Source: Candidatus Minusculum obligatum (lineage in GTDB: Bacteria; Patescibacteriota; Minisyncoccia; Phycocordibacterales; Phycocordibacteraceae). Taken from it: a DNA stretch of 50,959 nt. The stretch lies in the NCBI GenBank assembly GCA_002331145.1, contig DCYT01000001.1:1-50959 (forward strand), read 5' to 3'. Numbering within the stretch: the first letter of the stretch is position 1; every line of letters begins with the position of its first letter. The notes beneath the pieces were generated by a model. The model had not been told where the DNA came from. It did no database searches and was given only the letters and a program-made list of their open reading frames with translations. Of this stretch, positions 1-50,959 are shown piece after piece. The position numbers and the translations under genes were made by a program.

Positions 1-19
1 TGAACTCTGTGCTATTCGG

Positions 20-91
20 CTCCGCGGACAGGATTCGAACCTGTGACCGATCGATTAACAGTCGATTGCTCTACCACTGAGCTACCGCGGA
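20..91 (-). tRNA. tRNA-Asn (anticodon GTT)
   Basis: The reverse complement reads TCCGCGG TAGCTCAGTGGTAGAGC ... ATCGA-CTGTTAA-TCGAT (anticodon loop with GTT) ... GGTTCGAATCC T-arm ... CCGCGGA. The 7-bp acceptor stem pairs perfectly. CCA is not encoded. Confidence 0.9.
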
Positions 92-190
92 ATATAAATA
101 CGCTCACTTGAAGCGTGTGGGCATTGTACCCAAAAAGCTCTATTTTGCAATGTGATATACTCACCAAATAACAAATAATTTTATTCAAAT

Positions 191-436
191 ATGCTCACGC
201 TATACGTAAAAACAGGATGTCCATTTTGTGCAAAAGTAAAAAACACTGTTGCAGAATTTGGTATTGAAGATCAGATTGAGGAGAGGAATATTGCAGATGA
301 AGGTGTGGTAGATGAGCTGCTTGAGAAAGGAGGTCAGAAGATGGTCCCGTTTCTTGTAGATGCTGAAAGGGAGGTGAGTATGTACGAGTCAGATGATATC
401 GTTGCGTACCTTAAGGAGCATTACGCAGGAGACTAA
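191..436 (+). CDS. glutaredoxin-like small thiol-disulfide protein
   Basis: 81 aa with an N-terminal CPFC redox motif (YVKTGCPFCAKVK) and a later VPFL segment, typical of the glutaredoxin/NrdH fold. Confidence 0.8.
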   Translation: MLTLYVKTGCPFCAKVKNTVAEFGIEDQIEERNIADEGVVDELLEKGGQKMVPFLVDAEREVSMYESDDIVAYLKEHYAGD

Positions 437-439
437 GTC

Positions 440-664
440 ATGTACGTTAAAGTCCGTGCAATGCCAAGTGCTAAGAAAGAACGCATTATAGAAATGGATG
501 ATGCACGGGAATTAACTATACATGTGCGTGAGCCAGCGCAGCAAAATATGGCAAATAGGCGTATTATAGAAATATTGGCAGAACGTTTTTCTGTTCCATC
601 ACGATCAATACAGATGCTTTCAGGATTTCGTTCTCCAAATAAAGTATTTTCAATTGATCCATGA
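440..664 (+). CDS. DUF167 (YggU-like) family protein
   Basis: 74 aa. The pattern V.V.A.P.AK...I ...L.I.V..P...G.AN..I...LA..F.V resembles YggU/DUF167. It lies 3 nt after the upstream gene. Confidence 0.55.
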   Translation: MYVKVRAMPSAKKERIIEMDDARELTIHVREPAQQNMANRRIIEILAERFSVPSRSIQMLSGFRSPNKVFSIDP

Positions 665-1026
665 ATATAATCTTCAAAGGAACGAACTACACAATTACTC
701 CAGACATAGAAAAGCTTTGCAATGATCGCATTGATGCGGCAACAAGAATGCTTGGCGCTGATAAAGAGAAAGCTCTTGTTGAAGTAGAGCTTGAGCTTGT
801 AGAAGAGCGAAAGAATAACAATGCAGTATATCGAGCAGAAGCTAATGTTTCTGTTGACGGGAACTTCTATCGAGCTGAATCTACACGTCGTTCAATGCAA
901 AATGCAATAAGTGACGTAAAAAAGGGTCTTTCAAATGAAATTAGAAAAGACCGAGGGAAAAACAGCTCTATGATTAAGGACGGAGGTCGTGCAATGAAAT
1001 CATTGCTTCGGGGCTTCAGGAGGTAG
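661..1026 (+). CDS. hpf: ribosome hibernation promoting factor / RaiA family protein
   Basis: 121 aa. The N-terminus MNIIFKGTNYTITPDIEKLCNDRI and the later AEANVSV.G..YRAES match the HPF/YfiA sigma-54 modulation protein pattern. ATGA overlap with the upstream gene. Confidence 0.65.
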   Translation: MNIIFKGTNYTITPDIEKLCNDRIDAATRMLGADKEKALVEVELELVEERKNNNAVYRAEANVSVDGNFYRAESTRRSMQNAISDVKKGLSNEIRKDRGKNSSMIKDGGRAMKSLLRGFRR

Positions 1027-1857
1027 GGAATAACCAGTAAGTTCGCGATAGCGGACTTCTTTTTTACCCTCAGGAATAACCTTCGTTGGAAGGAAGATTC
1101 CTTCATGATATGTCGCGTCGGCAATTTTTATTCGTACCCCATCTTCTGTAAAGAAAAATGTTCCAGGCCATGGATAGTATGCGCAGAATTTTAGGAAGTT
1201 TTGGTATGGGTCATTTTTAAAATCAATTTCTCCACACTCCTTTTTCATTTTTGTAGTAAAGGTAGCTTCTTCATGGTTTTGTGGCGTTGCTTTTATTTCT
1301 CCATCACACCAGAGTCTCATAGCTTTTGCTAAAAGTTCTCCTCCGCAAGCAGCAAATACTCGTGTAAGTTCATCTTTTCGTATTGGCCATGCAGGAAGAT
1401 TTTTTTCTGCTTGAAGCACAATTGGACCGTGATCAAGTTCTTCATCCATTTGCATAATAGTTACACCAACAGGTTTTTCATCTGCCAAGATCTGTCCTTC
1501 AATAGGAGATGCGCCCCTAAAGCGCGGGAGTAGAGACGGGTGTACATTAAGTGTTCCGCACCGTGGTAGGTCAATAAGTTCTTTTTTTAAAATTTTCCCA
1601 TACGCTGCAACTACAAATACATCAAAATTATCTTTAAGCTCTTTGGGAATTTCTTTTAAAGATTCTGGCTGTATAACAGGAATATTATTCTCCTGCGCCC
1701 AGACTTTAACTGCGGGAGGAGTCAGCTTCATTCCACGCCCTGCTTTTTTATCTGGTGCAGTAACAATAAGGGAAGGGAGCATATCTCGCTCTTGTAGCTC
1801 TTCTAGTATGCGCACCGCAAAAGGCGGCGTTCCAAAGTATGCAAATTTAAGACTCAT
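1000..1857 (-). CDS. fmt: methionyl-tRNA formyltransferase
   Basis: Contains the HPSLLPRFRGASPI motif and an N-terminal FAYFGTP Rossmann start. The preferred start is MSLKFAYFGT at 1857; the track ORF extends to 1884. It overlaps the def stop, the classic def-fmt operon arrangement. Confidence 0.9.
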   Translation of the reverse strand: MSLKFAYFGTPPFAVRILEELQERDMLPSLIVTAPDKKAGRGMKLTPPAVKVWAQENNIPVIQPESLKEIPKELKDNFDVFVVAAYGKILKKELIDLPRCGTLNVHPSLLPRFRGASPIEGQILADEKPVGVTIMQMDEELDHGPIVLQAEKNLPAWPIRKDELTRVFAACGGELLAKAMRLWCDGEIKATPQNHEEATFTTKMKKECGEIDFKNDPYQNFLKFCAYYPWPGTFFFTEDGVRIKIADATYHEGIFLPTKVIPEGKKEVRYRELTGYSLPPEAPKQ

Positions 1858-2350
1858 GTTTTTCAAGATTCTCAGCGTGATCAATAAAGAGAACTCCGTT
1901 TAGGTGGTCGATCTCATGTTGGTACGCTTGAGCTAGTATTCCGCCACCACCGCGAGTAAACCAGTTTCCTTCAGCATCCTGCGCCTTTACCGTTGCGCGC
2001 TCAAATCGTTGTGTGTTTCCATATATACCATCAACAGAAAGACACCCCTCAGGAATAGTTGCTTGCTTCCTAGAAGTTTTAACAATTTCTGGATTAATAA
2101 AGATTCCAACTTCAGGTTCTAACTCTTCCTTAGATTCAGGTACCATTCGGTCATATCGAACAATAAATATCCTATAAGGGATAGCTATTTGAGGAGCGGC
2201 AAGTGCTACGCCGTGTTTTGCTGTATCGAGTGATTCTTTCATCTCCTCAAGCATCTTTGTAAGTTTTGGAGTATTAAAAAGATCCGCAGGAACCTCCTTT
2301 GCGGTTTCTCGTAGTACGGGATCCCCGTCTTGTACGATATCTTTTGACAT
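1847..2350 (-). CDS. def: peptide deformylase
   Basis: All three PDF motifs are present: GVALAAPQI, EGCLS and HEIDHLNG. Confidence 0.95.
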   Translation of the reverse strand: MSKDIVQDGDPVLRETAKEVPADLFNTPKLTKMLEEMKESLDTAKHGVALAAPQIAIPYRIFIVRYDRMVPESKEELEPEVGIFINPEIVKTSRKQATIPEGCLSVDGIYGNTQRFERATVKAQDAEGNWFTRGGGGILAQAYQHEIDHLNGVLFIDHAENLEKHES

Positions 2351-2364
2351 AAATCGAGTATAAC

Positions 2365-2520
2365 AAAAAACACCGCCAAATGTAGCGGTGAAGGGAAGGT
2401 GACCAAGGAGCTCGCCGGGGGGACGATTTATAACTCCTTGATCACCTAACAGACGAGGTGGACAAGGGTTGGTAGCCTCGCCTGGTTTTGGGCACTGGAG
2501 CTCTCACTCAGGCACCCAAA
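2365..2520 (-). ncRNA. candidate structured small RNA or leader upstream of def, class unknown
   Basis: Three consecutive hairpins (stems of 9, 9 and 13 bp) plus a terminal CACCGC-N8-GCGGUG hairpin followed by UUUUUU. Four stem positions are G-U pairs on the minus strand and would be A-C mismatches on the plus strand. Confidence 0.45.
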
Positions 2521-2563
2521 CTCTTCTATAATTGATAGTACTCCTATAAAATAGAAATGCAAT

Positions 2564-2851
2564 ATGGAACATATCGGAGCAAACCTACCAGAGTTTAAAA
2601 AAGAAAAGAACAGGAAAACTGAGCGAGGAGAGCTCATGGTCTATTTTCGTACAAAACTAAATGCAGGGAGAGAGAAGGACGGGCTCAAGCCTTTGTCTAT
2701 GGGAAGAATGGGAATGTTGCTTCAAGGAATTCCAACAGAAGATCTTTATTATCTTAAAAGTGTTTGTAATCAAGCAAAGCATTTCTCAAAGAAATTTTGG
2801 TGGGAAATCAATCCAAAGAATCACGAAGGGAAGCAATTTGGACAGAAGTAA
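2564..2851 (+). CDS. hypothetical small protein
   Basis: 95-aa ORF just upstream of murA with protein-like composition (..LYYLKSVCNQAKHFSKKFWWEINPK..). The start is uncertain: an internal ATG at 2636 is preceded by AGGAGA. Confidence 0.45.
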   Translation: MEHIGANLPEFKKEKNRKTERGELMVYFRTKLNAGREKDGLKPLSMGRMGMLLQGIPTEDLYYLKSVCNQAKHFSKKFWWEINPKNHEGKQFGQK

Positions 2852-2872
2852 AATACTACGTACAATAGGGAT

Positions 2873-4168
2873 ATGAATTCGCGCGAGATGTTGGTTGTGA
2901 AAGGTCTTGGAGGAAAGAAAACACTTTCGGGCGAAATTACTATTAACGGTGCAAAAAATGCAGTATTGCCACTTATGGCATCTGCAATTCTTTTTAATGG
3001 GAAGGTGCAAATCAAAAAACTTCCAGAGATTCGAGATGTTATTGCAATGCGAGAGTTACTCGCAGGCCTTGGTGCAGAGGTGTCCCAAAAAGGAAATGTA
3101 CTTTCTATAACTCCATCAAAGAAATCAAAAGGAGTGCTAGATGAAGATGTGGCAAAGCGTTTGCGGGCTTCAATTATTTTAACGGGACCTACTCTTGGAA
3201 AATATGGGAAAGTTGTATTTCCGCATCCCGGAGGATGTGTGTTAGGAGCTCGTCCAATTGACCTTTTTCTTTCTGCATATGAGAAGATGGGTGCAACAGT
3301 TGAACACAGTGGAAAGGCGTACATAATTAAGGCTCCACGTGGAGGGCTTAAGGGCGCAAATATTTTCTTTAAAACGATGAGTATGACCGCAACAGAAGCG
3401 CTCATGTTTGCAGCAACACAAGCAAATGGGAAGACTGTGCTTCATAACTGCGCCATGGAGCCGGAGATTGCATTTCTTGCTGACTGTCTAAATCAAGGAG
3501 GTGCAAAAATTGTAGGGGCTGGAACGCCAACAATTACTATTACACCCACAAAGAGCCTAAAGCAGAAGAAAGCATTTCCAGTACTTCCTGATCGTATTGA
3601 GGCAGGAAGCTTCCTTATTTTGGGTGCGCTTCTTGCGAAGAATTTAACTATTAAGAATGTTATTCCAGAACATCTTCAGATTGTTATTGAGCTTCTAAAA
3701 GAATCAGGTGTTCCTATAACAACTACAAAAAATACTATCTCAATAAAGAACAACATAAAACCAAACAGTTCATTTGAACCAGTGTCATTTAGAACTCATG
3801 AGTACCCAGGATTCCCAACAGACCTGCAGGCGCCAATGGTTGTATTTTTAACTCAAACAAAAGGAGAGAGTACTGTGCTTGAAACAGTGTTCGACAATAG
3901 ATTTAATTTTGTACAAGATCTTGTTCGTATGGGAGCAAGAGCAAGTATTTGGAATCCACACCAAATAACGGTGTACGGTCCATCAAAGCTAAAGGCGCGA
4001 CACTTAACAGGTCCTGATATTAGAGCTGGTCTTGCGTACATAATTGCAGCGCTTCTTGCAAAGGGAACAGGAACTATAGATAATGTGCACCTTATTGATC
4101 GAGGATATGCAGATATTGAAGGAAGGTTATCTGCACTCGGTGCAACTGTTGAGCGAAGAGAAGCATGA
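2873..4168 (+). CDS. murA: UDP-N-acetylglucosamine 1-carboxyvinyltransferase
   Basis: 431 aa. Has the INGAKNA N-terminus, the active-site Cys context HPGGCVLGARPID and the C-terminal IDRGY..IE..L..LGA. Confidence 0.95.
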   Translation: MNSREMLVVKGLGGKKTLSGEITINGAKNAVLPLMASAILFNGKVQIKKLPEIRDVIAMRELLAGLGAEVSQKGNVLSITPSKKSKGVLDEDVAKRLRASIILTGPTLGKYGKVVFPHPGGCVLGARPIDLFLSAYEKMGATVEHSGKAYIIKAPRGGLKGANIFFKTMSMTATEALMFAATQANGKTVLHNCAMEPEIAFLADCLNQGGAKIVGAGTPTITITPTKSLKQKKAFPVLPDRIEAGSFLILGALLAKNLTIKNVIPEHLQIVIELLKESGVPITTTKNTISIKNNIKPNSSFEPVSFRTHEYPGFPTDLQAPMVVFLTQTKGESTVLETVFDNRFNFVQDLVRMGARASIWNPHQITVYGPSKLKARHLTGPDIRAGLAYIIAALLAKGTGTIDNVHLIDRGYADIEGRLSALGATVERREA

Positions 4169-5178
4169 GTTATTTTTCACCAAAGCTAGGAATCGATTTA
4201 GGAACCACAAATATTTTGGTGCATCTTCCTGATAAGGGGGTGGTGCTTAACGAGCCGTCTGTGGTTGCTGTTTCTGAGCAAAACAACAAAGTTTTAGCCA
4301 TTGGTGCTGAAGCAAAGAAAATGATTGGACGAACACCAGATGATATTGTGGCGTATCGACCAATGAAAGATGGAGTTATTGCTGACTATCGCGTAACAGA
4401 AGCAATGCTTCGTTACTATATGCGAAAGGCATTGGGACGATGGAATTTCTTTAAGCCCAACGTAATGATTTCTGTTCCTGCGGGAGTTACGGGGACAGAG
4501 CGTCGTGCAGTAGTAGAGGCTGCAGTTCGTGCAGGTGCTAAAAATGCATATGTTGTAAAAGAACCAATTCTTGCTGCTATTGGTGCAGGGGTTCCTATTC
4601 AAGAGCCATATGGTCACATGATCGTAGACGCTGGAGGTGGAACTATCGATGCAGCTGTAATCTCATTAGGAGGAATTGTGTGTGCGAATTCTGTGAAGTG
4701 CTCTGGAAATAAACTAGATCACGCCATCGTTGATTATTTAAAAAAGAATTACAACCTTGCCATTGGAGACAAGATGGCTGAGGACATAAAAATAAAAGTT
4801 GGGGCGGCGCTTCCGCTTGATGTGCCACTTACTATGGAGGTGCGGGGAAGGGATTTGGTATCAGGACTTCCAAGGACAGTTGAATTAAATACAAATGACG
4901 TTGTAGATGCTTTAAGTAAAGAGCTTCGAGAGATGATTCGTGCAATTCGAACAGTGCTTGAGCAAACACCTCCAGAGCTTGCAGCCGACATTATCGACAG
5001 GGGAATCATAATGACAGGAGGAACATCTCAGCTTCGAAATTTCCCAGAGCTCGTACTTCGAAAAACAGGAGTTAAAGCACGTCTGGCAAATGATGCATAT
5101 TTCTGTGTGGTGAAAGGAACAGGAATCGCACTAAAACATCTAGATACATATCAGAGAAGTATCATAAGTAAGAAATAA
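4165..5178 (+). CDS. mreB: MreB/Mbl-like actin homolog (paralog 1)
   Basis: 337 aa. Motifs GIDLGTTNILV, NEPSVVA, DAGGGTIDAAVISLGG and IMTGGTSQLRN. ATGA overlap with murA. Confidence 0.9.
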   Translation: MSYFSPKLGIDLGTTNILVHLPDKGVVLNEPSVVAVSEQNNKVLAIGAEAKKMIGRTPDDIVAYRPMKDGVIADYRVTEAMLRYYMRKALGRWNFFKPNVMISVPAGVTGTERRAVVEAAVRAGAKNAYVVKEPILAAIGAGVPIQEPYGHMIVDAGGGTIDAAVISLGGIVCANSVKCSGNKLDHAIVDYLKKNYNLAIGDKMAEDIKIKVGAALPLDVPLTMEVRGRDLVSGLPRTVELNTNDVVDALSKELREMIRAIRTVLEQTPPELAADIIDRGIIMTGGTSQLRNFPELVLRKTGVKARLANDAYFCVVKGTGIALKHLDTYQRSIISKK

Positions 5179-5179
5179 G

Positions 5180-5211
5180 AAATGGGCGGATCATATGATC
5201 CGCCCATTTTT
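5180..5211. terminator. bidirectional intrinsic terminator between convergent genes
   Basis: Perfect palindrome AAATGGGCGGATCA/TATGATCCGCCCATTT, flanked by an A-run on one side and a T-run on the other. Confidence 0.8.
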
Positions 5212-5227
5212 GGTTGGCAGTAGTCTG

Positions 5228-5887
5228 CTAGCCACGGTAACCGATGCGGAAACCGAAAAAGTTACCGCCGTTGGACCAGTCGTTTTCACTGGCGCCATCG
5301 AAGAATCCTTCGATGTAGAGACCGTCGTCACCGACAGCACGGCTGACCGATGCACCGTAAACGGTGGTGTTCGTGTCGCCGTACTTCCAGTCGTTCATGA
5401 CGCCGCCGACTTCTGCCGAAAAGGTCCAGGCACCAGATTCCCGATTGTAGGTCAGGAGACCGATGAGGCCTGCATCTTCCAGGTCAGTCATGAGCCGGCC
5501 GTAACTGACATCAGCGCCAAAGCCAGACTCGTGCTGATAGGAACAGCCGGCAGAGAGCGCAGTGACGTTGTCCTCGAAGTAGAGGGACTCGTAGTAGTCA
5601 GCGCGGCCACGACAGGACAGAAATGCAATATCCCCGTGCACCTGGCCGCCGAAGCGGTAGTTTCCGAGATCCATCGAGTCAGAGTTCAGGTAGCTGCCGT
5701 CGACCAGGAAGTGGTCGCCGAAGGCGAGGCTCGCGTTCAGGCTGGTGATACCGTCGTCAGAGACTTCGTCTCCGATCACGCGATTGAACCGGCCATTTTC
5801 GTGGCCGAAATTGATATCGTAGTCCTGGGCGAGCGCCCCGGTGGTGAGTGTGAATGCCACAATGGTGGCGGACAAAGTACGAATCAT
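5228..5887 (-). CDS. secreted beta-barrel (outer-membrane-protein-like) protein, compositionally foreign
   Basis: The start at 5887 is preceded by AAGGAGA 7 nt upstream. Signal peptide MIRTLSATIVAFTLTTGALA/QD. The rest is Gly/Asp/Tyr-rich with alternating hydrophobic residues and ends in FGFRIGYRG. The ORF is visibly much more GC-rich than its flanks. Confidence 0.7.
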   Translation of the reverse strand: MIRTLSATIVAFTLTTGALAQDYDINFGHENGRFNRVIGDEVSDDGITSLNASLAFGDHFLVDGSYLNSDSMDLGNYRFGGQVHGDIAFLSCRGRADYYESLYFEDNVTALSAGCSYQHESGFGADVSYGRLMTDLEDAGLIGLLTYNRESGAWTFSAEVGGVMNDWKYGDTNTTVYGASVSRAVGDDGLYIEGFFDGASENDWSNGGNFFGFRIGYRG

Positions 5888-5926
5888 GGCAAAATCTCCT
5901 TTGCTGTTGCCATTGAGACTGGGTAA

Positions 5927-5955
5927 TTTAAAACATTTTTTAGAACAAAAGTCAA
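5927..5955 (-). promoter_or_regulatory. candidate sigma70-like promoter for the beta-barrel gene
   Basis: The minus strand reads TTGACT-17 nt-TTTAAA(T), in AT-rich DNA about 35 nt upstream of the ATG at 5887. Confidence 0.35.
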
Positions 5956-5976
5956 TATGTAGTATTATATTTCCAT

Positions 5977-6603
5977 ATGCATCACGCACTCCTATATATA
6001 GGTTCTCCAAATATTTGTCAGTCTTGTACAAAGGGACTTCAAGCTGATTTGGGAGTTGCAGATATTGATATTCGTACGTATGAGCAAGAGAAGTTTCCTA
6101 TAGCAGATGCACGGACTCTTGTTCAGAACATTCAAACAACTCCATTGGGGGGAGAGAAAACATTAACGGTTGTTGCTGTAGAGAAAATAGACGTTGAGGC
6201 ACAAAATGCTCTTCTTAAGATTGCAGAAGAGCCACCAGCGCATGCTCACATTGCTCTTATCGTTCCAAGTATAGACATGTTGCTTCCAACACTTGTGTCT
6301 CGCTTTGTTTTATTCGGGAGTAATTCGGGAGGAGATGACTCATCTTGGGCAAAGGAGTTTATCTCTGCAACAACAGCTGCACGGCAAAAAATAACCGAGA
6401 AGATAGTGAAAGATAAAGATGCGGTAGCAGGAAAGAAATTAATTAGAGATCTAGAAACTGCTTTGGCAAAGACTCAAAATAAAGAGCAGTACAAAAATGA
6501 AATAGAAGATCTTATGGCATTTAGGCAGTATGTAGAACAGCGTGGTGCGAGTATGAAATTTATGTTGGAGCACTTAGCGCTTACACTTCCACAGATAAAG
6601 TAG
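5977..6603 (+). CDS. holB: DNA polymerase III delta-prime-like subunit (short, no intact P-loop)
   Basis: 208 aa. Has HALLYIG (the HAYLF.G position), AQNALLKIAEEPP and the sensor-like LPTLVSRF. No GxxGxGK Walker A is visible. Confidence 0.7.
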   Translation: MHHALLYIGSPNICQSCTKGLQADLGVADIDIRTYEQEKFPIADARTLVQNIQTTPLGGEKTLTVVAVEKIDVEAQNALLKIAEEPPAHAHIALIVPSIDMLLPTLVSRFVLFGSNSGGDDSSWAKEFISATTAARQKITEKIVKDKDAVAGKKLIRDLETALAKTQNKEQYKNEIEDLMAFRQYVEQRGASMKFMLEHLALTLPQIK

Positions 6604-6625
6604 TACGTGTTACAATCCAGCCATT

Positions 6626-7165
6626 ATGGATGAACTAAAAGCAAAAGTTGAAGAAACAAAAGCGTGGCTTATTAAAGAGCTTTCAGGTGTTCGCACAGGA
6701 AGAGCTGCGCCACAGCTTCTTGAGAATGTACGTGTGGATGTATATGGAGCAATGACTCCACTTTCACAAGTTGCCACTGTTGGGGTAGAGGATGCAAAAA
6801 CTCTACTTATTTCTCCTTGGGATAAAGAAAATGCAAAGCATATTGAAAAAGCTGTTGCAGATGCAGACCTTGGTGTTTCTACACAGGCAGGAGACACAAG
6901 TGTGCGTGTTATTTTTCCAGACCTTACGCAGGAGCGTCGAGACATGCTTCTAAAGCTTGTTGGAGATCGACTTGAACAAGCAAAGGTAACACTTCGAGGT
7001 GCTCGAAATGATGCAATCTCTCTATTTGAGAAACAAAAGAAAGATGGAGATATTGGGGAGGATGAACTATTTGGATTTAAAGATCAGGTTCAGAAGATAA
7101 TTGAAGAGGGAACAAAAGAGCTTGAAGAGCTTGGGTCTAAGAAGAGGGCTGAAATTTCAGAATAA
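6626..7165 (+). CDS. frr: ribosome recycling factor
   Basis: 179 aa. Segments RTGRA.P.LLE.V.V..YG, ..I.PWD and LTEERR-like LTQERRDMLLK. Confidence 0.95.
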   Translation: MDELKAKVEETKAWLIKELSGVRTGRAAPQLLENVRVDVYGAMTPLSQVATVGVEDAKTLLISPWDKENAKHIEKAVADADLGVSTQAGDTSVRVIFPDLTQERRDMLLKLVGDRLEQAKVTLRGARNDAISLFEKQKKDGDIGEDELFGFKDQVQKIIEEGTKELEELGSKKRAEISE

Positions 7166-8250
7166 TGGGAATTCTTACGTTCATAATTGTACTTGTCGCA
7201 CTCATTGTTGTTCATGAGTTTGGGCATTTTATAGTGGCCAAGTGGTCAAAGATGCGAGTTGATGAATTTGGTCTGGGGTACCCACCAAAACTTTGGGGTA
7301 AAAAGATTGGAGAAACAGAATACACGCTTAATGCGCTTCCATTTGGAGGGTTTGTAAAGATTTATGGAGAAGATTCAGATGAATCTACAGAAGATAGTGC
7401 TCGAGCATTTACAAATCGTCCTCGTATCTTGCAGGCGCTAACTCTTGTTGCAGGAGTTGCAATGAATGTACTTGTTGCGTGGCTACTTCTTCTTATTGTG
7501 CTTACGTCAGGAGCACCACGTGCGCTTACTCCAGAGCAGGTACCAAATGCTGTAAATCCAGAACTTACTGTTACGTACGTTGTTCCAGGAACTCCAGCTG
7601 CTAATGCAGGCCTTAAGGCAGGGGATGTGCTGCTTGAAGGATCTTATGGAGACACTTCTTTTTATAATTCAAATGTAGATGAGTTTGTAACTTTTGTAGG
7701 AGGAGCAACCGACACTGAAGTTTCTCTTATTGTAGAGAGAGGAAATGAGCAAAAAGAACTTGCCATTACTCCAGAGGCGGGAATTGTAGAAGGGCAAGGT
7801 GCTATCGGTGTAGGACTTGCTGTTGTTGGATCAATAGAGCTTCCACTGCATGAGACTCTTGTGGAGTCTGTGGTTATCACAGGGATTCTTTTGAAAGACA
7901 TTACAATCGGCATCACAACATTCTTATTCCAAGCAATTACATTCTCAGCCGACTTCTCACAGGTTGCAGGACCAATTGGGATTGCTGGTGTTGTAGCAGA
8001 TGCTGGAGAAAATGGAATTATTCCACTTCTTTCTCTTACGGCTCTTATTTCTCTGAACCTTGCAGTTATTAATCTACTTCCAGTTCCGGCTCTTGATGGG
8101 GGAAGATTGCTCTTTGTGGCTGTTGAAGCAATCATTAGGAAGCCAATTCCAGCATCTGTTGCGCAGACTGCAAATACTATTGGATTTCTTCTTCTTATTC
8201 TCTTAATGATTGTGGTTTCTATAAGTGATATTGGAAAGTTGCTGGGATAA
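7165..8250 (+). CDS. rseP: site-2 (M50, RseP-type) membrane metalloprotease
   Basis: HEFGHF zinc motif at the N-terminus, a central PDZ-like segment (GTPAANAGLKAGDVLL) and the C-terminal NLLPVPALDGG motif. Confidence 0.9.
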   Translation: MGILTFIIVLVALIVVHEFGHFIVAKWSKMRVDEFGLGYPPKLWGKKIGETEYTLNALPFGGFVKIYGEDSDESTEDSARAFTNRPRILQALTLVAGVAMNVLVAWLLLLIVLTSGAPRALTPEQVPNAVNPELTVTYVVPGTPAANAGLKAGDVLLEGSYGDTSFYNSNVDEFVTFVGGATDTEVSLIVERGNEQKELAITPEAGIVEGQGAIGVGLAVVGSIELPLHETLVESVVITGILLKDITIGITTFLFQAITFSADFSQVAGPIGIAGVVADAGENGIIPLLSLTALISLNLAVINLLPVPALDGGRLLFVAVEAIIRKPIPASVAQTANTIGFLLLILLMIVVSISDIGKLLG

Positions 8251-8256
8251 AAAAGT

Positions 8257-8289
8257 CCGCCCGTACCAAATTTAGTACGGGCGGTTTTA
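8257..8289. terminator. intrinsic terminator
   Basis: CCGCCCGTAC-N8-GTACGGGCGG followed by TTTT. It sits between convergent genes. Confidence 0.8.
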
Positions 8290-8291
8290 TA

Positions 8292-8726
8292 TCAGACATG
8301 CTCTCGCCAGAGCTTGTCGCTGGTGTTCAGAGCAAGTCTTTGCTCTTTTACACCAAATGAATGAGCTTTGTCCGTGAGAATTTTCCCAATTTCTGCAAAA
8401 CCTTCATCAATCTTCATGGTCAGAAGTAGTTCGCAGATTTCGCAGTAGGCAACAGCGCTTACAGTTCCTTCAATGGCGTTAACCACTGATTCACAGAAAG
8501 GTTTTTTCTCAGATTGATTGCCAAGAATGTTCTCACGAACTGCCTGGGTATTTTCTTCAGTGGGTCGAAGACGAATACTTGCGTCCAGGTAAAGTTTACT
8601 CAGAGCTCTCTGCAATTTCAAAATCTTCGTGGTAGAGAGAAGTTCTCCAAGGATCTCAAGTCCAGGCAACGTATCAACCTTTTGCAGCCGATTGGCGATA
8701 GCGCGCTCAAAAGAAATATTGGTCAT
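8292..8726 (-). CDS. hypothetical protein
   Basis: The 144-aa version starts at MTNISFERAI, with AGGAGA 5 nt upstream. The longer track ORF (to 8912) would overlap the proS start and promoter. Confidence 0.6.
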   Translation of the reverse strand: MTNISFERAIANRLQKVDTLPGLEILGELLSTTKILKLQRALSKLYLDASIRLRPTEENTQAVRENILGNQSEKKPFCESVVNAIEGTVSAVAYCEICELLLTMKIDEGFAEIGKILTDKAHSFGVKEQRLALNTSDKLWREHV

Positions 8727-8805
8727 TTCTATCTCCTGAAAATGTGAAAATCTGTCTTGTAAAATACAATTATATTTACCCATTGTCAATAGACAACAAT
8801 TGTGT

Positions 8806-8834
8806 TTGCCCTTACATACCCTGTCACATATAAT
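8806..8834 (+). promoter_or_regulatory. candidate proS promoter
   Basis: TTGCCC-17 nt-TATAAT. The -10 box ends 8 nt before the proS ATG and there is no SD. Confidence 0.5.
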
Positions 8835-8842
8835 GGATCCTA

Positions 8843-10078
8843 ATGCGACAAAGTGAACTAATTGGAAAGACGCGCAAAGACGCGCCAAAAGACGAAGAAG
8901 CAAAAAATGCACAACTCCTTATTCGTGCAGGGTTTGTACATAAAGAGATGGCAGGAGCTTATACATTTCTCCCTCTAGGATGGAGTGTTGTAAAAAAGAT
9001 TGAGCAGATCATCCGTGAAGAAATGGATGCTGTTGGAGGGCAAGAAATGCACCTGACCGCTCTTCAGAATAAAGCTTCATGGGAAGAAAGTGGAAGGTGG
9101 AGTGATGAAGTATTGGATGTTTGGTTTAAGACACAGCTTAAGGCAGGTGGTGACCTTGGTCTTGCAACAACACATGAAGAACCTCTTACAAATCTTCTAA
9201 CAGATCACATTGCTTCTCATAGAGACCTCCCAACATACGCATACCAAATTCAAACAAAGTTTAGAAACGAGCTCCGAGCCAAGAGCGGACTCCTTCGAGG
9301 CCGAGAGTTTCGAATGAAAGATCTTTATTCTTTTTCAAAAACAGAAGAAGAGCACGAAGCTTTCTATGAAAAAGCAAAGCAGGCGTATAAGAATGTATTT
9401 GATCGTCTTGGTATTGGAGAGCGAACATATTTAACATTTGCGTCAGGTGGATCATTTGCGGAATTCTCTCATGAGTTCCAGATGGTAACTGAGGCGGGTG
9501 AAGATACTATCTATATTGATGAGGAGAAGGGAATTGCAGTAAATGAAGAGGTGTATACCGATGAGGTGCTCGAAAAGCTTGGGATAAAGAAGGAAAATCT
9601 AAAAGAAGCAAAGGCAACTGAAGTTGGAAATATCTTCTCATTAGGAACTCGCTTCTCAGATCCTCTAAAGCTTGTATACAAGGATGAGACAGGGGAACCG
9701 CAGCCTGTTGTTATGGGTTCATATGGAATTGGTTCTTCAAGACTTGTTGGTGCTATTGCAGAAGCACTTTCAGATGATAAGGGGCTTATTTGGCCTAAAG
9801 CTATTTCTCCATACGACATTCATCTAATTCAGTTACAGGATGAGGTAAAAGATGCTGCAGAAGATCTGTATAAAAAATTAGTTGGAAAAGGGTATTCAGT
9901 ACTCTTAGATGACAGAGAGAAGAGTGCGGGAGAGAAGTTTGCTGATTCTGAGTTAATCGGAATAAGTAAGAGAGTTGTTGTGGGGAAGCGAGGAGTAGAG
10001 AATGGAACGTACGAAGTAACGGATAGGATTACGGGAGAAACTGCCGACATGAAAGAGGAGGACGTATGCCAGATATAA
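8843..10078 (+). CDS. proS: prolyl-tRNA synthetase, short form without the INS editing domain
   Basis: 411 aa. Class II motifs (FRNELRAKSGLLRGREF, GSYGIG) and an N-terminal QLLIRAGF. The length is too short to contain the bacterial insertion editing domain. Confidence 0.9.
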   Translation: MRQSELIGKTRKDAPKDEEAKNAQLLIRAGFVHKEMAGAYTFLPLGWSVVKKIEQIIREEMDAVGGQEMHLTALQNKASWEESGRWSDEVLDVWFKTQLKAGGDLGLATTHEEPLTNLLTDHIASHRDLPTYAYQIQTKFRNELRAKSGLLRGREFRMKDLYSFSKTEEEHEAFYEKAKQAYKNVFDRLGIGERTYLTFASGGSFAEFSHEFQMVTEAGEDTIYIDEEKGIAVNEEVYTDEVLEKLGIKKENLKEAKATEVGNIFSLGTRFSDPLKLVYKDETGEPQPVVMGSYGIGSSRLVGAIAEALSDDKGLIWPKAISPYDIHLIQLQDEVKDAAEDLYKKLVGKGYSVLLDDREKSAGEKFADSELIGISKRVVVGKRGVENGTYEVTDRITGETADMKEEDVCQI

Positions 10079-11127
10079 AAAAAATATTCAGAGGACTTTT
10101 TGGACATGATGTAGGAATAGATCTTGGGACCGCAAATACGCTGGTGTATGTTCGAGGTAAAGGAGTTTTAATAAATGAGCCGTCTGTAGTTGCGGTGAAT
10201 AGTAAGACAGGGCAGGTGGTTGCTGTGGGGAATGAAGCGCGAGAGATGATTGGGCGAACACCTGCTCACATTACTGCTATACGCCCACTCCAAGATGGGG
10301 TTATCTCAGACTTTGAAGTGGCAGAGGAAATGCTCGCTTACTTTATTGAAAAGGTTCAAGGAGATGGGAGGCGTTTGTTTGGTCCTCGGGTAGTGATTGG
10401 TATTCCATCTGGCATTACCAATGTAGAGAGTCGTGCGGTACGAGATGCTGCGATTAATGCAGGTGCTCGAGAAGTACATATCGTAGAAGAGCCTATGGCA
10501 GGTGCTATTGGTGCAAAACTTCCTGTCAGAGAGCCTGTTGGGACAATGGTGATTGATATAGGTGGAGGAACCACAGATATCGCAATGATATCTCTTGGTG
10601 GAATTGTTGCGTCAAAACAAACAACCATTGCAGGAGATGCATTTAATCGAGACATAATCGATTACATTCGTGATGAATTTAAAATGATTGTAGGAGAGAA
10701 GACAGCAGAGGATTTGAAAATGAAAGTAACAAGCCTTACGCCGCTTGCAGAGCAACTTCATATGACGGTGCGGGGGCGAGATGTTCTAACAGGCCTTCCT
10801 CGAGAGGTTGTGGTAACAGATGCACACATACGAGCAGCACTCGCTACTTCAATTGAAGGGCTCATGGAAGTGGTTCAGGAAGTTGTAGAAATAACACCTC
10901 CTGAAGTACTTGGAGACATTATGCAAAGAGGAGCACATATTTTCGGAGGAGGGGCGTGCATGCGGGGACTTGCAGTGATGCTAAAGAATGTACTTGGTGT
11001 TCCTGTACATGTGGTCGAAGAACCTCTCACGGCAGTTGTTCGTGGTACAGGTATAATTACAGAGAACGTGAAAGATTATCAGGATGTAATACTAGCTCAT
11101 GAAGAAGACTTGGCGCCGAAAACGTAG
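10066..11127 (+). CDS. mreB: rod shape-determining protein MreB (paralog 2)
   Basis: 353 aa. Motifs GIDLGTANTLVY, NEPSVVA, DIGGGTTDIAMISLGG and HVVEEPLTAVVRG. It is followed directly by mreC and mreD. Confidence 0.95.
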   Translation: MPDIKKIFRGLFGHDVGIDLGTANTLVYVRGKGVLINEPSVVAVNSKTGQVVAVGNEAREMIGRTPAHITAIRPLQDGVISDFEVAEEMLAYFIEKVQGDGRRLFGPRVVIGIPSGITNVESRAVRDAAINAGAREVHIVEEPMAGAIGAKLPVREPVGTMVIDIGGGTTDIAMISLGGIVASKQTTIAGDAFNRDIIDYIRDEFKMIVGEKTAEDLKMKVTSLTPLAEQLHMTVRGRDVLTGLPREVVVTDAHIRAALATSIEGLMEVVQEVVEITPPEVLGDIMQRGAHIFGGGACMRGLAVMLKNVLGVPVHVVEEPLTAVVRGTGIITENVKDYQDVILAHEEDLAPKT

Positions 11128-11893
11128 CATCATTTCAATACCACCGTTTTTCCTTATTGCCGGACTGGTTTTCTTTTTGGGGTGGGCTGTAATCTCAGCG
11201 GTATCTCATATTTCTCCAGGCACGTTAGAGGGTGTTTTTGCTCAAGCAACAAATGCAAATAACTCTGCCGCATCAGCAGGGAACAGTTTCCTTTCATTTT
11301 TTAAAGATAAGAGTGATTTAACAGCAAAGGTGAAGCGCCTTGAAGATAGTGAGCTTGCACTACAGCTTCAGCTACAAATTGCATCATTCACACAAAAAGA
11401 AAATGCTGACTTACGAGAACTCCTTTCATATGTTCCAGAAGACGGTGTTCTTGGAAGTGTTATAGCGTGGCCTCCTAAAACAGCGTACGACACACTCCTT
11501 ATTGAAACAGGACAGAGTGTCTCTGTTGGGGACTTAGTACTCGGACGAGGAATAGCTCCAATTGGTCGTATAGATCGCACAGAGGGCAAGTATGCATACG
11601 TGAGACTGTTCTCTTCAGGAGACTTACAAACCCAGGTTCGTGTTGGAGGAGGTCGAGAGCTTCTTGAGTTAACTGGGCGGGGAGGAGGTAGTGCATTTAT
11701 CGTGGCTCCCAAGGAAGTTGCTATAGATAGAGGTGACGAAGTGTATTTTCCGTATAGTGGAAATACTTTTATGGGACACATTGGAGCAGTTGAAACAAAT
11801 CCAGCTTCATCTACTAAAAATCTATGGATTGTGTTTCCCAAACACTTCTATGCATATACGTGGGTGAGTATTGTGCCGTACCCAGCAATATGA
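11099..11893 (+). CDS. mreC: rod shape-determining protein MreC
   Basis: N-terminal TM helix, a coiled-coil segment (LEDSELALQLQLQ), then a beta-rich domain (G.VG.V......Y..V.L). It occupies the position between mreB and mreD. Confidence 0.75.
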   Translation: MKKTWRRKRSIISIPPFFLIAGLVFFLGWAVISAVSHISPGTLEGVFAQATNANNSAASAGNSFLSFFKDKSDLTAKVKRLEDSELALQLQLQIASFTQKENADLRELLSYVPEDGVLGSVIAWPPKTAYDTLLIETGQSVSVGDLVLGRGIAPIGRIDRTEGKYAYVRLFSSGDLQTQVRVGGGRELLELTGRGGGSAFIVAPKEVAIDRGDEVYFPYSGNTFMGHIGAVETNPASSTKNLWIVFPKHFYAYTWVSIVPYPAI

Positions 11894-12132
11894 AATATCT
11901 AGTTACCATAGTTGTAATGGCATTAGGATTTATCTTTTTGCCATGGTGGGGAGTATTTCTTTTGGCGGCTATTTCTTTAATCTATACAAAAGGGTACATC
12001 GCACTTGTCTTTACGATCCTATTAGATTTCTTTGCATTGCCACAAGAATTTCCATACGCATCTGTTACGTTTTTGGTTCTTATGCTCCTTGCTCGCACAA
12101 TAAAGGACCGAATGTTCGATGGTGTAGAATAG
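11890..12132 (+). CDS. mreD: MreD-like small membrane protein
   Basis: 80 aa with about 3 TM helices. The MKYLVTIVV start forms an ATGA overlap with the mreC stop. The call rests mainly on its position between mreC and PBP2. Confidence 0.55.
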   Translation: MKYLVTIVVMALGFIFLPWWGVFLLAAISLIYTKGYIALVFTILLDFFALPQEFPYASVTFLVLMLLARTIKDRMFDGVE

Positions 12133-12139
12133 GAATACT

Positions 12140-13822
12140 ATGCGGCGTGGAAAGATAACAAGGCGTGCTGATTTTGAAATTGAACCAGATGAAGTTCTTC
12201 TTGATGCCTCTAATCTCCCACATTTTGATAAAGACCAGTTTCAGGGAAGGATTGTTGCGCCAATTGGAAAGAGGTCTCTCGTAGTTTTTGGAATAGGGTT
12301 TTTGCTTGTACTCCTTATCCTCATTGGAGAAGCATTTCACCTACAGGTAAGTACCGGGGCAGAGCTTCAGGCACGAAGCGAAAATAATCGACTTGAGCAG
12401 TCTATTATTTTTGCTGAGCGTGGCGTTGTTGTAGATAGAAATGGGGAAGTGCTAATTGGTAACTCACAAGGAGAAGGATCTTTTGCAAAGCGGATATATG
12501 CATCTCCAGGGTTTGGGCATCTGCTTGGATACGTGTCGTACCCAAAGAAAGATAAGGCTGGATATTGGTACAGTACAGAAATTGAAGGAGTCTCAGGACT
12601 AGAAGCAGTATTTGACGAGCGTCTTGAGGGAGAAAATGGCCTTGTGCTCATTGAAACGAATGCGCTTGGAGAAGAGAGTTCAAGTGAGACGGTATTGAAA
12701 CCTTTTGCGGGAGAGAATCTTGAGCTGACTATTGATGCAAAGGTTCAAGAAAGTTTGTTTACACATATAAAAGATCTTGCAGATCAAATTCCTTTCCAGG
12801 GTGGGTCTGGAATAATTATGGATATTGAAACAGGAGAGATTATTGCCCTTACCAATTATCCTGAATATAACCCAAATGTTTTAGCAGATGGAGAAGACCG
12901 AGACACTATTGTTAGTTATCAAAATGATTCAAGAAAGCCGTACCTTAATCGTGCGGTAGCGGGTCTTTTTACACCAGGATCTGTTGTAAAACCAATTGTT
13001 GCAATTGCAGCACTTGAAGAAAAAATTGTAGGAATTAATAACACCTTTTTAAGTACAGGACAGATTAGTATTCCCAATCCATATTTCCCAGATCAACCAA
13101 CCATCTTTAGGGACTGGAAAGCACATGGGTATGTAAATGTGGTTCGTGCGCTGGCTGTGTCTTCAAACGTATTCTTCTACATTGTTGGTGGAGGGTATGA
13201 GGGGCAAGAAGGCTTGGGAATCGATACGCTTGCAAAGTGGATGCGAAACTTTGGTCTTGGAGAACCAACAGGTATTCAGTTTGCGTCTGAGGAGAGTGGG
13301 TTTGTTCCAACGCCAGAATGGAAAGAAGAAGCGTATGGAGAAGATTGGAGGATAGGAGATACGTACTACACAGCTATTGGGCAGTATGCGGTTCAGGTGA
13401 CGCCATTGCAGATGGTTCGTACTGTTGCTGCTATCGCAAATGGTGGAAAGCTTCTAACACCAACTATTATCGCAGGAGATGCTGGGCCAAAGAAAAGAGT
13501 AACCTTTAGTAAAGAAACACAAGAGATTGTAATTTCTGGAATGAAGGAGGCGGTAAATAATATTGAAGTGGGAAGTGCCCGCGGGCTTAAAAATAGTCAC
13601 GTTTCAGTTGCTGGTAAAACAGGAACAGCGCAGGTTGGTTCAGGGAATAAATTTCATAATGCGTGGGTAGAAGGCTTCTTCCCAGTTGAGAATCCTAAGT
13701 ATGCATTCGCTGTTGTTATGGATCGAGGGCCAAGCTCCAACCTAATTGGAGCTGTGGCAGTAATGCGAAATGTTATTGAAGATATGGCAGTATCTTCTCC
13801 CCAGTACTTCACAGTTGACTAG
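12140..13822 (+). CDS. mrdA: penicillin-binding protein 2 (elongasome transpeptidase)
   Basis: 560 aa. SxxK (GSVVKP), SxN (SSN) and KTGT (AGKTGTAQ) motifs, with an N-terminal TM anchor. Confidence 0.9.
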   Translation: MRRGKITRRADFEIEPDEVLLDASNLPHFDKDQFQGRIVAPIGKRSLVVFGIGFLLVLLILIGEAFHLQVSTGAELQARSENNRLEQSIIFAERGVVVDRNGEVLIGNSQGEGSFAKRIYASPGFGHLLGYVSYPKKDKAGYWYSTEIEGVSGLEAVFDERLEGENGLVLIETNALGEESSSETVLKPFAGENLELTIDAKVQESLFTHIKDLADQIPFQGGSGIIMDIETGEIIALTNYPEYNPNVLADGEDRDTIVSYQNDSRKPYLNRAVAGLFTPGSVVKPIVAIAALEEKIVGINNTFLSTGQISIPNPYFPDQPTIFRDWKAHGYVNVVRALAVSSNVFFYIVGGGYEGQEGLGIDTLAKWMRNFGLGEPTGIQFASEESGFVPTPEWKEEAYGEDWRIGDTYYTAIGQYAVQVTPLQMVRTVAAIANGGKLLTPTIIAGDAGPKKRVTFSKETQEIVISGMKEAVNNIEVGSARGLKNSHVSVAGKTGTAQVGSGNKFHNAWVEGFFPVENPKYAFAVVMDRGPSSNLIGAVAVMRNVIEDMAVSSPQYFTVD

Positions 13823-13855
13823 GTGTGAATCATGCGTAGAATAGTGTGAATTCAT

Positions 13856-14323
13856 ATGTCAGGAGAAGACACAGTACTAACAAGAGAAAAATTTGATGAG
13901 CTCGTAGCAGAGCTCGATAATCTTAAAACTGTCCGCCGAACAGAAATCGCGGAATCTTTGGAGTATGCACGTTCTCTAGGAGATCTTTCAGAGAATGCTG
14001 AGTATCAGGAAGCTCGAGAGCTTCAGGCTGCTACTGAGGAGCGAATCCGAAAATTGGAGGATATCATCAAGCGAGCAAAGATTATTTCTCATAAGAAAAG
14101 TGACGTTGTTGATTTCGGTTCTGAGGTAACAATCGTAAAGGTGGGAGATAAGGAAAAGCATGACTATATTATTGTGGGAAGCGAAGAGGCAGACATGCGC
14201 TCACGAAAGATCTCACACGTATCTCCACTAGGATCAGCAATGATGGGGAAGAAGAAAGGAGATGAGTTTGACTTTAAGACTCCAAGTGGAAAACAGCAGT
14301 ACAAAATTGTTTCTGTGAAATAA
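13856..14323 (+). CDS. greA: transcription elongation factor GreA
   Basis: 155 aa. Has GDLSENAEY and a C-terminal S.SPLG.A..GKK.GD. Confidence 0.95.
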   Translation: MSGEDTVLTREKFDELVAELDNLKTVRRTEIAESLEYARSLGDLSENAEYQEARELQAATEERIRKLEDIIKRAKIISHKKSDVVDFGSEVTIVKVGDKEKHDYIIVGSEEADMRSRKISHVSPLGSAMMGKKKGDEFDFKTPSGKQQYKIVSVK

Positions 14324-14358
14324 AAAAAGAAGCCCCGAGTTGCCTCGGGGCTTCTTGT
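14322..14358. terminator. bidirectional intrinsic terminator
   Basis: AAAAAAA GAAGCCCCGAG-TTGC-CTCGGGGCTTC TTGTT, between convergent genes. Confidence 0.8.
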
Positions 14359-14840
14359 TAGTCACGATTTCGGAAAAATCTGAAGTAGTGTTCTCCCGTA
14401 CGTTTGCAGTAATCAGGAACAAAATGCCCCTCAGTTTGCATGCGGTCCATGTATTCGGAGGACCAGCTTCCGTAATAGGGAATTGGGCCCCAGATTACTT
14501 CAGCTCTCATCGTCACAGTTCGTTCAGTATCACCTTCACGAATTTTCACAACAGCCTTCTGGCCAATCTTTTTGGCACGTAAGATGGGTGTAAAAGCACG
14601 AAGTTCTTCTTGAGATTTGAATTCTAATGGTTTCCCATTGTACTCAAGAATTCTTGCTCCAAAACGAACTTTTGCTCTGCCGGAAGGGCTGTCTAATAAT
14701 CTGGTTAAGACAAAAACCTCTCCGTCTTTCCAGTCAAATTCCCAGCCGTAGCCGATATAGCGGTGGCGAAGTTTATATACGACCCACCAGAGTAAAGGTA
14801 CAAGCACTGCAAGGAGTGCAAGCATGAGATAGATATTCAT
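14358..14840 (-). CDS. membrane-anchored hypothetical protein (possible PDZ-like domain)
   Basis: 160 aa. N-terminal TM helix (IYLMLALLAVLVPLLWWVV), then SPSGRAKVRFGARILEYNGKPLEF.., which is reminiscent of a PDZ fold. Confidence 0.55.
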   Translation of the reverse strand: MNIYLMLALLAVLVPLLWWVVYKLRHRYIGYGWEFDWKDGEVFVLTRLLDSPSGRAKVRFGARILEYNGKPLEFKSQEELRAFTPILRAKKIGQKAVVKIREGDTERTVTMRAEVIWGPIPYYGSWSSEYMDRMQTEGHFVPDYCKRTGEHYFRFFRNRD

Positions 14841-14939
14841 GAAAGTTCTCCCTCAGGTTTCTATTTTTAAGGTACCAGAAAGCACTACAAGTCGCCAGAG
14901 CATTTGTTTTTATACGAAGTTCCCGTAAGATAACACATA

Positions 14940-16505
14940 ATGTTTTGGGCAGATAAAATAGCGCAGGAAATAAAAGAAAAGCGAGGGGATGGTCCGCTGA
15001 TCATTCGAGATGAGAAGACCATGAGTGGACGAGTGCATATTGGATCTATGCGCGGTGTTGCAATACATGGTGCTGTGGGAGAGGCGCTAACTGAGCATGG
15101 TGTAGACAATGAATACTATTACGAGATCAATGACTTTGATCCCATGGACGGTCTTCCCGCATATTTAGATGAAAAAGAATACGAGCAGCACATGGGGAAG
15201 CAGCTAAAGGATGTGCCAGCTCCGGATGGAAAGGCAAAGAACTATGCAGAGTATTTTGCTAATGAGTTTTTGGAAGTAATTGCAAAGTCTGGATATACAC
15301 CAAAGTACTATCGAGCATCTGAACTTTATGAATCTGGGAAGATGGATCCGTATATCAAGATGGCACTTGAAGGTGCAGACAAAATTCGAGATATCTATAA
15401 AAAGATCTCAGGATCAGATAAGCCGGAGGACTGGCTGCCTTTGAATGTTAGGTGTGAGAAGTGTGGAAAGATTGGAACCACAAAAGTAACAAGCTTTGAT
15501 GGAGGGGAGGTTGAGTATACGTGTCATGAAGATTTAGTTGATTGGGCGAAGGGGTGTGGGCATCAGGGAAAAGTTTCTCCATTTGGTGGGAATGCAAAAC
15601 TTCCGTGGAAGCCTGAGTGGGCTGCAAAGTGGGGAGCTATGAATGTTTCAGTTGAGGGAGCTGGAAAGGACCACTCAACTCGTGGAGGTTCTCGAGATGT
15701 GGCGAATGCTATTGCTACAGAAGTATTTAATATTGAAATACCATTCGATGTACCGTATGAGTTTTTCCTTGTGGGAGGAAAGAAAATGAGCTCATCAAAA
15801 GGTTCAGGATCTACTTCAAAGGATATTTCAGATTTATTCCCTCAGGAAGTATTCCGACTAGCCCTTATTGGAAAAGATATTAATAAGCAAATCAACTTTG
15901 AGCCAGAAGGAGAGACGGTGCCAACGCTCTATGATCAGTATGACAAGATTGCACTAGCGCATGAATCAGGGGAGGAAGATGATTTCACGCGTCTGTATGA
16001 GTACTGTCAGCTTCCCGAAGTTAGAAAAGATATTCCAAAGGCATTCTTGCCTCGATTTAGCCAATTGGCATACATCTCACAGATGCCACATGTTGATCTT
16101 GAAGAGCAGGTGAAAGAAATGAAAGAAGCAGAGCTCACTGATCTTGATAAGGAAACACTTAAGAACCGTCTTGAGTATGTAAAGTATTGGCTTTCTACAT
16201 ATGCGCCAGAGCGATATAAGTTTGAAATTCAGGAGAGTATGCCAGAAGTGAGTCTTTCAGATTTACAAAAGAAAGCACTTGCTACTCTTGCCGATTTTGT
16301 AAAAGAAAATGATGAGATTACAGGTCAAATGATGCATGAAAATCTTCACGCAATAAAAGAAGAACTCGAGATTGAACCAAGAGAATTCTTTACTGCTATT
16401 TATAATATTTTCCTAAACAAGGACAGTGGCCCAAAGGCTGGATGGTTCTTGTCTGTGCTCGAGAGAGATTTTGTGTTGAAGCGACTGGAAGAAGCAGGTA
16501 AATAA
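14940..16505 (+). CDS. lysK: lysyl-tRNA synthetase, class I
   Basis: 521 aa. HIGS (HIGH-like) at SGRVHIGSMRG and KMSSSKG (KMSKS-like). The architecture is class I, not the class II LysS. Confidence 0.9.
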   Translation: MFWADKIAQEIKEKRGDGPLIIRDEKTMSGRVHIGSMRGVAIHGAVGEALTEHGVDNEYYYEINDFDPMDGLPAYLDEKEYEQHMGKQLKDVPAPDGKAKNYAEYFANEFLEVIAKSGYTPKYYRASELYESGKMDPYIKMALEGADKIRDIYKKISGSDKPEDWLPLNVRCEKCGKIGTTKVTSFDGGEVEYTCHEDLVDWAKGCGHQGKVSPFGGNAKLPWKPEWAAKWGAMNVSVEGAGKDHSTRGGSRDVANAIATEVFNIEIPFDVPYEFFLVGGKKMSSSKGSGSTSKDISDLFPQEVFRLALIGKDINKQINFEPEGETVPTLYDQYDKIALAHESGEEDDFTRLYEYCQLPEVRKDIPKAFLPRFSQLAYISQMPHVDLEEQVKEMKEAELTDLDKETLKNRLEYVKYWLSTYAPERYKFEIQESMPEVSLSDLQKKALATLADFVKENDEITGQMMHENLHAIKEELEIEPREFFTAIYNIFLNKDSGPKAGWFLSVLERDFVLKRLEEAGK

Positions 16506-16509
16506 AAAA

Positions 16510-16533
16510 CACCCCTCATTCCTCTGAGGGGTG
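16510..16533 (-). terminator. hairpin terminator for the NUDIX gene (weaker for lysK)
   Basis: CACCCCTCA-N6-TGAGGGGTG with a T-run only in the minus-strand direction. It overlaps the NUDIX stop codon. Confidence 0.5.
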
Positions 16534-17166
16534 TGGAAGTTCGCGAGAGATTATCATCCTTCCGGATCGATAATTATCTCCTTTGCCAATTTCATGTACA
16601 CGGAACTGCCTATTTATTTCAAGTTTTGCAGTGCGTCTTCCTTTTCCTATGAGGAAAAACGGAAGCCAAAAACGATCTGAGGGAAGCAGCTCTGCTCCAT
16701 CAGGACCAATATTTGGGTACGTTATTTCCCGTATAGGGTACCAAGCGAAAGATTCAAACTCAGGAGATTCTTTGTTTGGAACAATCTCCACTCTTTCTTT
16801 AAGGTACATGCGGAAAACATGAAGTATTACATCAGGCTCTTTCTCAGAGGGGTCAGAAGGAATTTCTTCACCCTCCTCAAAGAAGGAAACCTCTACTTTC
16901 CCAATGTAAACAAGATCTTTTATTGGGTCATCACCGTTGTGGAGCGTAACTTCCTCATTGAATTCGCGCATCGCTGCGTCTTCAGGACTTTCTCCTTCAT
17001 TTATTTTCCCACCGATGCCATTTAAAAAAGGTTTGGTGAGATGTTTAAAAGGACCCTTGAACACAGTGACATGTCCAAGAGCAACATATTTTTGATAGAG
17101 ATCGTAGCCACCTTCTTTGAAGGTGGGGAAGATCACTACCGCTTCGGGGATCTCTTTTTTGGACAT
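16516..17166 (-). CDS. NUDIX hydrolase
   Basis: Nudix box GGKINEGESPEDAAMREFNEEV. The start at MSKKEIPE has AAGGAG 6 nt upstream. Confidence 0.85.
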   Translation of the reverse strand: MSKKEIPEAVVIFPTFKEGGYDLYQKYVALGHVTVFKGPFKHLTKPFLNGIGGKINEGESPEDAAMREFNEEVTLHNGDDPIKDLVYIGKVEVSFFEEGEEIPSDPSEKEPDVILHVFRMYLKERVEIVPNKESPEFESFAWYPIREITYPNIGPDGAELLPSDRFWLPFFLIGKGRRTAKLEINRQFRVHEIGKGDNYRSGRMIISRELPHPSEE

Positions 17167-17245
17167 GTGTGACTCCTTCTGAGAACATTTTGCCATATTT
17201 TTTGTACGTAAGTCAAATATCTACTATCCACACGGTATTTTAGGC

Positions 17246-17293
17246 AAAGTGGGGCAAAGTGGCATATAATTCAATACTAGTGGGGGAAAGTGG
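17246..17293 (+). promoter_or_regulatory. mraZ promoter with AAAGTGG direct repeats (candidate MraZ operator)
   Basis: AAAGTGG occurs at 17246, 17256 and 17287, and AGTGGGG at 17279. That gives two pairs with 10-nt phasing flanking a TATAAT box at 17265-17270. Confidence 0.55.
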
Positions 17294-17299
17294 TGAATT

Positions 17300-17734
17300 A
17301 TGTTAATCGGAGAGTATACACATACGTTTGATACCAAAAACCGAGTTGCTTTGCCGGCAAAATTTAGGAAGGAGTTTGGATCAAAAGTGATTGTGACTCG
17401 TGGACTTGATCGATGTTTATTCATTTACACCCCCAAGTCCTGGGAGAAGATTATTGCTCGAATGAGTGATCTATCTATCGGTCAGGCAAGCACCAGAGGG
17501 TTTAATCGCTTTATGCTCTCAGGTGCAGTTGATATAGAAGTTGATTCGCAGGGCCGTATCTTGATCCCGGACTTCTTGAAAGGCTTTGCGAGTTTAGAGG
17601 GGAAGGTGGTATTGGCTGGAGTGAATGATCGGGTAGAAGTATGGAATGAAAATGAATGGGAAACCTACAAAGCAAGTATTGAACAAAATGCAGACCAACT
17701 CGCAGAGAAACTCGGAGAGATTGGCATCCTCTGA
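17300..17734 (+). CDS. mraZ: transcriptional regulator MraZ
   Basis: 144 aa. Two SpoVT-AbrB-like repeats (DTKNRVALPAKFR and DSQGRILIPDFL). Confidence 0.95.
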   Translation: MLIGEYTHTFDTKNRVALPAKFRKEFGSKVIVTRGLDRCLFIYTPKSWEKIIARMSDLSIGQASTRGFNRFMLSGAVDIEVDSQGRILIPDFLKGFASLEGKVVLAGVNDRVEVWNENEWETYKASIEQNADQLAEKLGEIGIL

Positions 17735-18620
17735 GGAACATACATCGGTGCTCTTACAAGAAGTTCTTGACGGACTTGCTGTTGAGAAGAACTCGGTTGT
17801 GGTTGATGCGACAGTTGGAGGTGCAGGTCACCTAAGGGAATTTGCAGATTTGCTTTCTGAAGAAGGTTTGTTGATTGGAATAGATGCAGATCCTGCAGCT
17901 CTAGAGAGGGCAGAGGAAGCACTTCCAACAACTAAAGCAACATTGCTACTCATCCCTGGAAACTTTAGAGACATTCGAGACCATTTAGAAGGTCGAGAAG
18001 TAACAGAAGTGACACATGTACTGTTTGATCTTGGCTGGAGTGGATTTCAACTAACTGCAGGAAGAGGATTCTCTTTCTTGGTGGACGAACCACTTTTGAT
18101 GACCTATGGAACTCCAGGAGAAGAAACTCTTACTGCCAAAGATATCGTAAATACTCTCGACGAGGATAAGATTGCAGACATTATCTTTGCATACGGAGAA
18201 GAGCGGTTTGCTCGACGTATCGCAAAAGCAATTGTTTCTTCAAGAGAAGAGAAAGAGATAGAGACAACAAAGGAACTAGCAGCAATCGTAAAGCACGCAG
18301 TTCCAGTTTGGTATCGGCACCGAAAAGCCCATCCTGCAACAAAGACATTCCAAGCACTAAGGATTGCAGTAAATGATGAGCTAGATGCACTTCGGGACGG
18401 ACTTGAGGGAGCTGTAAAGGTTTTGGCTCCAGGTGGAAAGATTGCAGTAATCACATTCCACAGTATCGAGGATCGAATCGTAAAGCGTTTCTTTGAAAGC
18501 TTGCAAAGGGATGGAATAGGAAAACCACTTACCAAAAAACCAATTGCACCAAGTAAAGAAGAGCTTGTAGAGAATCCTCGAGCACGAAGCGCCAAACTTA
18601 GGGTATTTGTAAAATCATGA
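17646..18620 (+). CDS. rsmH: 16S rRNA (cytosine1402-N4)-methyltransferase RsmH
   Basis: HTSVLLQEV, DATVGGAGH, DLG.S..Q and FHSIEDRIVK. The true start is uncertain (candidates at 17646, 17688 and TTG 17721), because the track ORF overlaps mraZ by 89 nt. Confidence 0.85.
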   Translation: MKMNGKPTKQVLNKMQTNSQRNSERLASSEEHTSVLLQEVLDGLAVEKNSVVVDATVGGAGHLREFADLLSEEGLLIGIDADPAALERAEEALPTTKATLLLIPGNFRDIRDHLEGREVTEVTHVLFDLGWSGFQLTAGRGFSFLVDEPLLMTYGTPGEETLTAKDIVNTLDEDKIADIIFAYGEERFARRIAKAIVSSREEKEIETTKELAAIVKHAVPVWYRHRKAHPATKTFQALRIAVNDELDALRDGLEGAVKVLAPGGKIAVITFHSIEDRIVKRFFESLQRDGIGKPLTKKPIAPSKEELVENPRARSAKLRVFVKS

Positions 18621-18934
18621 AAAAAATTCTTGCAGTAACACATCCGACTGAAAAAAGAATTCTTGCATCACTTGCAGTGGCATTTTTTGTACTAGTAGTA
18701 GCCTATATGTATCTTGTTGCAGCAACAGTTTTCCACGTAACTGCACGAAAGAACATTCAGTACCAATCACAAATTAGGGCAGCTCATGTAGCTGATCTAG
18801 AGTCAGAGTTCCTAAAAGAGAGTACTTCTATAGCACGAGCTGCTCGTGGAGAATCTGACCTCTCACCAGTGAAGAAAAAGCATTTTGTAAGAATTGCCCC
18901 AGGGCGTACACTTACACTATATGACGAGAGCTAA
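18617..18934 (+). CDS. FtsL-like small bitopic membrane protein
   Basis: 105 aa with a single TM helix followed by a short helical region. It occupies the ftsL slot between rsmH and ftsI, with an ATGA overlap. Confidence 0.5.
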   Translation: MKKILAVTHPTEKRILASLAVAFFVLVVAYMYLVAATVFHVTARKNIQYQSQIRAAHVADLESEFLKESTSIARAARGESDLSPVKKKHFVRIAPGRTLTLYDES

Positions 18935-20648
18935 GTTGCGTGCGCGACTGCGTATTGTAAGCATTTTCATTTTTCTTATAGTTGCTGTTTTTTTAATACG
19001 TCTGTATGTAGTGCAGGTAGTATACGGGGAAGAGTTTCGTGTGCGAGCTGAGCGGCAATACGTAAGTGCTCTTGTGGCTCCATTTGATAGAGGAAGTATT
19101 TTCTATACACGAAAGGATAAGTCACTCATTAGTGCGGCAACGCTTGAAAGTGGATTTACGCTTGCTATTAATCCAAAGGAGATAGGAGATCCAGATATTG
19201 CCTACGCGAAGCTTTCAGAGTTTGTGGAGATAACAGAAGATGCATTTTTGTACCGGGCAAATAAAGTAGATGATCCATATGAGGAAATTCTACATGAGGT
19301 AAAAGATGAGGTTGGGAGAGAGATTCTCGAAGCTGACATTCCAGGAGTTATTTTGGTACGTGATAGGTGGCGATATTATCCAGGAGATACACGAGCAGCA
19401 CACACTATTGGCTTTACTGCATATGATGAGAATCAGCTCGTAGGACGCTATGGGCTTGAGCGCTACTACGAAGATGTCTTGAACAGGCAAAGTAAGTCCT
19501 TGTATGTGAATTTCTTCGCAGAAGTGTTTGCAAACCTTGGAAGTATTATCTTTGATCGAGATAGTACTCGAGAGGGGCATCTCGTTACAACACTCGAGCC
19601 CACAGTACAAGGACAGCTAGAGGAAGTTATCACAGACCTGCATGATGAGTGGAATAGTAGAGAGACTGCAGGGATAATCATTAATCCAAAGACTGGTGCT
19701 ATTTATGCTATGGCATCGTACCCGACATTTGATCTTAATAAGTTTGAAGAGGCAAATGCTGAATACTATAAGAACCCTCTTGTAGCAAATGTCTATGAAT
19801 TTGGATCTATCTTTAAGCCCATTACTGTAACAGCAGGAATAGATAGTGGTGTTATTACCGAAGAGACAACGTATGTAGACAGAGGAAAGTTAACTGTAGA
19901 TGGGGCAACTATTTCAAACTTTGATGGAAAAGGACGAGGAGAGGTGTTGATTCAAGAAGTGTTAAGTCAGTCTTTGAATACTGGAGTAGCGTACATTGTG
20001 CAGGAAATGGGAACAGACAGATTTAGGTCATATCTAAAAAATCTACATGTCGGAGAGGAGACAGGAATTGATCTCCCAAATGAAGTAAAGGGTCTTACAA
20101 GCAACCTCGATTCTCCAAGGGAGCTTGAGTACATCACCGCATCTTTTGGACAGGGAATTGCCCTAACACCAATAGGTGCTGTTAGAGCACTTTCTGCTGT
20201 GGCAAATGGAGGAGTGCTCGTTCAGCCTCATGTTGGGAGAGAGATTCGTCATCCATCAGGACTTATTACAAAGCTTGGGTGGGGTCTTGATGAGCGAATC
20301 TTTAAAGAAGAGTCATCACAGATAGTTTCAAGAATGCTTACCAAGGTGGTAGATGAGGCTCTGCTTGATGGAACAGTAAAGATTGACTCTATGAGCGTTG
20401 CTGCAAAGACAGGAACAGCCCAAATTGCATCCCCTGATGGTGGGTATTATGAGGACAGGTACCTACATTCATTCTTTGGATACTTCCCATCGTATGATCC
20501 AGAGTTTTTGATCTTCTTGTATACGGTAGAGCCAAAGGAAGTTCGCTATGCTTCACAAACCCTCACCCATCCTTTTATAGACCTTGTAAGTTTCCTCACA
20601 AATTATTACGATGTAGAGCCTGACCGAATTTATGAAAACCTTCCTTAA
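18921..20648 (+). CDS. ftsI: division-type class B penicillin-binding protein (FtsI-like)
   Basis: TM anchor, then SxxK (GSIFKP), SxN (SLN) and KTGT (AAKTGTAQ). The preferred start is MTRAKLRARL at 18921; the track ORF starts at 18894. Confidence 0.85.
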   Translation: MTRAKLRARLRIVSIFIFLIVAVFLIRLYVVQVVYGEEFRVRAERQYVSALVAPFDRGSIFYTRKDKSLISAATLESGFTLAINPKEIGDPDIAYAKLSEFVEITEDAFLYRANKVDDPYEEILHEVKDEVGREILEADIPGVILVRDRWRYYPGDTRAAHTIGFTAYDENQLVGRYGLERYYEDVLNRQSKSLYVNFFAEVFANLGSIIFDRDSTREGHLVTTLEPTVQGQLEEVITDLHDEWNSRETAGIIINPKTGAIYAMASYPTFDLNKFEEANAEYYKNPLVANVYEFGSIFKPITVTAGIDSGVITEETTYVDRGKLTVDGATISNFDGKGRGEVLIQEVLSQSLNTGVAYIVQEMGTDRFRSYLKNLHVGEETGIDLPNEVKGLTSNLDSPRELEYITASFGQGIALTPIGAVRALSAVANGGVLVQPHVGREIRHPSGLITKLGWGLDERIFKEESSQIVSRMLTKVVDEALLDGTVKIDSMSVAAKTGTAQIASPDGGYYEDRYLHSFFGYFPSYDPEFLIFLYTVEPKEVRYASQTLTHPFIDLVSFLTNYYDVEPDRIYENLP

Positions 20649-21921
20649 ATCCATCATTGTTGCCATCACCACTCTCGAAGCAAAGATGGTGTTGAAGAAA
20701 TATAAACCAACGATTGTTGTGGTTACTGGAAGTGTTGGAAAGACCTCAATGAAAGATGCTGTTGCTCATGTATTGGAGCAACAGTTTTTTGTTCGCAAAA
20801 GCCAAAAAAGCTATAACTCTGAGACAGGAGTTCCTCTCACAATTTTGGGATGTGAGAATCCTTGGAACAGTCATGTTCTCTGGATGAAAGTAATTGTAGA
20901 GGGACTTCTCCTTATTTTTACACAAAACCACTATCCAAAAATTTTAGTATTAGAGGTTGGGGCAGATAAGCCAGGAGATGTAAAAGGAATGATGGATTGG
21001 ATTACACCTAACGTCGTTATTGTGACAAAACTTCCAAGTATTCCAGTTCATGTAGAGGCGTACGCTTCGCCAGACCAGACGCGAGAAGAAGAATTTTCTC
21101 CAGCACATGCGCTCGGAAGTGATGGAACGCTTATCTACAGCAAAGATGATGAGTTTGCAGCTGAGCTTGCAAAGGGAGTTGGCGCAAACGTTATAACGTA
21201 TGGGCTAAAAGAGGGTGCAGACATTGTTGGAGAGTACAAAGGCCTTGTCTACGATGGAAATGCTCCAAAAGGAATTTCCGCAGATATCATTCGGGACGGG
21301 AAGCGTGAGTGCGTGGTTGTAAATGGAGCAGCAGGGAAACATCAACTATATCCAGCTCTTGGTGCATATGCCACAGGACTTGTATTTGATCTTATCCCTA
21401 GTCAGATTTGTGAAGCAATTCAAGGATATACTCCTCCACAAGGTCGTATGAGAGTACATGAAGGAATTAAAAACACACTTCTTATTGATGACTCATACAA
21501 CGCATCTCCTGTAGCTATGATCGCAGCACTTGATACGCTTAATGAGATTCAGGCGGCAGGAGAGAAGATTGTAGTACTTGGAGATATGTTGGAGCTTGGA
21601 ACATTTTCAATGGATGAGCATATGCATGTGGGAAGGTATGCGGCAAAGAAAGCAGACTTGCTTGTAACGGTAGGGTTGCGGGCAAAAGGGATTGCAGATG
21701 GAGCAAATAAAGCTCGTATGGCAAAGAAGAATATGGTGCACTTTAATACATCAGAGGAGGCAGCAGAGTTTTTAATAGAAAAGGTAGAGAGTGGAGACGT
21801 GGTTTTGGTAAAAGGATCTCAAGGGGTACGAATGGAGAAAATAACAGAAGCACTTTTGCAAGATAAGAGTAGAGCTTCAGAGCTTCTGGTGCGACAAGAT
21901 GTTGAATGGAAAAAGCGTTAG
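20632..21921 (+). CDS. murF: UDP-N-acetylmuramoyl-tripeptide--D-alanyl-D-alanine ligase (Mur ligase family)
   Basis: P-loop VVTGSVGKTSMKD, DDSYNASP and the position after ftsI. Confidence 0.8.
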   Translation: MKTFLKSIIVAITTLEAKMVLKKYKPTIVVVTGSVGKTSMKDAVAHVLEQQFFVRKSQKSYNSETGVPLTILGCENPWNSHVLWMKVIVEGLLLIFTQNHYPKILVLEVGADKPGDVKGMMDWITPNVVIVTKLPSIPVHVEAYASPDQTREEEFSPAHALGSDGTLIYSKDDEFAAELAKGVGANVITYGLKEGADIVGEYKGLVYDGNAPKGISADIIRDGKRECVVVNGAAGKHQLYPALGAYATGLVFDLIPSQICEAIQGYTPPQGRMRVHEGIKNTLLIDDSYNASPVAMIAALDTLNEIQAAGEKIVVLGDMLELGTFSMDEHMHVGRYAAKKADLLVTVGLRAKGIADGANKARMAKKNMVHFNTSEEAAEFLIEKVESGDVVLVKGSQGVRMEKITEALLQDKSRASELLVRQDVEWKKR

Positions 21922-22003
21922 TGGTATGTTGATTTGGTCGCCGATTGGGCGATTTGATCTTTATGGGAAGGGTAGATAATGCCGAAAAAGGAAACACGTG
22001 AAG

Positions 22004-22196
22004 AAACGATGGCACGGCTTGGAGTCAAGAAGGACCTTGTCCTTGCGGGCCCTCCAGACTCGAGGAGACCGGTTGGAGGAGTTCTTGTTCCTTCTGGTCG
22101 CTCCGAATTTGACACCAGGATCACCAAACGCCGCTAATCGTTTGTTTTCAAACGGTTCCATAAACGCCACATTGCAGAAAGCAGTGTGGCGTTTTC
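22004..22196 (+). ncRNA. candidate structured RNA with closing helix and terminator, class unknown
   Basis: GC-rich intergenic stretch. Long-range helix AACGAT.GC..GGC.TTGG (22005-22024) pairs with CCAA..GCC.GC..ATCGTT (22123-22142), followed by a terminator at 22164-22196. One stem position is a U-G pair that is only valid on the plus strand. Confidence 0.4.
22164..22196 (+). terminator. intrinsic terminator
   Basis: ACGCCACATTGC-AGAAA-GCAGTGTGGCGT followed by TTTTC. Confidence 0.7.
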
Positions 22197-22234
22197 AAAT
22201 ATAAATTTCCATGGTATATTCCACGACACAAACA

Positions 22235-22309
22235 GGCCCTATCGTCTAGCGGCTAGGACATCGCCCTCTCACGGCGGAAACCGGGGTTCGATTCCCCGTA
22301 GGGTCACCA
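22235..22309 (+). tRNA. tRNA-Glu (anticodon CTC), CCA encoded
   Basis: GGCCCTA acceptor stem, GTCT/GGAC D-stem, anticodon stem UCGCC/GGCGG with loop CUCUCAC, T-arm CGGGG-TTCGATT-CCCCG, then TAGGGTC-A-CCA. Confidence 0.95.
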
Positions 22310-23795
22310 ATTTAGATGTATCAGCACCAGCCTTCTTATTTATCTCGAAAATAAGGGACATTTTAGTGGTTCCAAATTTTGCTCCATCAAAAGTGATTTT
22401 TTCAGGAAATAGCAGTTTTTGGAACCGTAGTCTATGTTCTGGTTGTTTTTCTAAATCTTTCCACGTTTTAGAACTGTCTCTAACAAAATCAAAACAAAAT
22501 GAGAGTGCCTCATCCATATTTAATTCTTCAAATTGCTTTTCTTTTAAAAGAGATTTATTAAGATGTATTCGTTTGTTTATAGATTCTTTTTGCTCTAAAA
22601 ATTCTATATCCTTATAAACTCCAGATCTGTGGAATTCGAATACTTTTTGTCTTTCGTCTTCTAGATTTGAAATATCTCTCCTCACTTTTTCATTTTCTTT
22701 ATCAAGTTTTTTAAAGTTGGATTGCCAGACATCTAATACAACAGCCTTGAAAGCTTCTTCATACTCTTTCTCTTTTGGAGCAACCGTTTCGAGGAAAGAT
22801 ATAAAATTTGCTTCAAACTTTTCTTTAGAGTGAGACTTTGCGTGAGGACAATTTTGTTTCTGGTGGTGGTAGTAAGGATATTTTTTTCCTTTTCTTCCTG
22901 TGGAAGAACTTCCCGTTAAGGTCACCTCGCAATGGTCACATTTAACAAACTTTCGCAAAGGAAACTCAGGGTTTTGTTTTAACCTAGGCCCGTCCCCATA
23001 CTTTCTATGTACTCCAGGCTGACATTTCCAAAATAGATCCTCACTAATAATTGGTTCAAAACTTCCTACAACTTCCATATCAAAAGCCTGTATCAATCCG
23101 TAGTAAATGTGGTTTTTAATTATCTTTTCTATAGATTGAGGATATAGTTTTTTCCCTGAAGATCCCACCAAACCTTTTTTATATAAAAGGTTAGATAATG
23201 ATTTAAAACTATGTACACCTTTCGACCACTCTTCGAATGCCATACGTATGTAAGGGGCTACAGAATCGTCTATAACAAGATTTCCGCCTTTTATTACACG
23301 CTTGTATCCCAAAGGAGCTTTCCATACCCATACGCCTGATTTTACGCGTTCCACCATACCGCCTTTACTGCGTGTGGCTCTAGTACTATTTTCAAACTCG
23401 GCAAAAAGAGCAAGCATTCCCTCTGAAAGCATTCCTACAGGACTATCATCCATATGCTCAGTTACTGATTGCAGACTTGTTCCATATTTTTTTAGAAAAC
23501 TTCTAGCAACAACGTGATCATTCTGATTTCTGGCAAACCTGTCAATCTTATAAACAAGAAAGAAGTCAATGGAATTCTTTTTCTTTGAACAATAACTTAT
23601 AGCTTCTTGAAATTTTGGTCTGTTAGCTGTTTTTGCTGATTCTCCTTCTTCAACAAAACACTTAAGAACCTGTATTCCTTTATGATCAGCATACTCTTTG
23701 CAAATTCTTTCTTGACTGCGTAGACTCGTTCCTTTTACTTGTTCAGCAGAAGACACACGGCAGTAGATAATTCCTGTTTTCTTTTGAGTATCCAT
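22269..23795 (-). CDS. large serine recombinase
   Basis: 508 aa. N-terminal resolvase domain with catalytic Ser (GIIYCRVSSAEQ), a recombinase domain, a zinc-ribbon-like C.HC...C and a C-terminal coiled coil. The last 41 nt of the ORF are antisense to the tRNA-Glu 3' half. Confidence 0.95.
   Translation of the reverse strand: MDTQKKTGIIYCRVSSAEQVKGTSLRSQERICKEYADHKGIQVLKCFVEEGESAKTANRPKFQEAISYCSKKKNSIDFFLVYKIDRFARNQNDHVVARSFLKKYGTSLQSVTEHMDDSPVGMLSEGMLALFAEFENSTRATRSKGGMVERVKSGVWVWKAPLGYKRVIKGGNLVIDDSVAPYIRMAFEEWSKGVHSFKSLSNLLYKKGLVGSSGKKLYPQSIEKIIKNHIYYGLIQAFDMEVVGSFEPIISEDLFWKCQPGVHRKYGDGPRLKQNPEFPLRKFVKCDHCEVTLTGSSSTGRKGKKYPYYHHQKQNCPHAKSHSKEKFEANFISFLETVAPKEKEYEEAFKAVVLDVWQSNFKKLDKENEKVRRDISNLEDERQKVFEFHRSGVYKDIEFLEQKESINKRIHLNKSLLKEKQFEELNMDEALSFCFDFVRDSSKTWKDLEKQPEHRLRFQKLLFPEKITFDGAKFGTTKMSLIFEINKKAGADTSKLVTLRGIEPRFPP
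22301..22314 (+). repeat. left att core copy (GGGTCACCAATTTA)
   Basis: Covers the last 9 nt of tRNA-Glu plus 5 nt. Matches 27102-27115 at 13 of 14 positions. Confidence 0.6.
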
Positions 23796-23798
23796 ATA

Positions 23799-23990
23799 TC
23801 AAACGATAGTATCTTTACTGTTTTTTGTGAATAACCCAAGGTTATCTTTGGAACCATATTTTTTCTCCCAATAGGTATCAAACATGAGTTGAGCCGCTTC
23901 GTAGAATGCATCACGAATAGCCGCAACATCTTTATCAGGAAGACGTTTCAAACTCTTATCTATTTTTCGTAATTTTTCTATCGAGAGCAT
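23799..23990 (-). CDS. hypothetical 63-aa protein co-transcribed with the recombinase
   Basis: The ORF ends 3 nt before the recombinase ATG. Helical, charged sequence (..DKDVAAIRDAFYEAAQLMFDTYWEKKYG..). Confidence 0.55.
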   Translation of the reverse strand: MLSIEKLRKIDKSLKRLPDKDVAAIRDAFYEAAQLMFDTYWEKKYGSKDNLGLFTKNSKDTIV

Positions 23991-24033
23991 ATAAGCAAAA
24001 AGCAGCCATCGATGACTGCCTCTGCTTACTTAA

Positions 24034-24081
24034 GAATTGGTAGCTCAATACACAGTGACTGTGTCATCGAATTACCAATTC
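24034..24081. repeat. nested inverted repeat
   Basis: Outer arms GAATTGGTA (24034-24042) and TACCAATTC (24073-24081) enclose the inner hairpin ACACAG-TGA-CTGTGT. Confidence 0.6.
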
Positions 24082-24433
24082 AATACAAACTTACTATTTA
24101 GATCTAAATTCATTTTTAGAGCGCAAGCTCAAGGTTTTGTCCTATTCTTATCATCACTGACGCAGATGCCTCGTTAGAACACGTAGACTAAGTAGTGTAA
24201 GTATCAATTGGGAGATTAATAAAGATTTCTCTTAAGTTCCATTAGAGAAAGTTTCTATTAACCCTATTAACTGTTTGATATTGTATCAGAGTAGTTACCT
24301 ACCCTAAAAGGGGACAAAAGGTGGATAGAGTTTGATACCTTAACAAATAGGCTTGGAAGGTATAGAATTAGCAAACAATTGAATACGCTCTTTAGGAGCA
24401 AGGCCTAACCCATTTTTGGTATGGCCCAAAATT

Positions 24434-24476
24434 CGCGTTCAACGTAAAAACCCCGTCATCCAGGGCGTTGAACGCG
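24434..24476. repeat. 11-bp perfect inverted repeat
   Basis: CGCGTTCAACG (24434-24444) and CGTTGAACGCG (24466-24476) with a 21-nt loop. It lies about 55 nt upstream of the 24532 ORF and is followed by the tandem AGGATCTT AGGATCTT (24497-24512). Confidence 0.6.
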
Positions 24477-24531
24477 TTGCAGAGGGAAACTTCTGTAGGA
24501 TCTTAGGATCTTCTGGTGGCGGGATTTTTGT

Positions 24532-24870
24532 ATGAAAATAAACTTAGATAAAATTGAGAAAAATCTAGAAGCCTATCAAGCTTTTATTAAAGAAAATACT
24601 ACTAGTGAGCACAGGCAAAAGAGGTGGGGGCTTACGCTAGATAAAGAAGAAAATAGAAAAAAGTTTCCAAGGGAATTTATAGATGAAATAGGTGTTGAGT
24701 TAGATCATGCTCAAATAAAAAGATTCTTCATGATGAGTGACGCAGAAAAATTTCTATGGGCTTATTGGAGTCAAAGAAATATAGCAAGGAAAAGTTTTGT
24801 ATGGGGGATGTATGGTCTAATCTTTTTTATTGTCATCATCCTTATCATCTTTGGCAACCTCTTCTTCTGA
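24532..24870 (+). CDS. hypothetical tail-anchored membrane protein
   Basis: 112 aa. A soluble charged N-terminal part with a single C-terminal TM helix (GMYGLIFFIVIILIIFGNLFF). The last 54 nt overlap the 3' end of the convergent ATPase gene. Confidence 0.5.
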   Translation: MKINLDKIEKNLEAYQAFIKENTTSEHRQKRWGLTLDKEENRKKFPREFIDEIGVELDHAQIKRFFMMSDAEKFLWAYWSQRNIARKSFVWGMYGLIFFIVIILIIFGNLFF

Positions 24871-26916
24871 TTCTTTTCTGGTTAAATCCAAAATTATAGG
24901 CCTATTACTTCCAATCGCTTTACCGTGAACAACAGCATGATACTGCTTTAGTTTTTGTATATTTTTTATAAATTCTGTTCCTGTATAGTTGCTCATAAAC
25001 TCTTTTGTTGTTGTATCAAATGATTGAAGACATATCACGGTGTTGCATTGAGTTAATACAGTTTTTGATACGTTTGCCGATCGTTGGGCGATAACCAAGA
25101 GTCCGACACCGTATTTGCGTCCCTGAAGTGCAATTTGACTCATTCTACTTACAAGTTGCTTGTTGCTTCCATAATCTCCCATTTCGCCAAGAAAATTTGT
25201 TTCTGGAATAATGGTATGAGCTTCTTCAAGAACAATGCAAATTCGTTGATCTTCGTTATCTCTTGCAAGTTGAAATATTTCACCCAGGAAGATTTCTGTA
25301 TATGAAAGGATTGAAGTTGTCCCGGTAAAGCCAGGTAATTCAAACAGGCCAACATTATTGTCTGAGTCTTGCAAGAATGTTTCAATTCGGTTTTTTACTC
25401 TCTTTTTAATTTGGTCTTTGACAGTTGCTATTCCAGACTTGTTTTGAGCATTAGGTGATTTTTTGCTTTCCTCTTCTATATAATTGAATCTTTTTTCAGC
25501 AAAAGTTTTTGACGCATCATCTATAATTTCTACAGGGTTCAGCGAAGTAAGTTTTTCTTTGTATTCTCCTGTAAAATCTATACAGACAACCTTCATTTCT
25601 TTCTCAATTTCTGATATAAGTTCATGAGCAAGAAAAGATTTTCCTGACCCTGTAACTCCAAGTAGGGCAGTGTGGTGTGTTACGGCAGAAATTAAATCAA
25701 TAAAAACAGGTATTTTAATTTTTGGAATGAATCCAAGAGTATGTTCAATACGCCTCTCATCTTTTATGGGTTTTGGGTTATATTTATCGACCTGAGGAAA
25801 TTTAACAAGTTGATTTAGTTGTGGTGTCCATCCGTAAGGTTCAAATGTTCTATCTTTTTCATTGTAAAACCCAAGTTGTTCTGCGTGGGCAAAAATACCT
25901 CTTCTCGATATATTCTGAGCGAGTTCTTCGGTAGAGGTGGTTGCATCTATTATTTGGTAAAGAACCTCCCTCTCTTCTTTTTTGTTGTCCTTCGAATAAG
26001 AAATATCGACAACAACAACATCTCCTTCCTCTAAAGTACCCTCTGTAGAAGGGAACGGTTCAAATATTATTCTGTTAACATTAGAGCCGTCAGAAATTTT
26101 TCCAATAATACTCGAAGCTTTGTTTTTTGCGGCAATTTTAACAGACCGTTGTTTGCCTAAAATAATTTTAGAACCGTTAATGAGTATTGCTTCTGCAATA
26201 ATATCTTTATCAAGCGCCAGTAGATTTGTAATAACAAAATTACGTGTACTATTATTTTTATCCAGAACTTCAATGACAGTTCCTTCTGACAACCTCTCAT
26301 TTAACCTAAGTTTGATTGTAGTTTCACCCTGGATGGCGATAATGCTTCCAACAATACCATCTTCTTTTTCCTCAGAAACAAGATATTTTGAGAAGAAATC
26401 AATTATTTTATGTATCTCTTTTGCAAAGAGGGCAATTACAAAAGCAATTGTTAGTGCAGCAATTGATTCATTAGGGATTGTTTCTGCTGTTGTTAAGAAG
26501 AGTAAGAAGGCGAGAGGATACAGAACTCTAGACGCGCCAGCGCTACCAACAGCTTTTCTGAGAAAGTTAAGAATGTCAGAATCTTTTTCTTGTAGTGCTT
26601 TTAATATAAATGAAAGGATAAGAAGTATAGATACAAGAAGTACAAAAGGAAGCCAAAAATAAAATATTGCTGTACCTATAAATATTTCTGATTGGCTAAG
26701 TAGTAAAAGTAAAACTGCAAAAGTGTTGGCTAAGGCGGTTGCAGGAGAAGTGTAATATTGTTCAATAAAAAATGCCGCTATTATTAGCGGCAGAAATGCT
26801 AGAAAGAAAGTATTTGAAAGCCCAAGCAGAAAAAGACCTGTTGCTACAAAAATAATAGCTATCAAAATACGTAGGAAAATCTTTAAATTTTGTTCTTGAA
26901 TTTCTAGAAACTCCAT
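24817..26916 (-). CDS. membrane-anchored HerA/FtsK-superfamily (DUF87-like) ATPase
   Basis: 699 aa. About 5-6 TM helices in residues 1-175. Beta-rich barrel-like region at about 185-370. Walker A GVTGSGKS (420-427), Walker B ICIVLEEAH (559-567) and the HerA-like LLVIAQRSANVSKTVLTQCNTVICLQ. Acidic C-terminal tail. Confidence 0.85.
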   Translation of the reverse strand: MEFLEIQEQNLKIFLRILIAIIFVATGLFLLGLSNTFFLAFLPLIIAAFFIEQYYTSPATALANTFAVLLLLLSQSEIFIGTAIFYFWLPFVLLVSILLILSFILKALQEKDSDILNFLRKAVGSAGASRVLYPLAFLLFLTTAETIPNESIAALTIAFVIALFAKEIHKIIDFFSKYLVSEEKEDGIVGSIIAIQGETTIKLRLNERLSEGTVIEVLDKNNSTRNFVITNLLALDKDIIAEAILINGSKIILGKQRSVKIAAKNKASSIIGKISDGSNVNRIIFEPFPSTEGTLEEGDVVVVDISYSKDNKKEEREVLYQIIDATTSTEELAQNISRRGIFAHAEQLGFYNEKDRTFEPYGWTPQLNQLVKFPQVDKYNPKPIKDERRIEHTLGFIPKIKIPVFIDLISAVTHHTALLGVTGSGKSFLAHELISEIEKEMKVVCIDFTGEYKEKLTSLNPVEIIDDASKTFAEKRFNYIEEESKKSPNAQNKSGIATVKDQIKKRVKNRIETFLQDSDNNVGLFELPGFTGTTSILSYTEIFLGEIFQLARDNEDQRICIVLEEAHTIIPETNFLGEMGDYGSNKQLVSRMSQIALQGRKYGVGLLVIAQRSANVSKTVLTQCNTVICLQSFDTTTKEFMSNYTGTEFIKNIQKLKQYHAVVHGKAIGSNRPIILDLTRKESEEEVAKDDKDDDNKKD

Positions 26917-27101
26917 ATTGTTTGTTTAGTATGATGTTTTTGGAAAATAAAGGCAAGAAAGCTTTTTCTAATCTAAGTTGGTAGTTAAAATGTGAGTTTG
27001 TTTGAAATGGTGCAGTTTTGTTCTAAATCTTTTTGCTGAAACGTTAAATCTTTCCCAATCTTTCATTTCTTTTATTAATTGGTTCCAATTTCGTCCCACT
27101 T

Positions 27102-27115
27102 GGGTCACAAATTTA
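27102..27115 (+). repeat. right att core copy (GGGTCACAAATTTA)
   Basis: 13/14 match to 22301-22314. It sits where the AT-rich block ends. Confidence 0.6.
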
Positions 27116-27123
27116 TGAAAACA

Positions 27124-27151
27124 GCACGTAGTATTTACTACGTGCGGTTTT
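27124..27151 (+). terminator. intrinsic terminator, probably the original tRNA-Glu terminator displaced by the insertion
   Basis: GCACGTAGTA-TT-TACTACGTGC followed by GGTTTT. There is no plus-strand gene immediately upstream in the present arrangement. Confidence 0.6.
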
Positions 27152-27193
27152 CATTGTATAAAGCTTTTAGAAGTGAAGACTAAGGAGGCGAAT

Positions 27194-27817
27194 ATGTTTG
27201 TATACACTGTCGCTTTCTTTGCGACATTACCGCTACGAGTTGGAATTATTTGGAGAAATTTTCAATGCTGGCGCTTTGGGAAAGTTGCTCGAAAGCAAGA
27301 AGATCGTATCTACGAACTCAGTAAACATGTTCTTAATAGTTTTATCTCGGAAGATAAAACTATTAATTATATTGAATACCACTCACAACTTTCTTTGGGT
27401 TACCCAACAAAAGAAAATGGAGAGCGGTTTTCAGAGATATGTTGGGAAGCACCCATTTGCTTTACAATCTTCCATAATGACAAGCCGCTGGTTGGCATGG
27501 GCTTAGAGTTTCGAGGCTCAGCACTGTGCATATGGCAGCTTCAGGGTGTTCGTGGCGCAAAAGTACCAGAGACCATTCGTAAATGGCCAGCACTTTTTGT
27601 GGAGGGCGCAAAGAAATTTGCGTCAGAAACAAAAGAAATACGTTCAGTTCGAGTTTACGCAGCTGATCAACGTATTTCATACAGGTTTCCAGAAGGAGAT
27701 TTGAGTGAAGCGGATATGTGCAGGCACCAGAGAAATTTACGCCGTCGCTATGATGGCACTGCCAGACAGCAAGGTTTCAAAAAAGTATCAAAAAGGTATT
27801 GGGAGTGGAAAGGGTAA
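27194..27817 (+). CDS. hypothetical protein
   Basis: 207 aa from the ATG at 27194, with AAGGAGG 5 nt upstream. The track ORF uses a GTG at 27173. I recognise no motif. Confidence 0.7.
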   Translation: MFVYTVAFFATLPLRVGIIWRNFQCWRFGKVARKQEDRIYELSKHVLNSFISEDKTINYIEYHSQLSLGYPTKENGERFSEICWEAPICFTIFHNDKPLVGMGLEFRGSALCIWQLQGVRGAKVPETIRKWPALFVEGAKKFASETKEIRSVRVYAADQRISYRFPEGDLSEADMCRHQRNLRRRYDGTARQQGFKKVSKRYWEWKG

Positions 27818-27846
27818 GGACCGCATGTATTTGCGGTCCTTTTTTC
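27817..27846. terminator. bidirectional intrinsic terminator
   Basis: AGGACCGCA-TGTATT-TGCGGTCCT followed by TTTTT, between convergent ORFs. Confidence 0.85.
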
Positions 27847-27855
27847 TGGTCATTG

Positions 27856-28035
27856 TCAGTAACGAACAATGGTTGCGCCGTACACATGAAGAGTTGGCTG
27901 CCTTGCTTCTCGAAAACTTCGATGGAAGGCAGCACTGTCTTCAATTCGCTTGGCGGCAAGCCTAACAAGTTCTGTATTTTGCTCAAGCGTTCTGTCCTGC
28001 GCAGCCTTTTGGAGGCCTTCTCCAATTTTTGCCAT
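27856..28035 (-). CDS. small 59-aa ORF absent from the ORF track
   Basis: The ATG at 28035 is preceded by GAGGAGA 6 nt upstream. Translates to MAKIGEGLQKAAQDRTLEQNTELVRLAAKRIEDSAAFHRSFREARQPTLHVYGATIVRY. The stop lies 10 nt before the shared terminator. Confidence 0.5.
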   Translation of the reverse strand: MAKIGEGLQKAAQDRTLEQNTELVRLAAKRIEDSAAFHRSFREARQPTLHVYGATIVRY

Positions 28036-28081
28036 CTGGTGTCTCCTCTAAATCTTTTCTGATACTACAACAAGAGATAGT

Positions 28082-29053
28082 TTGTTACAATTTCCCCATA
28101 TGATCGCAGGACTTGGAATATGGGGATTTGTACTGGTGATGTCACTAGTAGTTCTTGTAAAAGGTGCAGACTCTTTTATTAACTCTGCAGAGAAGATAGG
28201 GAAGGCATTTAAGCTTTCTCCATTTGTAATTGGAGTATTGCTTGTTGGTATCGGAACCTCACTTCCTGAATTTGCCAGTGGTGTTGCAGCTTTGCTTGCA
28301 GGAAATGTGGAAATTATTGCCGCCAATGCTATTGGATCAAACATAACTAACATTCTGCTTATTGTTGGAATCCTTGCAGTTCTTGCAAAGAAGTTTGTTA
28401 TTAAACAAGATCTTCTGGCATCAGAGCTTTCTTTGTTTGTAGTTTCGACATCTCTTTTCATTGGAGTTGCATTTGATGGGGTCATTACAATTCTTGAGTC
28501 ATCGCTTCTTGCCATTGGATTTATCATCTACCTTTTTTATATTCTTTTTGGAAACGATAAAGATGCTCCAGCAACTGCAAAATACAAAGCAGAGCTTGAG
28601 ACAGGGAAGGTGACAAAAGGAACTATTGTTGCCTTTGTTCTGGGTCTTGGAGGAGTTATTTTAGGGGCACGTTTTCTCATTGAGTCTGTAGTATCCATCT
28701 CAGACATTCTAGGAATTGGAACAGGAGTTATTGCTATTACTATTGTGGCGCTTGGAACTTCATTGCCTGAGTTATTTGTGTCACTTTCTGCATTACGCGG
28801 CGGAAGTACAGAGGTTGCTATTGGAAACATTTTTGGATCAAATGCCTTCAACCTCCTTTTCGCGGTTGGAGTGCCAGGTCTTTTCTCAACACTTCCTCTT
28901 GATCCAAAGACTTTGAGTATTGGAATTCCAATTCTTGCTGTTGCTTCATTTATTTTTGTAATTACAGGTATAGCTCAACGTATTTATAGATGGGAAGGGC
29001 TCATGTTCCTTGTCTACTATGCATTCTTCGTAATAAAAGTTATTGGTTTTTAG
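28082..29053 (+). CDS. Ca2+/Na+ antiporter (CaCA/YrbG family)
   Basis: About 10 TM helices with two alpha-repeat signatures, GTSLPEF and GTSLPEL. The start may instead be the ATG at 28100. Confidence 0.85.
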   Translation: MLQFPHMIAGLGIWGFVLVMSLVVLVKGADSFINSAEKIGKAFKLSPFVIGVLLVGIGTSLPEFASGVAALLAGNVEIIAANAIGSNITNILLIVGILAVLAKKFVIKQDLLASELSLFVVSTSLFIGVAFDGVITILESSLLAIGFIIYLFYILFGNDKDAPATAKYKAELETGKVTKGTIVAFVLGLGGVILGARFLIESVVSISDILGIGTGVIAITIVALGTSLPELFVSLSALRGGSTEVAIGNIFGSNAFNLLFAVGVPGLFSTLPLDPKTLSIGIPILAVASFIFVITGIAQRIYRWEGLMFLVYYAFFVIKVIGF

Positions 29054-29071
29054 TGTGGTACTCTAGAAGAA

Positions 29072-30250
29072 ATGCACATTTTCTCTAAGAACCTCTGGAC
29101 GCTTTTTGGTAGCCGACTCATAACCCATGCAGGGCTCTCTCTGATGGGGGTGTTCCTTCCCACTTTTATTTATCTTGAGTATGGAGGGTCTCTTCAAGTT
29201 GTGGTGTGGGCATTTATTGCAGGATTTGCACTTCATTTCCTCCTAACGCCACTCTCTGCAAAGCTTATTAAGAGTGTGGGGATGAAAAAGCTCATGATTA
29301 TTGCGCTTGTTCCATTTCTTGCAGCTGCCCTTACCGCGCTTGCGTTTTGGGAATACAATCCAACACTGATGCTTATCATCTATATGCTTGCGTGGGCAGG
29401 GTATAGAGCACTGTATTGGGTCCCATATCACGTAGAGGTTGCAGAGTCCTTAGATAGTGAGCACAGAGGAAGGCAGGTTTCTGTTTTTACAAATCTAAGC
29501 GCTGTTGTTTCAGTTATTGCTCCATTTATCGGAGGAGTACTTATTGAGTATTTTGGATTCTCTTGGGTCTTTATTGCAGGAATTGTTTTGGTAGTTATGG
29601 CAGCGGCTCCGCTGTTCTTTATGGAGGAAATACATGAAGAGTATTCATTTAAATATATTGAAAGTTTTAAAGATCTGTTCAAAAAAGAGAAGAGAGGTTT
29701 GTTTTATGCATATGCAGGTGATGGGGCGCAGACGGTAGTGGCACTTGTGTTCTGGCCAATCTTTATTTATCTCATTCTTGATGGAAACTTTGCAGCAGTT
29801 GGAGCAGTGTCTTCTTTGGTAGTGCTTGCGACAATTGTTTTGGCTTCATTTGCAGGAGAGCTTGTCGATCGTATTTCTCGTACGCAAGTAATTATCATCA
29901 GTACCATTATTTACACAACAGGATGGTTCCTTAAAAGTTTTGCAAGCACAGCGCTCCACATCTTCCTCTTTGATGCATATCACAATGCAGGAAAGGCAGT
30001 AAATCGAGTTGCTTTTGATGTAGGAAGCTACACGCACCTTGCAGATAATGGGCACTATGTTGATGAGTACACAGCATTTAAGGAGATGGCGCTCAATCTT
30101 GGGCGAATTGCAATGCTCATGTTTGGTGGATTCCTAGCACTCTTGTTTGGTATAAAAGTTGCTTTCATCCTTGCTGCATTTGCATCTCTTACTATGGTTT
30201 TGGTAAACTCAGCGCTCAAGAAGCATGATACTGCTCGTAGACAAACCTAA
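29072..30250 (+). CDS. MFS-type transporter
   Basis: 392 aa with about 12 predicted TM helices in two halves separated by a charged loop (EEIHEEYSFKYIESFKDLFKKEKR). Confidence 0.65.
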   Translation: MHIFSKNLWTLFGSRLITHAGLSLMGVFLPTFIYLEYGGSLQVVVWAFIAGFALHFLLTPLSAKLIKSVGMKKLMIIALVPFLAAALTALAFWEYNPTLMLIIYMLAWAGYRALYWVPYHVEVAESLDSEHRGRQVSVFTNLSAVVSVIAPFIGGVLIEYFGFSWVFIAGIVLVVMAAAPLFFMEEIHEEYSFKYIESFKDLFKKEKRGLFYAYAGDGAQTVVALVFWPIFIYLILDGNFAAVGAVSSLVVLATIVLASFAGELVDRISRTQVIIISTIIYTTGWFLKSFASTALHIFLFDAYHNAGKAVNRVAFDVGSYTHLADNGHYVDEYTAFKEMALNLGRIAMLMFGGFLALLFGIKVAFILAAFASLTMVLVNSALKKHDTARRQT

Positions 30251-30863
30251 AGGCATTACCTCATTTGATGTTATTCGGAAGCTTCGCAAAGAGCTTAATA
30301 TTCGCAAGATGGGGCATGCTGGAACATTAGATCCGCTTGCAAGTGGTCTTTTAATAATTGCCACAGAAACAGATACAAAAAAACTGGATCAGTTTTTAAA
30401 ACTTCCAAAGACGTATGAAGTTGCAGTTCGAATAGGGGAGAAGCGAAGCACGGGAGATCTAGAGGGAGAAATTTTAGAGAAGGTAGAGGTATCTGATATT
30501 AGTGAAGAGAAAGTAAAGGAGGTGCTTGATGGTTTTGTAAAAGTGCACACTCTTACTGTCCCAATGTATTCAGCGATTAAAGTAGATGGGAAACCTTTGT
30601 ATTGGTATGCAAGGAATGGAGTAAAGGTAGAGGCTCCGGAGAAAGATATGGAGGTAACAGACGTGAAGCTTTTAAATATAGAAAAGGGTGAAGATTTTGT
30701 AACGATTAATTTAGAACTCGCTGTTACGAGTGGTACGTACATAAGAGCTCTTGCAGAAAAGTTTGGAGAGTTACTTGGGTATCCTGCAACAACAGCAGAG
30801 CTAAGAAGGGCTGTAATAGGGGAGTATAAAGTGGAGGATGCAAAGAAAATAGCCGCAGATTAA
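30225..30863 (+). CDS. truB: tRNA pseudouridine(55) synthase
   Basis: ILLVDKPKGITSFDV and the catalytic Asp motif GHAGTLDPLASGLL. Confidence 0.95.
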   Translation: MILLVDKPKGITSFDVIRKLRKELNIRKMGHAGTLDPLASGLLIIATETDTKKLDQFLKLPKTYEVAVRIGEKRSTGDLEGEILEKVEVSDISEEKVKEVLDGFVKVHTLTVPMYSAIKVDGKPLYWYARNGVKVEAPEKDMEVTDVKLLNIEKGEDFVTINLELAVTSGTYIRALAEKFGELLGYPATTAELRRAVIGEYKVEDAKKIAAD

Positions 30864-30874
30864 ATAATCTACGG

Positions 30875-31438
30875 CTAGAAAAGTCCTGGCTGCTCGTCAC
30901 CTTTCACTGCAGCGGCCTTATGACCTTTTATCTCCTTGCGTCTACGTGTAGAGGTTGCTTTCTGGGCATTGATTCGTCGAATCATTGAAAGGAATTCACC
31001 TTGCTGCACATTGTGCTGCAAAGTTCCTTCCTCACGTCTCTTTGCAAGAAAGTCACTTGCAAAGTCGTCCTGCTCTCCACCACGGGGTCGCTTAGAAGAT
31101 CTTTGTTCACCCTCCACTTTTATCCGAAGAGAAATTCCTTTTCCGTACTGCCTGATACAGTTTTGGGCAAGTCTAAAAATATATTCTTCACGATGCGTTT
31201 CAAGCCGTATTGGTGTGGCGAAATAACGCTTCGTCTTTCTTTTCGGTTGCTTTGGAACGTGCTCAAAGTATTCAAGCTCACCGATAATATCATCAGCAAG
31301 CCTTTCAATACTTTCTGTTCCGTATACACGCATATTCAGAACTAATTTCTGAATGTAGATGCGAAGAGCGTGTGGGTCTTTCGGGAAGCTGCCTTTTTTA
31401 ATGGCAGCGTCCACAAAGTCTTGTAGTTCGCGTGCCAT
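30875..31438 (-). CDS. hypothetical basic protein
   Basis: 187 aa from MARELQDF, with GGAGA 5 nt upstream. Lys/Arg-rich C-terminal half. No recognised motif. Confidence 0.55.
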   Translation of the reverse strand: MARELQDFVDAAIKKGSFPKDPHALRIYIQKLVLNMRVYGTESIERLADDIIGELEYFEHVPKQPKRKTKRYFATPIRLETHREEYIFRLAQNCIRQYGKGISLRIKVEGEQRSSKRPRGGEQDDFASDFLAKRREEGTLQHNVQQGEFLSMIRRINAQKATSTRRRKEIKGHKAAAVKGDEQPGLF

Positions 31439-31466
31439 GTTGGTCTCCATAGTAGGGAACAACGCA

Positions 31467-31670
31467 CTATGCAGTGCGCTGTCTGGGGCGAATTACCCCT
31501 CGTTCACGAAGTTTTGCAAGCACTTTGCGCTTGAGGTTATTAACATCCGGCTTGTGCCGAATACCAACCCCCTCAATTGCCTTGATTGCAGCCAGTGGCC
31601 AACCAACATGCTTTGCAAGTTTTTCTTTGCGCCGAATTGTTGCATCGGCAAGAGCATCAATGTTGGCCAA
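31467..31670 (-). CDS. hypothetical small protein (TTG start proposed)
   Basis: GGGAGG lies 5 nt upstream of the TTG at 31670, downstream of a near-consensus promoter. The longer track ORF (to 31736) would start inside the -35 region. Confidence 0.45.
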   Translation of the reverse strand: MANIDALADATIRRKEKLAKHVGWPLAAIKAIEGVGIRHKPDVNNLKRKVLAKLRERGVIRPRQRTA

Positions 31671-31706
31671 AATAGCCTCCCATTTCTGTATTGAACGTCT
31701 GCGTAT

Positions 31707-31736
31707 ATTATACCACCTAAATGACCAGCAGGTCAA
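31707..31736 (-). promoter_or_regulatory. near-consensus sigma70-type promoter
   Basis: The minus strand reads TTGACC-18 nt-TATAAT, immediately after the yqeY-like stop. Confidence 0.55.
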
Positions 31737-31739
31737 ATA

Positions 31740-32195
31740 TTATGCAAACAGACTGTCGATAACTTCTTTTACATCATTTCCATCTGCTTTTCCTTTTAGA
31801 TCTTGCATGACAGCTCCCATAAGCATTCCTGCTTTTGCTTTGTCATCAATTTGAAGTTGTTCTTTCTTTGCTTTAGCAACTTTCTCAATTTCTTCCTTGC
31901 TCATCATTTCAGGAAGGTATGCTTCTAGGATTGTGAGCTCTTCTCGCTCATGCTTTGCAAGATCTGGGCGATTTCCTCGCTCAAATTGCTCAATAGAATC
32001 TTTTCGCTGCTTTGAGGCACGAGTAATAACAGCAAGAGCTTTCTCGTCAGAGAGAATGCCATCAGGTTTTTCTTTTAGAGATACGAGTTCATTTGTAAAA
32101 GAAGTGAGTAGTGCTCGAAGAGTTCGAAGCTTTACCTCATCCTTTGCTTTCATTGCGTCCGGTAATTCCTTTTTCAGTGTTTCGTGGATTGTCAT
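31740..32195 (-). CDS. GatB/YqeY domain protein
   Basis: 151 aa. L..DL..AMKA.D...L..LR.L...I pattern at the N-terminus and a C-terminal G..MG.VM..LKGKADG. Confidence 0.85.
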   Translation of the reverse strand: MTIHETLKKELPDAMKAKDEVKLRTLRALLTSFTNELVSLKEKPDGILSDEKALAVITRASKQRKDSIEQFERGNRPDLAKHEREELTILEAYLPEMMSKEEIEKVAKAKKEQLQIDDKAKAGMLMGAVMQDLKGKADGNDVKEVIDSLFA

Positions 32196-32231
32196 AGGAA
32201 AATTTTAACACAAAGGCGGTATACTTCATCT

Positions 32232-34868
32232 ATGCGATCGTACCCATGGCACTCTCTTTCTATACCAGAGGTAGTGCAACATTTTAATACTAGTGCCGAG
32301 CGTGGACTTGATGGAAACGCTGCTTCAGCACGCCTAAAAGAGGACGGTCCAAACACTCTTACAAAACAGTCTCGAGAGACATTTGTCGAGCGACTATTTC
32401 GTCAGGTGAAAACTCCAATTGCATTTGTGCTTATTGCTGCAGGAGCAGCCGCTCTTTTCTTGGGGGAGTTAATAGATGCAACCGTTATTATCGTTGCTCT
32501 CTTAGTAAATATTGTTATTGGTTTTGTTCAGGAAGGTAGAGCCGGGAATGCTTTTGATGCGCTTGCAGAGGGTGAGGCAAAGAAAGCGCTCGTGCTACGT
32601 GATGGAAAAAAAGTTGAGATTCCTGCACAGGAGCTTGTTGTAGGAGATGTGGTTATTTTAAATGCGGGGAAGCAAATCCCAGCTGACATTCGTCTTATTA
32701 GAGCTTCTGACCTTTCTGTAAATGAAGCTGCATTAACTGGTGAGTGGGTTCCAGTACCAAAGCATGTAGATGTGCTGCATGAAGACATTCCTCTTGCGCA
32801 AAGATTCAATCTTGGGTTCAGAGGTACAACCATTGTTTCAGGAAGAGGGCAGGGAATTGTAATTGGGACCGGAGACAGCACGGAAGTTGGAGTAATCGCA
32901 AAAGAACTTCAAACTGACATGCGTGTAAAGACTCCTTTAGAAAGAAATATGGAGGGAATAGCTCGATTCATTCTTTTCCTTGTGATGCTTACCGCTGTAT
33001 TTATTACCATGCTGGGTATTTTGCGAGGAGAACCACTAAGTGAGATGCTTTTGATTGCTATCGCTATTGCGGTGTCTGCCATTCCTGAAGGGCTTCCAGC
33101 TGCAGTAACAGCTTCTCTTGCCATTGGAATGGAACGAATCTTAAAGTTTGGAGGACTTGTAAAAAACCTTTTGGCTGCTGAGATTCTAGGAACAACAACA
33201 TACGTACTAACTGACAAAACAGGAACGCTCACAAAGGGAAGAATGGCACTCATTGAGTATTCGCTTCTACATGAGCGTGTAAAAGATGCTGATGCAGCAC
33301 ACACGCAAGCGCTCCTTAGAGCTGGTGCGTATGCATCTGATGCGGTACTTGATGAAGAGCAGGGAGAAGATGGAAATGCTGTACATGGGAGGCCAATAGA
33401 GCGAGCAATTCTACTCTCTTCTGTACACGCTGGTATTGCACCAATAGGAGATAAGCAGCTAGTTTCTATTCCATTTAGCTCTGACAGGCGTTTTGGAGGT
33501 GCAGTGGTAGAAGTCGAAGAAGGAGAGACATTCTTTGTATCCGGTGCACCAGAGTCTTTGCTTGAAAAAAGTACAGCAATTTTTGATGGAGTAACTGAGC
33601 GTAATATGACAGCTGCAGATACTGCAGTTTTCAATCGATACCTTGAAGAATATACAAAACAAGGCCTTCGTGTGATTGCTGTGGCGAAGAAAGTGCTTGA
33701 AGATGGGGGGAAAGAAAAGGTGCAAAAGAATGTAGATCAACAGGCCCATAACTTTACCTTCATGGGACTCTTGGTGTTTGCTGATCAAATTCGAGAAGAT
33801 GTAGAAGAGTCACTGGCTCGCATTAAAGAGGCGGGAGCTCGTGCAGTTGTTGTAACAGGAGATAATCCAAATACTGCACTGTATGTGGCAAAGGAGGTTG
33901 GGTTCTGTGCAGATCATGAAAGTGTCATAACTGGTGCTGAAACTGAGCAAATGAGTGATAAGGAGCTTTTGAAAGCACTTCGAACACATTCAGTATTTGC
34001 ACGAGTATTGCCGGCACAGAAGCTACGTATTGCTCGAGTGTTGCGAGGAGACAATGAAGTAGTTGCCATGACAGGAGATGGAATAAATGATGCGCCAGCA
34101 CTGCAGGCCGCATCAGTTGGTATTGCTGTAGGAAGCGGAACAGATGTTGCCAAAGAAGCCGCGGATCTTATTTTGCTCAATGACAGCTTCTCTATCATTG
34201 TAAAAACAATTGAGGAGGGAAGAAGGCTACGTGACAACATAAAGAAGGTTGTGACGTTCCTTTTGGCGACAAACTTTAGTGAAATTTTGCTCGTTACCGT
34301 AGCTTTGGTTGCAGGTTTCCCTCTGCCAATTCTTCCTACTCAAATTCTTTGGGCAAATATTGTGGGTGGGGGATTCATGAATTTTGCTTTTGCTTTTGAG
34401 CCAGCAGATGAAAAGACAATGCACAGGAATCCAAAGGATAAAGAAATATCAGAGATCCTTTCTCCAAATGTATTAAAGTTTATTTTCCTGGCAGGTCTTA
34501 TTACCGCAGGACTTCTTCTTATTTTGTACTTCTATCTAACTTCAATTGGAACACCAATCGAAGAGATACGAACAATGCTATTTGTTGGGATCTCATTTGA
34601 TGCATTCTTCTTTGCATTTGCAGTAAAGAGTTTCAGTAAGCCGATATGGCAAATAAATCTATTCTCAAACAAGTATCTAATTTTTGCGTTCTTCGTATCA
34701 GTTGCAGCTCTTCTTGCTGCGCTTGCATTCCCGCCGCTTGCGTTGCTTCTCTCTGTGGTGCCACTTACAAACTTTGAGCTTGTATTGCTAGCACTCCTTG
34801 GACTTCTTAACGTTTTGGCTATTGAGTTCTCAAAATGGGTACTATTTAGGTCAGAAAAGACTGCGTGA
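32232..34868 (+). CDS. P-type cation-transporting ATPase (P2, Ca2+/Mg2+-like)
   Basis: DKTGTLT phosphorylation site, TGES-like LTGEW, TGDN and GDGINDAPAL. About 10 TM helices. The start chosen is MRSYPWHS at 32232. Confidence 0.9.
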   Translation: MRSYPWHSLSIPEVVQHFNTSAERGLDGNAASARLKEDGPNTLTKQSRETFVERLFRQVKTPIAFVLIAAGAAALFLGELIDATVIIVALLVNIVIGFVQEGRAGNAFDALAEGEAKKALVLRDGKKVEIPAQELVVGDVVILNAGKQIPADIRLIRASDLSVNEAALTGEWVPVPKHVDVLHEDIPLAQRFNLGFRGTTIVSGRGQGIVIGTGDSTEVGVIAKELQTDMRVKTPLERNMEGIARFILFLVMLTAVFITMLGILRGEPLSEMLLIAIAIAVSAIPEGLPAAVTASLAIGMERILKFGGLVKNLLAAEILGTTTYVLTDKTGTLTKGRMALIEYSLLHERVKDADAAHTQALLRAGAYASDAVLDEEQGEDGNAVHGRPIERAILLSSVHAGIAPIGDKQLVSIPFSSDRRFGGAVVEVEEGETFFVSGAPESLLEKSTAIFDGVTERNMTAADTAVFNRYLEEYTKQGLRVIAVAKKVLEDGGKEKVQKNVDQQAHNFTFMGLLVFADQIREDVEESLARIKEAGARAVVVTGDNPNTALYVAKEVGFCADHESVITGAETEQMSDKELLKALRTHSVFARVLPAQKLRIARVLRGDNEVVAMTGDGINDAPALQAASVGIAVGSGTDVAKEAADLILLNDSFSIIVKTIEEGRRLRDNIKKVVTFLLATNFSEILLVTVALVAGFPLPILPTQILWANIVGGGFMNFAFAFEPADEKTMHRNPKDKEISEILSPNVLKFIFLAGLITAGLLLILYFYLTSIGTPIEEIRTMLFVGISFDAFFFAFAVKSFSKPIWQINLFSNKYLIFAFFVSVAALLAALAFPPLALLLSVVPLTNFELVLLALLGLLNVLAIEFSKWVLFRSEKTA

Positions 34869-34881
34869 TAGAATAGGAGAA

Positions 34882-35913
34882 ATGGAAATCATACTGATAG
34901 TTTTGCTTGGAGCCGTAATCCTCATTCAGGGGTATATGCTCTTTCGTATGCTCAAAGGGGGAGAGAAGCAGGACTCTTTTGTAATGCTACAGCAGCAACT
35001 AAATGAGCTTGGAAGAATGGTAGATGACAAGGTGCACAAGATGGGAAAGGATGTAAATGATTCTATCTATAAGCAAGCAAATGATTCTCAAAAACTCATC
35101 AAAGATATTACTCAAGAGATAACTTCAGTTAAGGAGCTTGGGAGGCAGACTGCAGGATTTGCAGAGCAATTGAAGTCTTTGCAAGATGTACTAAAAAATC
35201 CAAAGCAGCGAGGAGTACTTGGCGAATATTATCTCGAGACAGTGCTGAAGAATGTACTAGCGCCTGGCATGTATCAAATGCAGTACATGTTTAAGAATAA
35301 AGAAGCGGTAGATGCTGTTGTTTTCATTAAAGAGAAGATCGTACCTATTGATTCAAAGTTCTCACTCGAGAACTACAACCGTCTTATAAATGCAGCAGAG
35401 CAGGACAAGCCGGCACATGAGAAAGCATTTATTAATGATTTAAAGCTTCGTATTGTTGAGACATCAAAATACATTCGTCCAGAGGAGGGGACCATGGATT
35501 TTGCTTTCATGTTTATTCCATCTGAAGGAATCTACTATGATTTGCTCGTAAATACCGTTGGGGGAAGGGAAGATGAGAACCTAATCCAAATGGCAGCTGC
35601 AAAACATAAAGTAATTATCGTTTCTCCTACATCATTCCTCGCATACCTTCAGACAGTGCTTCAAGGACTTAATGCGCTTCAAATTGAGCAAAAGGCTGTA
35701 GAGATTCAAAAGGGTGTAGAAAAGCTAGGGAGACACCTTAAAAAGTACGATGAGTACTATCAAAAGCTTGGAGGAACCCTTTCAACCACTGTTTCGCACT
35801 ATAACAACGGATATAAGGAGTTAAAGAAGGTAGATAAGGATATTTATCGTATTTCTGAATTTAGTACCGATATAGAGCCAGAAGAACTTCCAAAGCCCCA
35901 ATTAGAAGACTAA
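34882..35913 (+). CDS. rmuC: DNA recombination protein RmuC
   Basis: N-terminal TM helix, a long coiled coil, then an RmuC-type C-terminal domain (..RGVLGEYYLE.., ..DSKFSLENY.., ..FMFIPSEGIYY..). Confidence 0.8.
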   Translation: MEIILIVLLGAVILIQGYMLFRMLKGGEKQDSFVMLQQQLNELGRMVDDKVHKMGKDVNDSIYKQANDSQKLIKDITQEITSVKELGRQTAGFAEQLKSLQDVLKNPKQRGVLGEYYLETVLKNVLAPGMYQMQYMFKNKEAVDAVVFIKEKIVPIDSKFSLENYNRLINAAEQDKPAHEKAFINDLKLRIVETSKYIRPEEGTMDFAFMFIPSEGIYYDLLVNTVGGREDENLIQMAAAKHKVIIVSPTSFLAYLQTVLQGLNALQIEQKAVEIQKGVEKLGRHLKKYDEYYQKLGGTLSTTVSHYNNGYKELKKVDKDIYRISEFSTDIEPEELPKPQLED

Positions 35914-35955
35914 AACACTTGCTTTTTAGAGTAAATTCGCTATAGTACTGCAACT

Positions 35956-36273
35956 ATGAATACGGCTGTAATTAAGACCGGAGGAAAGCAATATGTTGTC
36001 GAGGAAGGCAGCACTATTTCTATTGAAAAGCGGTCAGATAAGGATTATCAGACAGGAGATGCTATCTCATTTGATGAGGTGCTTCTTATGGATGATGGTG
36101 CAAAAGTACAGCTTGGAACTCCAACAGTAAAAGCAACAGTATCTGGAACTGTGCTAGAGGCAGGGAAGGGAAAGAAAGTTATCGTAGAGCGATTTAAGAA
36201 TAAGACTCGACAGCATACTAAGAAAGGACACCGACAGCATTTCCTGAAGGTGAAAGTAGAGAAGGTGGGATAA
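35956..36273 (+). CDS. rplU: 50S ribosomal protein L21
   Basis: 105 aa. Has AVIKTGGKQY.V.EG and a C-terminal ..RFKNKTRQHTKKGHRQ.F..V. Confidence 0.95.
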   Translation: MNTAVIKTGGKQYVVEEGSTISIEKRSDKDYQTGDAISFDEVLLMDDGAKVQLGTPTVKATVSGTVLEAGKGKKVIVERFKNKTRQHTKKGHRQHFLKVKVEKVG

Positions 36274-36276
36274 CAA

Positions 36277-36302
36277 AATAGAGCCGAGAGGCTCTATTTT
36301 CT
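36277..36302. terminator. intrinsic terminator between convergent rplU and recR
   Basis: AATAGAGCC-GAGA-GGCTCTATT followed by TT. It overlaps the recR stop region. Confidence 0.65.
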
Positions 36303-36893
36303 GTTTGATAGTGCATTCCGCAGCGTCTCCTGATCCGAGTACTCAAGCTCAGTTCCTGTTGCAAGTCCTCGTCCAAGTATTGAAATCTTAATCTCATCAC
36401 CCAAAAGAGGATTAATAACCTCAAGTGCATGATCTTTGGTCTGCTCTCCTTCAGGAGTAGCAGAAAGTCCGAGGATAATTTCAGAAAGACCTTGTTCTTT
36501 TCGAAGTTCAACAGCCTTCTTTAATAAATCATCTCGTACAGGGTTTCTTCCAGTAATAGGAACTGTTCCTCCAAGAATCACGTAGTATCCAGCAAAGAGT
36601 CCACTTTTCTCAACTGCAATAAGATCTGCATCTTTCTCTACAACCATAAGAGAAGTGTTATCTCTATTTTGATCAGAGCAATATACGCACTCTGGTTTTG
36701 TATCAGTATGAAAAAGTCCACAACTAGGGCAAGTGTGTACGGTGTTTTTAACAGTAGCGATAAGATTTCCGAACTCTCTTAGGTCACTTCCTGATCGCTT
36801 TAAGAGACTATAAACAAGACGCCGCGCTTGTCGCGGTCCAATACCTGATAATTGCTCAAAGTGATATATGAGCTTTTCTAAACTATTCTGCAT
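36294..36893 (-). CDS. recR: recombination protein RecR
   Basis: HhH start (L..LPGIGP..A.R-like SGIGPRQARRL), C4 zinc finger (CPSCG....C..C) and a Toprim segment (MVVEKDADLIAVE). Confidence 0.95.
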   Translation of the reverse strand: MQNSLEKLIYHFEQLSGIGPRQARRLVYSLLKRSGSDLREFGNLIATVKNTVHTCPSCGLFHTDTKPECVYCSDQNRDNTSLMVVEKDADLIAVEKSGLFAGYYVILGGTVPITGRNPVRDDLLKKAVELRKEQGLSEIILGLSATPEGEQTKDHALEVINPLLGDEIKISILGRGLATGTELEYSDQETLRNALSNRK

Positions 36894-38265
36894 GATCTTC
36901 TACTGGTGCTCCGGCTAACGCATCAAATTCACTTGTCTCAAGATCCATAAAGGTAACTCGCTTCTCATCAAAGTATAGCTCTGCAACTCCAACAGGACCG
37001 TTTCGATGCTTTTCTACACAAATCTCTGCAATGTTGTTCTTGTCAGCTGCTTGGTTCATCTTGTCTTCTCGGTGGATGAACATAACAACATCGGCATCCT
37101 GCTCAATAGATCCAGAGTCTCGAAGGTCAGAAAGCCTTGGGCGTCCTCCTCGCTGCTCAACTGCTCGAGATAGCTGTGATAGGGCAATAACAGGGACATC
37201 AAGCTCACGAGCCAAACTCTTCAAAGACCTGGAAATCTCTGTTACTTGCTGCACCATTGAGTCACTAGCCTTAGTGTCTGTAGGAGACATGAGCTGAAGG
37301 TAGTCGACAACAATAAGTCCAATACCGTGTTCACGCTTTAGTCTTCGTGCAGTAGCACGCATGGCAAGGATATTGTTTCCAGGCTTATCATCAATGAAAA
37401 TAGGAGCATTTGAAAGTGTCTCAAGAGCATCTCGTACCTTTGAGAAGTCATCTTCGCTGCTGATAGATCCTGTACGCAGTTTCCATGAGTTAACGTAACT
37501 CTCAGAGGCTAGCATACGCTCTACAAGCTGCTGTGAGCTCATCTCAAGGGAGAAAATACCCACAGGTACATTGTGTTTAACTGCTGCATTACGAGCGATA
37601 TCAAGAGCTAGAGATGTCTTTCCCATAGAAGGGCGGGCAGCAAGAATCACAAGGTCTGATGGTTGGAATCCTGATAGGAGATTATCCAGTCCTTTAAATC
37701 CACTCTTAACTCCACGAACATTGTCCTTACTCTTTGAGAGTTTTTCAATGTGATCCCATGCGGCCGTAAGAGTTTCTTTAATAGCAATAAACTTATGAGA
37801 AGCAAACGCGTTTCCAATACGCATAATATTCTTCTCAGCACTATCAAGCATCTCTGCAGTATCTTTTGATTCATCGTGTGCTTTCTCTGTAATGTCATAA
37901 GCTGCAGAAATAAGGGATCGCATGATGTACTTTTGCGAAACAATTTGTGCATAGTGAGCGATGTTTCCAGCAGATGGGGTTTTCTCAATAAGTTCTGCAA
38001 GGTATGCACGCCCTCCAATTTGTTCAAGGTGTCCTTTGTCTTTTAGTTTCTGAGTAAGAGAGAGAAGGTCGATAGGCTCACTCTTTTCAAGTAGTTGAAC
38101 CATCGCATTGAAAATAGTCTTGTGTTTTTCTGCATAGAAACAATCTCCTTTAATAGTGTCTGTGATGTCGTGTAGTGATTCAGGGCGAACCATTACTGAA
38201 CCTAAAAGAGCCTGCTCACTCTCGAGAGACTGTGGAGGAATTCTACTGAAGTCATTCTCCGCCAT
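36883..38265 (-). CDS. dnaB: replicative DNA helicase DnaB
   Basis: 460 aa. PPQSLESEQALLGS N-terminus, Walker A ARPSMGKTSLAL, Walker B LIVVDYLQLM and ALSQLSR. Confidence 0.95.
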   Translation of the reverse strand: MAENDFSRIPPQSLESEQALLGSVMVRPESLHDITDTIKGDCFYAEKHKTIFNAMVQLLEKSEPIDLLSLTQKLKDKGHLEQIGGRAYLAELIEKTPSAGNIAHYAQIVSQKYIMRSLISAAYDITEKAHDESKDTAEMLDSAEKNIMRIGNAFASHKFIAIKETLTAAWDHIEKLSKSKDNVRGVKSGFKGLDNLLSGFQPSDLVILAARPSMGKTSLALDIARNAAVKHNVPVGIFSLEMSSQQLVERMLASESYVNSWKLRTGSISSEDDFSKVRDALETLSNAPIFIDDKPGNNILAMRATARRLKREHGIGLIVVDYLQLMSPTDTKASDSMVQQVTEISRSLKSLARELDVPVIALSQLSRAVEQRGGRPRLSDLRDSGSIEQDADVVMFIHREDKMNQAADKNNIAEICVEKHRNGPVGVAELYFDEKRVTFMDLETSEFDALAGAPVEDHAE

Positions 38266-38338
38266 ATAGAAACTATTGTATCAAAATTGCACACAAGGTG
38301 TGTAATGTGGACAGGGGGGATACGGTGGGGATAGGGAA

Positions 38339-39745
38339 TTAGTTAAGTTTTTCAACTATAAACCCCTCATCTGAGTCTTTTACAACAAAACCTTTCTCTT
38401 TGATAAGGTCTCGAAGCTCATCAGCTTTCTTAAAGTCTTTCTTCTCTCGATACTCTTCACGCTTCTCTGCAAGAGCTTGCACTTCATGAGGAATCTTTAT
38501 CTTCAAACGATGTCCAAAGATCTCAAGTCCAAGAACTCTATCCATTCGAGAAAGCGTTTTCTTCTTTGCTCCTTTTGATACATCAGCGTCTCGAACCATC
38601 TCCCACATAAGGGCTAGTGCTTTTGGGGTATTTAAATCATCAAAGATTGCTTCTTTGAATTTATTTAAATATTCATTTGCAACATACGTTTCTTTCACAT
38701 CTTTGAGAGAGTCAGCAAATAGATGAAGCCTGCCAAGTGCACGCTCAGCACCTGCCAGGGATTCTTTTGTAAATGACTGCGGAGTTCGATAGTGTGCTTC
38801 AAGGAAGAGGTATCGCAATGCCATTGGATGATCTAGCTCTTTTAGAAGGGTGGTATTTCCAAGAGACTTTGAAATTTTTTCTCCTCCAAAGTTAAGAAAT
38901 GCATTGTGCATCCAAATAGAAGCAAACGTTTTTCCTGTTGCAGACTCACTCTGTGCTATTTCATTGTTGTGGTGCGTGTAGATATGATCTTCACCTCCAG
39001 TATGGATATCAATCTGCTCTCCCAAATGACTTATTGCCATAGCAGAACACTCGAGGTGCCAACCAGGAAAGCCAATGCCCCATGGCGAGTCCCACTCTTG
39101 TAGTCTTTTTGCTCCTCCTGAGAGCTTCCAGAGGGCAAAGTCTGCAGCATTTTTCTTTTCTCCAACATCAACACGAGCACCTTCTTGCAATTGTGCGAGA
39201 TTTACACCTCCAAGCTCTCCATAGGTAGGGAAGGTGTCTGTATCAAAATAAACCCCATCTTTTGTTTTGTACGTGTGACCCTTTTCTTCAAGTGCTTCGA
39301 TTATTTCAATCTGTTCTGTTATGTGATCTGTTGCTTTCGGGAACTGGTAACGACCTCTCACAATATTAAGAGCATCAAGATCATCCATAAATGCTTGTGT
39401 GTACTCCTCGGTAATTTCTTTTGCACTTCGTTTTTGTTTTGCGGCCTCCTTTTCAACTTTGTCATCTCCAAAGTCAGCATCATCTGTGAGGTGTCCTACG
39501 TCTGTAATATTAATGACATGCTTTGGCTTATATCCTGCAACAGTAAGAGTGCGATGCAGCGTGTCTGCAAAAACATATGAGCGAAGATTTCCGACATGTA
39601 CTGGTCCGTATACTGTCGGTCCACAGCTATAGATAGAAACAAGGGGAGCTTTAAGAGGTTTTAAAATCTCTTTTTTCTTAGACTTCGTGTTGTAGAGGTG
39701 TACGCCACGAGCTTTAGGTTGTAGGAATCGCCAATTTAAAAACAT
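38339..39745 (-). CDS. cysS: cysteinyl-tRNA synthetase
   Basis: HVGNL (HIGH), KISKSLGN (KMSKS) and the WHLEC zinc site. The N-terminal roughly 15 aa of the track ORF may be upstream of the real start. Confidence 0.9.
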   Translation of the reverse strand: MFLNWRFLQPKARGVHLYNTKSKKKEILKPLKAPLVSIYSCGPTVYGPVHVGNLRSYVFADTLHRTLTVAGYKPKHVINITDVGHLTDDADFGDDKVEKEAAKQKRSAKEITEEYTQAFMDDLDALNIVRGRYQFPKATDHITEQIEIIEALEEKGHTYKTKDGVYFDTDTFPTYGELGGVNLAQLQEGARVDVGEKKNAADFALWKLSGGAKRLQEWDSPWGIGFPGWHLECSAMAISHLGEQIDIHTGGEDHIYTHHNNEIAQSESATGKTFASIWMHNAFLNFGGEKISKSLGNTTLLKELDHPMALRYLFLEAHYRTPQSFTKESLAGAERALGRLHLFADSLKDVKETYVANEYLNKFKEAIFDDLNTPKALALMWEMVRDADVSKGAKKKTLSRMDRVLGLEIFGHRLKIKIPHEVQALAEKREEYREKKDFKKADELRDLIKEKGFVVKDSDEGFIVEKLN

Positions 39746-39748
39746 AGT

Positions 39749-40663
39749 TTATAGCCATCTTTTATACATAAAGTATCCGAAGAATAGGGTGGTGAAGGCA
39801 ACCATAATACCGATTACAATCCAGAAATCATTAGGTTGACCCACAATTGGTATGTACGCGGTATTCATACCAAAGATTCCAGCAATTAGAGAAAGCGGGA
39901 AGGTAACAAAGGCCATAATTGTAAGCACTTTCATAACCTCATTCTGTTTTGTGGTAAGGAGTGAGTTATTCGTCTCCCTAAGTCCTGCTGCCATTTGAAG
40001 GTATGAGTTTGTCGTTGTTTGTGTGCGAAGGTGCTCTCCAATAAGTGCTTTGGGATACATGGCAAATTTCTTTCCAAATACTCCCTCTGCCTGTCGATCA
40101 AATGATTCAAGCACAGCCACATGTGTCTCAAGAAGAATATTAAAGTTTCGAAGGATGGTGCTTACCTTTGAAATTTCAAATACCATCTCTTTTTCCTTTC
40201 CTTTAAACATCTCATCCTCAATACGCTTAATCATGTCTCGCTGATAATCAAGCTCATGAAATACTCCAGCGTAGAGTTTCATAATGATCTTGTAGAGAAG
40301 TTCTCCAGCATGGTGCAGTGCTGGCTCGTTATCAATAATAGTTTCGGTCTCAAGTACTTTGTGGAATTTATGAATCGGATCGATTGCATCATATCGAACA
40401 GTAATCATGTACTTCTCTCCAAGAATAAAATCTACTTCTTGAGAGGTGCTTCGTGTGTGTGAGTGTCGCTCAGCAGGGAAGTGAAGGATGAGGTAGAGGT
40501 AGTCATCTCCTGAAATAACAGAGGGTTTAAGAGTTGGTGCTTGAAGCTCTTCCACAATGAAAGGGTCAATAGAAAATTCCTTAGCAATTTGCTCTAACTC
40601 TTCAATATCAGGGGATTCAAGGTCTACCCACGAAATACCATCAAGCTCCTGGCGCTTTATCAT
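39749..40663 (-). CDS. corA: CorA-family Mg2+/Co2+ transporter
   Basis: GMN signature (GIFGMNTAYIP) between two C-terminal TM helices. The start chosen is MIKRQELD at 40663, with TATAAT 6 nt upstream. Confidence 0.9.
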   Translation of the reverse strand: MIKRQELDGISWVDLESPDIEELEQIAKEFSIDPFIVEELQAPTLKPSVISGDDYLYLILHFPAERHSHTRSTSQEVDFILGEKYMITVRYDAIDPIHKFHKVLETETIIDNEPALHHAGELLYKIIMKLYAGVFHELDYQRDMIKRIEDEMFKGKEKEMVFEISKVSTILRNFNILLETHVAVLESFDRQAEGVFGKKFAMYPKALIGEHLRTQTTTNSYLQMAAGLRETNNSLLTTKQNEVMKVLTIMAFVTFPLSLIAGIFGMNTAYIPIVGQPNDFWIVIGIMVAFTTLFFGYFMYKRWL

Positions 40664-40722
40664 GGCGCAATTATACCATCTCCCTTTGACGAGTTTACGC
40701 TTACTTGCGATACTTCTTGATA

Positions 40723-41943
40723 ATGGAAGACACTCCACAGAAGCCAACTCCACTTCTTCGATTTGCCATAATCGGTGCACTCGTTTTTGCGGTCGGATTT
40801 GGTTCAGGAGTCCTGTTGGGAGGGGGGAAAAGCCTTAGGGCATTCTCTCTTCCATTTTTGGGCCCTGATGCAACTCCACAAGAAGATGTTGATCTCTCAA
40901 CCTTTTGGAAAGTATGGAATACGCTTGATGCAAAGTTTGTACGTAATGCAAGTACGACACCTCTAACTGCAGAAGAGCTCATCTATGGAGCAGCGCAGGG
41001 TATTGCAAATGCGTATGGAGACCCTTACACAATTTTCTTGCCTCCACAGGAAGCTGAAATTTTTGCAGAAGATATCAGTGGAAACTTTTCAGGAGTTGGA
41101 ATGGAGATTGGTGTTAGAGACGGAGTTCTAACTGTTGTTGCTCCTCTAAAAGGAACACCAGCTGAAGCTGCAGGGCTCTTAAGTGGAGACAAGATCATTG
41201 GAATTGATGGAGAGAGTACTGATGGAGTAGGCTCTGACGTTGCAGTTACCTTTATTCGGGGAGAGGCAGGAACACCGGTGTCATTTACTATCCTTCGAGG
41301 GGATGATGAGATTCTTGAAATTGAGGTGGTTCGGGCAAATATTGAGATTCCAACTATCAATACAGAGCTTCGAGACGACAATGTGTTTGTTATTGAGCTG
41401 TATAACTTTGGAGCAACGTCCCCACAGCTTTTCCGTGAAGCGCTCGATGAGTTTATAGATGCAAAGACTCCATACCTTGTTATTGATTTACGAGGAAATC
41501 CTGGAGGCTTTCTTGAAGCTGCAGTTGATATGGGAAGTTGGTTCCTTCCAGATGGTGCCGTTATTGTTCGGGAGGACCTTGGAGAAGGGAAGAAAGAAAA
41601 GGTACAACGCTCACGAGGATATGATGCATTTAATGAGCAGTTACAGCTTGCGGTCCTTATCGATGGGGGAAGTGCCTCAGCATCTGAGATTCTAGCTGGT
41701 GCACTCAAGGATCATGGTGTCGCAACTATTGTGGGAGCGACTTCATTTGGAAAAGGTTCAGTACAGGAGCTTGTGAATATTACGAACGATACATCACTTA
41801 AAGTTACTGTTGCGAGGTGGCTAACACCCAATGGTGTTTCAATTTCAAAAGAAGGGTTGATTCCAGATATAGAAGTGGAGTATGATCCTGATACTACAGA
41901 AGACGAACAGCTAGAAGCTGCAGTTGATTTATTACTAAAGTAG
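40723..41943 (+). CDS. carboxy-terminal processing (S41) peptidase
   Basis: TM anchor, PDZ (GTPAEAAGLLSGDKIIGIDG), DLRGNPGG, catalytic GGSASASEI and TFGKGS. The ATG at 40723 is preferred over the TTG at 40705. Confidence 0.85.
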   Translation: MEDTPQKPTPLLRFAIIGALVFAVGFGSGVLLGGGKSLRAFSLPFLGPDATPQEDVDLSTFWKVWNTLDAKFVRNASTTPLTAEELIYGAAQGIANAYGDPYTIFLPPQEAEIFAEDISGNFSGVGMEIGVRDGVLTVVAPLKGTPAEAAGLLSGDKIIGIDGESTDGVGSDVAVTFIRGEAGTPVSFTILRGDDEILEIEVVRANIEIPTINTELRDDNVFVIELYNFGATSPQLFREALDEFIDAKTPYLVIDLRGNPGGFLEAAVDMGSWFLPDGAVIVREDLGEGKKEKVQRSRGYDAFNEQLQLAVLIDGGSASASEILAGALKDHGVATIVGATSFGKGSVQELVNITNDTSLKVTVARWLTPNGVSISKEGLIPDIEVEYDPDTTEDEQLEAAVDLLLK

Positions 41944-41948
41944 AAAAT

Positions 41949-42398
41949 ATGAAAGTTGTACTAACGAAAGATGTGAAGGGTATTGGAAGTAAGGGAGATA
42001 CAGTTGAGCAGAAAGATGGATATGCTCTTAACTTTCTTATTCCAAAAGGTTTTGCAGTGCCAGAGAAGAGCTCTATTGCAAAGGTAACAATGCAAAAGCA
42101 GGGAGAGGCAGCTGATCGGAAGGAAGTTCAGCACGAGCTTCTAAATGAGATCATCAAGGGTCTTGATGGAGAAACTCTTTCATTTGAAAAGAAGGTAAAC
42201 GAGCAAGGAGGACTTTACGACAAGGTAGATGCAAAGGAAATTGTTGCAAAAATTGCAGCAGAGAAGAATGTAGAGCTTCCAGAGGATGCTATTGCACTTG
42301 AGGCACCACTTGAGGCTGCAGGAGAGCATGAGGTTACAGTTTCTAACGCTGAGGTAAGCGCTAAAGTAACAATCTCTATTATTCCTGAAACTACGTAA
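41949..42398 (+). CDS. rplI: 50S ribosomal protein L9
   Basis: MKVVL.KDV.G.G.KGD.V....GYA.NFLIPKG.A. Confidence 0.95.
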   Translation: MKVVLTKDVKGIGSKGDTVEQKDGYALNFLIPKGFAVPEKSSIAKVTMQKQGEAADRKEVQHELLNEIIKGLDGETLSFEKKVNEQGGLYDKVDAKEIVAKIAAEKNVELPEDAIALEAPLEAAGEHEVTVSNAEVSAKVTISIIPETT

Positions 42399-42415
42399 TT
42401 AACTCAGTAGATATA

Positions 42416-42440
42416 AAAAAGCCCCTTGAAGGGGCTTTTT
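42416..42440. terminator. bidirectional intrinsic terminator
   Basis: AAAAAGCCCCT-TGAA-GGGGCTTTTT. Confidence 0.85.
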
Positions 42441-42457
42441 GTTAGGAGGGGGTGTAT

Positions 42458-42730
42458 TTAGCTAACGTGAGCAACTTTCTTGTTCACTACGCTTCCATCA
42501 AAACGAGTTTTTCGCTTATTTTTGAAAGATACTGTTCCGTCAGTTACTGCGTATAGGGTGTGATCTCGTCCCACTTTTACATTTTCTCCTGCCTCAATCT
42601 TAGTTCCACGCTGACGCACGATAACAGCACCTGCTTTCGCGGCCTGTCCATCTGCGAGCTTAGTTCCTAGATATTTAGGATTACTGTCTCGTAGGTTTTT
42701 TGCTGATCCACCGGCTTTTCTATGTGCCAT
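42458..42730 (-). CDS. rpmA: 50S ribosomal protein L27
   Basis: [22 protein letters not shown]...GQ....[10 protein letters not shown]. Confidence 0.95.
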
Positions 42731-42749
42731 ATGCTATATACTTAGTTGC

Positions 42750-43094
42750 ATGAATATACCAGAGAGATTACAAAAACTCAAGGGGTTATTAAGTAAAGAC
42801 TTCATTATTCTCATGACCCTTGTTTTAACCTCTGGAATTAGCTTTTCATTTGGCTATTTAGCTGGAAAAGACACCATAAAACAAGAGGTTTTTATAGATA
42901 CGAGTGCTGCTGTCTATAATGCTCAAATAGGGGAGAAAGGTGCCTTTGTAGGCTCTATTTCAGGTACTAAATACCATCTTCTGCACTGCTCTGGTGCCAA
43001 GAGGATAAAAGAGGAGAATAAAGTGTATTTTGATACCAAAGAAGACGCACAGCTTGCAGGCTATGCTCCAGCTGCTAATTGCGAAGGTCTTTAA
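42750..43094 (+). CDS. membrane-anchored protein with a YH...C....GY.P..C type C-terminal motif
   Basis: 114 aa. One TM helix, then [38 protein letters not shown], which resembles small metal-binding (sunset/Ada-like) domains. Confidence 0.5.
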
Positions 43095-43321
43095 AGAATA
43101 GATTCTAGAAGTGGAAGAGATCCTGCTTCATAGAGAAGTGATCCAATCCAAGTCATCAGAATAAGGTAGAAGATTGCCCAACCCTTTGCAGGAGGGAAGA
43201 ATCTACAAAATGATTGGAAGTTTTTGGTATACCACCGAGCTCCAAACATTGATACAAGTACTGCTCCTAATGAATCTATTAAAAGAACGTAAAATACGAT
43301 TTCTGCTAATTCTATAGTCAT
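43091..43321 (-). CDS. small membrane protein
   Basis: About 76 aa from [10 protein letters not shown], with 2-3 hydrophobic helices. The start is uncertain. Confidence 0.45.
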
Positions 43322-43365
43322 ATAAATAATGGTAGCACGGTATTTTATTGCTATAATCAGCGCAT

Positions 43366-43941
43366 ATGAAAACAATTTCAGTAATAGGAGCTATTAAGGA
43401 AGGGTGGGGGAGTTTCAGGTCACGACCATGGTATTTGATGGGGCTTGCACTATCTGTGTGGGTGCTATTTGCGCTTGGAACATCAAACGCTGCATTTACT
43501 GCACTTGGATACATTATCTTCGGAGGATATATCGCAGTTATGATGCGACATCTTGCTGGAGATCGTGTTGTCTTTGATGATCTCTTTTCTCTCGATAGTA
43601 GATGGATCTCATTTGTATTCCTTGGAATGATTAAATTTATCTTTATCCTTATTGGACTTGTTCTGTTTATTGTTCCTGGGATCTATCTCATCGTTAAATG
43701 GATGTTTGCAGAGTATCTTGTTATTGAAAAAGGAATGAAGCCGATGGAAGCGCTTCGTGCCAGCTCTGAAATGACAAAAGGGAATAGATGGAAGCTTTTT
43801 GGATTTATGCTGCTGAGCATGTTGATTGGACTTGCAGGACTTATTGTTCTTGGTGTTGGAGTGCTCGCTTCAAGTTCTATTGTTATTTTGGCAACAATAA
43901 AACTCTACAAAGAATTGCAGAGTTCTGAGGTTGCTGTCTAA
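43366..43941 (+). CDS. integral membrane protein, unknown function
   Basis: 191 aa with four to five hydrophobic helices. The start MKTISVIGAIKEGWGSFRSRPW is typical of DUF975-like membrane proteins. Confidence 0.6.
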   Translation: MKTISVIGAIKEGWGSFRSRPWYLMGLALSVWVLFALGTSNAAFTALGYIIFGGYIAVMMRHLAGDRVVFDDLFSLDSRWISFVFLGMIKFIFILIGLVLFIVPGIYLIVKWMFAEYLVIEKGMKPMEALRASSEMTKGNRWKLFGFMLLSMLIGLAGLIVLGVGVLASSSIVILATIKLYKELQSSEVAV

Positions 43942-43947
43942 AGTATT

Positions 43948-44212
43948 AAAAAACACGACCGTGTAGTGTAGGTCGTGCGGGGTGGCTCGGGAGCGGCAAT
44001 TTCCGGCCGCTCCCTCACCGTTTGTAAGGCGATATTTCTCCGTCGCCTAGATGTTCGGAGTCGTTTCAAGGTCAGCCTTTCGGAAATCACGTTGGACTTC
44101 TTGATCCGCTAAGGTAACGCCTCAAAACTTCATTTCTTTCTCTCAAACAATCAACAAGCTTCATCTAGCTCGCGGTCCTGGGAGGGAGTGCCTGCCAACG
44201 ATCCCAGCAACG
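43948..44212 (-). ncRNA. candidate stand-alone structured RNA of about 265 nt, class unknown
   Basis: GC-rich, ORF-free block bracketed by a minus-strand TTGACA-16-TAGTAT promoter and a minus-strand terminator (CACGACC-N10-GGTCGTG, then T6). It contains the perfect 9-bp hairpin GGGAGCGGC/GCCGCUCCC and a CUGGGA/UCCCAG helix. Confidence 0.5.
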
Positions 44213-44218
44213 TAAAGC

Positions 44219-44246
44219 ATACTAGCATATGTTAATTATTTGTCAA
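44219..44246 (-). promoter_or_regulatory. candidate promoter of the 43948-44212 RNA
   Basis: The minus strand reads TTGACA (44241-44246), a 16-nt spacer, then TAGTAT (44219-44224). Confidence 0.5.
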
Positions 44247-44285
44247 CCCCCTAGGAAACCCTTCAATATATGAGAAAATAGGGGA

Positions 44286-44885
44286 ATGATAGTACTAGAT
44301 ATTGAGGCATCGGGGGTAAATGCAGAAAAGCACTCTATTGTTTCTATTGGAGCAATAGAATTAAATAATCCAAGTAACCAGTTTTATGATGAGTGTAAGG
44401 TCTGGGATGGAGCACATATAGACCCAGAAGCACTTGAAGTGAATGGATTTACAAAAGAGGAGATAACAGATCCTTCAAAAAAGACAGAAGCTGAAATAAC
44501 AAAAGCATTTATTGCGTGGGCAACAGACATAGAGGGAGATCGAACGCTTGCAGGACAAAACGTTTCTTTTGATCGAGACTTTATCAAGCATGCTGCAGAG
44601 CGGGGAGGACTAGACTATCCCTTCGCTGTTCGAAGTATTGATACGCATACACTAGCCCATATGCACATGGTGCAAAATGGCATTACTCCTCCATATGCAA
44701 ACCATCGATCAGCCCTAAATCTAGATGCTGTACTTAATTACTGTGGAATTCCAGATGAACCAGAGCCACACAATGCTCTAACTGGTGCCATGAGTCATGC
44801 AGAAGTTATTGCAAGACTCCTTTATGACAAGAAATTACTCCCAGAGTTTGAACAGTTCGATATTCCGTGGAAAACGAAAGAGTAG
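44286..44885 (+). CDS. DnaQ-like 3'-5' exonuclease
   Basis: ExoI VLDIEASG, ExoII NVSFDRDFI and an ExoIII-like HNALTGAMSHAE. Confidence 0.8.
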   Translation: MIVLDIEASGVNAEKHSIVSIGAIELNNPSNQFYDECKVWDGAHIDPEALEVNGFTKEEITDPSKKTEAEITKAFIAWATDIEGDRTLAGQNVSFDRDFIKHAAERGGLDYPFAVRSIDTHTLAHMHMVQNGITPPYANHRSALNLDAVLNYCGIPDEPEPHNALTGAMSHAEVIARLLYDKKLLPEFEQFDIPWKTKE

Positions 44886-44908
44886 GGGTGTGTTAAATTA
44901 GAGCCTAT

Positions 44909-45613
44909 ATGCGAGAATTCATCGAAAAAGTAAAGAAAGAACATAAGGTAGAAAAACCAGAAGGAGCAGAGCCTCTTGTCTGTAAGCCGGTAGATATTGA
45001 GCCATGGAGAGTATTTCAGATCATGAGTGAGTTTGCTGATGGATTTGAGACACTGCAAAAGTATGGTCTCGCTGCTACATTTTTTGGAAGTGCACGGTGC
45101 TCTATGGGTGATGAGATCTATACAAGTGCTGAGGAGCTTGCAGGAAAGCTTGCTGCACGCGGATTTACCATCATTACAGGTGGAAGCCATGGAATCATGG
45201 AAGCTGCCAATAAGGGGGCGTATGAGGCCGGAGGACAGTCTGTGGGGATGAACATTGAACTTCCTAATGAACAGACATCTAATCCATACCTTACGGACTC
45301 TGTAGAGTTTGATCACTTCTTCTCTCGAAAGGTGATGCTTACCTTTGCTTCTGAGGTGTATATCTATTATCCAGGAGGATTTGGAACCATGGATGAATTC
45401 TTTGAAATTCTAACTCTTGTACAGACAAAGAAAATTAAACCTGTGCCTATCGTTTTGGTTGGGAAGGAGTACTGGCAACCAATTCTTGATTTAATTGAGA
45501 CACAGTTTGCAGATAAGTTTAAAACAATTAGTGAAGGGGATATGAAGCTCTATCACCTCGTGGACACAGTAGATGAAGCGTATGAATACGCAGTAGCAAA
45601 CGTTAAGTGTTAA
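44909..45613 (+). CDS. LOG / TIGR00730 family Rossmann-fold nucleotide-binding protein
   Basis: GGSHGIMEAANKGA and PGGFGTMDEFFE signatures. Confidence 0.85.
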   Translation: MREFIEKVKKEHKVEKPEGAEPLVCKPVDIEPWRVFQIMSEFADGFETLQKYGLAATFFGSARCSMGDEIYTSAEELAGKLAARGFTIITGGSHGIMEAANKGAYEAGGQSVGMNIELPNEQTSNPYLTDSVEFDHFFSRKVMLTFASEVYIYYPGGFGTMDEFFEILTLVQTKKIKPVPIVLVGKEYWQPILDLIETQFADKFKTISEGDMKLYHLVDTVDEAYEYAVANVKC

Positions 45614-45614
45614 C

Positions 45615-45640
45615 AAAAAAGCCCCTTGAGGGGCTTTTTT
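45615..45640. terminator. bidirectional intrinsic terminator
   Basis: AAAAAAGCCCCT-TGA-GGGGCTTTTTT. Confidence 0.85.
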
Positions 45641-45658
45641 GTTTTGCGACACTAAAGA

Positions 45659-46102
45659 CTAGTTTGTCTCTTGTGGTAGCTCGCACTTTTGTACTGCTGC
45701 TTTTCGTGCTCCATGCACACTTACATATAGAAGTCCTCCAATGATTGCCATGTTCTTTAGGAACTGGATCATTTGATTTGGATCACTAAAGTCGCTGTGG
45801 AAAATCAAAGTTACAACTACAAGGAATCCAGCAATCTTGAATGACACAAGGCGTGACCAGAATCCAAATAAAAGCATGAGTCCACCTCCAAGCTCTATAA
45901 GGATCGCAATCACGATGGCTGCCTCAGGAAATGGGACTGAGAAGGCTTGTGCGTATGCTACAGAACCTGCAAAGTCCATGAGCTTTCCAATACCACCCAT
46001 GATAAAGAGGGAAGCAATTAAAATACGTCCTAATACCGGAGCCCAGAGTTCGTAGCCACGATGTGTGTAAGGTTTTAACATAATAAATTTATTACTTAAC
46101 AA
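45659..46102 (-). CDS. DoxX family membrane protein
   Basis: About 140 aa with four TM helices. Has LGRILIASLFIMGGIGKL.DF, typical of DoxX. The start may be M8 at 46081. Confidence 0.7.
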   Translation of the reverse strand: MLSNKFIMLKPYTHRGYELWAPVLGRILIASLFIMGGIGKLMDFAGSVAYAQAFSVPFPEAAIVIAILIELGGGLMLLFGFWSRLVSFKIAGFLVVVTLIFHSDFSDPNQMIQFLKNMAIIGGLLYVSVHGARKAAVQKCELPQETN

Positions 46103-46126
46103 ATATGAGATAAGTATAGCAAAATA

Positions 46127-46690
46127 CTAAAAGTCATTTTTAAACAAAGAAGAATGCTGTTTGAGCTTATCTAATTCACTTTGTTTCCATAGTTTATAGA
46201 ATTTTTCAAAATCTTTTTGAGGAGAAAAACTATATCCGACAATTTCTTTGTCTTCTATAGAAGAGTAGGGGATTTGAATTACTTTTTCTACACCATGCAA
46301 AAAGTATGAAAAAATCTTTTCTGGATTTTGGGTATTACCACATTCAACAACTATCTTTTTGTCTCTGCTGATAAGATCAGGAAAGAAGCCGCAAAAATGT
46401 AATTCAGAAATAAAAGAAATGGGGAGTTTTTGGGATGCAAATGCTTTTATTGCAACATGGTCTGTGCTCCCTCCAGTAATATCAATATTTGTTAAGTCTG
46501 CTTCACGTACTAGTTTTTGATACTCCTCTTTGGTTCCAAGAATTTCTTTTTGGAGGTGTATATAGTTATTTTCAATAAGAAAATAAATGTCCTGTATTAC
46601 TTGAGTGTCACCCCTAAAGGCATGGTTTCCTGAATAAAATATTTCAAAAAGCTTTTCAGCTGTTATCTTTTTTCCCGTGGAATTTTTCAT
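46127..46690 (-). CDS. hypothetical protein, possible degenerate PD-(D/E)xK nuclease fold
   Basis: 187 aa, markedly AT-rich. Contains ..ELHFCGFFPDLISRDKKIVVECGN.. (E...PD-x10-E.G), which only partly fits the nuclease motif. Its first 35 nt overlap the recombinase 3' end. Confidence 0.5.
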   Translation of the reverse strand: MKNSTGKKITAEKLFEIFYSGNHAFRGDTQVIQDIYFLIENNYIHLQKEILGTKEEYQKLVREADLTNIDITGGSTDHVAIKAFASQKLPISFISELHFCGFFPDLISRDKKIVVECGNTQNPEKIFSYFLHGVEKVIQIPYSSIEDKEIVGYSFSPQKDFEKFYKLWKQSELDKLKQHSSLFKNDF

Positions 46691-47624
46691 GAATATTTCG
46701 AAGTCTTTTGTTCGTTACGTGTGTATATACCTGTGTTGTTGCAACATTTTTGTGTCCCAAGAGCTCCTGTACACTTCGTAAGTCTGCTCCATGGGTTAGA
46801 AGGTCTGTTGCATACGTGTGGCGCAAGGTGTGTGGAGTTACTTTCTTAGAAATACCAGCAAGAGTGGCACAGCGAGATATAAGTTTTTGCATTGAACGAA
46901 CAGACAAACGGACATTATCTGGATCTTTTGACCTAAAATTAACAAAAAGCGGCTTTGCCACATCGCGTCTTGTCTTTAAATAATCTCGCAGCCACTTTGC
47001 AGCTCGTGGAGATATAAAGATAGTACGTATGTGCTTTCCTTTTCCAACTATTGAAAGCTCGTATGTCCTTGTAGTGCTATTGTCTTGCAAGAAAGAGAGT
47101 TGATCTACGTCCAGTGCAGCAAGTTCTGATACACGCATCCCTGAGGAGAAAAATAGCTCCATAATTGCACGGTCACGAATTCCTTTTGGAGTTTTTATAT
47201 CAGGAACAGCAACCATTTTCTCTATATCTTGAATATCTAAAAAAGAAATAGTTTCTTCACTCTTCTGTTTTGCAAGCTTTATTTTAGAAGAGGGAAGAGA
47301 TTCTATGTCACGATCAGTAAAGTAATTAAGAAGTGCCCGAAGAGCTATGAGGTAATAGTTTTGAGACTTCTTTCCAAGATATTCGCCAGAGGGCGTTTTG
47401 TGTGTCCGTGCAAGGTAGAGTCGGTAGTCCCAGACATGGTCGGGAGTTAATTGATGAGGCAAAAGTCTCTCCAAGTTATTTTTTTCAAGCCAGAGAGTGA
47501 AGACTTTTAAATATTGTTCGTAATTTCTTTGCGTATTATTTGCAAGACCTTTTTCTACCTCACAGTAGTCGAGGAAGGGTAGTATATGATCCTTTATCAG
47601 TTGATTACTTTTCTGTATTCGCAT
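46656..47624 (-). CDS. tyrosine recombinase (XerC/XerD family)
   Basis: 322 aa. N-terminal SAM-like core-binding domain, then the catalytic region with R (SGMRVSEL), HTLRHTYAT and LLGHKNVATTQVYTHV. Confidence 0.9.
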   Translation of the reverse strand: MRIQKSNQLIKDHILPFLDYCEVEKGLANNTQRNYEQYLKVFTLWLEKNNLERLLPHQLTPDHVWDYRLYLARTHKTPSGEYLGKKSQNYYLIALRALLNYFTDRDIESLPSSKIKLAKQKSEETISFLDIQDIEKMVAVPDIKTPKGIRDRAIMELFFSSGMRVSELAALDVDQLSFLQDNSTTRTYELSIVGKGKHIRTIFISPRAAKWLRDYLKTRRDVAKPLFVNFRSKDPDNVRLSVRSMQKLISRCATLAGISKKVTPHTLRHTYATDLLTHGADLRSVQELLGHKNVATTQVYTHVTNKRLRNIHEKFHGKKDNS

Positions 47625-47643
47625 ATAAACAGTATATCATCTG

Positions 47644-47673
47644 TTGTTCGCACAATATATGTAAAACGAACAA
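47644..47673. promoter_or_regulatory. inverted repeat over the recombinase promoter (candidate operator)
   Basis: TTGTTCG-16 nt-CGAACAA lies just upstream of a TATACT box that sits 6 nt before the recombinase ATG. Confidence 0.3.
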
Positions 47674-47738
47674 GGCCTGTGTACAATAATAGCCAAGACA
47701 TATTCTATCCTGGCCAACTATTGTCTCTAAGGCGAAGA

Positions 47739-48383
47739 CTAACTCTTCTTAATAATATCAATCACCTTCCCACTAATCTGGAAGTCATCCTCAGGGTGAA
47801 TCATTATTGGAGAGTATTCCTCTGTAGAGTCTGCCTCAAGCATGATTCTTTCATTCTCTTTATCGAGCTTGTATCGCTTGATAGTGGCCATACCATCGAT
47901 CACAGCAACGATAATATCTCCGTCTTTAGGTACAACTTGAGATTTATCTACAATTACAAAGTCTCCATCCTCAATAGTTAGACTTCCACGTACAACAGCT
48001 TTATTCATAGAAGGTCCGCTTGTAACAAGTGCATAGAGGTCCTGACGGCGCTTTGGAAGCAAACTTGAAGACACTTTCACATACCCTTCTGTACGCTCCT
48101 CAGCAAAGATTGTGGCAGGTCCACAGTTAGCAGCTCCTACAATAGGAATCGAATAGAACAAACTCTTCACTCCAGTAGCGAATCCTCTCTTAACAGGCTT
48201 TATAAGACCCTTAGAGAGATCAATCTGAATAAGACCAGCTTTTTCTAATTGTCCTAGGTGGTATTTCACAACCTGAGGTTTTCCTTCTTGGTCAATTAAC
48301 TTGGCAATTTGTCGCAAACTTAGGTTTCCGATCTTGGCTTTACTTCTAATAAGTGTCAGTAATTGTGCTTGTGTTACGTGCAT
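47739..48383 (-). CDS. lexA: LexA-like S24 autopeptidase repressor
   Basis: 214 aa. N-terminal winged-HTH (LSLRQIAKLI...VKYHLGQLEKAGLI), an Ala-Gly-type cleavage region (VGAANCGPA), the Ser nucleophile SGPSM and the Lys in TIKRY. Confidence 0.7.
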   Translation of the reverse strand: MHVTQAQLLTLIRSKAKIGNLSLRQIAKLIDQEGKPQVVKYHLGQLEKAGLIQIDLSKGLIKPVKRGFATGVKSLFYSIPIVGAANCGPATIFAEERTEGYVKVSSSLLPKRRQDLYALVTSGPSMNKAVVRGSLTIEDGDFVIVDKSQVVPKDGDIIVAVIDGMATIKRYKLDKENERIMLEADSTEEYSPIMIHPEDDFQISGKVIDIIKKS

Positions 48384-48460
48384 ATACTAGGAGTATAGCA
48401 CCACTTCCCTCTCCTAATCACATAACTGTGGAAAACTATTTTACACCGTTGACACTCTAA

Positions 48461-49540
48461 TTAATGACTATGCGTATGTCCTCCCTTCTCTTTTCCTGTA
48501 AGGAATAAGATGGCAATAAAGGTAGTAAGTGGTACGGCAAGCACAATACCGATTGTTCCAACTGCAGTTCTAATAATCTCAGCTGCAAATAGTTCTCTGT
48601 TTAAAATAAGTGAAAGTTCTGTTGTTGAGTGTGCAAACACAAGAAGTAGCGGAAGAGATGCTCCAGCGTATGCAAGAGCTAGGGTGTTCACGAGTGCTCC
48701 TACATGCTCCTTCCCTATTCGCATTGAACGAACAAGTGCCTCCTGCTTCTTTACACCACTTGCAAGCAATTCTCGCACTGCAGAGGCTTGCGTTACTGCA
48801 ACATCATCTAGTACTCCAACCATTCCGATAATAATGGCGCTTAAGAAAATTCCAGAGAGATTGAGTGCTCCATCAGTAAGAGTGTTGAGAAATACTGTTG
48901 ATTCAGCTGCAAAGCCTGAGATCTTTGCAAAGTACGTAACAGCAAGAGCTAATAGTGCCGCTACAACAACAGCAATTGAAGTTCCAATAAATGCTGCAAA
49001 GGTTGTTTTGGAGATTCCATGGGTGAGCGCCATAACAATAGCCAAAATACCTATGGCAATAGAGCTTCCAACAAGTAGTGGTGGGTGTCCTGCAAGTAGT
49101 AGTGGCACCAATACAAAAATAATAAGACTAATACTTGCCACAAGCGCTGCTATTGCCCTAAAGCCTGCAAATCCACCAAGCACTACTACCGCTCCAATGG
49201 CAAGGAGTGTAATAAAGAGAAGTGCTCCCCTTCTGTCAGGCTCCCCAACTGAATACACCATTTCTCCACTAAATGATTGGATTGAAGAAACAAAGAATGT
49301 GTCCCCTATTTTGCTTGTGAAGTAATCATTTTCAAGAGTAATAATTTCTCCTGCATTAGAACCAGTTAGTATTTCAACCTCAAGATCTTGAATCGTTGTC
49401 TCTTGAGTAAATCCAGGAAGGATTTCTGTTTTCGGCTCTGTTGCACTTAGTACCTTTACACGAAATTGCTCCGGCTCCCCAGCGAGCGCAAGACTTGGCA
49501 ATAAAAGAAGTCCAAGAAAGAGTGTTCCTAGTTTAGTCAT
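48461..49540 (-). CDS. YibE/F-like polytopic membrane protein
   Basis: 359 aa. Signal or anchor sequence, an extracytoplasmic beta-rich N-domain, then about 7 TM helices rich in Gly/Ala/Leu. Confidence 0.55.
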   Translation of the reverse strand: MTKLGTLFLGLLLLPSLALAGEPEQFRVKVLSATEPKTEILPGFTQETTIQDLEVEILTGSNAGEIITLENDYFTSKIGDTFFVSSIQSFSGEMVYSVGEPDRRGALLFITLLAIGAVVVLGGFAGFRAIAALVASISLIIFVLVPLLLAGHPPLLVGSSIAIGILAIVMALTHGISKTTFAAFIGTSIAVVVAALLALAVTYFAKISGFAAESTVFLNTLTDGALNLSGIFLSAIIIGMVGVLDDVAVTQASAVRELLASGVKKQEALVRSMRIGKEHVGALVNTLALAYAGASLPLLLVFAHSTTELSLILNRELFAAEIIRTAVGTIGIVLAVPLTTFIAILFLTGKEKGGHTHSH

Positions 49541-49778
49541 TGTCTAGATGCTTTGTGAAATGCTTTTTGAGTGTTGCATCAAGTGCATTTTGAAAATCAA
49601 TTGCATGCTTTGGAGTAAGTACAATCTCAGACATAAGCTGTCCTTGCTCTGTATTGGGTCGCACGTAGGCAAACTGTAGCGTTACCGAATCATTATTTAC
49701 AGTTATCTGTGTAGCATTTGAAAATGACGGTTTTGCCTCAGCTGGTACCGTGATATTAACTTGTTTTTTCTCTTCCAT
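49533..49778 (-). CDS. DUF3467 family protein
   Basis: 81 aa. FSNATQITVNNDSVTLQFAYV......Q...SEIVLTPKHA..F..AL fits the DUF3467 pattern. Confidence 0.65.
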   Translation of the reverse strand: MEEKKQVNITVPAEAKPSFSNATQITVNNDSVTLQFAYVRPNTEQGQLMSEIVLTPKHAIDFQNALDATLKKHFTKHLDND

Positions 49779-49779
49779 A

Positions 49780-49983
49780 CTAGTTCCAGAAGATTAGTGC
49801 ATCGACAAGATCAGCCAAGAAGTCGATAAGCCAGTCCCAGGCGATAAGAACATACCCCCATACAAAACCTATGTTTGCTTGTCCGGCTGGTGACTCAATA
49901 ATTCCTTGTAGAGAGATTCCAAAGAAACTCAAAACAAGAAGTCCTACAATTGCTAAAAGAATTAATTTTATTATGTGCGACAT
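49780..49983 (-). CDS. small membrane protein
   Basis: 67 aa with two hydrophobic helices. Tightly packed between neighbouring genes, with 1-nt gaps. Confidence 0.5.
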   Translation of the reverse strand: MSHIIKLILLAIVGLLVLSFFGISLQGIIESPAGQANIGFVWGYVLIAWDWLIDFLADLVDALIFWN

Positions 49984-49984
49984 A

Positions 49985-50959
49985 TTATAGATATGATAAC
50001 GGATTTAGGTACGCTTCGCGAGGAGCAACGGGGATATGTGCATTCGGACAATTGGTTGAAGCTTTAATGTCTCCAAACCGAACAACCTGTACTCCTTGGC
50101 TAGCAAAGACCGCAAAGTGCAAATGGGGCCCTGTACTGAAGCCAGTATTCCCTGAATAGCCAATAACATCTCCTGTGCTTACGCGCTGTCCCTCACTAAC
50201 TGAAATCTCAGACATGTGGGCATAGAGTGTAGAGAGACCATTTGCATGCTCTATAAGTACCCACTTTCCGTATGAATAACATCCAGGATATTGATCAGTA
50301 TTTCCTGTTCCTTTGATAACACCCGCAAGTGCTGCTTCAAGTGGAGTTCCGGTAGAAGCACCAAAGTCGATGGCATTGTGTCCACTTCCATTGTAGATCT
50401 GCGCATTGGCAGTAGCGAAAGCAGTATTTCCAAAGTACTGAGTAATACAGAAGATGTTTCCATACCAACTTTCTCTATCCTGGCAACGGCGCATAAAGTC
50501 AGCAGAGAACGGCCACTTCAGCGTACCTGATCCCACCTTTGGAATACTATTTGGATCAATAGCAACTTGCAGCTCTGCCTCAAGTGCTTGCAGGTCTTTT
50601 TCAAACTCTTCCCTCGCCTCTTCTTTTTCTCGAATAAGTTTCTGATATGTGCTTTCTTTGCTTTCTGTTTGATTTAGCAGCTGGTCCTTCTCTCTCTTTG
50701 CTACATCAAGTCCATACTTTTCAGATGAAAGATCAGTTTTTAGAGCCGCAAGCTCTTTCTTCTTTCGCTCTTGCTGATCTTTATCTCCAGCGAGCGCTAC
50801 CTGTACTTGTGTAATGGAAGCCACACTTGCCTGAAGTGCTCCTTGGAATTGTAGAAGGATTCCTGTTTCATTCCATACGTCAGATACCTTCTCTTCTGAG
50901 AGGAGTTGCTCAATTAGAGTTTGCGCACTTGCCTTATGAATTTCTCGAAGAGATTTTGC
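49985..50959 (-). CDS. M23 family metallopeptidase with N-terminal coiled coil (5' end outside the window)
   Basis: HNAIDFGA (HxxxD) and GPHLHF (HxH) motifs. The reading frame stays open upstream to the window edge, so the GTG at 50824 is probably not the real start. Confidence 0.85.
   Translation of the reverse strand, partial: AKSLREIHKASAQTLIEQLLSEEKVSDVWNETGILLQFQGALQASVASITQVQVALAGDKDQQERKKKELAALKTDLSSEKYGLDVAKREKDQLLNQTESKESTYQKLIREKEEAREEFEKDLQALEAELQVAIDPNSIPKVGSGTLKWPFSADFMRRCQDRESWYGNIFCITQYFGNTAFATANAQIYNGSGHNAIDFGASTGTPLEAALAGVIKGTGNTDQYPGCYSYGKWVLIEHANGLSTLYAHMSEISVSEGQRVSTGDVIGYSGNTGFSTGPHLHFAVFASQGVQVVRFGDIKASTNCPNAHIPVAPREAYLNPLSYL

Follow-up and report, generated by a model that had tools for sequence, protein, structure and literature searches.

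A 4.8-kb integrative element of marine Patescibacteria with a predicted attachment site inside its own serine integrase gene

Downstream of a tRNA-Glu(CTC) gene in Candidatus Minusculum obligatum lies a block of DNA whose composition differs from that of its surroundings, raising the question of whether it was inserted there, by which enzyme, and with what consequence for that enzyme. The window analysed here is a 50,959-nt stretch (contig DCYT01000001.1, positions 1–50,959), for which the original prediction proposed an integrated element and an ancestral locus reading tRNA-Glu, core, terminator and then the next gene. Our analysis makes it very likely that the block is a 4,801-bp integrative element of marine Patescibacteria, self-inserted into the tRNA 3′ end by its own large serine recombinase, with attP within the integrase gene (int); a switch based on exchange of the integrase tail is inferred. 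The host's LysRS is 79% identical to that of Candidatus Wolfebacteria, in keeping with an ultra-small bacterium of Parcubacteria/Wolfebacteria-like type. The insertion site comprises the following features:

22235–22309, plus strand: tRNA-Glu(CTC), the target gene (ARAGORN; Rfam tRNA, 58.8 bits)
22301–22314, no strand: attL repeat copy, containing GGGTCAC at 22301–22307 (family core GTGACCC or GTAGCCC)
27102–27115, no strand: attR repeat copy, with its GGGTCAC part at 27102–27108
27115–27154, plus strand: host hairpin and T-run, the original tRNA terminator (core 27124–27145, extended arms 27115–27154)

The direct repeat described at the two ends was borne out: GGGTCACCAATTTA on the left and GGGTCACAAATTTA on the right agree at 13/14 positions, nothing else in the window matches with up to one mismatch, and 100 shuffles produced no match. 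The left copy takes up the final 9 nt of the tRNA and runs 5 nt beyond it, and the displaced tRNA fragment at the far boundary is short, with 7 nt identical. A GC check likewise supported the claim that the interior is more AT-rich than its flanks, the insert having 35.0% GC versus a mean of 42.2% (sd 1.1, minimum 39.4) in equal-sized segments elsewhere in the window, with steps that coincide with the two repeats.

A search of relatives for an empty site, as the original prediction had suggested, was positive. The Tara Oceans contig CESG01063855.1 carries tRNA-Glu, then GGGTCACAAATTTATG, the hairpin and a 207-aa gene, precisely in the proposed ancestral order; its sequence directly after the tRNA starts GGGTCACAAATTTATGAAAACAGCACG, its left flank matches the window at 185/186 positions and its right flank is 95.4% identical. 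Because the predicted ancestral locus exists, the element is a true insertion, a presence/absence polymorphism at a tRNA 3′ end beside a serine integrase. The orphan hairpin and T-run, correctly identified beforehand as the original terminator of the tRNA, lie directly 3′ of the tRNA in the empty-site contig, and have been pushed 4.8 kb away by the insertion. With the tRNA interrupted and restored, an integrase at one end and an empty site in a relative, the locus fulfils the criteria for a tRNA-integrated genomic island in the Islander/TIGER sense.

GGGTCAC is the only stretch identical across attL, attR and the empty attB, and the crossover must therefore fall within it. The proposed 14-nt common core is thus real as a repeat and does not stand as a crossover region: a C/A mismatch interrupts the 14-mer, and its AATTTA part is additional similarity that is unneeded for crossover. 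Concern over a core of excessive length for serine integrases thus falls away, since the shared core is GGGTCAC alone; among relatives, identity usually extends over no more than 7–10 nt (GGGTCAC or GGGCTAC, tRNA sense). Large serine recombinases typically act without host factors on att sites of ~40–50 bp, with exchange at a central dinucleotide; here the exchange point could be narrowed no further than these 7 nt, and no clear dyad symmetry was seen when the reconstructed sequences of attP and attB were read by eye. The empty-site tRNA terminates ...GGGTCACAA, without an encoded CCA, and judging from the sequences, the final tRNA bases beyond the crossover, including the encoded CCA, come from the element. 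At least six independent elements have A in attR where attL has C, implying that CCA is supplied by the element and not by the host. The placement of the exchange point depends on a single empty-site contig, from a strain with a ~95%-identical right flank, and the C/A difference might conceivably reflect a polymorphism; that other elements show the same pattern argues against this.

The integrase is encoded in two parts, at opposite ends of the element:

22269–23795, minus strand: large serine recombinase, integrated (attL) form, 508 aa (Pfam; PHROG integrase, 1.7e-81)
26968–27108, minus strand: displaced integrase 3′ end (tail exon), encoding after the core QVGRNWNQLIKEMKDWERF...TNLD (44 aa) and a stop codon (tail HMM, E=5.6e-12)

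Pfam confirms the large serine recombinase that had been noticed next to the tRNA, with matches to Resolvase (PF00239, 5e-32, residues 9–156) and Recombinase (PF07508, 5e-9), and the gene in fact overlaps the tRNA gene, inside which the last 41 nt of its ORF, including the stop codon, fall. A zinc-ribbon match (PF13408) scored 20.8 bits, under the Pfam cut-off of 25.3; the Cys/His columns are invariant in the homolog alignment, and R13, S15, R86 and R89 are invariant in 36/36 homologs. At the sequence level, matches to solved structures (3guv and the N-terminal domain of the TP901-1 integrase) are confined to the catalytic domain. An AF2 model of a 61%-identical homolog contains long helices at 343–424; its pTM of 0.44 is low, which is to be expected when a protein has several domains. 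The top Foldseek matches to this model, at E-values of 1e-12 to 1e-20, were full-length structures of the SPbeta, Bxb1, phiC31 and LI integrases. The enzyme fulfils the criteria for a large serine recombinase, with a catalytic domain, a recombinase domain and a zinc ribbon with embedded coiled coil, in the same order as in phiC31, Bxb1, SPbeta and A118/LI, although its identity to these is only 15–20%.

Residues 1–498 of the chromosomal integrase stem from the element, while the tRNA, read antisense, supplies the final 10 (LRGIEPRFPP) together with the stop codon. The ORF crosses attL, and in a reconstructed circular form it is in frame across the junction with a 46-aa ORF at 27108–26968, giving an integrase of 542 aa. 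This reconstruction places attP within the integrase ORF, a new point of the present analysis, with integration splitting the gene behind residue 498. The 44 residues that end the full-length protein (QVGRNWNQL..W..F) are conserved; encoded in frame past the right-hand repeat, they also end unsplit integrase homologs and are predicted as confident helices (pLDDT about 90). Across integrated copies, the tail exon differs by codon position at 0.37/0.26/0.54, indicating constraint on the protein. Among the best 120 homologs, 89 terminate in peptides read antisense from a tRNA (..LVTPRGIEPRF, ..PTGFEPAASS) and 17 have the LVTQVG.NWNQL..EL..W..FG tail. For the window element, neither a circular junction nor an attP read was found, the attP pattern was absent from the viral contigs searched, and the protein collection searched contained no 542-aa form.

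Phage large serine integrases generally act at sites within protein genes or between them, and their attP lies outside int. The Islander work describes tRNA and tmRNA targets as normally the domain of tyrosine integrases (PMC4383910). In Myxococcus phage Mx8, attP lies within the integrase coding sequence, and the prophage integrase gets a new C-terminus that alters but does not inactivate it (PMC6070905). Both there and here, attP is in the int gene and integration gives int a new 3′ end. The bacterial target of Mx8 is a tRNA gene as well (tRNA-Asp). Mx8 Int is, however, a tyrosine recombinase of a 49-kb phage, whereas the present arrangement involves a large serine recombinase, occupies 4.8 kb without phage genes and is family-wide. 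The SSV-type 'suicidal' integrases of archaeal viruses and plasmids (SSV1, pTN3, pT26-2) also have attP in the int ORF, a tRNA target and a translated att site. They belong to the tyrosine recombinases and, as described, occur only in archaea; splitting of their gene leaves two inactive pseudogenes and provides directionality control without a separate factor (PMC7253208). All three of these site features recur in the window element, but displacement affects no more than the final 44 of the 542 residues, and one ORF retains all catalytic and DNA-binding domains. In mycobacteriophages BPs and Brujita, attP in a coding sequence means that integration changes the C-terminus of the protein, and hence its stability or activity. 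In this integration-dependent immunity it is the repressor gene that is split, and the phage integrase is of the tyrosine type, whereas in the present element the split falls in the gene for the integrase. The attP-within-int criterion, as in Mx8 IntP/IntX and the SSV type, is thus fulfilled, and that of tyrosine recombinase chemistry is not, the enzyme being a serine recombinase; the element works like these systems without being a member of them. It constitutes a bacterial variant, built on a serine recombinase, of the Mx8 IntP/IntX and archaeal SSV arrangements.

Integration exchanges the 44-codon tail of the 542-aa enzyme for 10 tRNA-antisense residues and so yields the 508-aa chromosomal form. 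We infer that the full-length enzyme encoded by the circle would carry out attP × attB integration; activity has not been shown for either form. The truncated enzyme may be altered in activity, directionality or stability, so that the insert would be stabilised or its excision separately controlled. The tail swap would then amount to a built-in switch set by integration state, which remains to be shown.

The same layout recurs throughout a large Patescibacteria family, species genomes containing 397 relatives. Of the 80 best loci from these genomes, 60 have an int ORF whose 3′ end runs into a tRNA on the opposite strand (52 Glu, 3 Lys, 3 Ala, 2 Arg), and in 33/80 a tail exon lies 2–10 kb upstream on the int strand. 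At 4.8 kb the element had been thought unusually small, which it is not, since relatives span 3.5–11 kb and mostly 4–6.5 kb. The int gene is unsplit on two circular contigs, one of 4.0 kb and one of 6.2 kb. Among circular contigs with unsplit int, L014 has a 30-nt overlap and a LOOT match across the join, and L179 a 141-nt overlap, with L180 an independent circular permutation of the latter. The conserved core of the family is a ~60-aa protein and the integrase, often with a divergent LOOT RNA, while the cargo varies. In the window, the interior between the two integrase parts contains:

23799–23990, minus strand: conserved 63-aa protein, 3 nt upstream of int (no family match)
24340–24368, plus strand: promoter-like site ~30 nt upstream of LOOT (consensus match only)
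24398–24531, plus strand: LOOT RNA with 3′ extension (Rfam RF03000 at 24402–24511)
24532–24870, plus strand: 112-aa ORF immediately following LOOT, with a hydrophobic segment at its C terminus; cargo of unknown function (weak DUF7516 match only)
24817–26916, minus strand: 699-aa cargo protein, a HerA/FtsK-type ATPase with transmembrane segments at its N terminus (Pfam DUF87, 9e-14; PADLOC HerA, 3e-29)

The LOOT match covers the full model length and scores 71 bits versus a gathering score of 46.4. Its 3′ extension GGTGGCGGG (24515–24523) pairs with the apical loop CCCGTCATC (24452–24460) and is followed by a U-tract; this loop-to-tail pairing averages 11.75 nt versus 6.6 in shuffles, and compensatory changes are found in 20/31 pairs among 7 homologs. 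By score and covariation alike, the RNA qualifies as LOOT. The promoter-like site matches the consensus at 10/12 positions, a top score tied with two others in a scan of 21900–27400. A purpose-built covariance model detected LOOT in 35 related int loci, usually with an ORF next downstream, like a leader. Since about half of related elements and the 4.0-kb circle lack it, LOOT is not essential. As an element-borne RNA transcribed away from int, it may serve as leader or terminator for the cargo genes, or as a control or primer RNA for the circle. Both the LOOT RNA and the continuation of the int ORF into the 46-aa ORF had been missed by the original prediction.

The last of these roles would suit an integrative plasmid, whose circle would be the main replicating state and whose chromosomal copy would be resting, with LOOT as a ColE1-like primer or copy-number RNA that explains the missing Rep gene. 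The two metagenome-assembled circular contigs suggest an appreciable copy number, LOOT is conserved beside the core and ends in a G-rich strand and the U-tract, and no Rep gene is common to the family. We nevertheless consider this possible but unlikely, given that one circle is without LOOT, that most family members in genomes are integrated, and that LOOT, usually followed by an ORF, resembles a leader. An integrative plasmid would be compatible with self-insertion by the serine recombinase and does not exclude it; no coverage data are available.

In 17 of the 27 delimited elements, counting the window element, and in the circular contigs as well, an ortholog of the 63-aa protein (MLSIEQLRKIDP..LSDEE...AQLAFD.W) is found immediately upstream of int. 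Pfam, PHROG, NCBIfam and PADLOC gave no match, and we infer only that the protein may be a directionality factor or regulator. In the circular form, the 699-aa ATPase gene would lie 51 nt downstream of the restored full-length int, on the same strand, and its expression may perhaps depend on integration state. All NCBIfam matches of this HerA-like ATPase are under cut-off, and it stays below every curated cut-off; its homologs occur in defence-island-like or mobile contexts. A HerA-based anti-phage system (SIR2-HerA, DUF4297-HerA) was rejected, the HerA matches being partial and sub-cut-off and the only neighbour being the 112-aa membrane ORF, with no effector partner. Also rejected was an integrative conjugative element or actinomycete ICE: the window element has no relaxase, T4SS or Rep gene, and the ATPase is not family-conserved.

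The ATPase could instead make the element mobilizable, as a DNA translocase of the coupling-protein or TraB-like kind; the excised circle would then be exported through a secretion system that is either the host's own or co-resident. Its architecture, transmembrane segments followed by an FtsK/HerA-type ATPase, its weak matches to TrwB, FtsK, CedD and VirB4, its position directly behind int in the circle and a Campbellbacteria homolog near weak T4SS-pilin-like genes would agree with export. Yet a distant HerA occurs in only 1/26 other delimited elements, the best matches are to HerA, other homologs sit amid TIR, PLD and methylase genes typical of defence islands, and no relaxase or oriT was seen, so that mobilization of this kind seems improbable.

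An immobile fossil, left by a single insertion with the truncated integrase dead or domesticated, would account for a chromosomal int without its conserved tail and for the lack of a circular form of the window element. It is made very improbable by the intactness of every ORF, tail exon included, the coding substitution pattern in the tail across integrated copies, presence/absence differences between strains with ~95%-identical flanks, and identical copies of the element in several samples. A prophage remnant or phage satellite, to which the PHROG integrase match, a weak terminase-like PHROG match of the ATPase and Terminase_2 matches of three cargo proteins of relatives might point, is hardly tenable without capsid, portal, tail or lysis genes in the window element or relatives, with the family absent from IMG/VR (best match 33–36% identical) and with cargo that is mostly metabolic, regulatory or restriction-type.

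Extending self-insertion by the serine recombinase to the whole family is plausible, if not quite probable: a Patescibacteria-wide group of 3.5–11 kb elements with attP in their own integrase gene, in which a conserved C-terminal helix is swapped for a tRNA-antisense peptide (distant relatives maybe using tmRNA), giving a self-contained, state-dependent switch of directionality or stability, with LOOT as a conserved RNA of the core. If true, serine recombinases would have their first integration-state integrase switch, bacteria would have a counterpart to the 'suicidal' integrases of archaea, and LOOT, an orphan metagenomic RNA, would gain its first genomic home and host. Prochlorococcus tycheposons are small cargo-carrying islands that target tRNAs. 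Like these and integrative mobilizable elements, the family combines a minimal integration module with highly variable cargo at tRNA 3′ ends and has no transfer apparatus of its own; those elements use tyrosine or other recombinases in other phyla, whereas here a serine recombinase acts in Patescibacteria, often beside a LOOT RNA. No replication or transfer genes common to the family were found, suggesting that it probably spreads via host functions such as DNA uptake.

The repeat GGGTCACCAATTTA at 22301–22314 (attL, 14 nt) has a single second copy, GGGTCACAAATTTA at 27102–27115 (attR), with no further match in the window at up to one mismatch and none in 100 shuffles. GC content between the copies is 35.0%, against a mean of 42.2% in equal-sized windows elsewhere (s.d. 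1.1, minimum 39.4), and a strong hairpin and T-run lie immediately past the right-hand copy. The direct repeat, AT-rich interior and orphan hairpin of the original prediction are all borne out, as is its large serine recombinase gene (int) at the tRNA. The locus comprises the following features:

22235–22309: tRNA-Glu(CTC)
22269–23795, minus strand: int, large serine recombinase, 508 aa
23799–23990, minus strand: 63-aa ORF, 3 nt upstream of int
24402–24511 (24398–24531 when the 3' extension is included), plus strand: LOOT RNA, Rfam RF03000
24532–24870, plus strand: 112-aa ORF with a C-terminal hydrophobic segment
24817–26916, minus strand: 699-aa HerA/FtsK-type ATPase with N-terminal hydrophobic segments
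26968–27108, minus strand: 46-aa ORF (tail exon), beginning in the right-hand repeat

In model form, the empty attB junction is ...CCCCGTAGGGTCACAAATTTATGAAAAC... and the circular attP junction ...CCCACTTGGGTCACCAATTTAGATGTATC.... Searching public metagenome contigs for a tRNA end fused directly to the right flank gave a single match, CESG01063855.1 (L012), which reads tRNA-Glu, GGGTCACAAATTTATGAAAAC, hairpin, a 207-aa gene and then the following genes, and is identical to the window at 185/186 positions of the left flank and 95.4% of the right flank. Since this contig lacks the insert while its flanks match, the insert measures 4,801 bp, and related strains differ in carrying it. The predicted empty site therefore exists, with the orphan hairpin directly after the tRNA and GGGTCACAAATTTATGAAAAC, supporting the inference of an integrated element. 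A contig break in the ERR599005 Logan assembly, located at 22262–22291 inside the tRNA and not at the att core, leaves contig ends that overlap by 30 nt (k-1); as it probably stems from a tRNA k-mer that other organisms share, it was dropped as empty-site evidence. In viral contigs, the circular junction predicted for the window element was not found.

The empty site and attR both have an A at the position where attL has a C, a pattern of attL against attR that is repeated in at least six other elements of the integrase family. GGGTCAC is the sole stretch common to attL, attR and attB, which places the exchange within these bases, at the end of the acceptor stem. The discriminator-proximal bases and the encoded CCA come from the element, and the native tRNA gene has no CCA. 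Inspection by eye gave no convincing centre of dyad symmetry in the reconstructed attP and attB, and we claim no central dinucleotide.

An integrated element at a tRNA is in itself ordinary; the interest here lies in a serine integrase that targets a tRNA end, and in an attP inside int whose conserved tail is displaced at integration. The int ORF crosses the element boundary, takes in 41 nt of the tRNA gene in antisense and ends ...SKLVT-LRGIEPRFPP. When the element ends are joined as an excised circle, the 46-aa ORF falls in frame and int becomes a 542-aa protein ending ...SKLVT-QVGRNWNQLIKEMKDWERF...TNLD. In this reconstruction attP is inside the int ORF, and integration swaps the last 44 residues of the protein.

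Searching a protein collection with the 542-aa reconstruction revealed a large family, with sources named Kaiserbacteria, Uhrbacteria, Paceibacterota, Minisyncoccia and Patescibacteria. Most of the 120 best matches (89) are about 505–517 aa long and end in antisense tRNA T-arm/acceptor peptides, such as LVTPRGIEPRF, LVDPTGFEPAASS or LVRPLGFEPRT.... Another 17 of the 120, at 517–555 aa, carry the conserved tail LVTQVG.NWNQL..EL..W..FG seen in the window's displaced ORF; attP thus lies within the int ORF. Tail exons compared pairwise differ by 0.37, 0.26 and 0.54 at the first, second and third codon positions, so the tail is conserved as protein, integrated copies included. AATTGGAACCAATT in the tail exon resembles a DNA-binding palindrome but was rejected as one, since the same codon-position pattern, together with synonymous variation, shows constraint on the protein.

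A scan of one genome per species yielded 397 int relatives, and almost all loci of the best 80 come from Patescibacteria MAGs. Across the int 3' end, 60 of these 80 loci have an antisense tRNA (52 Glu, 3 Lys, 3 Ala, 2 Arg). Using a 23-residue HMM of the tail, we detected a tail exon 2–10 kb upstream of int and on the int strand in 33/80, and contiguous with int in two more. The implied element sizes are 3.5–11 kb, mostly 4–6.5 kb, and the common core is mostly limited to GTGACCC or TGGTAGCCC, which is the acceptor end of the tRNA read in antisense. IMG/VR contains no family member, its best match being 33–36% identical, and this removes a phage reading. We found no description of this family in the literature. 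The TIGER2 island survey, a large one, used a size cut-off of 5 kbp (PMC9580842); elements under 5 kb fall short of it, a possible reason for the family having escaped notice.

Circular contigs carry the unsplit gene. L014, a 6,216-nt Logan contig whose ends overlap by 30 nt (k-1), encodes an unsplit 527-aa int and has a LOOT RNA match that runs across the join of the two ends. The 4,154-nt NCBI contig L179, with ends overlapping by 141 nt, closes to a circle of 4,013 bp, and L180, a contig from an independent assembly, is its circular permutation. Each of these two has an unsplit 528-aa int and the 63-aa gene. No tRNA is present on any of these three contigs. A large undescribed Patescibacteria family with circular forms adds to the interest of the element, as does a genomic home for LOOT.

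To place the tail in the enzyme, we used an AF2 model of an unsplit homolog (61% identical; mean pLDDT 84.8), which Foldseek matches best to the full-length structures of the SPbeta, Bxb1, phiC31 and LI integrases. Sequence search of the PDB matched the catalytic domain only, so that fold comparison was needed for the remainder. The modelled tail consists of helices 493–502 and 504–527 (pLDDT about 90), which lie beyond the zinc ribbon's second half and close to the coiled-coil base, the part to which directionality factors bind in SPbeta and phiC31. Serine integrases are valued because the coiled coil, together with a separate factor, determines their directionality. Known serine integrases rely on the coiled coil for attP x attB synapsis and for directionality control (PMC5499577, PMC3783163). 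While the split architecture is established, the function of the tail swap is inferred: the tail may affect integrase directionality or stability. By analogy, such an influence would fit Mx8, in which a new 3' end alters integrase behaviour (PMC6070905), and SSV-type integrases, in which gene splitting acts as directionality control (PMC7253208). An integrase C-terminus rewritten by integration would represent a new, testable way of controlling direction.

Apart from int, the sole recurrent protein in 27 delimited elements (26 relatives and the window) is one of about 60 aa encoded directly upstream (17/27); the remaining gene content varies from element to element. The window's 63-aa protein had no match in Pfam, PHROGs, NCBIfam or PADLOC, and any function for it is inferred; the 112-aa protein likewise matched nothing in these collections, bar a weak DUF7516 hit in Pfam. 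A second cluster of small proteins upstream of int in GC-richer elements ('c1') was not counted, being P/S/T/W-rich and looking like an out-of-frame artefact. Cargo in the family includes DNA methylases, M78/LexA-type regulators, a UvrD helicase, carbamoyltransferase, creatininase, ProRS, FUR, a PIN protein, a Z1-domain protein and one rolling-circle Rep, with no replication or transfer gene common to the family elements.

The HerA-like cargo is rare within the family. Homologs 34–41% identical occur in Campbellbacteria, Bacteroidota and other phyla, some adjoining TIR, PLD or methylase genes or another serine recombinase. A Campbellbacteria homolog (L183:7505–9582) has genes weakly matching T4SS pilins within a few kb, a neighbourhood hinting that some such ATPases may belong to DNA-transfer clusters. 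The cargo may act in defence or in DNA translocation, both inferred roles. The ERR599048 and JGI 3300020257 assemblies break inside this gene (24817–26916; L003/L004 end and L010/L011 start there), and its middle is missing from both contigs in each, which may reflect cargo microdiversity or low coverage.

Scoring 71 bits, the RF03000 match at 24402–24511 exceeds the gathering score of 46.4. In Rfam, LOOT is entered as an RNA known from metagenomic data (PMC7779021); so far without a known host, it now has a defined genetic context. Relatives were sought with nhmmer and a covariance model built here; of the 82 related int-bearing sources to which the model was applied, 35 carry LOOT, not counting the window. 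It lies 0.3–3.1 kb upstream of int in 32/35, with most copies on the strand opposite int, and compensatory changes occur at 20/31 pairs. Immediately 3' of the Rfam model, and ahead of a U-tract, lies sequence that pairs with the long hairpin's apical loop; the longest loop-to-tail run averages 11.75 nt compared with 6.6 in shuffles, with much covariation. Given the published count of six LOOT helices, the curated motif may already include this pairing. LOOT is usually followed by an ORF within 16–60 nt, often for a membrane or secreted protein. At 24519–24534 of the window, the 3' strand of the pairing (GGCGGG) lies 7 nt before the ATG of the 112-aa ORF, placed like a ribosome-binding site, and here the pairing could mask translation initiation, a function that is inferred. 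The ORF start lies further from the pairing in relatives. Extra LOOT copies outside the delimited element or far from int (L016:1172–1308, L063:15464–15588, L054:8667–8788, L083:3161–3283) suggest neighbouring or tandem elements, or remnants.

The contig with the closest homolog of the HerA-like cargo (L097) also carries LOOT (95 bits, L097:4091–4214). A distant serine integrase gene on this contig (L097:114–2066, 26% identical) overlaps at its 3' end, in antisense, with that of a tmRNA gene, implying that the layout may extend beyond the window's integrase family. A 9-nt repeat of the tmRNA end at L097 7705 was judged a chance match rather than the far boundary, as it would give only a 7-residue tail, and that boundary is unresolved. 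Tyrosine integrases usually target tRNA genes and serine integrases protein genes, a rule that tRNA/tmRNA targeting by serine integrases breaks.

Patescibacteria represent a large share of bacterial diversity and are mostly uncultured; to our knowledge, they have almost no genetic tools, and little has been described of their mobile elements. Self-sufficient and compact, at about 60 aa plus about 540 aa, an integration module with a conserved tRNA-Glu target offers a view of gene flow in reduced genomes and is a candidate tool for engineering these bacteria.

The window's class I LysRS is 79% identical to a Candidatus Wolfebacteria protein, with further matches in Kaiserbacteria, Parcubacteria and Patescibacteria, and the window's contigs occur in Tara Oceans and other marine samples. 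Public annotations place a 52-aa ORF at 21979–22137 (plus strand), between murF and the tRNA; it is G+C-rich, lacks any family match and is possibly not a gene. Another variable spot relative to the empty-site strain lies between TruB-like and YqeY-like genes, where about 830 bp of the window (30863–31694) are replaced by about 400 bp of different sequence (L012:3934–4332).

What the first reader, a model, noticed from the sequence alone, without database searches (positions are those of the whole stretch)
24817..26916. A membrane-anchored HerA/FtsK-superfamily ATPase is the only large cargo of a serine-recombinase element
Seen: the 699-aa protein has about 5-6 N-terminal TM helices. These are followed by a beta-rich barrel-like region. 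The ATPase core has Walker A GVTGSGKS, Walker B ICIVLEEAH and the HerA-like QRSANVS..VLTQCNT block. No NurA, Sir2, DUF4297, relaxase, coupling protein or other T4SS gene is nearby.

Established knowledge: HerA/FtsK-superfamily hexamers pump double-stranded DNA. Examples are FtsK/SpoIIIE, viral packaging ATPases, and the single TraB translocase that suffices for conjugation of actinomycete integrative elements. HerA also occurs in two-gene defence systems, but there it has a partner effector.

Inference: two readings are possible.
(a) An ultra-minimal integrative element that moves double-stranded DNA through a membrane pore made by this one protein. This would be attractive for an episymbiotic small-genome bacterium.
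(b) A one- or two-gene membrane-coupled defence or exclusion module.

I do not recognise either as a described system.
Basis: partly seen in the sequence, partly recalled or inferred. Interest (0 to 1): 0.8.

Follow-up and report, generated by a model that had tools for sequence, protein, structure and literature searches.

The report
Membrane-anchored HerA defence-island gene
A 4.8-kb mobile island in a tiny marine Patescibacteria genome carries a DNA-motor ATPase (HerA type) fused to its own six-helix membrane domain; the same fusion sits among restriction and other anti-phage genes in hundreds of bacterial species, so it is most likely an uncharacterised one-gene immunity module, not a DNA-transfer pore.

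Summary
ORF 24817..26916(-) encodes a 699-aa protein with six hydrophobic N-terminal helices, a beta-barrel and a HerA ATPase core with the quoted motifs.

An island-free contig from the same population fixes the element at exactly 4,801 bp. It sits in the 3' end of tRNA-Glu and is flanked by GGGTCAC[C/A]AATTTA. It holds a large serine recombinase, a 63-aa ORF, a LOOT RNA, a 112-aa membrane ORF and the ATPase.

Sequence and fold place the protein in the HerA clade. Its nearest relatives are the HerAs of the SIR2-HerA and DUF4297-HerA anti-phage systems, not FtsK, TraB, VirB4 or coupling proteins.

At least 567 relatives were found among species-representative genomes of many phyla. In all 71 full-length copies among the 80 fetched loci plus the window, the membrane module is conserved. 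Restriction-modification and other defence genes are 8-fold enriched next to these genes. Eight loci place the gene between type I R-M genes. No partner gene is conserved.

Phage records and viral contigs almost lack the gene. Related Patescibacteria elements carry terminase genes, with the ATPase in their variable cargo.

Reading (b), a membrane-coupled defence or exclusion module, is supported. Reading (a), a one-protein DNA-transfer element, is not. The mechanism is inferred, not shown.

The parts
22235..22309 (+). tRNA-Glu (anticodon CTC), the integration target. In the island-bearing allele its last bases, including the encoded CCA, are supplied by the island.
   Evidence: ARAGORN; Rfam tRNA, 58.8 bits. 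In the empty-site allele the tRNA ends ...GTAGGGTCACAAATTT, with no encoded CCA.
22301..22314 (.). attL core, GGGTCACCAATTTA.
   Evidence: The island-free contig L086 is identical to the window up to 22307 and diverges after it. The 14-nt segment of L086 (positions 173-186) matches both island ends.
22308..27108 (.). The integrated island, 4,801 bp and low in GC. It is present or absent among members of one marine Patescibacteria population.
   Evidence: Sister genomes with 80-83% identical MurF keep the flanking synteny without the island.
22269..23795 (-). Large serine recombinase, 508 aa. Its 3' end overlaps the tRNA 3' end.
   Evidence: Pfam Resolvase 5e-32, Recombinase 5e-9, Zn_ribbon_recom 5e-4. 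NCBIfam CcrB-like 3e-32, far below the cutoff.
23799..23990 (-). 63-aa ORF directly upstream of the recombinase. Function unknown; a directionality-factor role is only a guess.
   Evidence: ORF list. Called as a gene in public assemblies. No Pfam, PADLOC, NCBIfam or PHROG hit.
24402..24511 (+). LOOT RNA (Rfam RF03000), full-length match.
   Evidence: 71 bits against a gathering score of 46.4, E 2e-12. A promoter-like site lies at 24340-24368(+).
24532..24870 (+). 112-aa ORF with a C-terminal hydrophobic helix. It starts 20 nt after LOOT and converges on the ATPase gene, overlapping its 3' end by 54 nt.
   Evidence: The overlap covers only the non-conserved acidic tail of the ATPase.
24817..26916 (-). 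TM-HerA, 699 aa: a membrane-anchored HerA-clade ATPase and the subject of the finding.
   Evidence: Pfam DUF87 (HerA central domain) 52.5 bits against a cutoff of 23.2. PADLOC HerA 3e-29. Foldseek top hits are all HerA, E 1.5e-17 and weaker.
26377..26916 (-). Residues 1-180: six TM helices plus two amphipathic helices. The family motif FIEPYYTSPxNVITN (here FIEQYYTSPATALAN) lies between TM2 and TM3.
   Evidence: A search with the N-terminal 389 aa hits almost only proteins of about 600-760 aa, which is the length of this architecture.
25801..26355 (-). Residues 188-372: beta-barrel in the position of the HerA HAS barrel.
   Evidence: AF2 secondary structure. Foldseek alignments to HerA chains span 456-594 columns, more than the roughly 290-residue ATPase core. 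That they therefore include the barrel is my inference.
24886..25749 (-). Residues 390-677: RecA-like HerA ATPase core with a helical insertion. Walker A is at 420-427, Walker B at 559-567, LQGRKYG at 597-603 and QR..QCN at 611-625.
27102..27115 (.). attR core, GGGTCACAAATTTA.
   Evidence: A bidirectional terminator-like hairpin follows on the host side; the scan places its stem at 27124-27145 and the inverted repeat spans 27115-27154.

Best explanation
Window 22308-27108 is a 4.8-kb integrative island. A large serine recombinase moved it into the 3' end of tRNA-Glu of a marine Patescibacteria bacterium with a genome of about 0.58 Mb.

Its one large cargo gene encodes a HerA-clade hexameric DNA-motor ATPase that is fused at its N-terminus to a six-helix membrane domain. 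I call this fusion TM-HerA. The protein belongs to a widespread family that moves horizontally and lives in defence islands. It has no conserved partner gene.

Most likely it is a self-contained anti-phage or anti-plasmid module. In the SIR2-HerA and DUF4297-HerA systems, a separate effector sits on the barrel face of the HerA ring. Here the membrane domain occupies that N-terminal position in the same polypeptide.

Proposed mechanism (inferred, not shown):
1. The protein forms a ring at the inner membrane.
2. The ATPase engages foreign DNA or a product of infection.
3. Nucleotide-driven movement of the ring is passed to the 36-helix membrane collar.
4. The collar then either permeabilises the membrane (abortive infection) or obstructs DNA entry.

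Shown here: gene, domains, clade, island borders and genomic context. Inferred: hexamer, trigger and outcome.
For: Island:
- Exact empty site and 14-nt att core.
- GC drop inside the island.
- Recombinase domains.
- Sister genomes lack the island.

Clade:
- Pfam DUF87 scores above its cutoff.
- A family profile against PDB sequences gives DUF4297-HerA 9c1m 8.7e-31, SIR2-HerA 8wiv 3.5e-29, 8xau 5.6e-27 and archaeal HerA 1e-19 to 2e-21. VirB4 scores 4.8e-5 on the P-loop only, TrwB scores 2.9, and no FtsK chain is listed.
- The top 50 Foldseek PDB hits are all HerA.

Family:
- At least 567 relatives in 185,579 species-representative genomes, across Bacteroidota, many Patescibacteria, Proteobacteria, Campylobacterota, Elusimicrobia, Ignavibacteria, Firmicutes and Actinobacteria.
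- Cross-phylum identities reach 78%.
- The gene has lower GC than its distal flanks in 59 of 62 loci, median -6.4 points, p 3e-11.
- The TM module is conserved in 71 of 71 full-length members.
- Catalytic residues are invariant.

Context:
- Neighbour clusters are HsdM, HsdS, HsdR, N6/N4 and C5 DNA methyltransferases, Fic, RhuM, GmrSD-like, SLFN/AlbA_2 and integrases.
- Genes of these clusters make up 46 of 286 genes within two positions, against 13 of 564 at six or more positions away (odds ratio 8.1, p 6e-13).
- A type I R-M gene is the immediate neighbour in 16 of 80 loci.
- Eight loci have the gene between type I genes on the same strand. In several of these (L011, L040, L046) start and stop codons overlap.
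- An annotated Arcobacter plasmid shows hsdS-hsdM-rhuM-hsdS-hyp-SLATT-DUF87-SLFN-hsdR.
- No partner is shared among adjacent genes.

Not a phage gene: 0 of 50,697 phage records and 1 of 2.9 million viral contigs.
Against: - No member of this family has been tested, so defence rests on guilt by association.
- About half of the 80 loci show no recognisable defence neighbour in my cluster-based tally.
- No PADLOC model covers the whole protein. That fits novelty, but it gives no positive support.
- The window's island holds no R-M system, so any dependence on R-M would leave this copy an orphan.
- Nothing in the sequence separates membrane permeabilisation from DNA exclusion.
- Hexamer formation and the pore are not modelled.
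- DUF2779 sits tightly next to the gene in four loci, so some subtypes may be two-gene systems.
Confidence: 0.6

Rival explanations
1. Active DNA exclusion. The membrane ring acts as a true translocase that pushes incoming phage or plasmid DNA back out, or holds it at the membrane. This would be superinfection exclusion without cell death.
For: HerA and FtsK-superfamily rings translocate dsDNA (established knowledge). The ATPase sits directly under a membrane collar. In related Patescibacteria elements the gene lies in the same cargo region as an Ltp-like superinfection-exclusion protein, PHROG 4980 at 1.7e-58. The predicted periplasmic loops are very short, which suits a channel or plug better than an external sensor.
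Against: I know of no precedent for a defence pump that expels DNA. No pore is modelled. The HerA-based defence systems solved so far use HerA to load or activate an effector, going by the PDB titles and my own knowledge. Genes embedded in type I R-M operons are classically suicide back-ups of the PrrC type (established knowledge).
Confidence: 0.2
2. Accessory motor of restriction-modification systems. TM-HerA works only together with a type I or other modification-based system, much as DndH/DptH, TdpA or Mad8 ATPases work within their systems. The window's copy would then be an orphan hitch-hiker.
For: A type I R-M gene is the immediate neighbour in 16 of 80 loci, and in eight loci the gene lies between type I genes. 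The ATPase core matches PADLOC mad8 over its whole length at 3.7e-19. It also matches TdpA weakly at 6e-5 and DptH at 0.08.
Against: Most loci, including the window's island and the closest homolog's contig L083, have no R-M gene beside it. Genes embedded in type I operons (RhuM, Fic, SLFN, SLATT) are usually independent modules. All catalytic residues and the TM module stay intact in solitary copies.
Confidence: 0.1
3. One reading: a minimal integrative element that transfers its own dsDNA between cells through a pore made by this one protein, in the manner of TraB in actinomycete elements.
For: The architecture of membrane anchor plus ring ATPase resembles FtsK, SpoIIIE and TraB. The gene is the only large cargo of a 4.8-kb integrase island. 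The closest homolog, at 41% identity, also lies 2.2 kb from a serine recombinase. The host is an episymbiont-type lineage.
Against: Pfam FtsK_SpoIIIE scores 20.8 bits, below its cutoff of 24, and no FtsK chain is listed in the profile search. The protein has no C-terminal winged-helix domain; it ends after the ATPase. The island has no clt-like repeat array and no recognisable replication gene. Only 8 of 80 loci have a serine recombinase within 10 kb. Many copies are fixed inside R-M operons of non-mobile context. Related elements carry TerS/TerL, which points to capsid-borne transfer.
Confidence: 0.05
4. A housekeeping membrane or DNA-segregation function of the host.
For: HerA and FtsK relatives serve in repair and chromosome segregation (established knowledge).
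Against: The gene is absent from an island-free member of the same population and from sister genomes. It has low GC, a patchy cross-phylum distribution with up to 78% identity between phyla, and no conserved housekeeping neighbours.
Confidence: 0.02

Closest known systems
SIR2-HerA (Nezha) and DUF4297-HerA anti-phage systems
   Same: Same HerA clade. They are the best profile hits (9c1m 8.7e-31, 8wiv 3.5e-29, 8xau 5.6e-27) and top Foldseek hits. The layout of HAS-type barrel plus RecA-like core with a helical insertion is shared, and so is residence in defence islands.
   Different: Those are two-gene systems with a separate soluble effector, either a NADase or a nuclease. Here there is no partner gene, and a six-helix membrane domain is fused N-terminal to the barrel. 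NCBIfam HerA_antiphage scores 69 bits against a cutoff of 800, so this is a separate family.
Archaeal HerA-NurA end-resection helicase
   Same: It shares the fold and is the best single Foldseek hit (4d2i, 1.5e-17). The ATPase motifs are shared.
   Different: There is no NurA, Mre11 or Rad50 neighbour. The protein is membrane-anchored, bacterial, and borne on mobile islands.
FtsK / SpoIIIE / Streptomyces TraB
   Same: The overall logic is the same: N-terminal TM helices followed by a ring ATPase of the same superfamily.
   Different: It belongs to a different clade. The Pfam hit is below its cutoff and no FtsK chain is listed among the PDB hits. It has a HAS-type barrel in place of the linker and alpha domain. 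There is no gamma or winged-helix DNA-recognition domain and no KOPS-, SRS- or clt-like target.
Type IV coupling proteins and VirB4 (TrwB, VirD4)
   Same: They combine a membrane anchor with a hexameric P-loop ATPase. Pfam TrwB_AAD_bind scores 32 bits.
   Different: The match covers only 46 residues around the P-loop, 410-455. The profile gives TrwB an E-value of 2.9 and VirB4 4.8e-5 on the P-loop only. There is no relaxase or T4SS gene.
Defence genes embedded in type I R-M operons (PrrC/RloC, RhuM, Fic, SLFN, SLATT)
   Same: The genomic habit is the same: the gene is inserted between hsdS or hsdM and hsdR, with overlapping or very closely spaced start and stop codons.
   Different: The protein family is unrelated. 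Whether the R-M complex silences it, as in the PrrC paradigm, is unknown.
Membrane effectors of abortive-infection systems (CBASS and Pycsar TM effectors, RexB, Kiwa KwaA)
   Same: A membrane module is coupled to a cytoplasmic sensor or motor within a defence context. This is a functional analogy only.
   Different: No sequence relationship was detected. Here the membrane module is fused to a DNA motor, not to a nucleotide-signal receptor.

Membership tests
HerA clade of the FtsK-HerA superfamily | Match to the HerA central / DUF87 ATPase domain above the curated threshold. | tested here: met
   PF01935 scores 52.5 bits against a cutoff of 23.2. The family profile matches HerA chains at 1e-19 to 9e-31.
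HerA clade of the FtsK-HerA superfamily | N-terminal HAS-type beta-barrel followed by a RecA-like core with a helical insertion. | tested here: met
   The AF2 model has strands at 188-372 and then an alpha/beta core with helices at 467-553. Foldseek aligns 456-594 columns to HerA chains, with TM-scores normalised to the target of 0.42-0.75.
HerA clade of the FtsK-HerA superfamily | Intact Walker A and B motifs and conserved arginines. | tested here: met
   K426, E564, E565, R600 and R612 are invariant in 71 homologs.
HerA clade of the FtsK-HerA superfamily | Hexameric ring with a central DNA channel. | not testable with these tools
   Only a monomer could be predicted.
SIR2-HerA / DUF4297-HerA defence systems | An adjacent SIR2 or DUF4297 effector gene. 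| tested here: not met
   None in the island. Neither appears among the 25 commonest neighbour families on each side, taken from the two nearest genes upstream and downstream in the 80 loci.
SIR2-HerA / DUF4297-HerA defence systems | Equivalog-level match to the anti-phage HerA models. | tested here: not met
   NF042943 scores 69 bits against a cutoff of 800, and NF042944 scores 61 against 850.
HerA-NurA repair system | An adjacent NurA nuclease, with or without Mre11/Rad50. | tested here: not met
   No such domain on island proteins or among the top neighbour families.
FtsK/SpoIIIE/TraB translocases | FtsK_SpoIIIE motor domain above threshold. | tested here: not met
   PF01580 scores 20.8 bits, below its cutoff of 24. 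No FtsK chain is among the 57 PDB sequences listed at E up to 10.
FtsK/SpoIIIE/TraB translocases | C-terminal winged-helix (gamma) domain and a cognate repeated DNA target. | tested here: not met
   The protein ends about 20 residues after the last ATPase strand, with an acidic tail. The island has no repeat array.
Type IV coupling protein / VirB4 | Full-length match to the TrwB/VirD4 or VirB4 domain, and linkage to a relaxase or T4SS. | tested here: not met
   Only residues 410-455 match. TIGR00929 scores 23 bits against a cutoff of 643. No T4SS or relaxase genes are present.
Large-serine-recombinase integrative island | A Resolvase + Recombinase + zinc-ribbon recombinase at one end. | tested here: met
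Large-serine-recombinase integrative island | Defined attL and attR, with an empty attB in related genomes. | tested here: met
   L086 joins window 22307 directly to 27109 across the 14-nt core. Sister genomes are also empty at this site.
Large-serine-recombinase integrative island | Excision or integration activity. | not testable with these tools
   The presence/absence polymorphism at 97-99.5% flank identity implies recent movement. This is inference.
Known single-gene membrane NTPase defence genes (Tmn and others in PADLOC-DB 2.0) | Match to a PADLOC model other than generic HerA. | tested here: not met
   The hits are HerA models and mad8, plus a chance-level ThsB match at E 0.029, and all are partial. 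The best HerA model covers residues 546-667.

The most novel reading that the evidence does not exclude
TM-HerA is a one-polypeptide immune machine in which a membrane-embedded ring of 36 helices is driven by a HerA DNA motor. It would act at the point of DNA entry, either expelling or jamming incoming phage or plasmid DNA, or opening a lethal pore when the motor loads onto foreign DNA. That would be a new mode of immunity carried by hundreds of species, including genome-reduced Patescibacteria. A smaller novel reading is that LOOT RNA is the leader of the accessory module of a family of serine-integrase, terminase-bearing Patescibacteria elements.
Probability: 0.2. Interest if true: 0.85.

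Novelty: new variant of a known kind. Interest (0 to 1): 0.6.

Why it matters
HerA-based immunity is known only as two-gene systems with soluble effectors. A widespread family has replaced the effector with a fused membrane domain. That offers a compact, single-gene test case for how a ring DNA motor is coupled to a membrane output. It would also add a candidate system to defence catalogues: it is missed as a unit by PADLOC-DB 2.0 and has no specific NCBIfam model.

It also shows that ultra-small Patescibacteria genomes of about 0.58 Mb still acquire defence cargo on 5-kb serine-integrase islands that come and go within one population.

The side observation gives the orphan, metagenome-only LOOT RNA its first host lineage and genetic context in this analysis.

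Tried and rejected
- Conserved partner gene. blastp clustering of 1,316 neighbour ORFs, and a separate comparison of the tightly adjacent same-strand genes, found none. The same-strand genes of about 220 aa downstream are mutually unrelated.
- tRNA linkage as a family trait. Only 6 of 80 loci have a tRNA within 5 kb.
- Phage origin. There was no hit in 50,697 phage records and one in IMG/VR. BFVD fold hits cover only the ATPase core of packaging ATPases.
- Island right end. The repeat finder missed the att core because the seeds were too short. At first I read 27077-27111 as a decayed tRNA remnant. The empty-site contig showed that the true shared core is only 14 nt.
- LOOT by other routes. 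A sequence-only nhmmer model of LOOT found nothing beyond its training set. A MAFFT alignment of four LOOT copies was too poor to build a covariance model.
- Literature. Searches for a membrane-anchored or transmembrane HerA, for DUF87 with phage defence, and for MADS mad8 found no description of this fusion. This shows absence only in the held library.
- TM domain fold. The membrane domain alone could not be modelled with an alignment under the tool's input rules, so I ran no fold search on it.
Full report
**1. The observation**

The ORF at 24817..26916(-) is real, 699 aa long, and called as a gene in public Tara Oceans assemblies.

Hydropathy gives five strong hydrophobic segments and one weaker one within residues 13-168. 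The AlphaFold2 model was built on 71 homologs and has pLDDT 85.3 and pTM 0.70. It shows six long helices in that region plus two amphipathic ones, then strands from 188 to 372, then an alpha/beta ATPase from about 390 to 677.

The quoted motifs are present, and their key residues are invariant across the family. The membrane region is not an artefact. It aligns across phyla and has its own motif, FIEPYYTSPxNVITN. All 71 full-length relatives examined have 4-6 hydrophobic segments in the first 230 residues and none later. A search of 1.84 billion representative proteins with only the N-terminal 389 residues returned 177 hits. Nearly all are 600-760 aa long, which is the length of this architecture.

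**2. The element**

tRNA-Glu(CTC) lies at 22235-22309. It is overlapped by the 3' end of a 508-aa large serine recombinase with Resolvase, Recombinase and zinc-ribbon domains. GC falls from about 0.42 to 0.33-0.36 between 22 and 27 kb.

A metagenome scan with the 214-aa protein encoded just right of the island returned one contig, L086 (CESG01063855.1). Its first 186 bases match window 22129-22314 at 99.5%. Bases 173-3935 match window 27102-30864 at 97%. So an island-free allele exists in the same population.

- The insert is exactly 4,801 bp.
- attL is GGGTCACCAATTTA at 22301-22314.
- attR is GGGTCACAAATTTA at 27102-27115.
- The crossover lies within GGGTCAC.

Sister genomes keep the murF...Na/Ca-exchanger synteny without the island. 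One of them is a complete 578,798-bp Patescibacteria chromosome whose MurF is 80% identical.

The island contents are:
- the recombinase;
- a 63-aa ORF;
- a full-length LOOT RNA (RF03000, 71 bits);
- a 112-aa ORF with a C-terminal hydrophobic helix that starts 20 nt after LOOT;
- the ATPase gene.

The description "only large cargo" is therefore correct, but the ATPase is not the only cargo.

**3. What the protein is**

Pfam places it in DUF87, the HerA central domain, above threshold. The TrwB and FtsK hits are confined to the P-loop or fall below threshold.

PADLOC and NCBIfam hit only generic HerA models, partially and far below equivalog cutoffs. PADLOC also matches mad8 over the whole ATPase core.

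A profile of 71 homologs against PDB sequences ranks as follows:

| Target | E-value |
|---|---|
| DUF4297-HerA (9c1m) | 8.7e-31 |
| SIR2-HerA (8wiv) | 3.5e-29 |
| 8xau | 5.6e-27 |
| Archaeal HerA (9x1l, 4d2i) | 2e-21, 1e-19 |
| VirB4 (P-loop only) | 4.8e-5 |
| TrwB | 2.9 |
| FtsK | not listed |

The top 50 Foldseek PDB matches are all HerA chains. Their alignments of 456-594 columns are longer than the ATPase core, so they take in the barrel. It is a HerA with a fused membrane domain.

**4. Where the family lives**

At least 567 relatives occur in 185,579 species-representative genomes. They span Bacteroidota, many Patescibacteria lineages, Gamma-, Beta- and Alphaproteobacteria, Campylobacterota, Elusimicrobia, Ignavibacteria, Omnitrophota, Bdellovibrionota, Firmicutes and Actinobacteria. 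Identities between phyla reach 78%. The gene has lower GC than its distal flanks in 59 of 62 loci.

I called ORFs in the 80 fetched loci and clustered them. The recurrent neighbours, confirmed by Pfam and PADLOC, are:
- HsdM, HsdS and HsdR;
- N6/N4 and C5 DNA methyltransferases;
- MmeI, Eco57I and Mrr-type enzymes, and GmrSD;
- Fic/SoFic, RhuM and SLFN/AlbA_2;
- DUF2779;
- serine and tyrosine recombinases.

Genes of the defence clusters are 8-fold enriched within two positions compared with six or more positions away (46/286 against 13/564, p 6e-13). A type I R-M gene is the immediate neighbour in 16 of 80 loci. Eight loci have TM-HerA between type I genes on one strand, and in several of them the start and stop codons overlap.

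An annotated Arcobacter plasmid shows the same arrangement beside RhuM, SLATT and SLFN genes. A Bradyrhizobium plasmid copy abuts an "abortive infection family protein".

No partner gene is conserved. Phage records lack the gene, and IMG/VR has one hit.

**5. Recombinase link**

Eight of the 80 loci have a large serine recombinase of the same cluster within 10 kb, as do the window and the closest homolog's contig. These cases are concentrated in Patescibacteria.

- In L083 the recombinase overlaps the 3' end of a tmRNA gene.
- In L039 and L046 it overlaps the 3' end of a tRNA gene, as in the window.
- L004 and L038 are larger versions with TerS, TerL and ParB-methyltransferase genes. TM-HerA lies in their variable cargo, next to GmrSD-like, DUF2779, R-M or superinfection-exclusion genes.

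The window's island therefore looks like a minimal member of a family of prophage- or satellite-like elements that carry defence cargo. It does not look like an element that moves by means of the ATPase.

**6. Mechanism**

Shown:
- a catalytically intact HerA ring-ATPase fold;
- a conserved six-helix N-terminal membrane module directly before the barrel;
- no partner gene;
- a defence-island habitat;
- mobility of the island.

Inferred: in the solved SIR2-HerA and DUF4297-HerA complexes the effector sits on the barrel side of the ring. Here the membrane module takes that N-terminal place. I therefore propose a ring at the inner membrane whose ATP-driven engagement with foreign DNA is passed to a 36-helix collar.

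My estimates, which are judgements and not measurements:
- Some defence or exclusion role: about 0.6-0.65.
- Membrane permeabilisation (abortive infection): about 0.35.
- Blocking or expelling incoming DNA: about 0.2.
- Obligate accessory of R-M systems: about 0.1.

**7. Known or new**

The ingredients are known: HerA in defence, TM effectors, genes embedded in type I R-M operons, and serine-integrase islands. I did not find the fusion as a described system in PADLOC-DB 2.0, in NCBIfam, or in the searchable literature. Source names for family members are only "ATP-binding protein" or "DUF87 domain-containing protein". I rate it a new variant of a known kind, predicted but untested.

**8. Side finding**

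I saw five LOOT RNAs: in the window, L083, L004, L038 and IMG/VR contig L094.

- All five lie 0.2-5.5 kb from a large serine recombinase.
- Three lie in elements with TerS/TerL.
- Each is followed within 20-60 nt by a same-strand ORF. In four of the five this ORF is a small membrane-anchored protein.

Rfam lists LOOT as a metagenome-based sRNA. These contexts suggest instead that it is a leader of the accessory module of Patescibacteria integrative elements.

Noticed in passing
window 24402-24511 (+); also L083 4095-4210(-), L004 5514-5640(+), L038 17182-17303(-), L094 6190-6308(-): There are full-length LOOT RNA (Rfam RF03000) matches of 71-85 bits, which Rfam treats as a metagenome-only sRNA. 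All five sit in elements with a large serine recombinase within 0.2-5.5 kb, and three of those elements also carry TerS/TerL. Each is followed 20-60 nt later by a same-strand ORF, usually a small membrane-anchored protein. This suggests a cis leader of the accessory module of Patescibacteria prophage-like elements. No LOOT was found in 14 other TM-HerA loci or in 14 other viral contigs of the same TerL family.
   Followed up: partly
window 24532-24870 (+): A 112-aa ORF converges on the ATPase gene and overlaps it by 54 nt. Its C-terminal hydrophobic helix is encoded antisense to the non-conserved acidic tail of the ATPase. One of the two overlapping ends could therefore be a by-product of the other. 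No family hit was found.
   Followed up: partly
L004 8359-9825, L020 6077-7579, L045 8289-9758, L056 (split ORFs, 8505-9974): A DUF2779 protein of about 490-500 aa lies tightly next to TM-HerA on the same strand, with spacing of -4 to 10 nt. This occurs in four loci from Patescibacteria and Bacteroidota and may mark a two-gene subtype.
   Followed up: no
L083 114-508 with 405-2066; L039 1674-1745 with 1707-3185; L046 1543-1614 with 1577-3163: Serine recombinase genes of the same cluster overlap the 3' end of a tmRNA gene (L083) or of tRNA genes (L039, L046), as in the window. This is a recurring integration style in which the element resupplies the RNA's 3' end.
   Followed up: partly
L094 4423-5478 (+): In this IMG/VR element a reverse transcriptase (RVT_1, 8.5e-24) lies in the cargo region about 0.7 kb beyond LOOT, after a 249-aa membrane-anchored ORF. 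In the window the cargo in that region is TM-HerA. The cargo slot therefore varies between elements.
   Followed up: no
window about 30864-31695: There is a second length polymorphism against the island-free contig L086: about 830 bp in the window against about 400 bp in L086. It spans the small ORFs 30875-31462(-) and 31467-31736(-).
   Followed up: no
window 27115-27154: A 19-nt perfect-stem inverted repeat (95% complementary) lies just outside attR and scores as a terminator on both strands. It is present, with two substitutions, in the island-free allele too, so it belongs to the host and follows tRNA-Glu.
   Followed up: yes
L085 (Arcobacter plasmid CP146529.1) 586-14427: A single type I R-M operon holds four embedded accessory genes: RhuM, SLATT, the DUF87 TM-HerA relative and an SLFN/AlbA-type protein. 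It is a compact example of stacked defence genes inside one R-M unit.
   Followed up: no

Follow-up and report, generated by a model that had tools for sequence, protein, structure and literature searches.

A small tRNA-targeted element of Candidatus Minusculum obligatum whose attachment site probably lies within its own serine recombinase gene

Integrated element and its boundaries

The stretch of DNA analysed here (the window) comprises 50,959 nt of Candidatus Minusculum obligatum (Patescibacteriota; assembly GCA_002331145.1, contig DCYT01000001.1, positions 1-50,959 of the forward strand). The host is a Patescibacteria/CPR bacterium, and the genomes of its relatives are ~0.6 Mb in size. The window contains a tRNA-Glu(CTC) gene (22235-22309, plus strand; predicted by ARAGORN and scoring 58.8 bits with the Rfam tRNA model), which serves as the integration target of an element of 4801 bp (22308-27108). 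The first base of the element follows the left core and its last base closes the right core; it encodes a large serine recombinase (LSR), a 63-aa protein, a LOOT RNA, a 112-aa protein and a 699-aa P-loop ATPase. In the composition profile, GC content is ~0.33-0.38 inside the element versus ~0.42-0.46 in the flanks. The heptamer GGGTCAC is found on the plus strand of the window at two positions only, 22301-22307 (attL core, the left-hand crossover copy) and 27102-27108 (attR core, the right copy).

The predicted empty site was used to scan metagenome contigs, which yielded a single contig, CESG01063855.1 (L083); a search of genome contigs for the predicted attB gave no match. Positions 1-186 of L083 correspond to window positions 22129-22314 at 99.5% identity, and positions 173-3935 to 27102-30864 at 97% identity; the two alignments overlap at the left core, and the second of them begins at the right core copy found by the heptamer search. 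In this contig the tRNA-Glu gene joins the right flank directly, attB reads CCCCGTAGGGTCACAAATTTATGAAAACAGC, and exactly the segment 22308-27108 is absent. Hence the island corresponds exactly to window positions 22308-27108, with the crossover within GGGTCAC, and the boundaries originally proposed for the element agree with the empty site to the nucleotide.

A second empty site, L084 (UBA3533), is 96% identical upstream and has the same native tRNA end as L083, GGGTCACAAAT. As seen in both empty sites, the native tRNA gene lacks an encoded CCA. In the integrated tRNA-Glu, the 3' end from approximately position 72 on is supplied by the element, including an encoded CCA (..ACCA). A chromosomal hairpin resembling a bidirectional terminator (27124-27145; terminator scan, inverted repeat I7) adjoins the 3' side of tRNA-Glu in the empty site L083; in the integrated state it is located just upstream of the detached recombinase tail and the ATPase gene on the minus strand.

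Recombinase gene and its two C-termini

The LSR gene occupies positions 22269-23795 of the minus strand and encodes, in the integrated state, an isoform of 508 aa ending in ..SKLVTLRGIEPRFPP, followed by the stop codon. Residues 9-156, which include the motif IIYCRVSSAEQ, match the Resolvase domain (PF00239, 5.1e-32); they are followed in the domain set by Recombinase (PF07508, 5e-9) and Zn_ribbon_recom (PF13408, 5e-4, below the Pfam cut-off). R13, S15 and other residues, as well as Cys286, Cys289 and Cys316, are invariant in the recombinase family alignment, and comparison with PHROGs assigned the protein to phrog_95, integrase (1.7e-81). For fold comparison, an AlphaFold2 (AF2) model of a close homolog was used (mean pLDDT 86.9). 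In a Foldseek search of the PDB, this model matched SPbeta SprA, Bxb1, the Listeria integrase 4KIS and PhiC31 with E-values from 1e-18 to 1e-11; its long helices 343-390 and 396-423 form a coiled coil within the zinc-ribbon domain. Every LSR feature that can be sought in a sequence is present, namely the N-terminal catalytic domain with a serine nucleophile, the recombinase domain with the zinc ribbon and coiled coil, and the att sites. For catalysis of attP x attB integration and RDF-dependent excision by this enzyme, the exact empty site and the circular relatives described below are indirect evidence.

Residues 1-498 of the 508-aa isoform are encoded by the element and the last 10 (LRGIEPRFPP) by antisense tRNA, the last 41 nt of the ORF being located within tRNA-Glu and the TGA stop overlapping the anticodon loop. 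On the minus strand both cores read GTG ACC C in identical codon phase, so that core-to-core joining keeps the frame (GTG ACC joined to CAA GTG GGA) and yields a product of 542 aa. The circular-form tail would comprise 44 codons, QVGRNWNQLIKEMKDWERFNVSAKRFRTKLHHFKQTHILTTNLD, and end at the stop codon 26968-26970. In the integrated element this part forms a detached 3' end of the recombinase gene (26968-27102, minus strand; 44 codons, QVGRNWNQLIKEMKDWERF..., plus stop), which would also contain the P arm of attP. The partition removes the last 44 of 542 codons, and both isoforms keep all recognised LSR domains (catalytic, recombinase, and zinc ribbon with the coiled coil).

The initial annotation had described a recombinase frame crossing the left core, with its last 41 nt in tRNA-Glu antisense sequence, and staying open after circularisation for 44 codons up to a stop 51 nt before the ATPase ATG at 26916; these coordinates and sequences were reproduced. 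Its estimate of a few percent for the chance occurrence of such a run is also in line with our calculation, as the probability of a 44-codon open run given the local base composition is 3.9%. With that probability the run alone is not compelling, and the decisive support is comparative: homologs with a conserved tail, 32 of 32 split genes, circular relatives and the exact empty site. An exact-pattern search of metagenome contigs for the circular junction of this very element gave no match, and the 542-aa protein itself was not found in the protein collection searched, the best match being the 508-aa form. We therefore infer the circular form of the window's own element from relatives at ~50-60% amino-acid identity.

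Related elements

The hypothetical 542-aa circular form was used as the query in a protein search, which returned 1942 relatives, nearly all from CPR. C-termini were classified for the best 120 of these 1942. The majority (88/120; ~505-517 aa) carry tRNA-antisense tails after the conserved ..S.LV[TARD]; the tail types [LP]RGIEPRF.., PxGFEPxT.. and PTGFEPAASSVQMRRSTK are translated antisense tRNA T-arms. Seventeen of the 120, with lengths of 517-555 aa, possess the contiguous tail LVTQVGxNWNQLIxELxxWxxFG, which is homologous to the 44-aa extension in the window. Not all homologs stop at ..LVT, and the expectation of a conserved extension, raised along with the original proposal, is borne out by these 17 proteins, next to the 88 with tRNA-derived ends. 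For genome annotation, this means that hundreds of proteins called 'recombinase family protein' end in translated antisense tRNA.

A locus scan with one genome per species produced 80 loci (L003-L082), all relatives being derived from metagenomes. In 58 of these loci the recombinase ORF is intact and ends in antisense tRNA. The target is mostly tRNA-Glu (TTC or CTC), with tRNA-Lys (CTT), tRNA-Ala (TGC) and tRNA-Arg (TCT) also used. An HMM built only from database protein tails (E <= 1e-3) matched 48 sources, always on the recombinase strand: the tail is contiguous with the recombinase in five of them and detached in 43, in which it sits at the distal element end, on the upstream side of the recombinase gene. 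The detached fragment in the window is matched with E = 1.9e-12. There were 26 tRNA-overlapping loci with no match to the tail HMM, 13 of which have no upstream sequence, and in five more HMM-negative loci diverged tails directly follow the core copy.

Junctions were reconstructed for the 32 loci in which a tRNA was called and the tail is detached; the core was seeded at the tRNA end and the tail start, and the frame was left unconstrained. In all 32, the tail is found 3.5-11 kb away on the same strand; a copy of the tRNA-end core precedes it, and its frame agrees with that of the recombinase. The cores are 6-13 nt long, the elements 3.5-11 kb, and the tails 19-43 codons. The extension frame is therefore open in every one of these integrated elements, as the proposal for the window would have it.

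Circular relatives were also found. Contig L091 (CAYTSX010000114.1, 4154 nt) has a terminal direct overlap of 141 nt, which gives a circle of 4013 bp; a circular permutation of this contig, L092, was recovered from an independent sample. In L002 (Logan, 6216 nt) the terminal overlap is 30 nt, and a LOOT RNA match spans the joined ends. All three encode the small ORF and an uninterrupted full-length recombinase, and contain no tRNA. In blastn comparisons the recombinase body and the tail abut in L091 (..3478/3464..) and are ~4.8 kb apart in the integrated relatives L021, L041 and L012. Judging from these genomic sequences, the layout with attP inside the gene recurs in the recombinase family across many CPR lineages. 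These small mobile elements, 3.5-11 kb in size and targeted to tRNA genes, thereby form a defined class in CPR/Patescibacteria, with exactly predictable attB and attP.

Several loci fall outside this simple scheme. In L035, L075 and L082, all large contigs, the gene is full-length and no tRNA adjoins it; in L001 a tRNA-Lys gene is located 540 nt downstream; and in several relatives the recombinase is joined to non-tRNA DNA. Extra tail fragments are present in L013 (two) and L018 (three).

Conservation and predicted structure of the tail

Codon positions were analysed in 37 tails aligned on the invariant Trp, the distal part being defined as codons +4 to +16. Information content in this part amounts to 0.77 bits at first, 0.91 bits at second and 0.29 bits at third codon positions; the poor conservation of third positions shows that this part of the tail is under selection at the protein level. 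Hydrophobic positions (W, L/I, L, W, F) are conserved at helical spacing, and the last ~18 residues of the tail in the window show no conservation. The AF2 model of the full-length homolog has two helices in the tail (493-502 and 504-527; pLDDT 85-92). In the model of the 508-aa form from the window, the final ~15 residues are coil and their pLDDT drops from 56 to 41. The models thus predict a confident helix for the circular-form tail and disorder for the 10-residue tail derived from tRNA.

One could suppose that the tail is no protein at all, its conservation being that of the recombinase-binding P arm of attP and its open frame incidental. Indeed, the invariant TGGAA (W-N) falls on a plausible binding motif of the zinc-ribbon domain, which is mirrored in the P' arm and is similar to the tRNA T-arm. 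The proximal tail motif AATTGGAACCA (NWNQ) is probably also a recombinase-binding motif, and given this overlap a part of the proximal conservation could be at the DNA level. However, the distal tail occupies 36-75 nt from the core, outside a normal att arm of ~25 bp, and its conservation continues up to +75 nt. A purely DNA-level explanation is contradicted by the codon periodicity described above and by the confident helix in the AF2 model, while the tail is a contiguous C-terminus in 17 database proteins and two circles. We consider this explanation extremely improbable.

The homolog tails, split relatives, circles, codon periodicity and AF2 models together lead to the conclusion that attP is located inside the recombinase gene. 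The arrangement put forward in the initial annotation, with a 542-aa enzyme in the excised state and a 508-aa enzyme in the integrated state, is thus backed by the homologs, by the 32 of 32 split genes and by the empty site, and the structural claim (attP within the gene, two isoforms, and a tail that is real protein) is very likely to be correct.

An ssrA-like degron on the full-length form was also considered as a candidate. C-terminal Ala is found in 17 of 49 full-length relatives, compared to a background of 5.7%, and in 16 of the 88 tRNA-derived tails; the full-length tail in the window ends with ..TTNLD. The candidate was not retained, as C-terminal Ala is enriched in both tail classes, and so does not discriminate between them, and is absent from the end of the tail in the window.

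Geometry of the att sites

The core GTGACCC (7 nt on the coding strand) is antisense to the last acceptor-stem bases, the discriminator and position 74 of tRNA-Glu. For the element in the window, the empty attB sequence is CCGTAGGGTCACAAATTTATG and the expected attP junction sequence is CCCACTTGGGTCACCAATTTAG. The predicted P' arm of attP (22308-22345) is located within the recombinase coding sequence, where it codes for ..AGADTSKL... It contains ATCAGCACCA (coding for GAD) at +13..22 from the core, which mirrors ATTGGAACCA in the P arm; the NWNQ-coding motif of the tail has its mirrored counterpart in the same ATCAGCACCA, at equal distance from the core. On the tRNA arm, the distal motif is 4-5 nt nearer to the core than its P-arm counterpart in 25 of 32 loci. 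The attB and attP half-sites of LSRs are reportedly offset by ~5 bp, and the spacing observed in these 25 loci is that expected for such half-sites. From the extent of attL/attR identity compared among loci, we infer that the crossover dinucleotide is within a 3-nt window around GA of GTGACCC, corresponding to T71-C72 of the tRNA. Such att sites could serve genetics in CPR organisms, which are hard to manipulate.

Cargo and neighbouring genes

Immediately upstream of the recombinase gene is a 63-aa ORF (23799-23990, minus strand) conserved in relatives: a homologous ORF of ~60 aa (MLSxExxRKIDPxL..SDEEL..LY..AQLAFD.W...GSKNP) precedes the recombinase by a few nt in most of the 83 sources. No match in Pfam, PHROGs, NCBIfam or PADLOC was found for the 63-aa ORF, the 112-aa ORF or the recombinase tail. 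The 63-aa protein is a candidate partner of the recombinase, either an accessory or a directionality factor (RDF).

The LOOT RNA (Rfam RF03000; 24402-24513, plus strand) scores 71 bits with the gathering score of 46.4. Of the 83 element-bearing sources, 31 have this RNA according to our own covariance model, and the three element-free loci have none, which gives this orphan RNA a genomic home on CPR elements. The other cargo comprises a 112-aa ORF with a hydrophobic C-terminus (24532-24870, plus strand), taken from the ORF list, and the gene for a 699-aa HerA/FtsK-like P-loop ATPase with a hydrophobic N-terminal part (24817-26916, minus strand). The ATPase matches DUF87/HerA (9e-14) and TrwB_AAD_bind (8e-8) in Pfam, and HerA in PADLOC (3e-29); all its NCBIfam matches are below the cut-offs. 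An inovirus or conjugative identity, suggested by the membrane-anchored ATPase, may be considered for the element; it has only sub-threshold matches in its favour, and the cargo is not conserved.

The ATPase belongs to the variable cargo; relatives carry instead a Z1-domain protein, PIN, a GP3_package-like protein and many unknowns. The initial annotation also envisaged an operon of the recombinase and the ATPase in the circle. The topology holds, with 51 nt between the two genes on the same strand, and such coupling is possible in the circle formed by the window's element. In the chromosome the tail fragment and the terminator-like hairpin precede the ATPase gene, and no sigma-70-like promoter was seen between these two. 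As a family trait, however, operon coupling was rejected: just 15 of 32 elements have a co-directional gene next to the tail, and different elements carry unrelated cargo, so that the coupling is not conserved.

Comparison with known systems

The enzyme in the window shares its domain set and fold with classical LSRs (PhiC31, Bxb1, A118/LI, SPbeta SprA, TnpX, CcrAB), which also have short att sites with a small common core, an offset in half-site spacing and a circular intermediate. It differs from them in the position of attP, which adjoins the gene in classical LSRs and would be inside it here. With attP beside the gene, the same enzyme is made before and after integration. Moreover, direction is set by a separate RDF in classical LSRs, and their targets are usually protein-coding genes, whereas here the targets are 3' ends of tRNA genes. 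The circular intermediate of Tn4451 is said to form a promoter for TnpX. Tn4451 is the nearest LSR precedent for a state-dependent gene structure, although it would represent rewiring at the 5' side, as opposed to 3' coding rewiring in the family described here. Full-text searches, which were non-exhaustive, found no LSR with attP in its own gene and no description of this CPR recombinase family.

Suicidal tyrosine integrases of the SSV type (SSV1, pTN3, pT26-2) have attP in the ORF, target tRNA genes and are partitioned upon integration (PMC8371274, PMC7253208). The layout is shared with the element in the window: attP in the integrase ORF, a gene split between the element ends, a tRNA target, and a compact 'all-in-one' integration module. 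The enzymes differ in fold, the SSV-type integrases being archaeal and of the tyrosine type (Phage_integr_3), while the enzyme in the window is bacterial and of the serine type. In the SSV type the gene is split N-terminal from the catalytic portion, which is thought to be inactivating, and here only a C-terminal helix is exchanged. According to a 2021 review, self-disrupting recombinases are exclusive to Archaea (PMC8371274); the recombinase family described here would be a bacterial, serine-type case.

In the integration-dependent immunity systems of mycobacteriophages (BPs, Brujita and others), attP is also located in an ORF, and integration trims the C-terminus by ~33 residues and alters how the protein behaves (PMC4557955). 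The split gene in these phages is that of the repressor, which loses an ssrA-like degradation tag with its tail, and the integrase is of the tyrosine type (PMC4557955). In the family described here it is the recombinase gene itself that is split, which sets it apart from immunity systems of this type.

Possible role of the C-terminal exchange

Control of directionality is the central open problem for serine integrases, both in biology and in genome engineering. In the circle, the uninterrupted gene would produce a 542-aa enzyme ending in the conserved amphipathic helix (..QVGxNWNQLIxELxxWxxFG..). Integration at the 3' end of the tRNA gene would place the final 44 codons at the opposite end of the element, at a distance of 4.8 kb, and the integrated reading frame would run into antisense tRNA, giving the 508-aa isoform with its 10-residue tail, predicted to be disordered. 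The helix-bearing enzyme would then be encoded only by an excised or incoming circle and, being made by the circle alone, the helix would mark the state of the element. The most economical role for the helix would be to adjust the balance of integration and excision, or to determine protein stability. The reading we prefer is that the helix adapts the enzyme to attP x attB integration, by acting on synapsis, on the coiled coil or on stability, and that the prophage isoform, perhaps with the 63-aa partner, behaves differently on attL x attR. That the two isoforms differ in activity or directionality in some functional switch is a tentative suggestion, to which we give somewhat less than an even chance. 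The fuller version, by which the integrase reaction rewrites its own gene, so that the circle enzyme is integration-proficient or short-lived and the prophage enzyme has another directionality or activity, is rather unlikely to be right in all its parts. If true, the element would sense and remember its own topology, not relying, or not relying only, on a separate RDF, and would represent a bacterial serine-recombinase counterpart, widespread in CPR, of the archaeal integrases with attP in the gene.

The exchange of C-termini could also be neutral, with attP overlapping the gene end because the element is tiny, and with isoforms that recombine equally. No catalytic or DNA-binding domain is missing from the 508-aa isoform, the ORF of the integrated copy is intact in 58 of the 80 loci, and the tail, just 19-43 aa long, has a variable end, all of which would fit a non-regulatory swap. 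Yet a dispensable tail would hardly hold its amphipathic pattern and third-position wobble across phylum-level divergence, or remain open in all 32 detached copies, and we regard neutrality as doubtful. The opposite view, that loss of the helix inactivates the enzyme and locks the element in, so that excision needs a full-length enzyme provided in trans by an incoming relative, draws on the analogy to the integrases of SSV, pTN3 and pT26-2, with attP in the gene and tRNA targets (PMC8371274). The extra tail fragments in L013 and L018, which suggest repeated visits to one tRNA, are in line with it. Since the part lost is only the C-terminal 6-8% of the protein, with no catalytic or DNA-binding domain, while the detached tails are still intact, arguing for continued cycling, and circular forms are present in assemblies, such a lock-in is improbable.

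It is also conceivable that the detached fragment is expressed on its own, as a 46-aa peptide starting at the core GTG and acting in trans, like a split protein or an RDF. Many attR sites have a start-capable codon (GTG, ATG or TTG) at the core or beside it, and in the window an ORF with a GTG start covers positions 26968-27108. This GTG is, however, dictated by the tRNA-derived core, the terminator-like hairpin is located directly upstream, and there is no evident ribosome-binding site. A search for sigma-70-like promoters between the hairpin (27124-27145) and the tail fragment gave no match, CPR promoters being poorly known. We consider expression of such a peptide very unlikely. For the control of directionality, the natural pairs of integrated and excised isoforms allow a simple two-construct test of the effect of the C-terminus on the direction of recombination.

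Target tRNA and recombinase C-terminus

When the element is integrated into a tRNA-Glu gene, the recombinase reading frame is closed by a TGA codon (22269-22271 in the window) formed by the antisense of A37 and the last two anticodon bases (..TC), and the same origin of the stop was found at tRNA-Glu targets among loci L003-L082, a scan of one genome per species. The identical 10-residue tail is shared by so many relatives because the stop arises from this part of the tRNA. In the same scan, the junction residue that follows LV was T, A, R, D or E, and co-varied with the acceptor stem sequence of whichever tRNA is targeted (Glu, Lys, Ala or Arg); thus, target switching recodes the recombinase protein. 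The tRNA gene is altered as well. The native tRNA-Glu gene ends in ..GGGTCACAAA, with CCA not encoded, as seen in the element-free close relative L083 (173-186) and in a second relative, L084 (8671-8682). The 3' end of the integrated gene (window 22301-22310) is ..GGGTCACCA, and, as this sequence is supplied by the element, the integrated tRNA-Glu gene gains an encoded CCA end.

C-terminal alanine was found in 17 of the 49 full-length tails, against an Ala background of 5.7%, with endings such as ..LALAA, ..LALVA, ..AQTLA, ..TAAAA and ..KEYA; the full-length homologs concerned include database proteins P0003, P0062, P0087, P0094 and P0116, and those of loci L035 and L053, among others. These endings are reminiscent of ssrA-like degrons. 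Enrichment of C-terminal Ala was also seen among the tRNA-derived tails (16/88). The tail of the window element ends in ..NLD, not in Ala.

Some loci have several tail fragments upstream of a single recombinase, with a core copy before each fragment: two in L013 (at 4450 and 5094) and three in L018 (1926-2003, 2364-2486 and 3129-3242), which suggests remnants of tandem or successive integrations into the same tRNA. Full-length, tail-bearing recombinase genes whose 3' ends lack a tRNA were found on the large contigs L035, L075 and L082, and in L001 (4528-5143) a tRNA-Lys lies 540 nt downstream of the full-length gene and does not overlap it; these four loci depart from a simple scheme of integrated and circular forms.

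Gene content of the element

A conserved ORF of about 60 codons (23799-23990, minus strand) lies directly upstream of the recombinase gene, separated by a few nucleotides, and this arrangement is kept across most of the family. Its product (consensus MLSxExxRKIDPxL..SDEEL..LY..AQLAFD.W...GSKNP) had no matches in Pfam, PHROGs, NCBIfam or PADLOC, and is a candidate for an accessory protein or a directionality factor.

The element also contains a match to LOOT RNA (Rfam RF03000; 24402-24513, plus strand), an orphan Rfam family. Of the 83 sources that bear the element, 31 gave a hit with a covariance model built in this analysis, and the three loci that lack the element gave none; besides the window, carriers include L001, L002, L003, L005, L009, L010, L015, L021 and L026, among others. 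It lies inside the element in every locus with mapped boundaries, usually a few hundred nucleotides upstream of the small ORF and recombinase pair, in either orientation. LOOT RNA thus appears to belong to this mobile-element family as one of its components.

The cargo of the window element includes a membrane-anchored HerA/FtsK-like ATPase (24817-26916, minus strand). Cargo varies among the family elements (compare L002, 2637-5066; L092, 2585-3085; L095, 2819-3298) and includes, in addition to this ATPase, a protein with a Z1 domain, one resembling PIN, one resembling GP3_package, and numerous ORFs without a match. The cargo region resembles a swappable slot, whose contents are possibly defence-related.

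Beyond the element, the window and L083 differ again, where 30865-31694 of the window (about 830 nt) stands opposite about 400 unaligned nucleotides of L083 (3936-4333).
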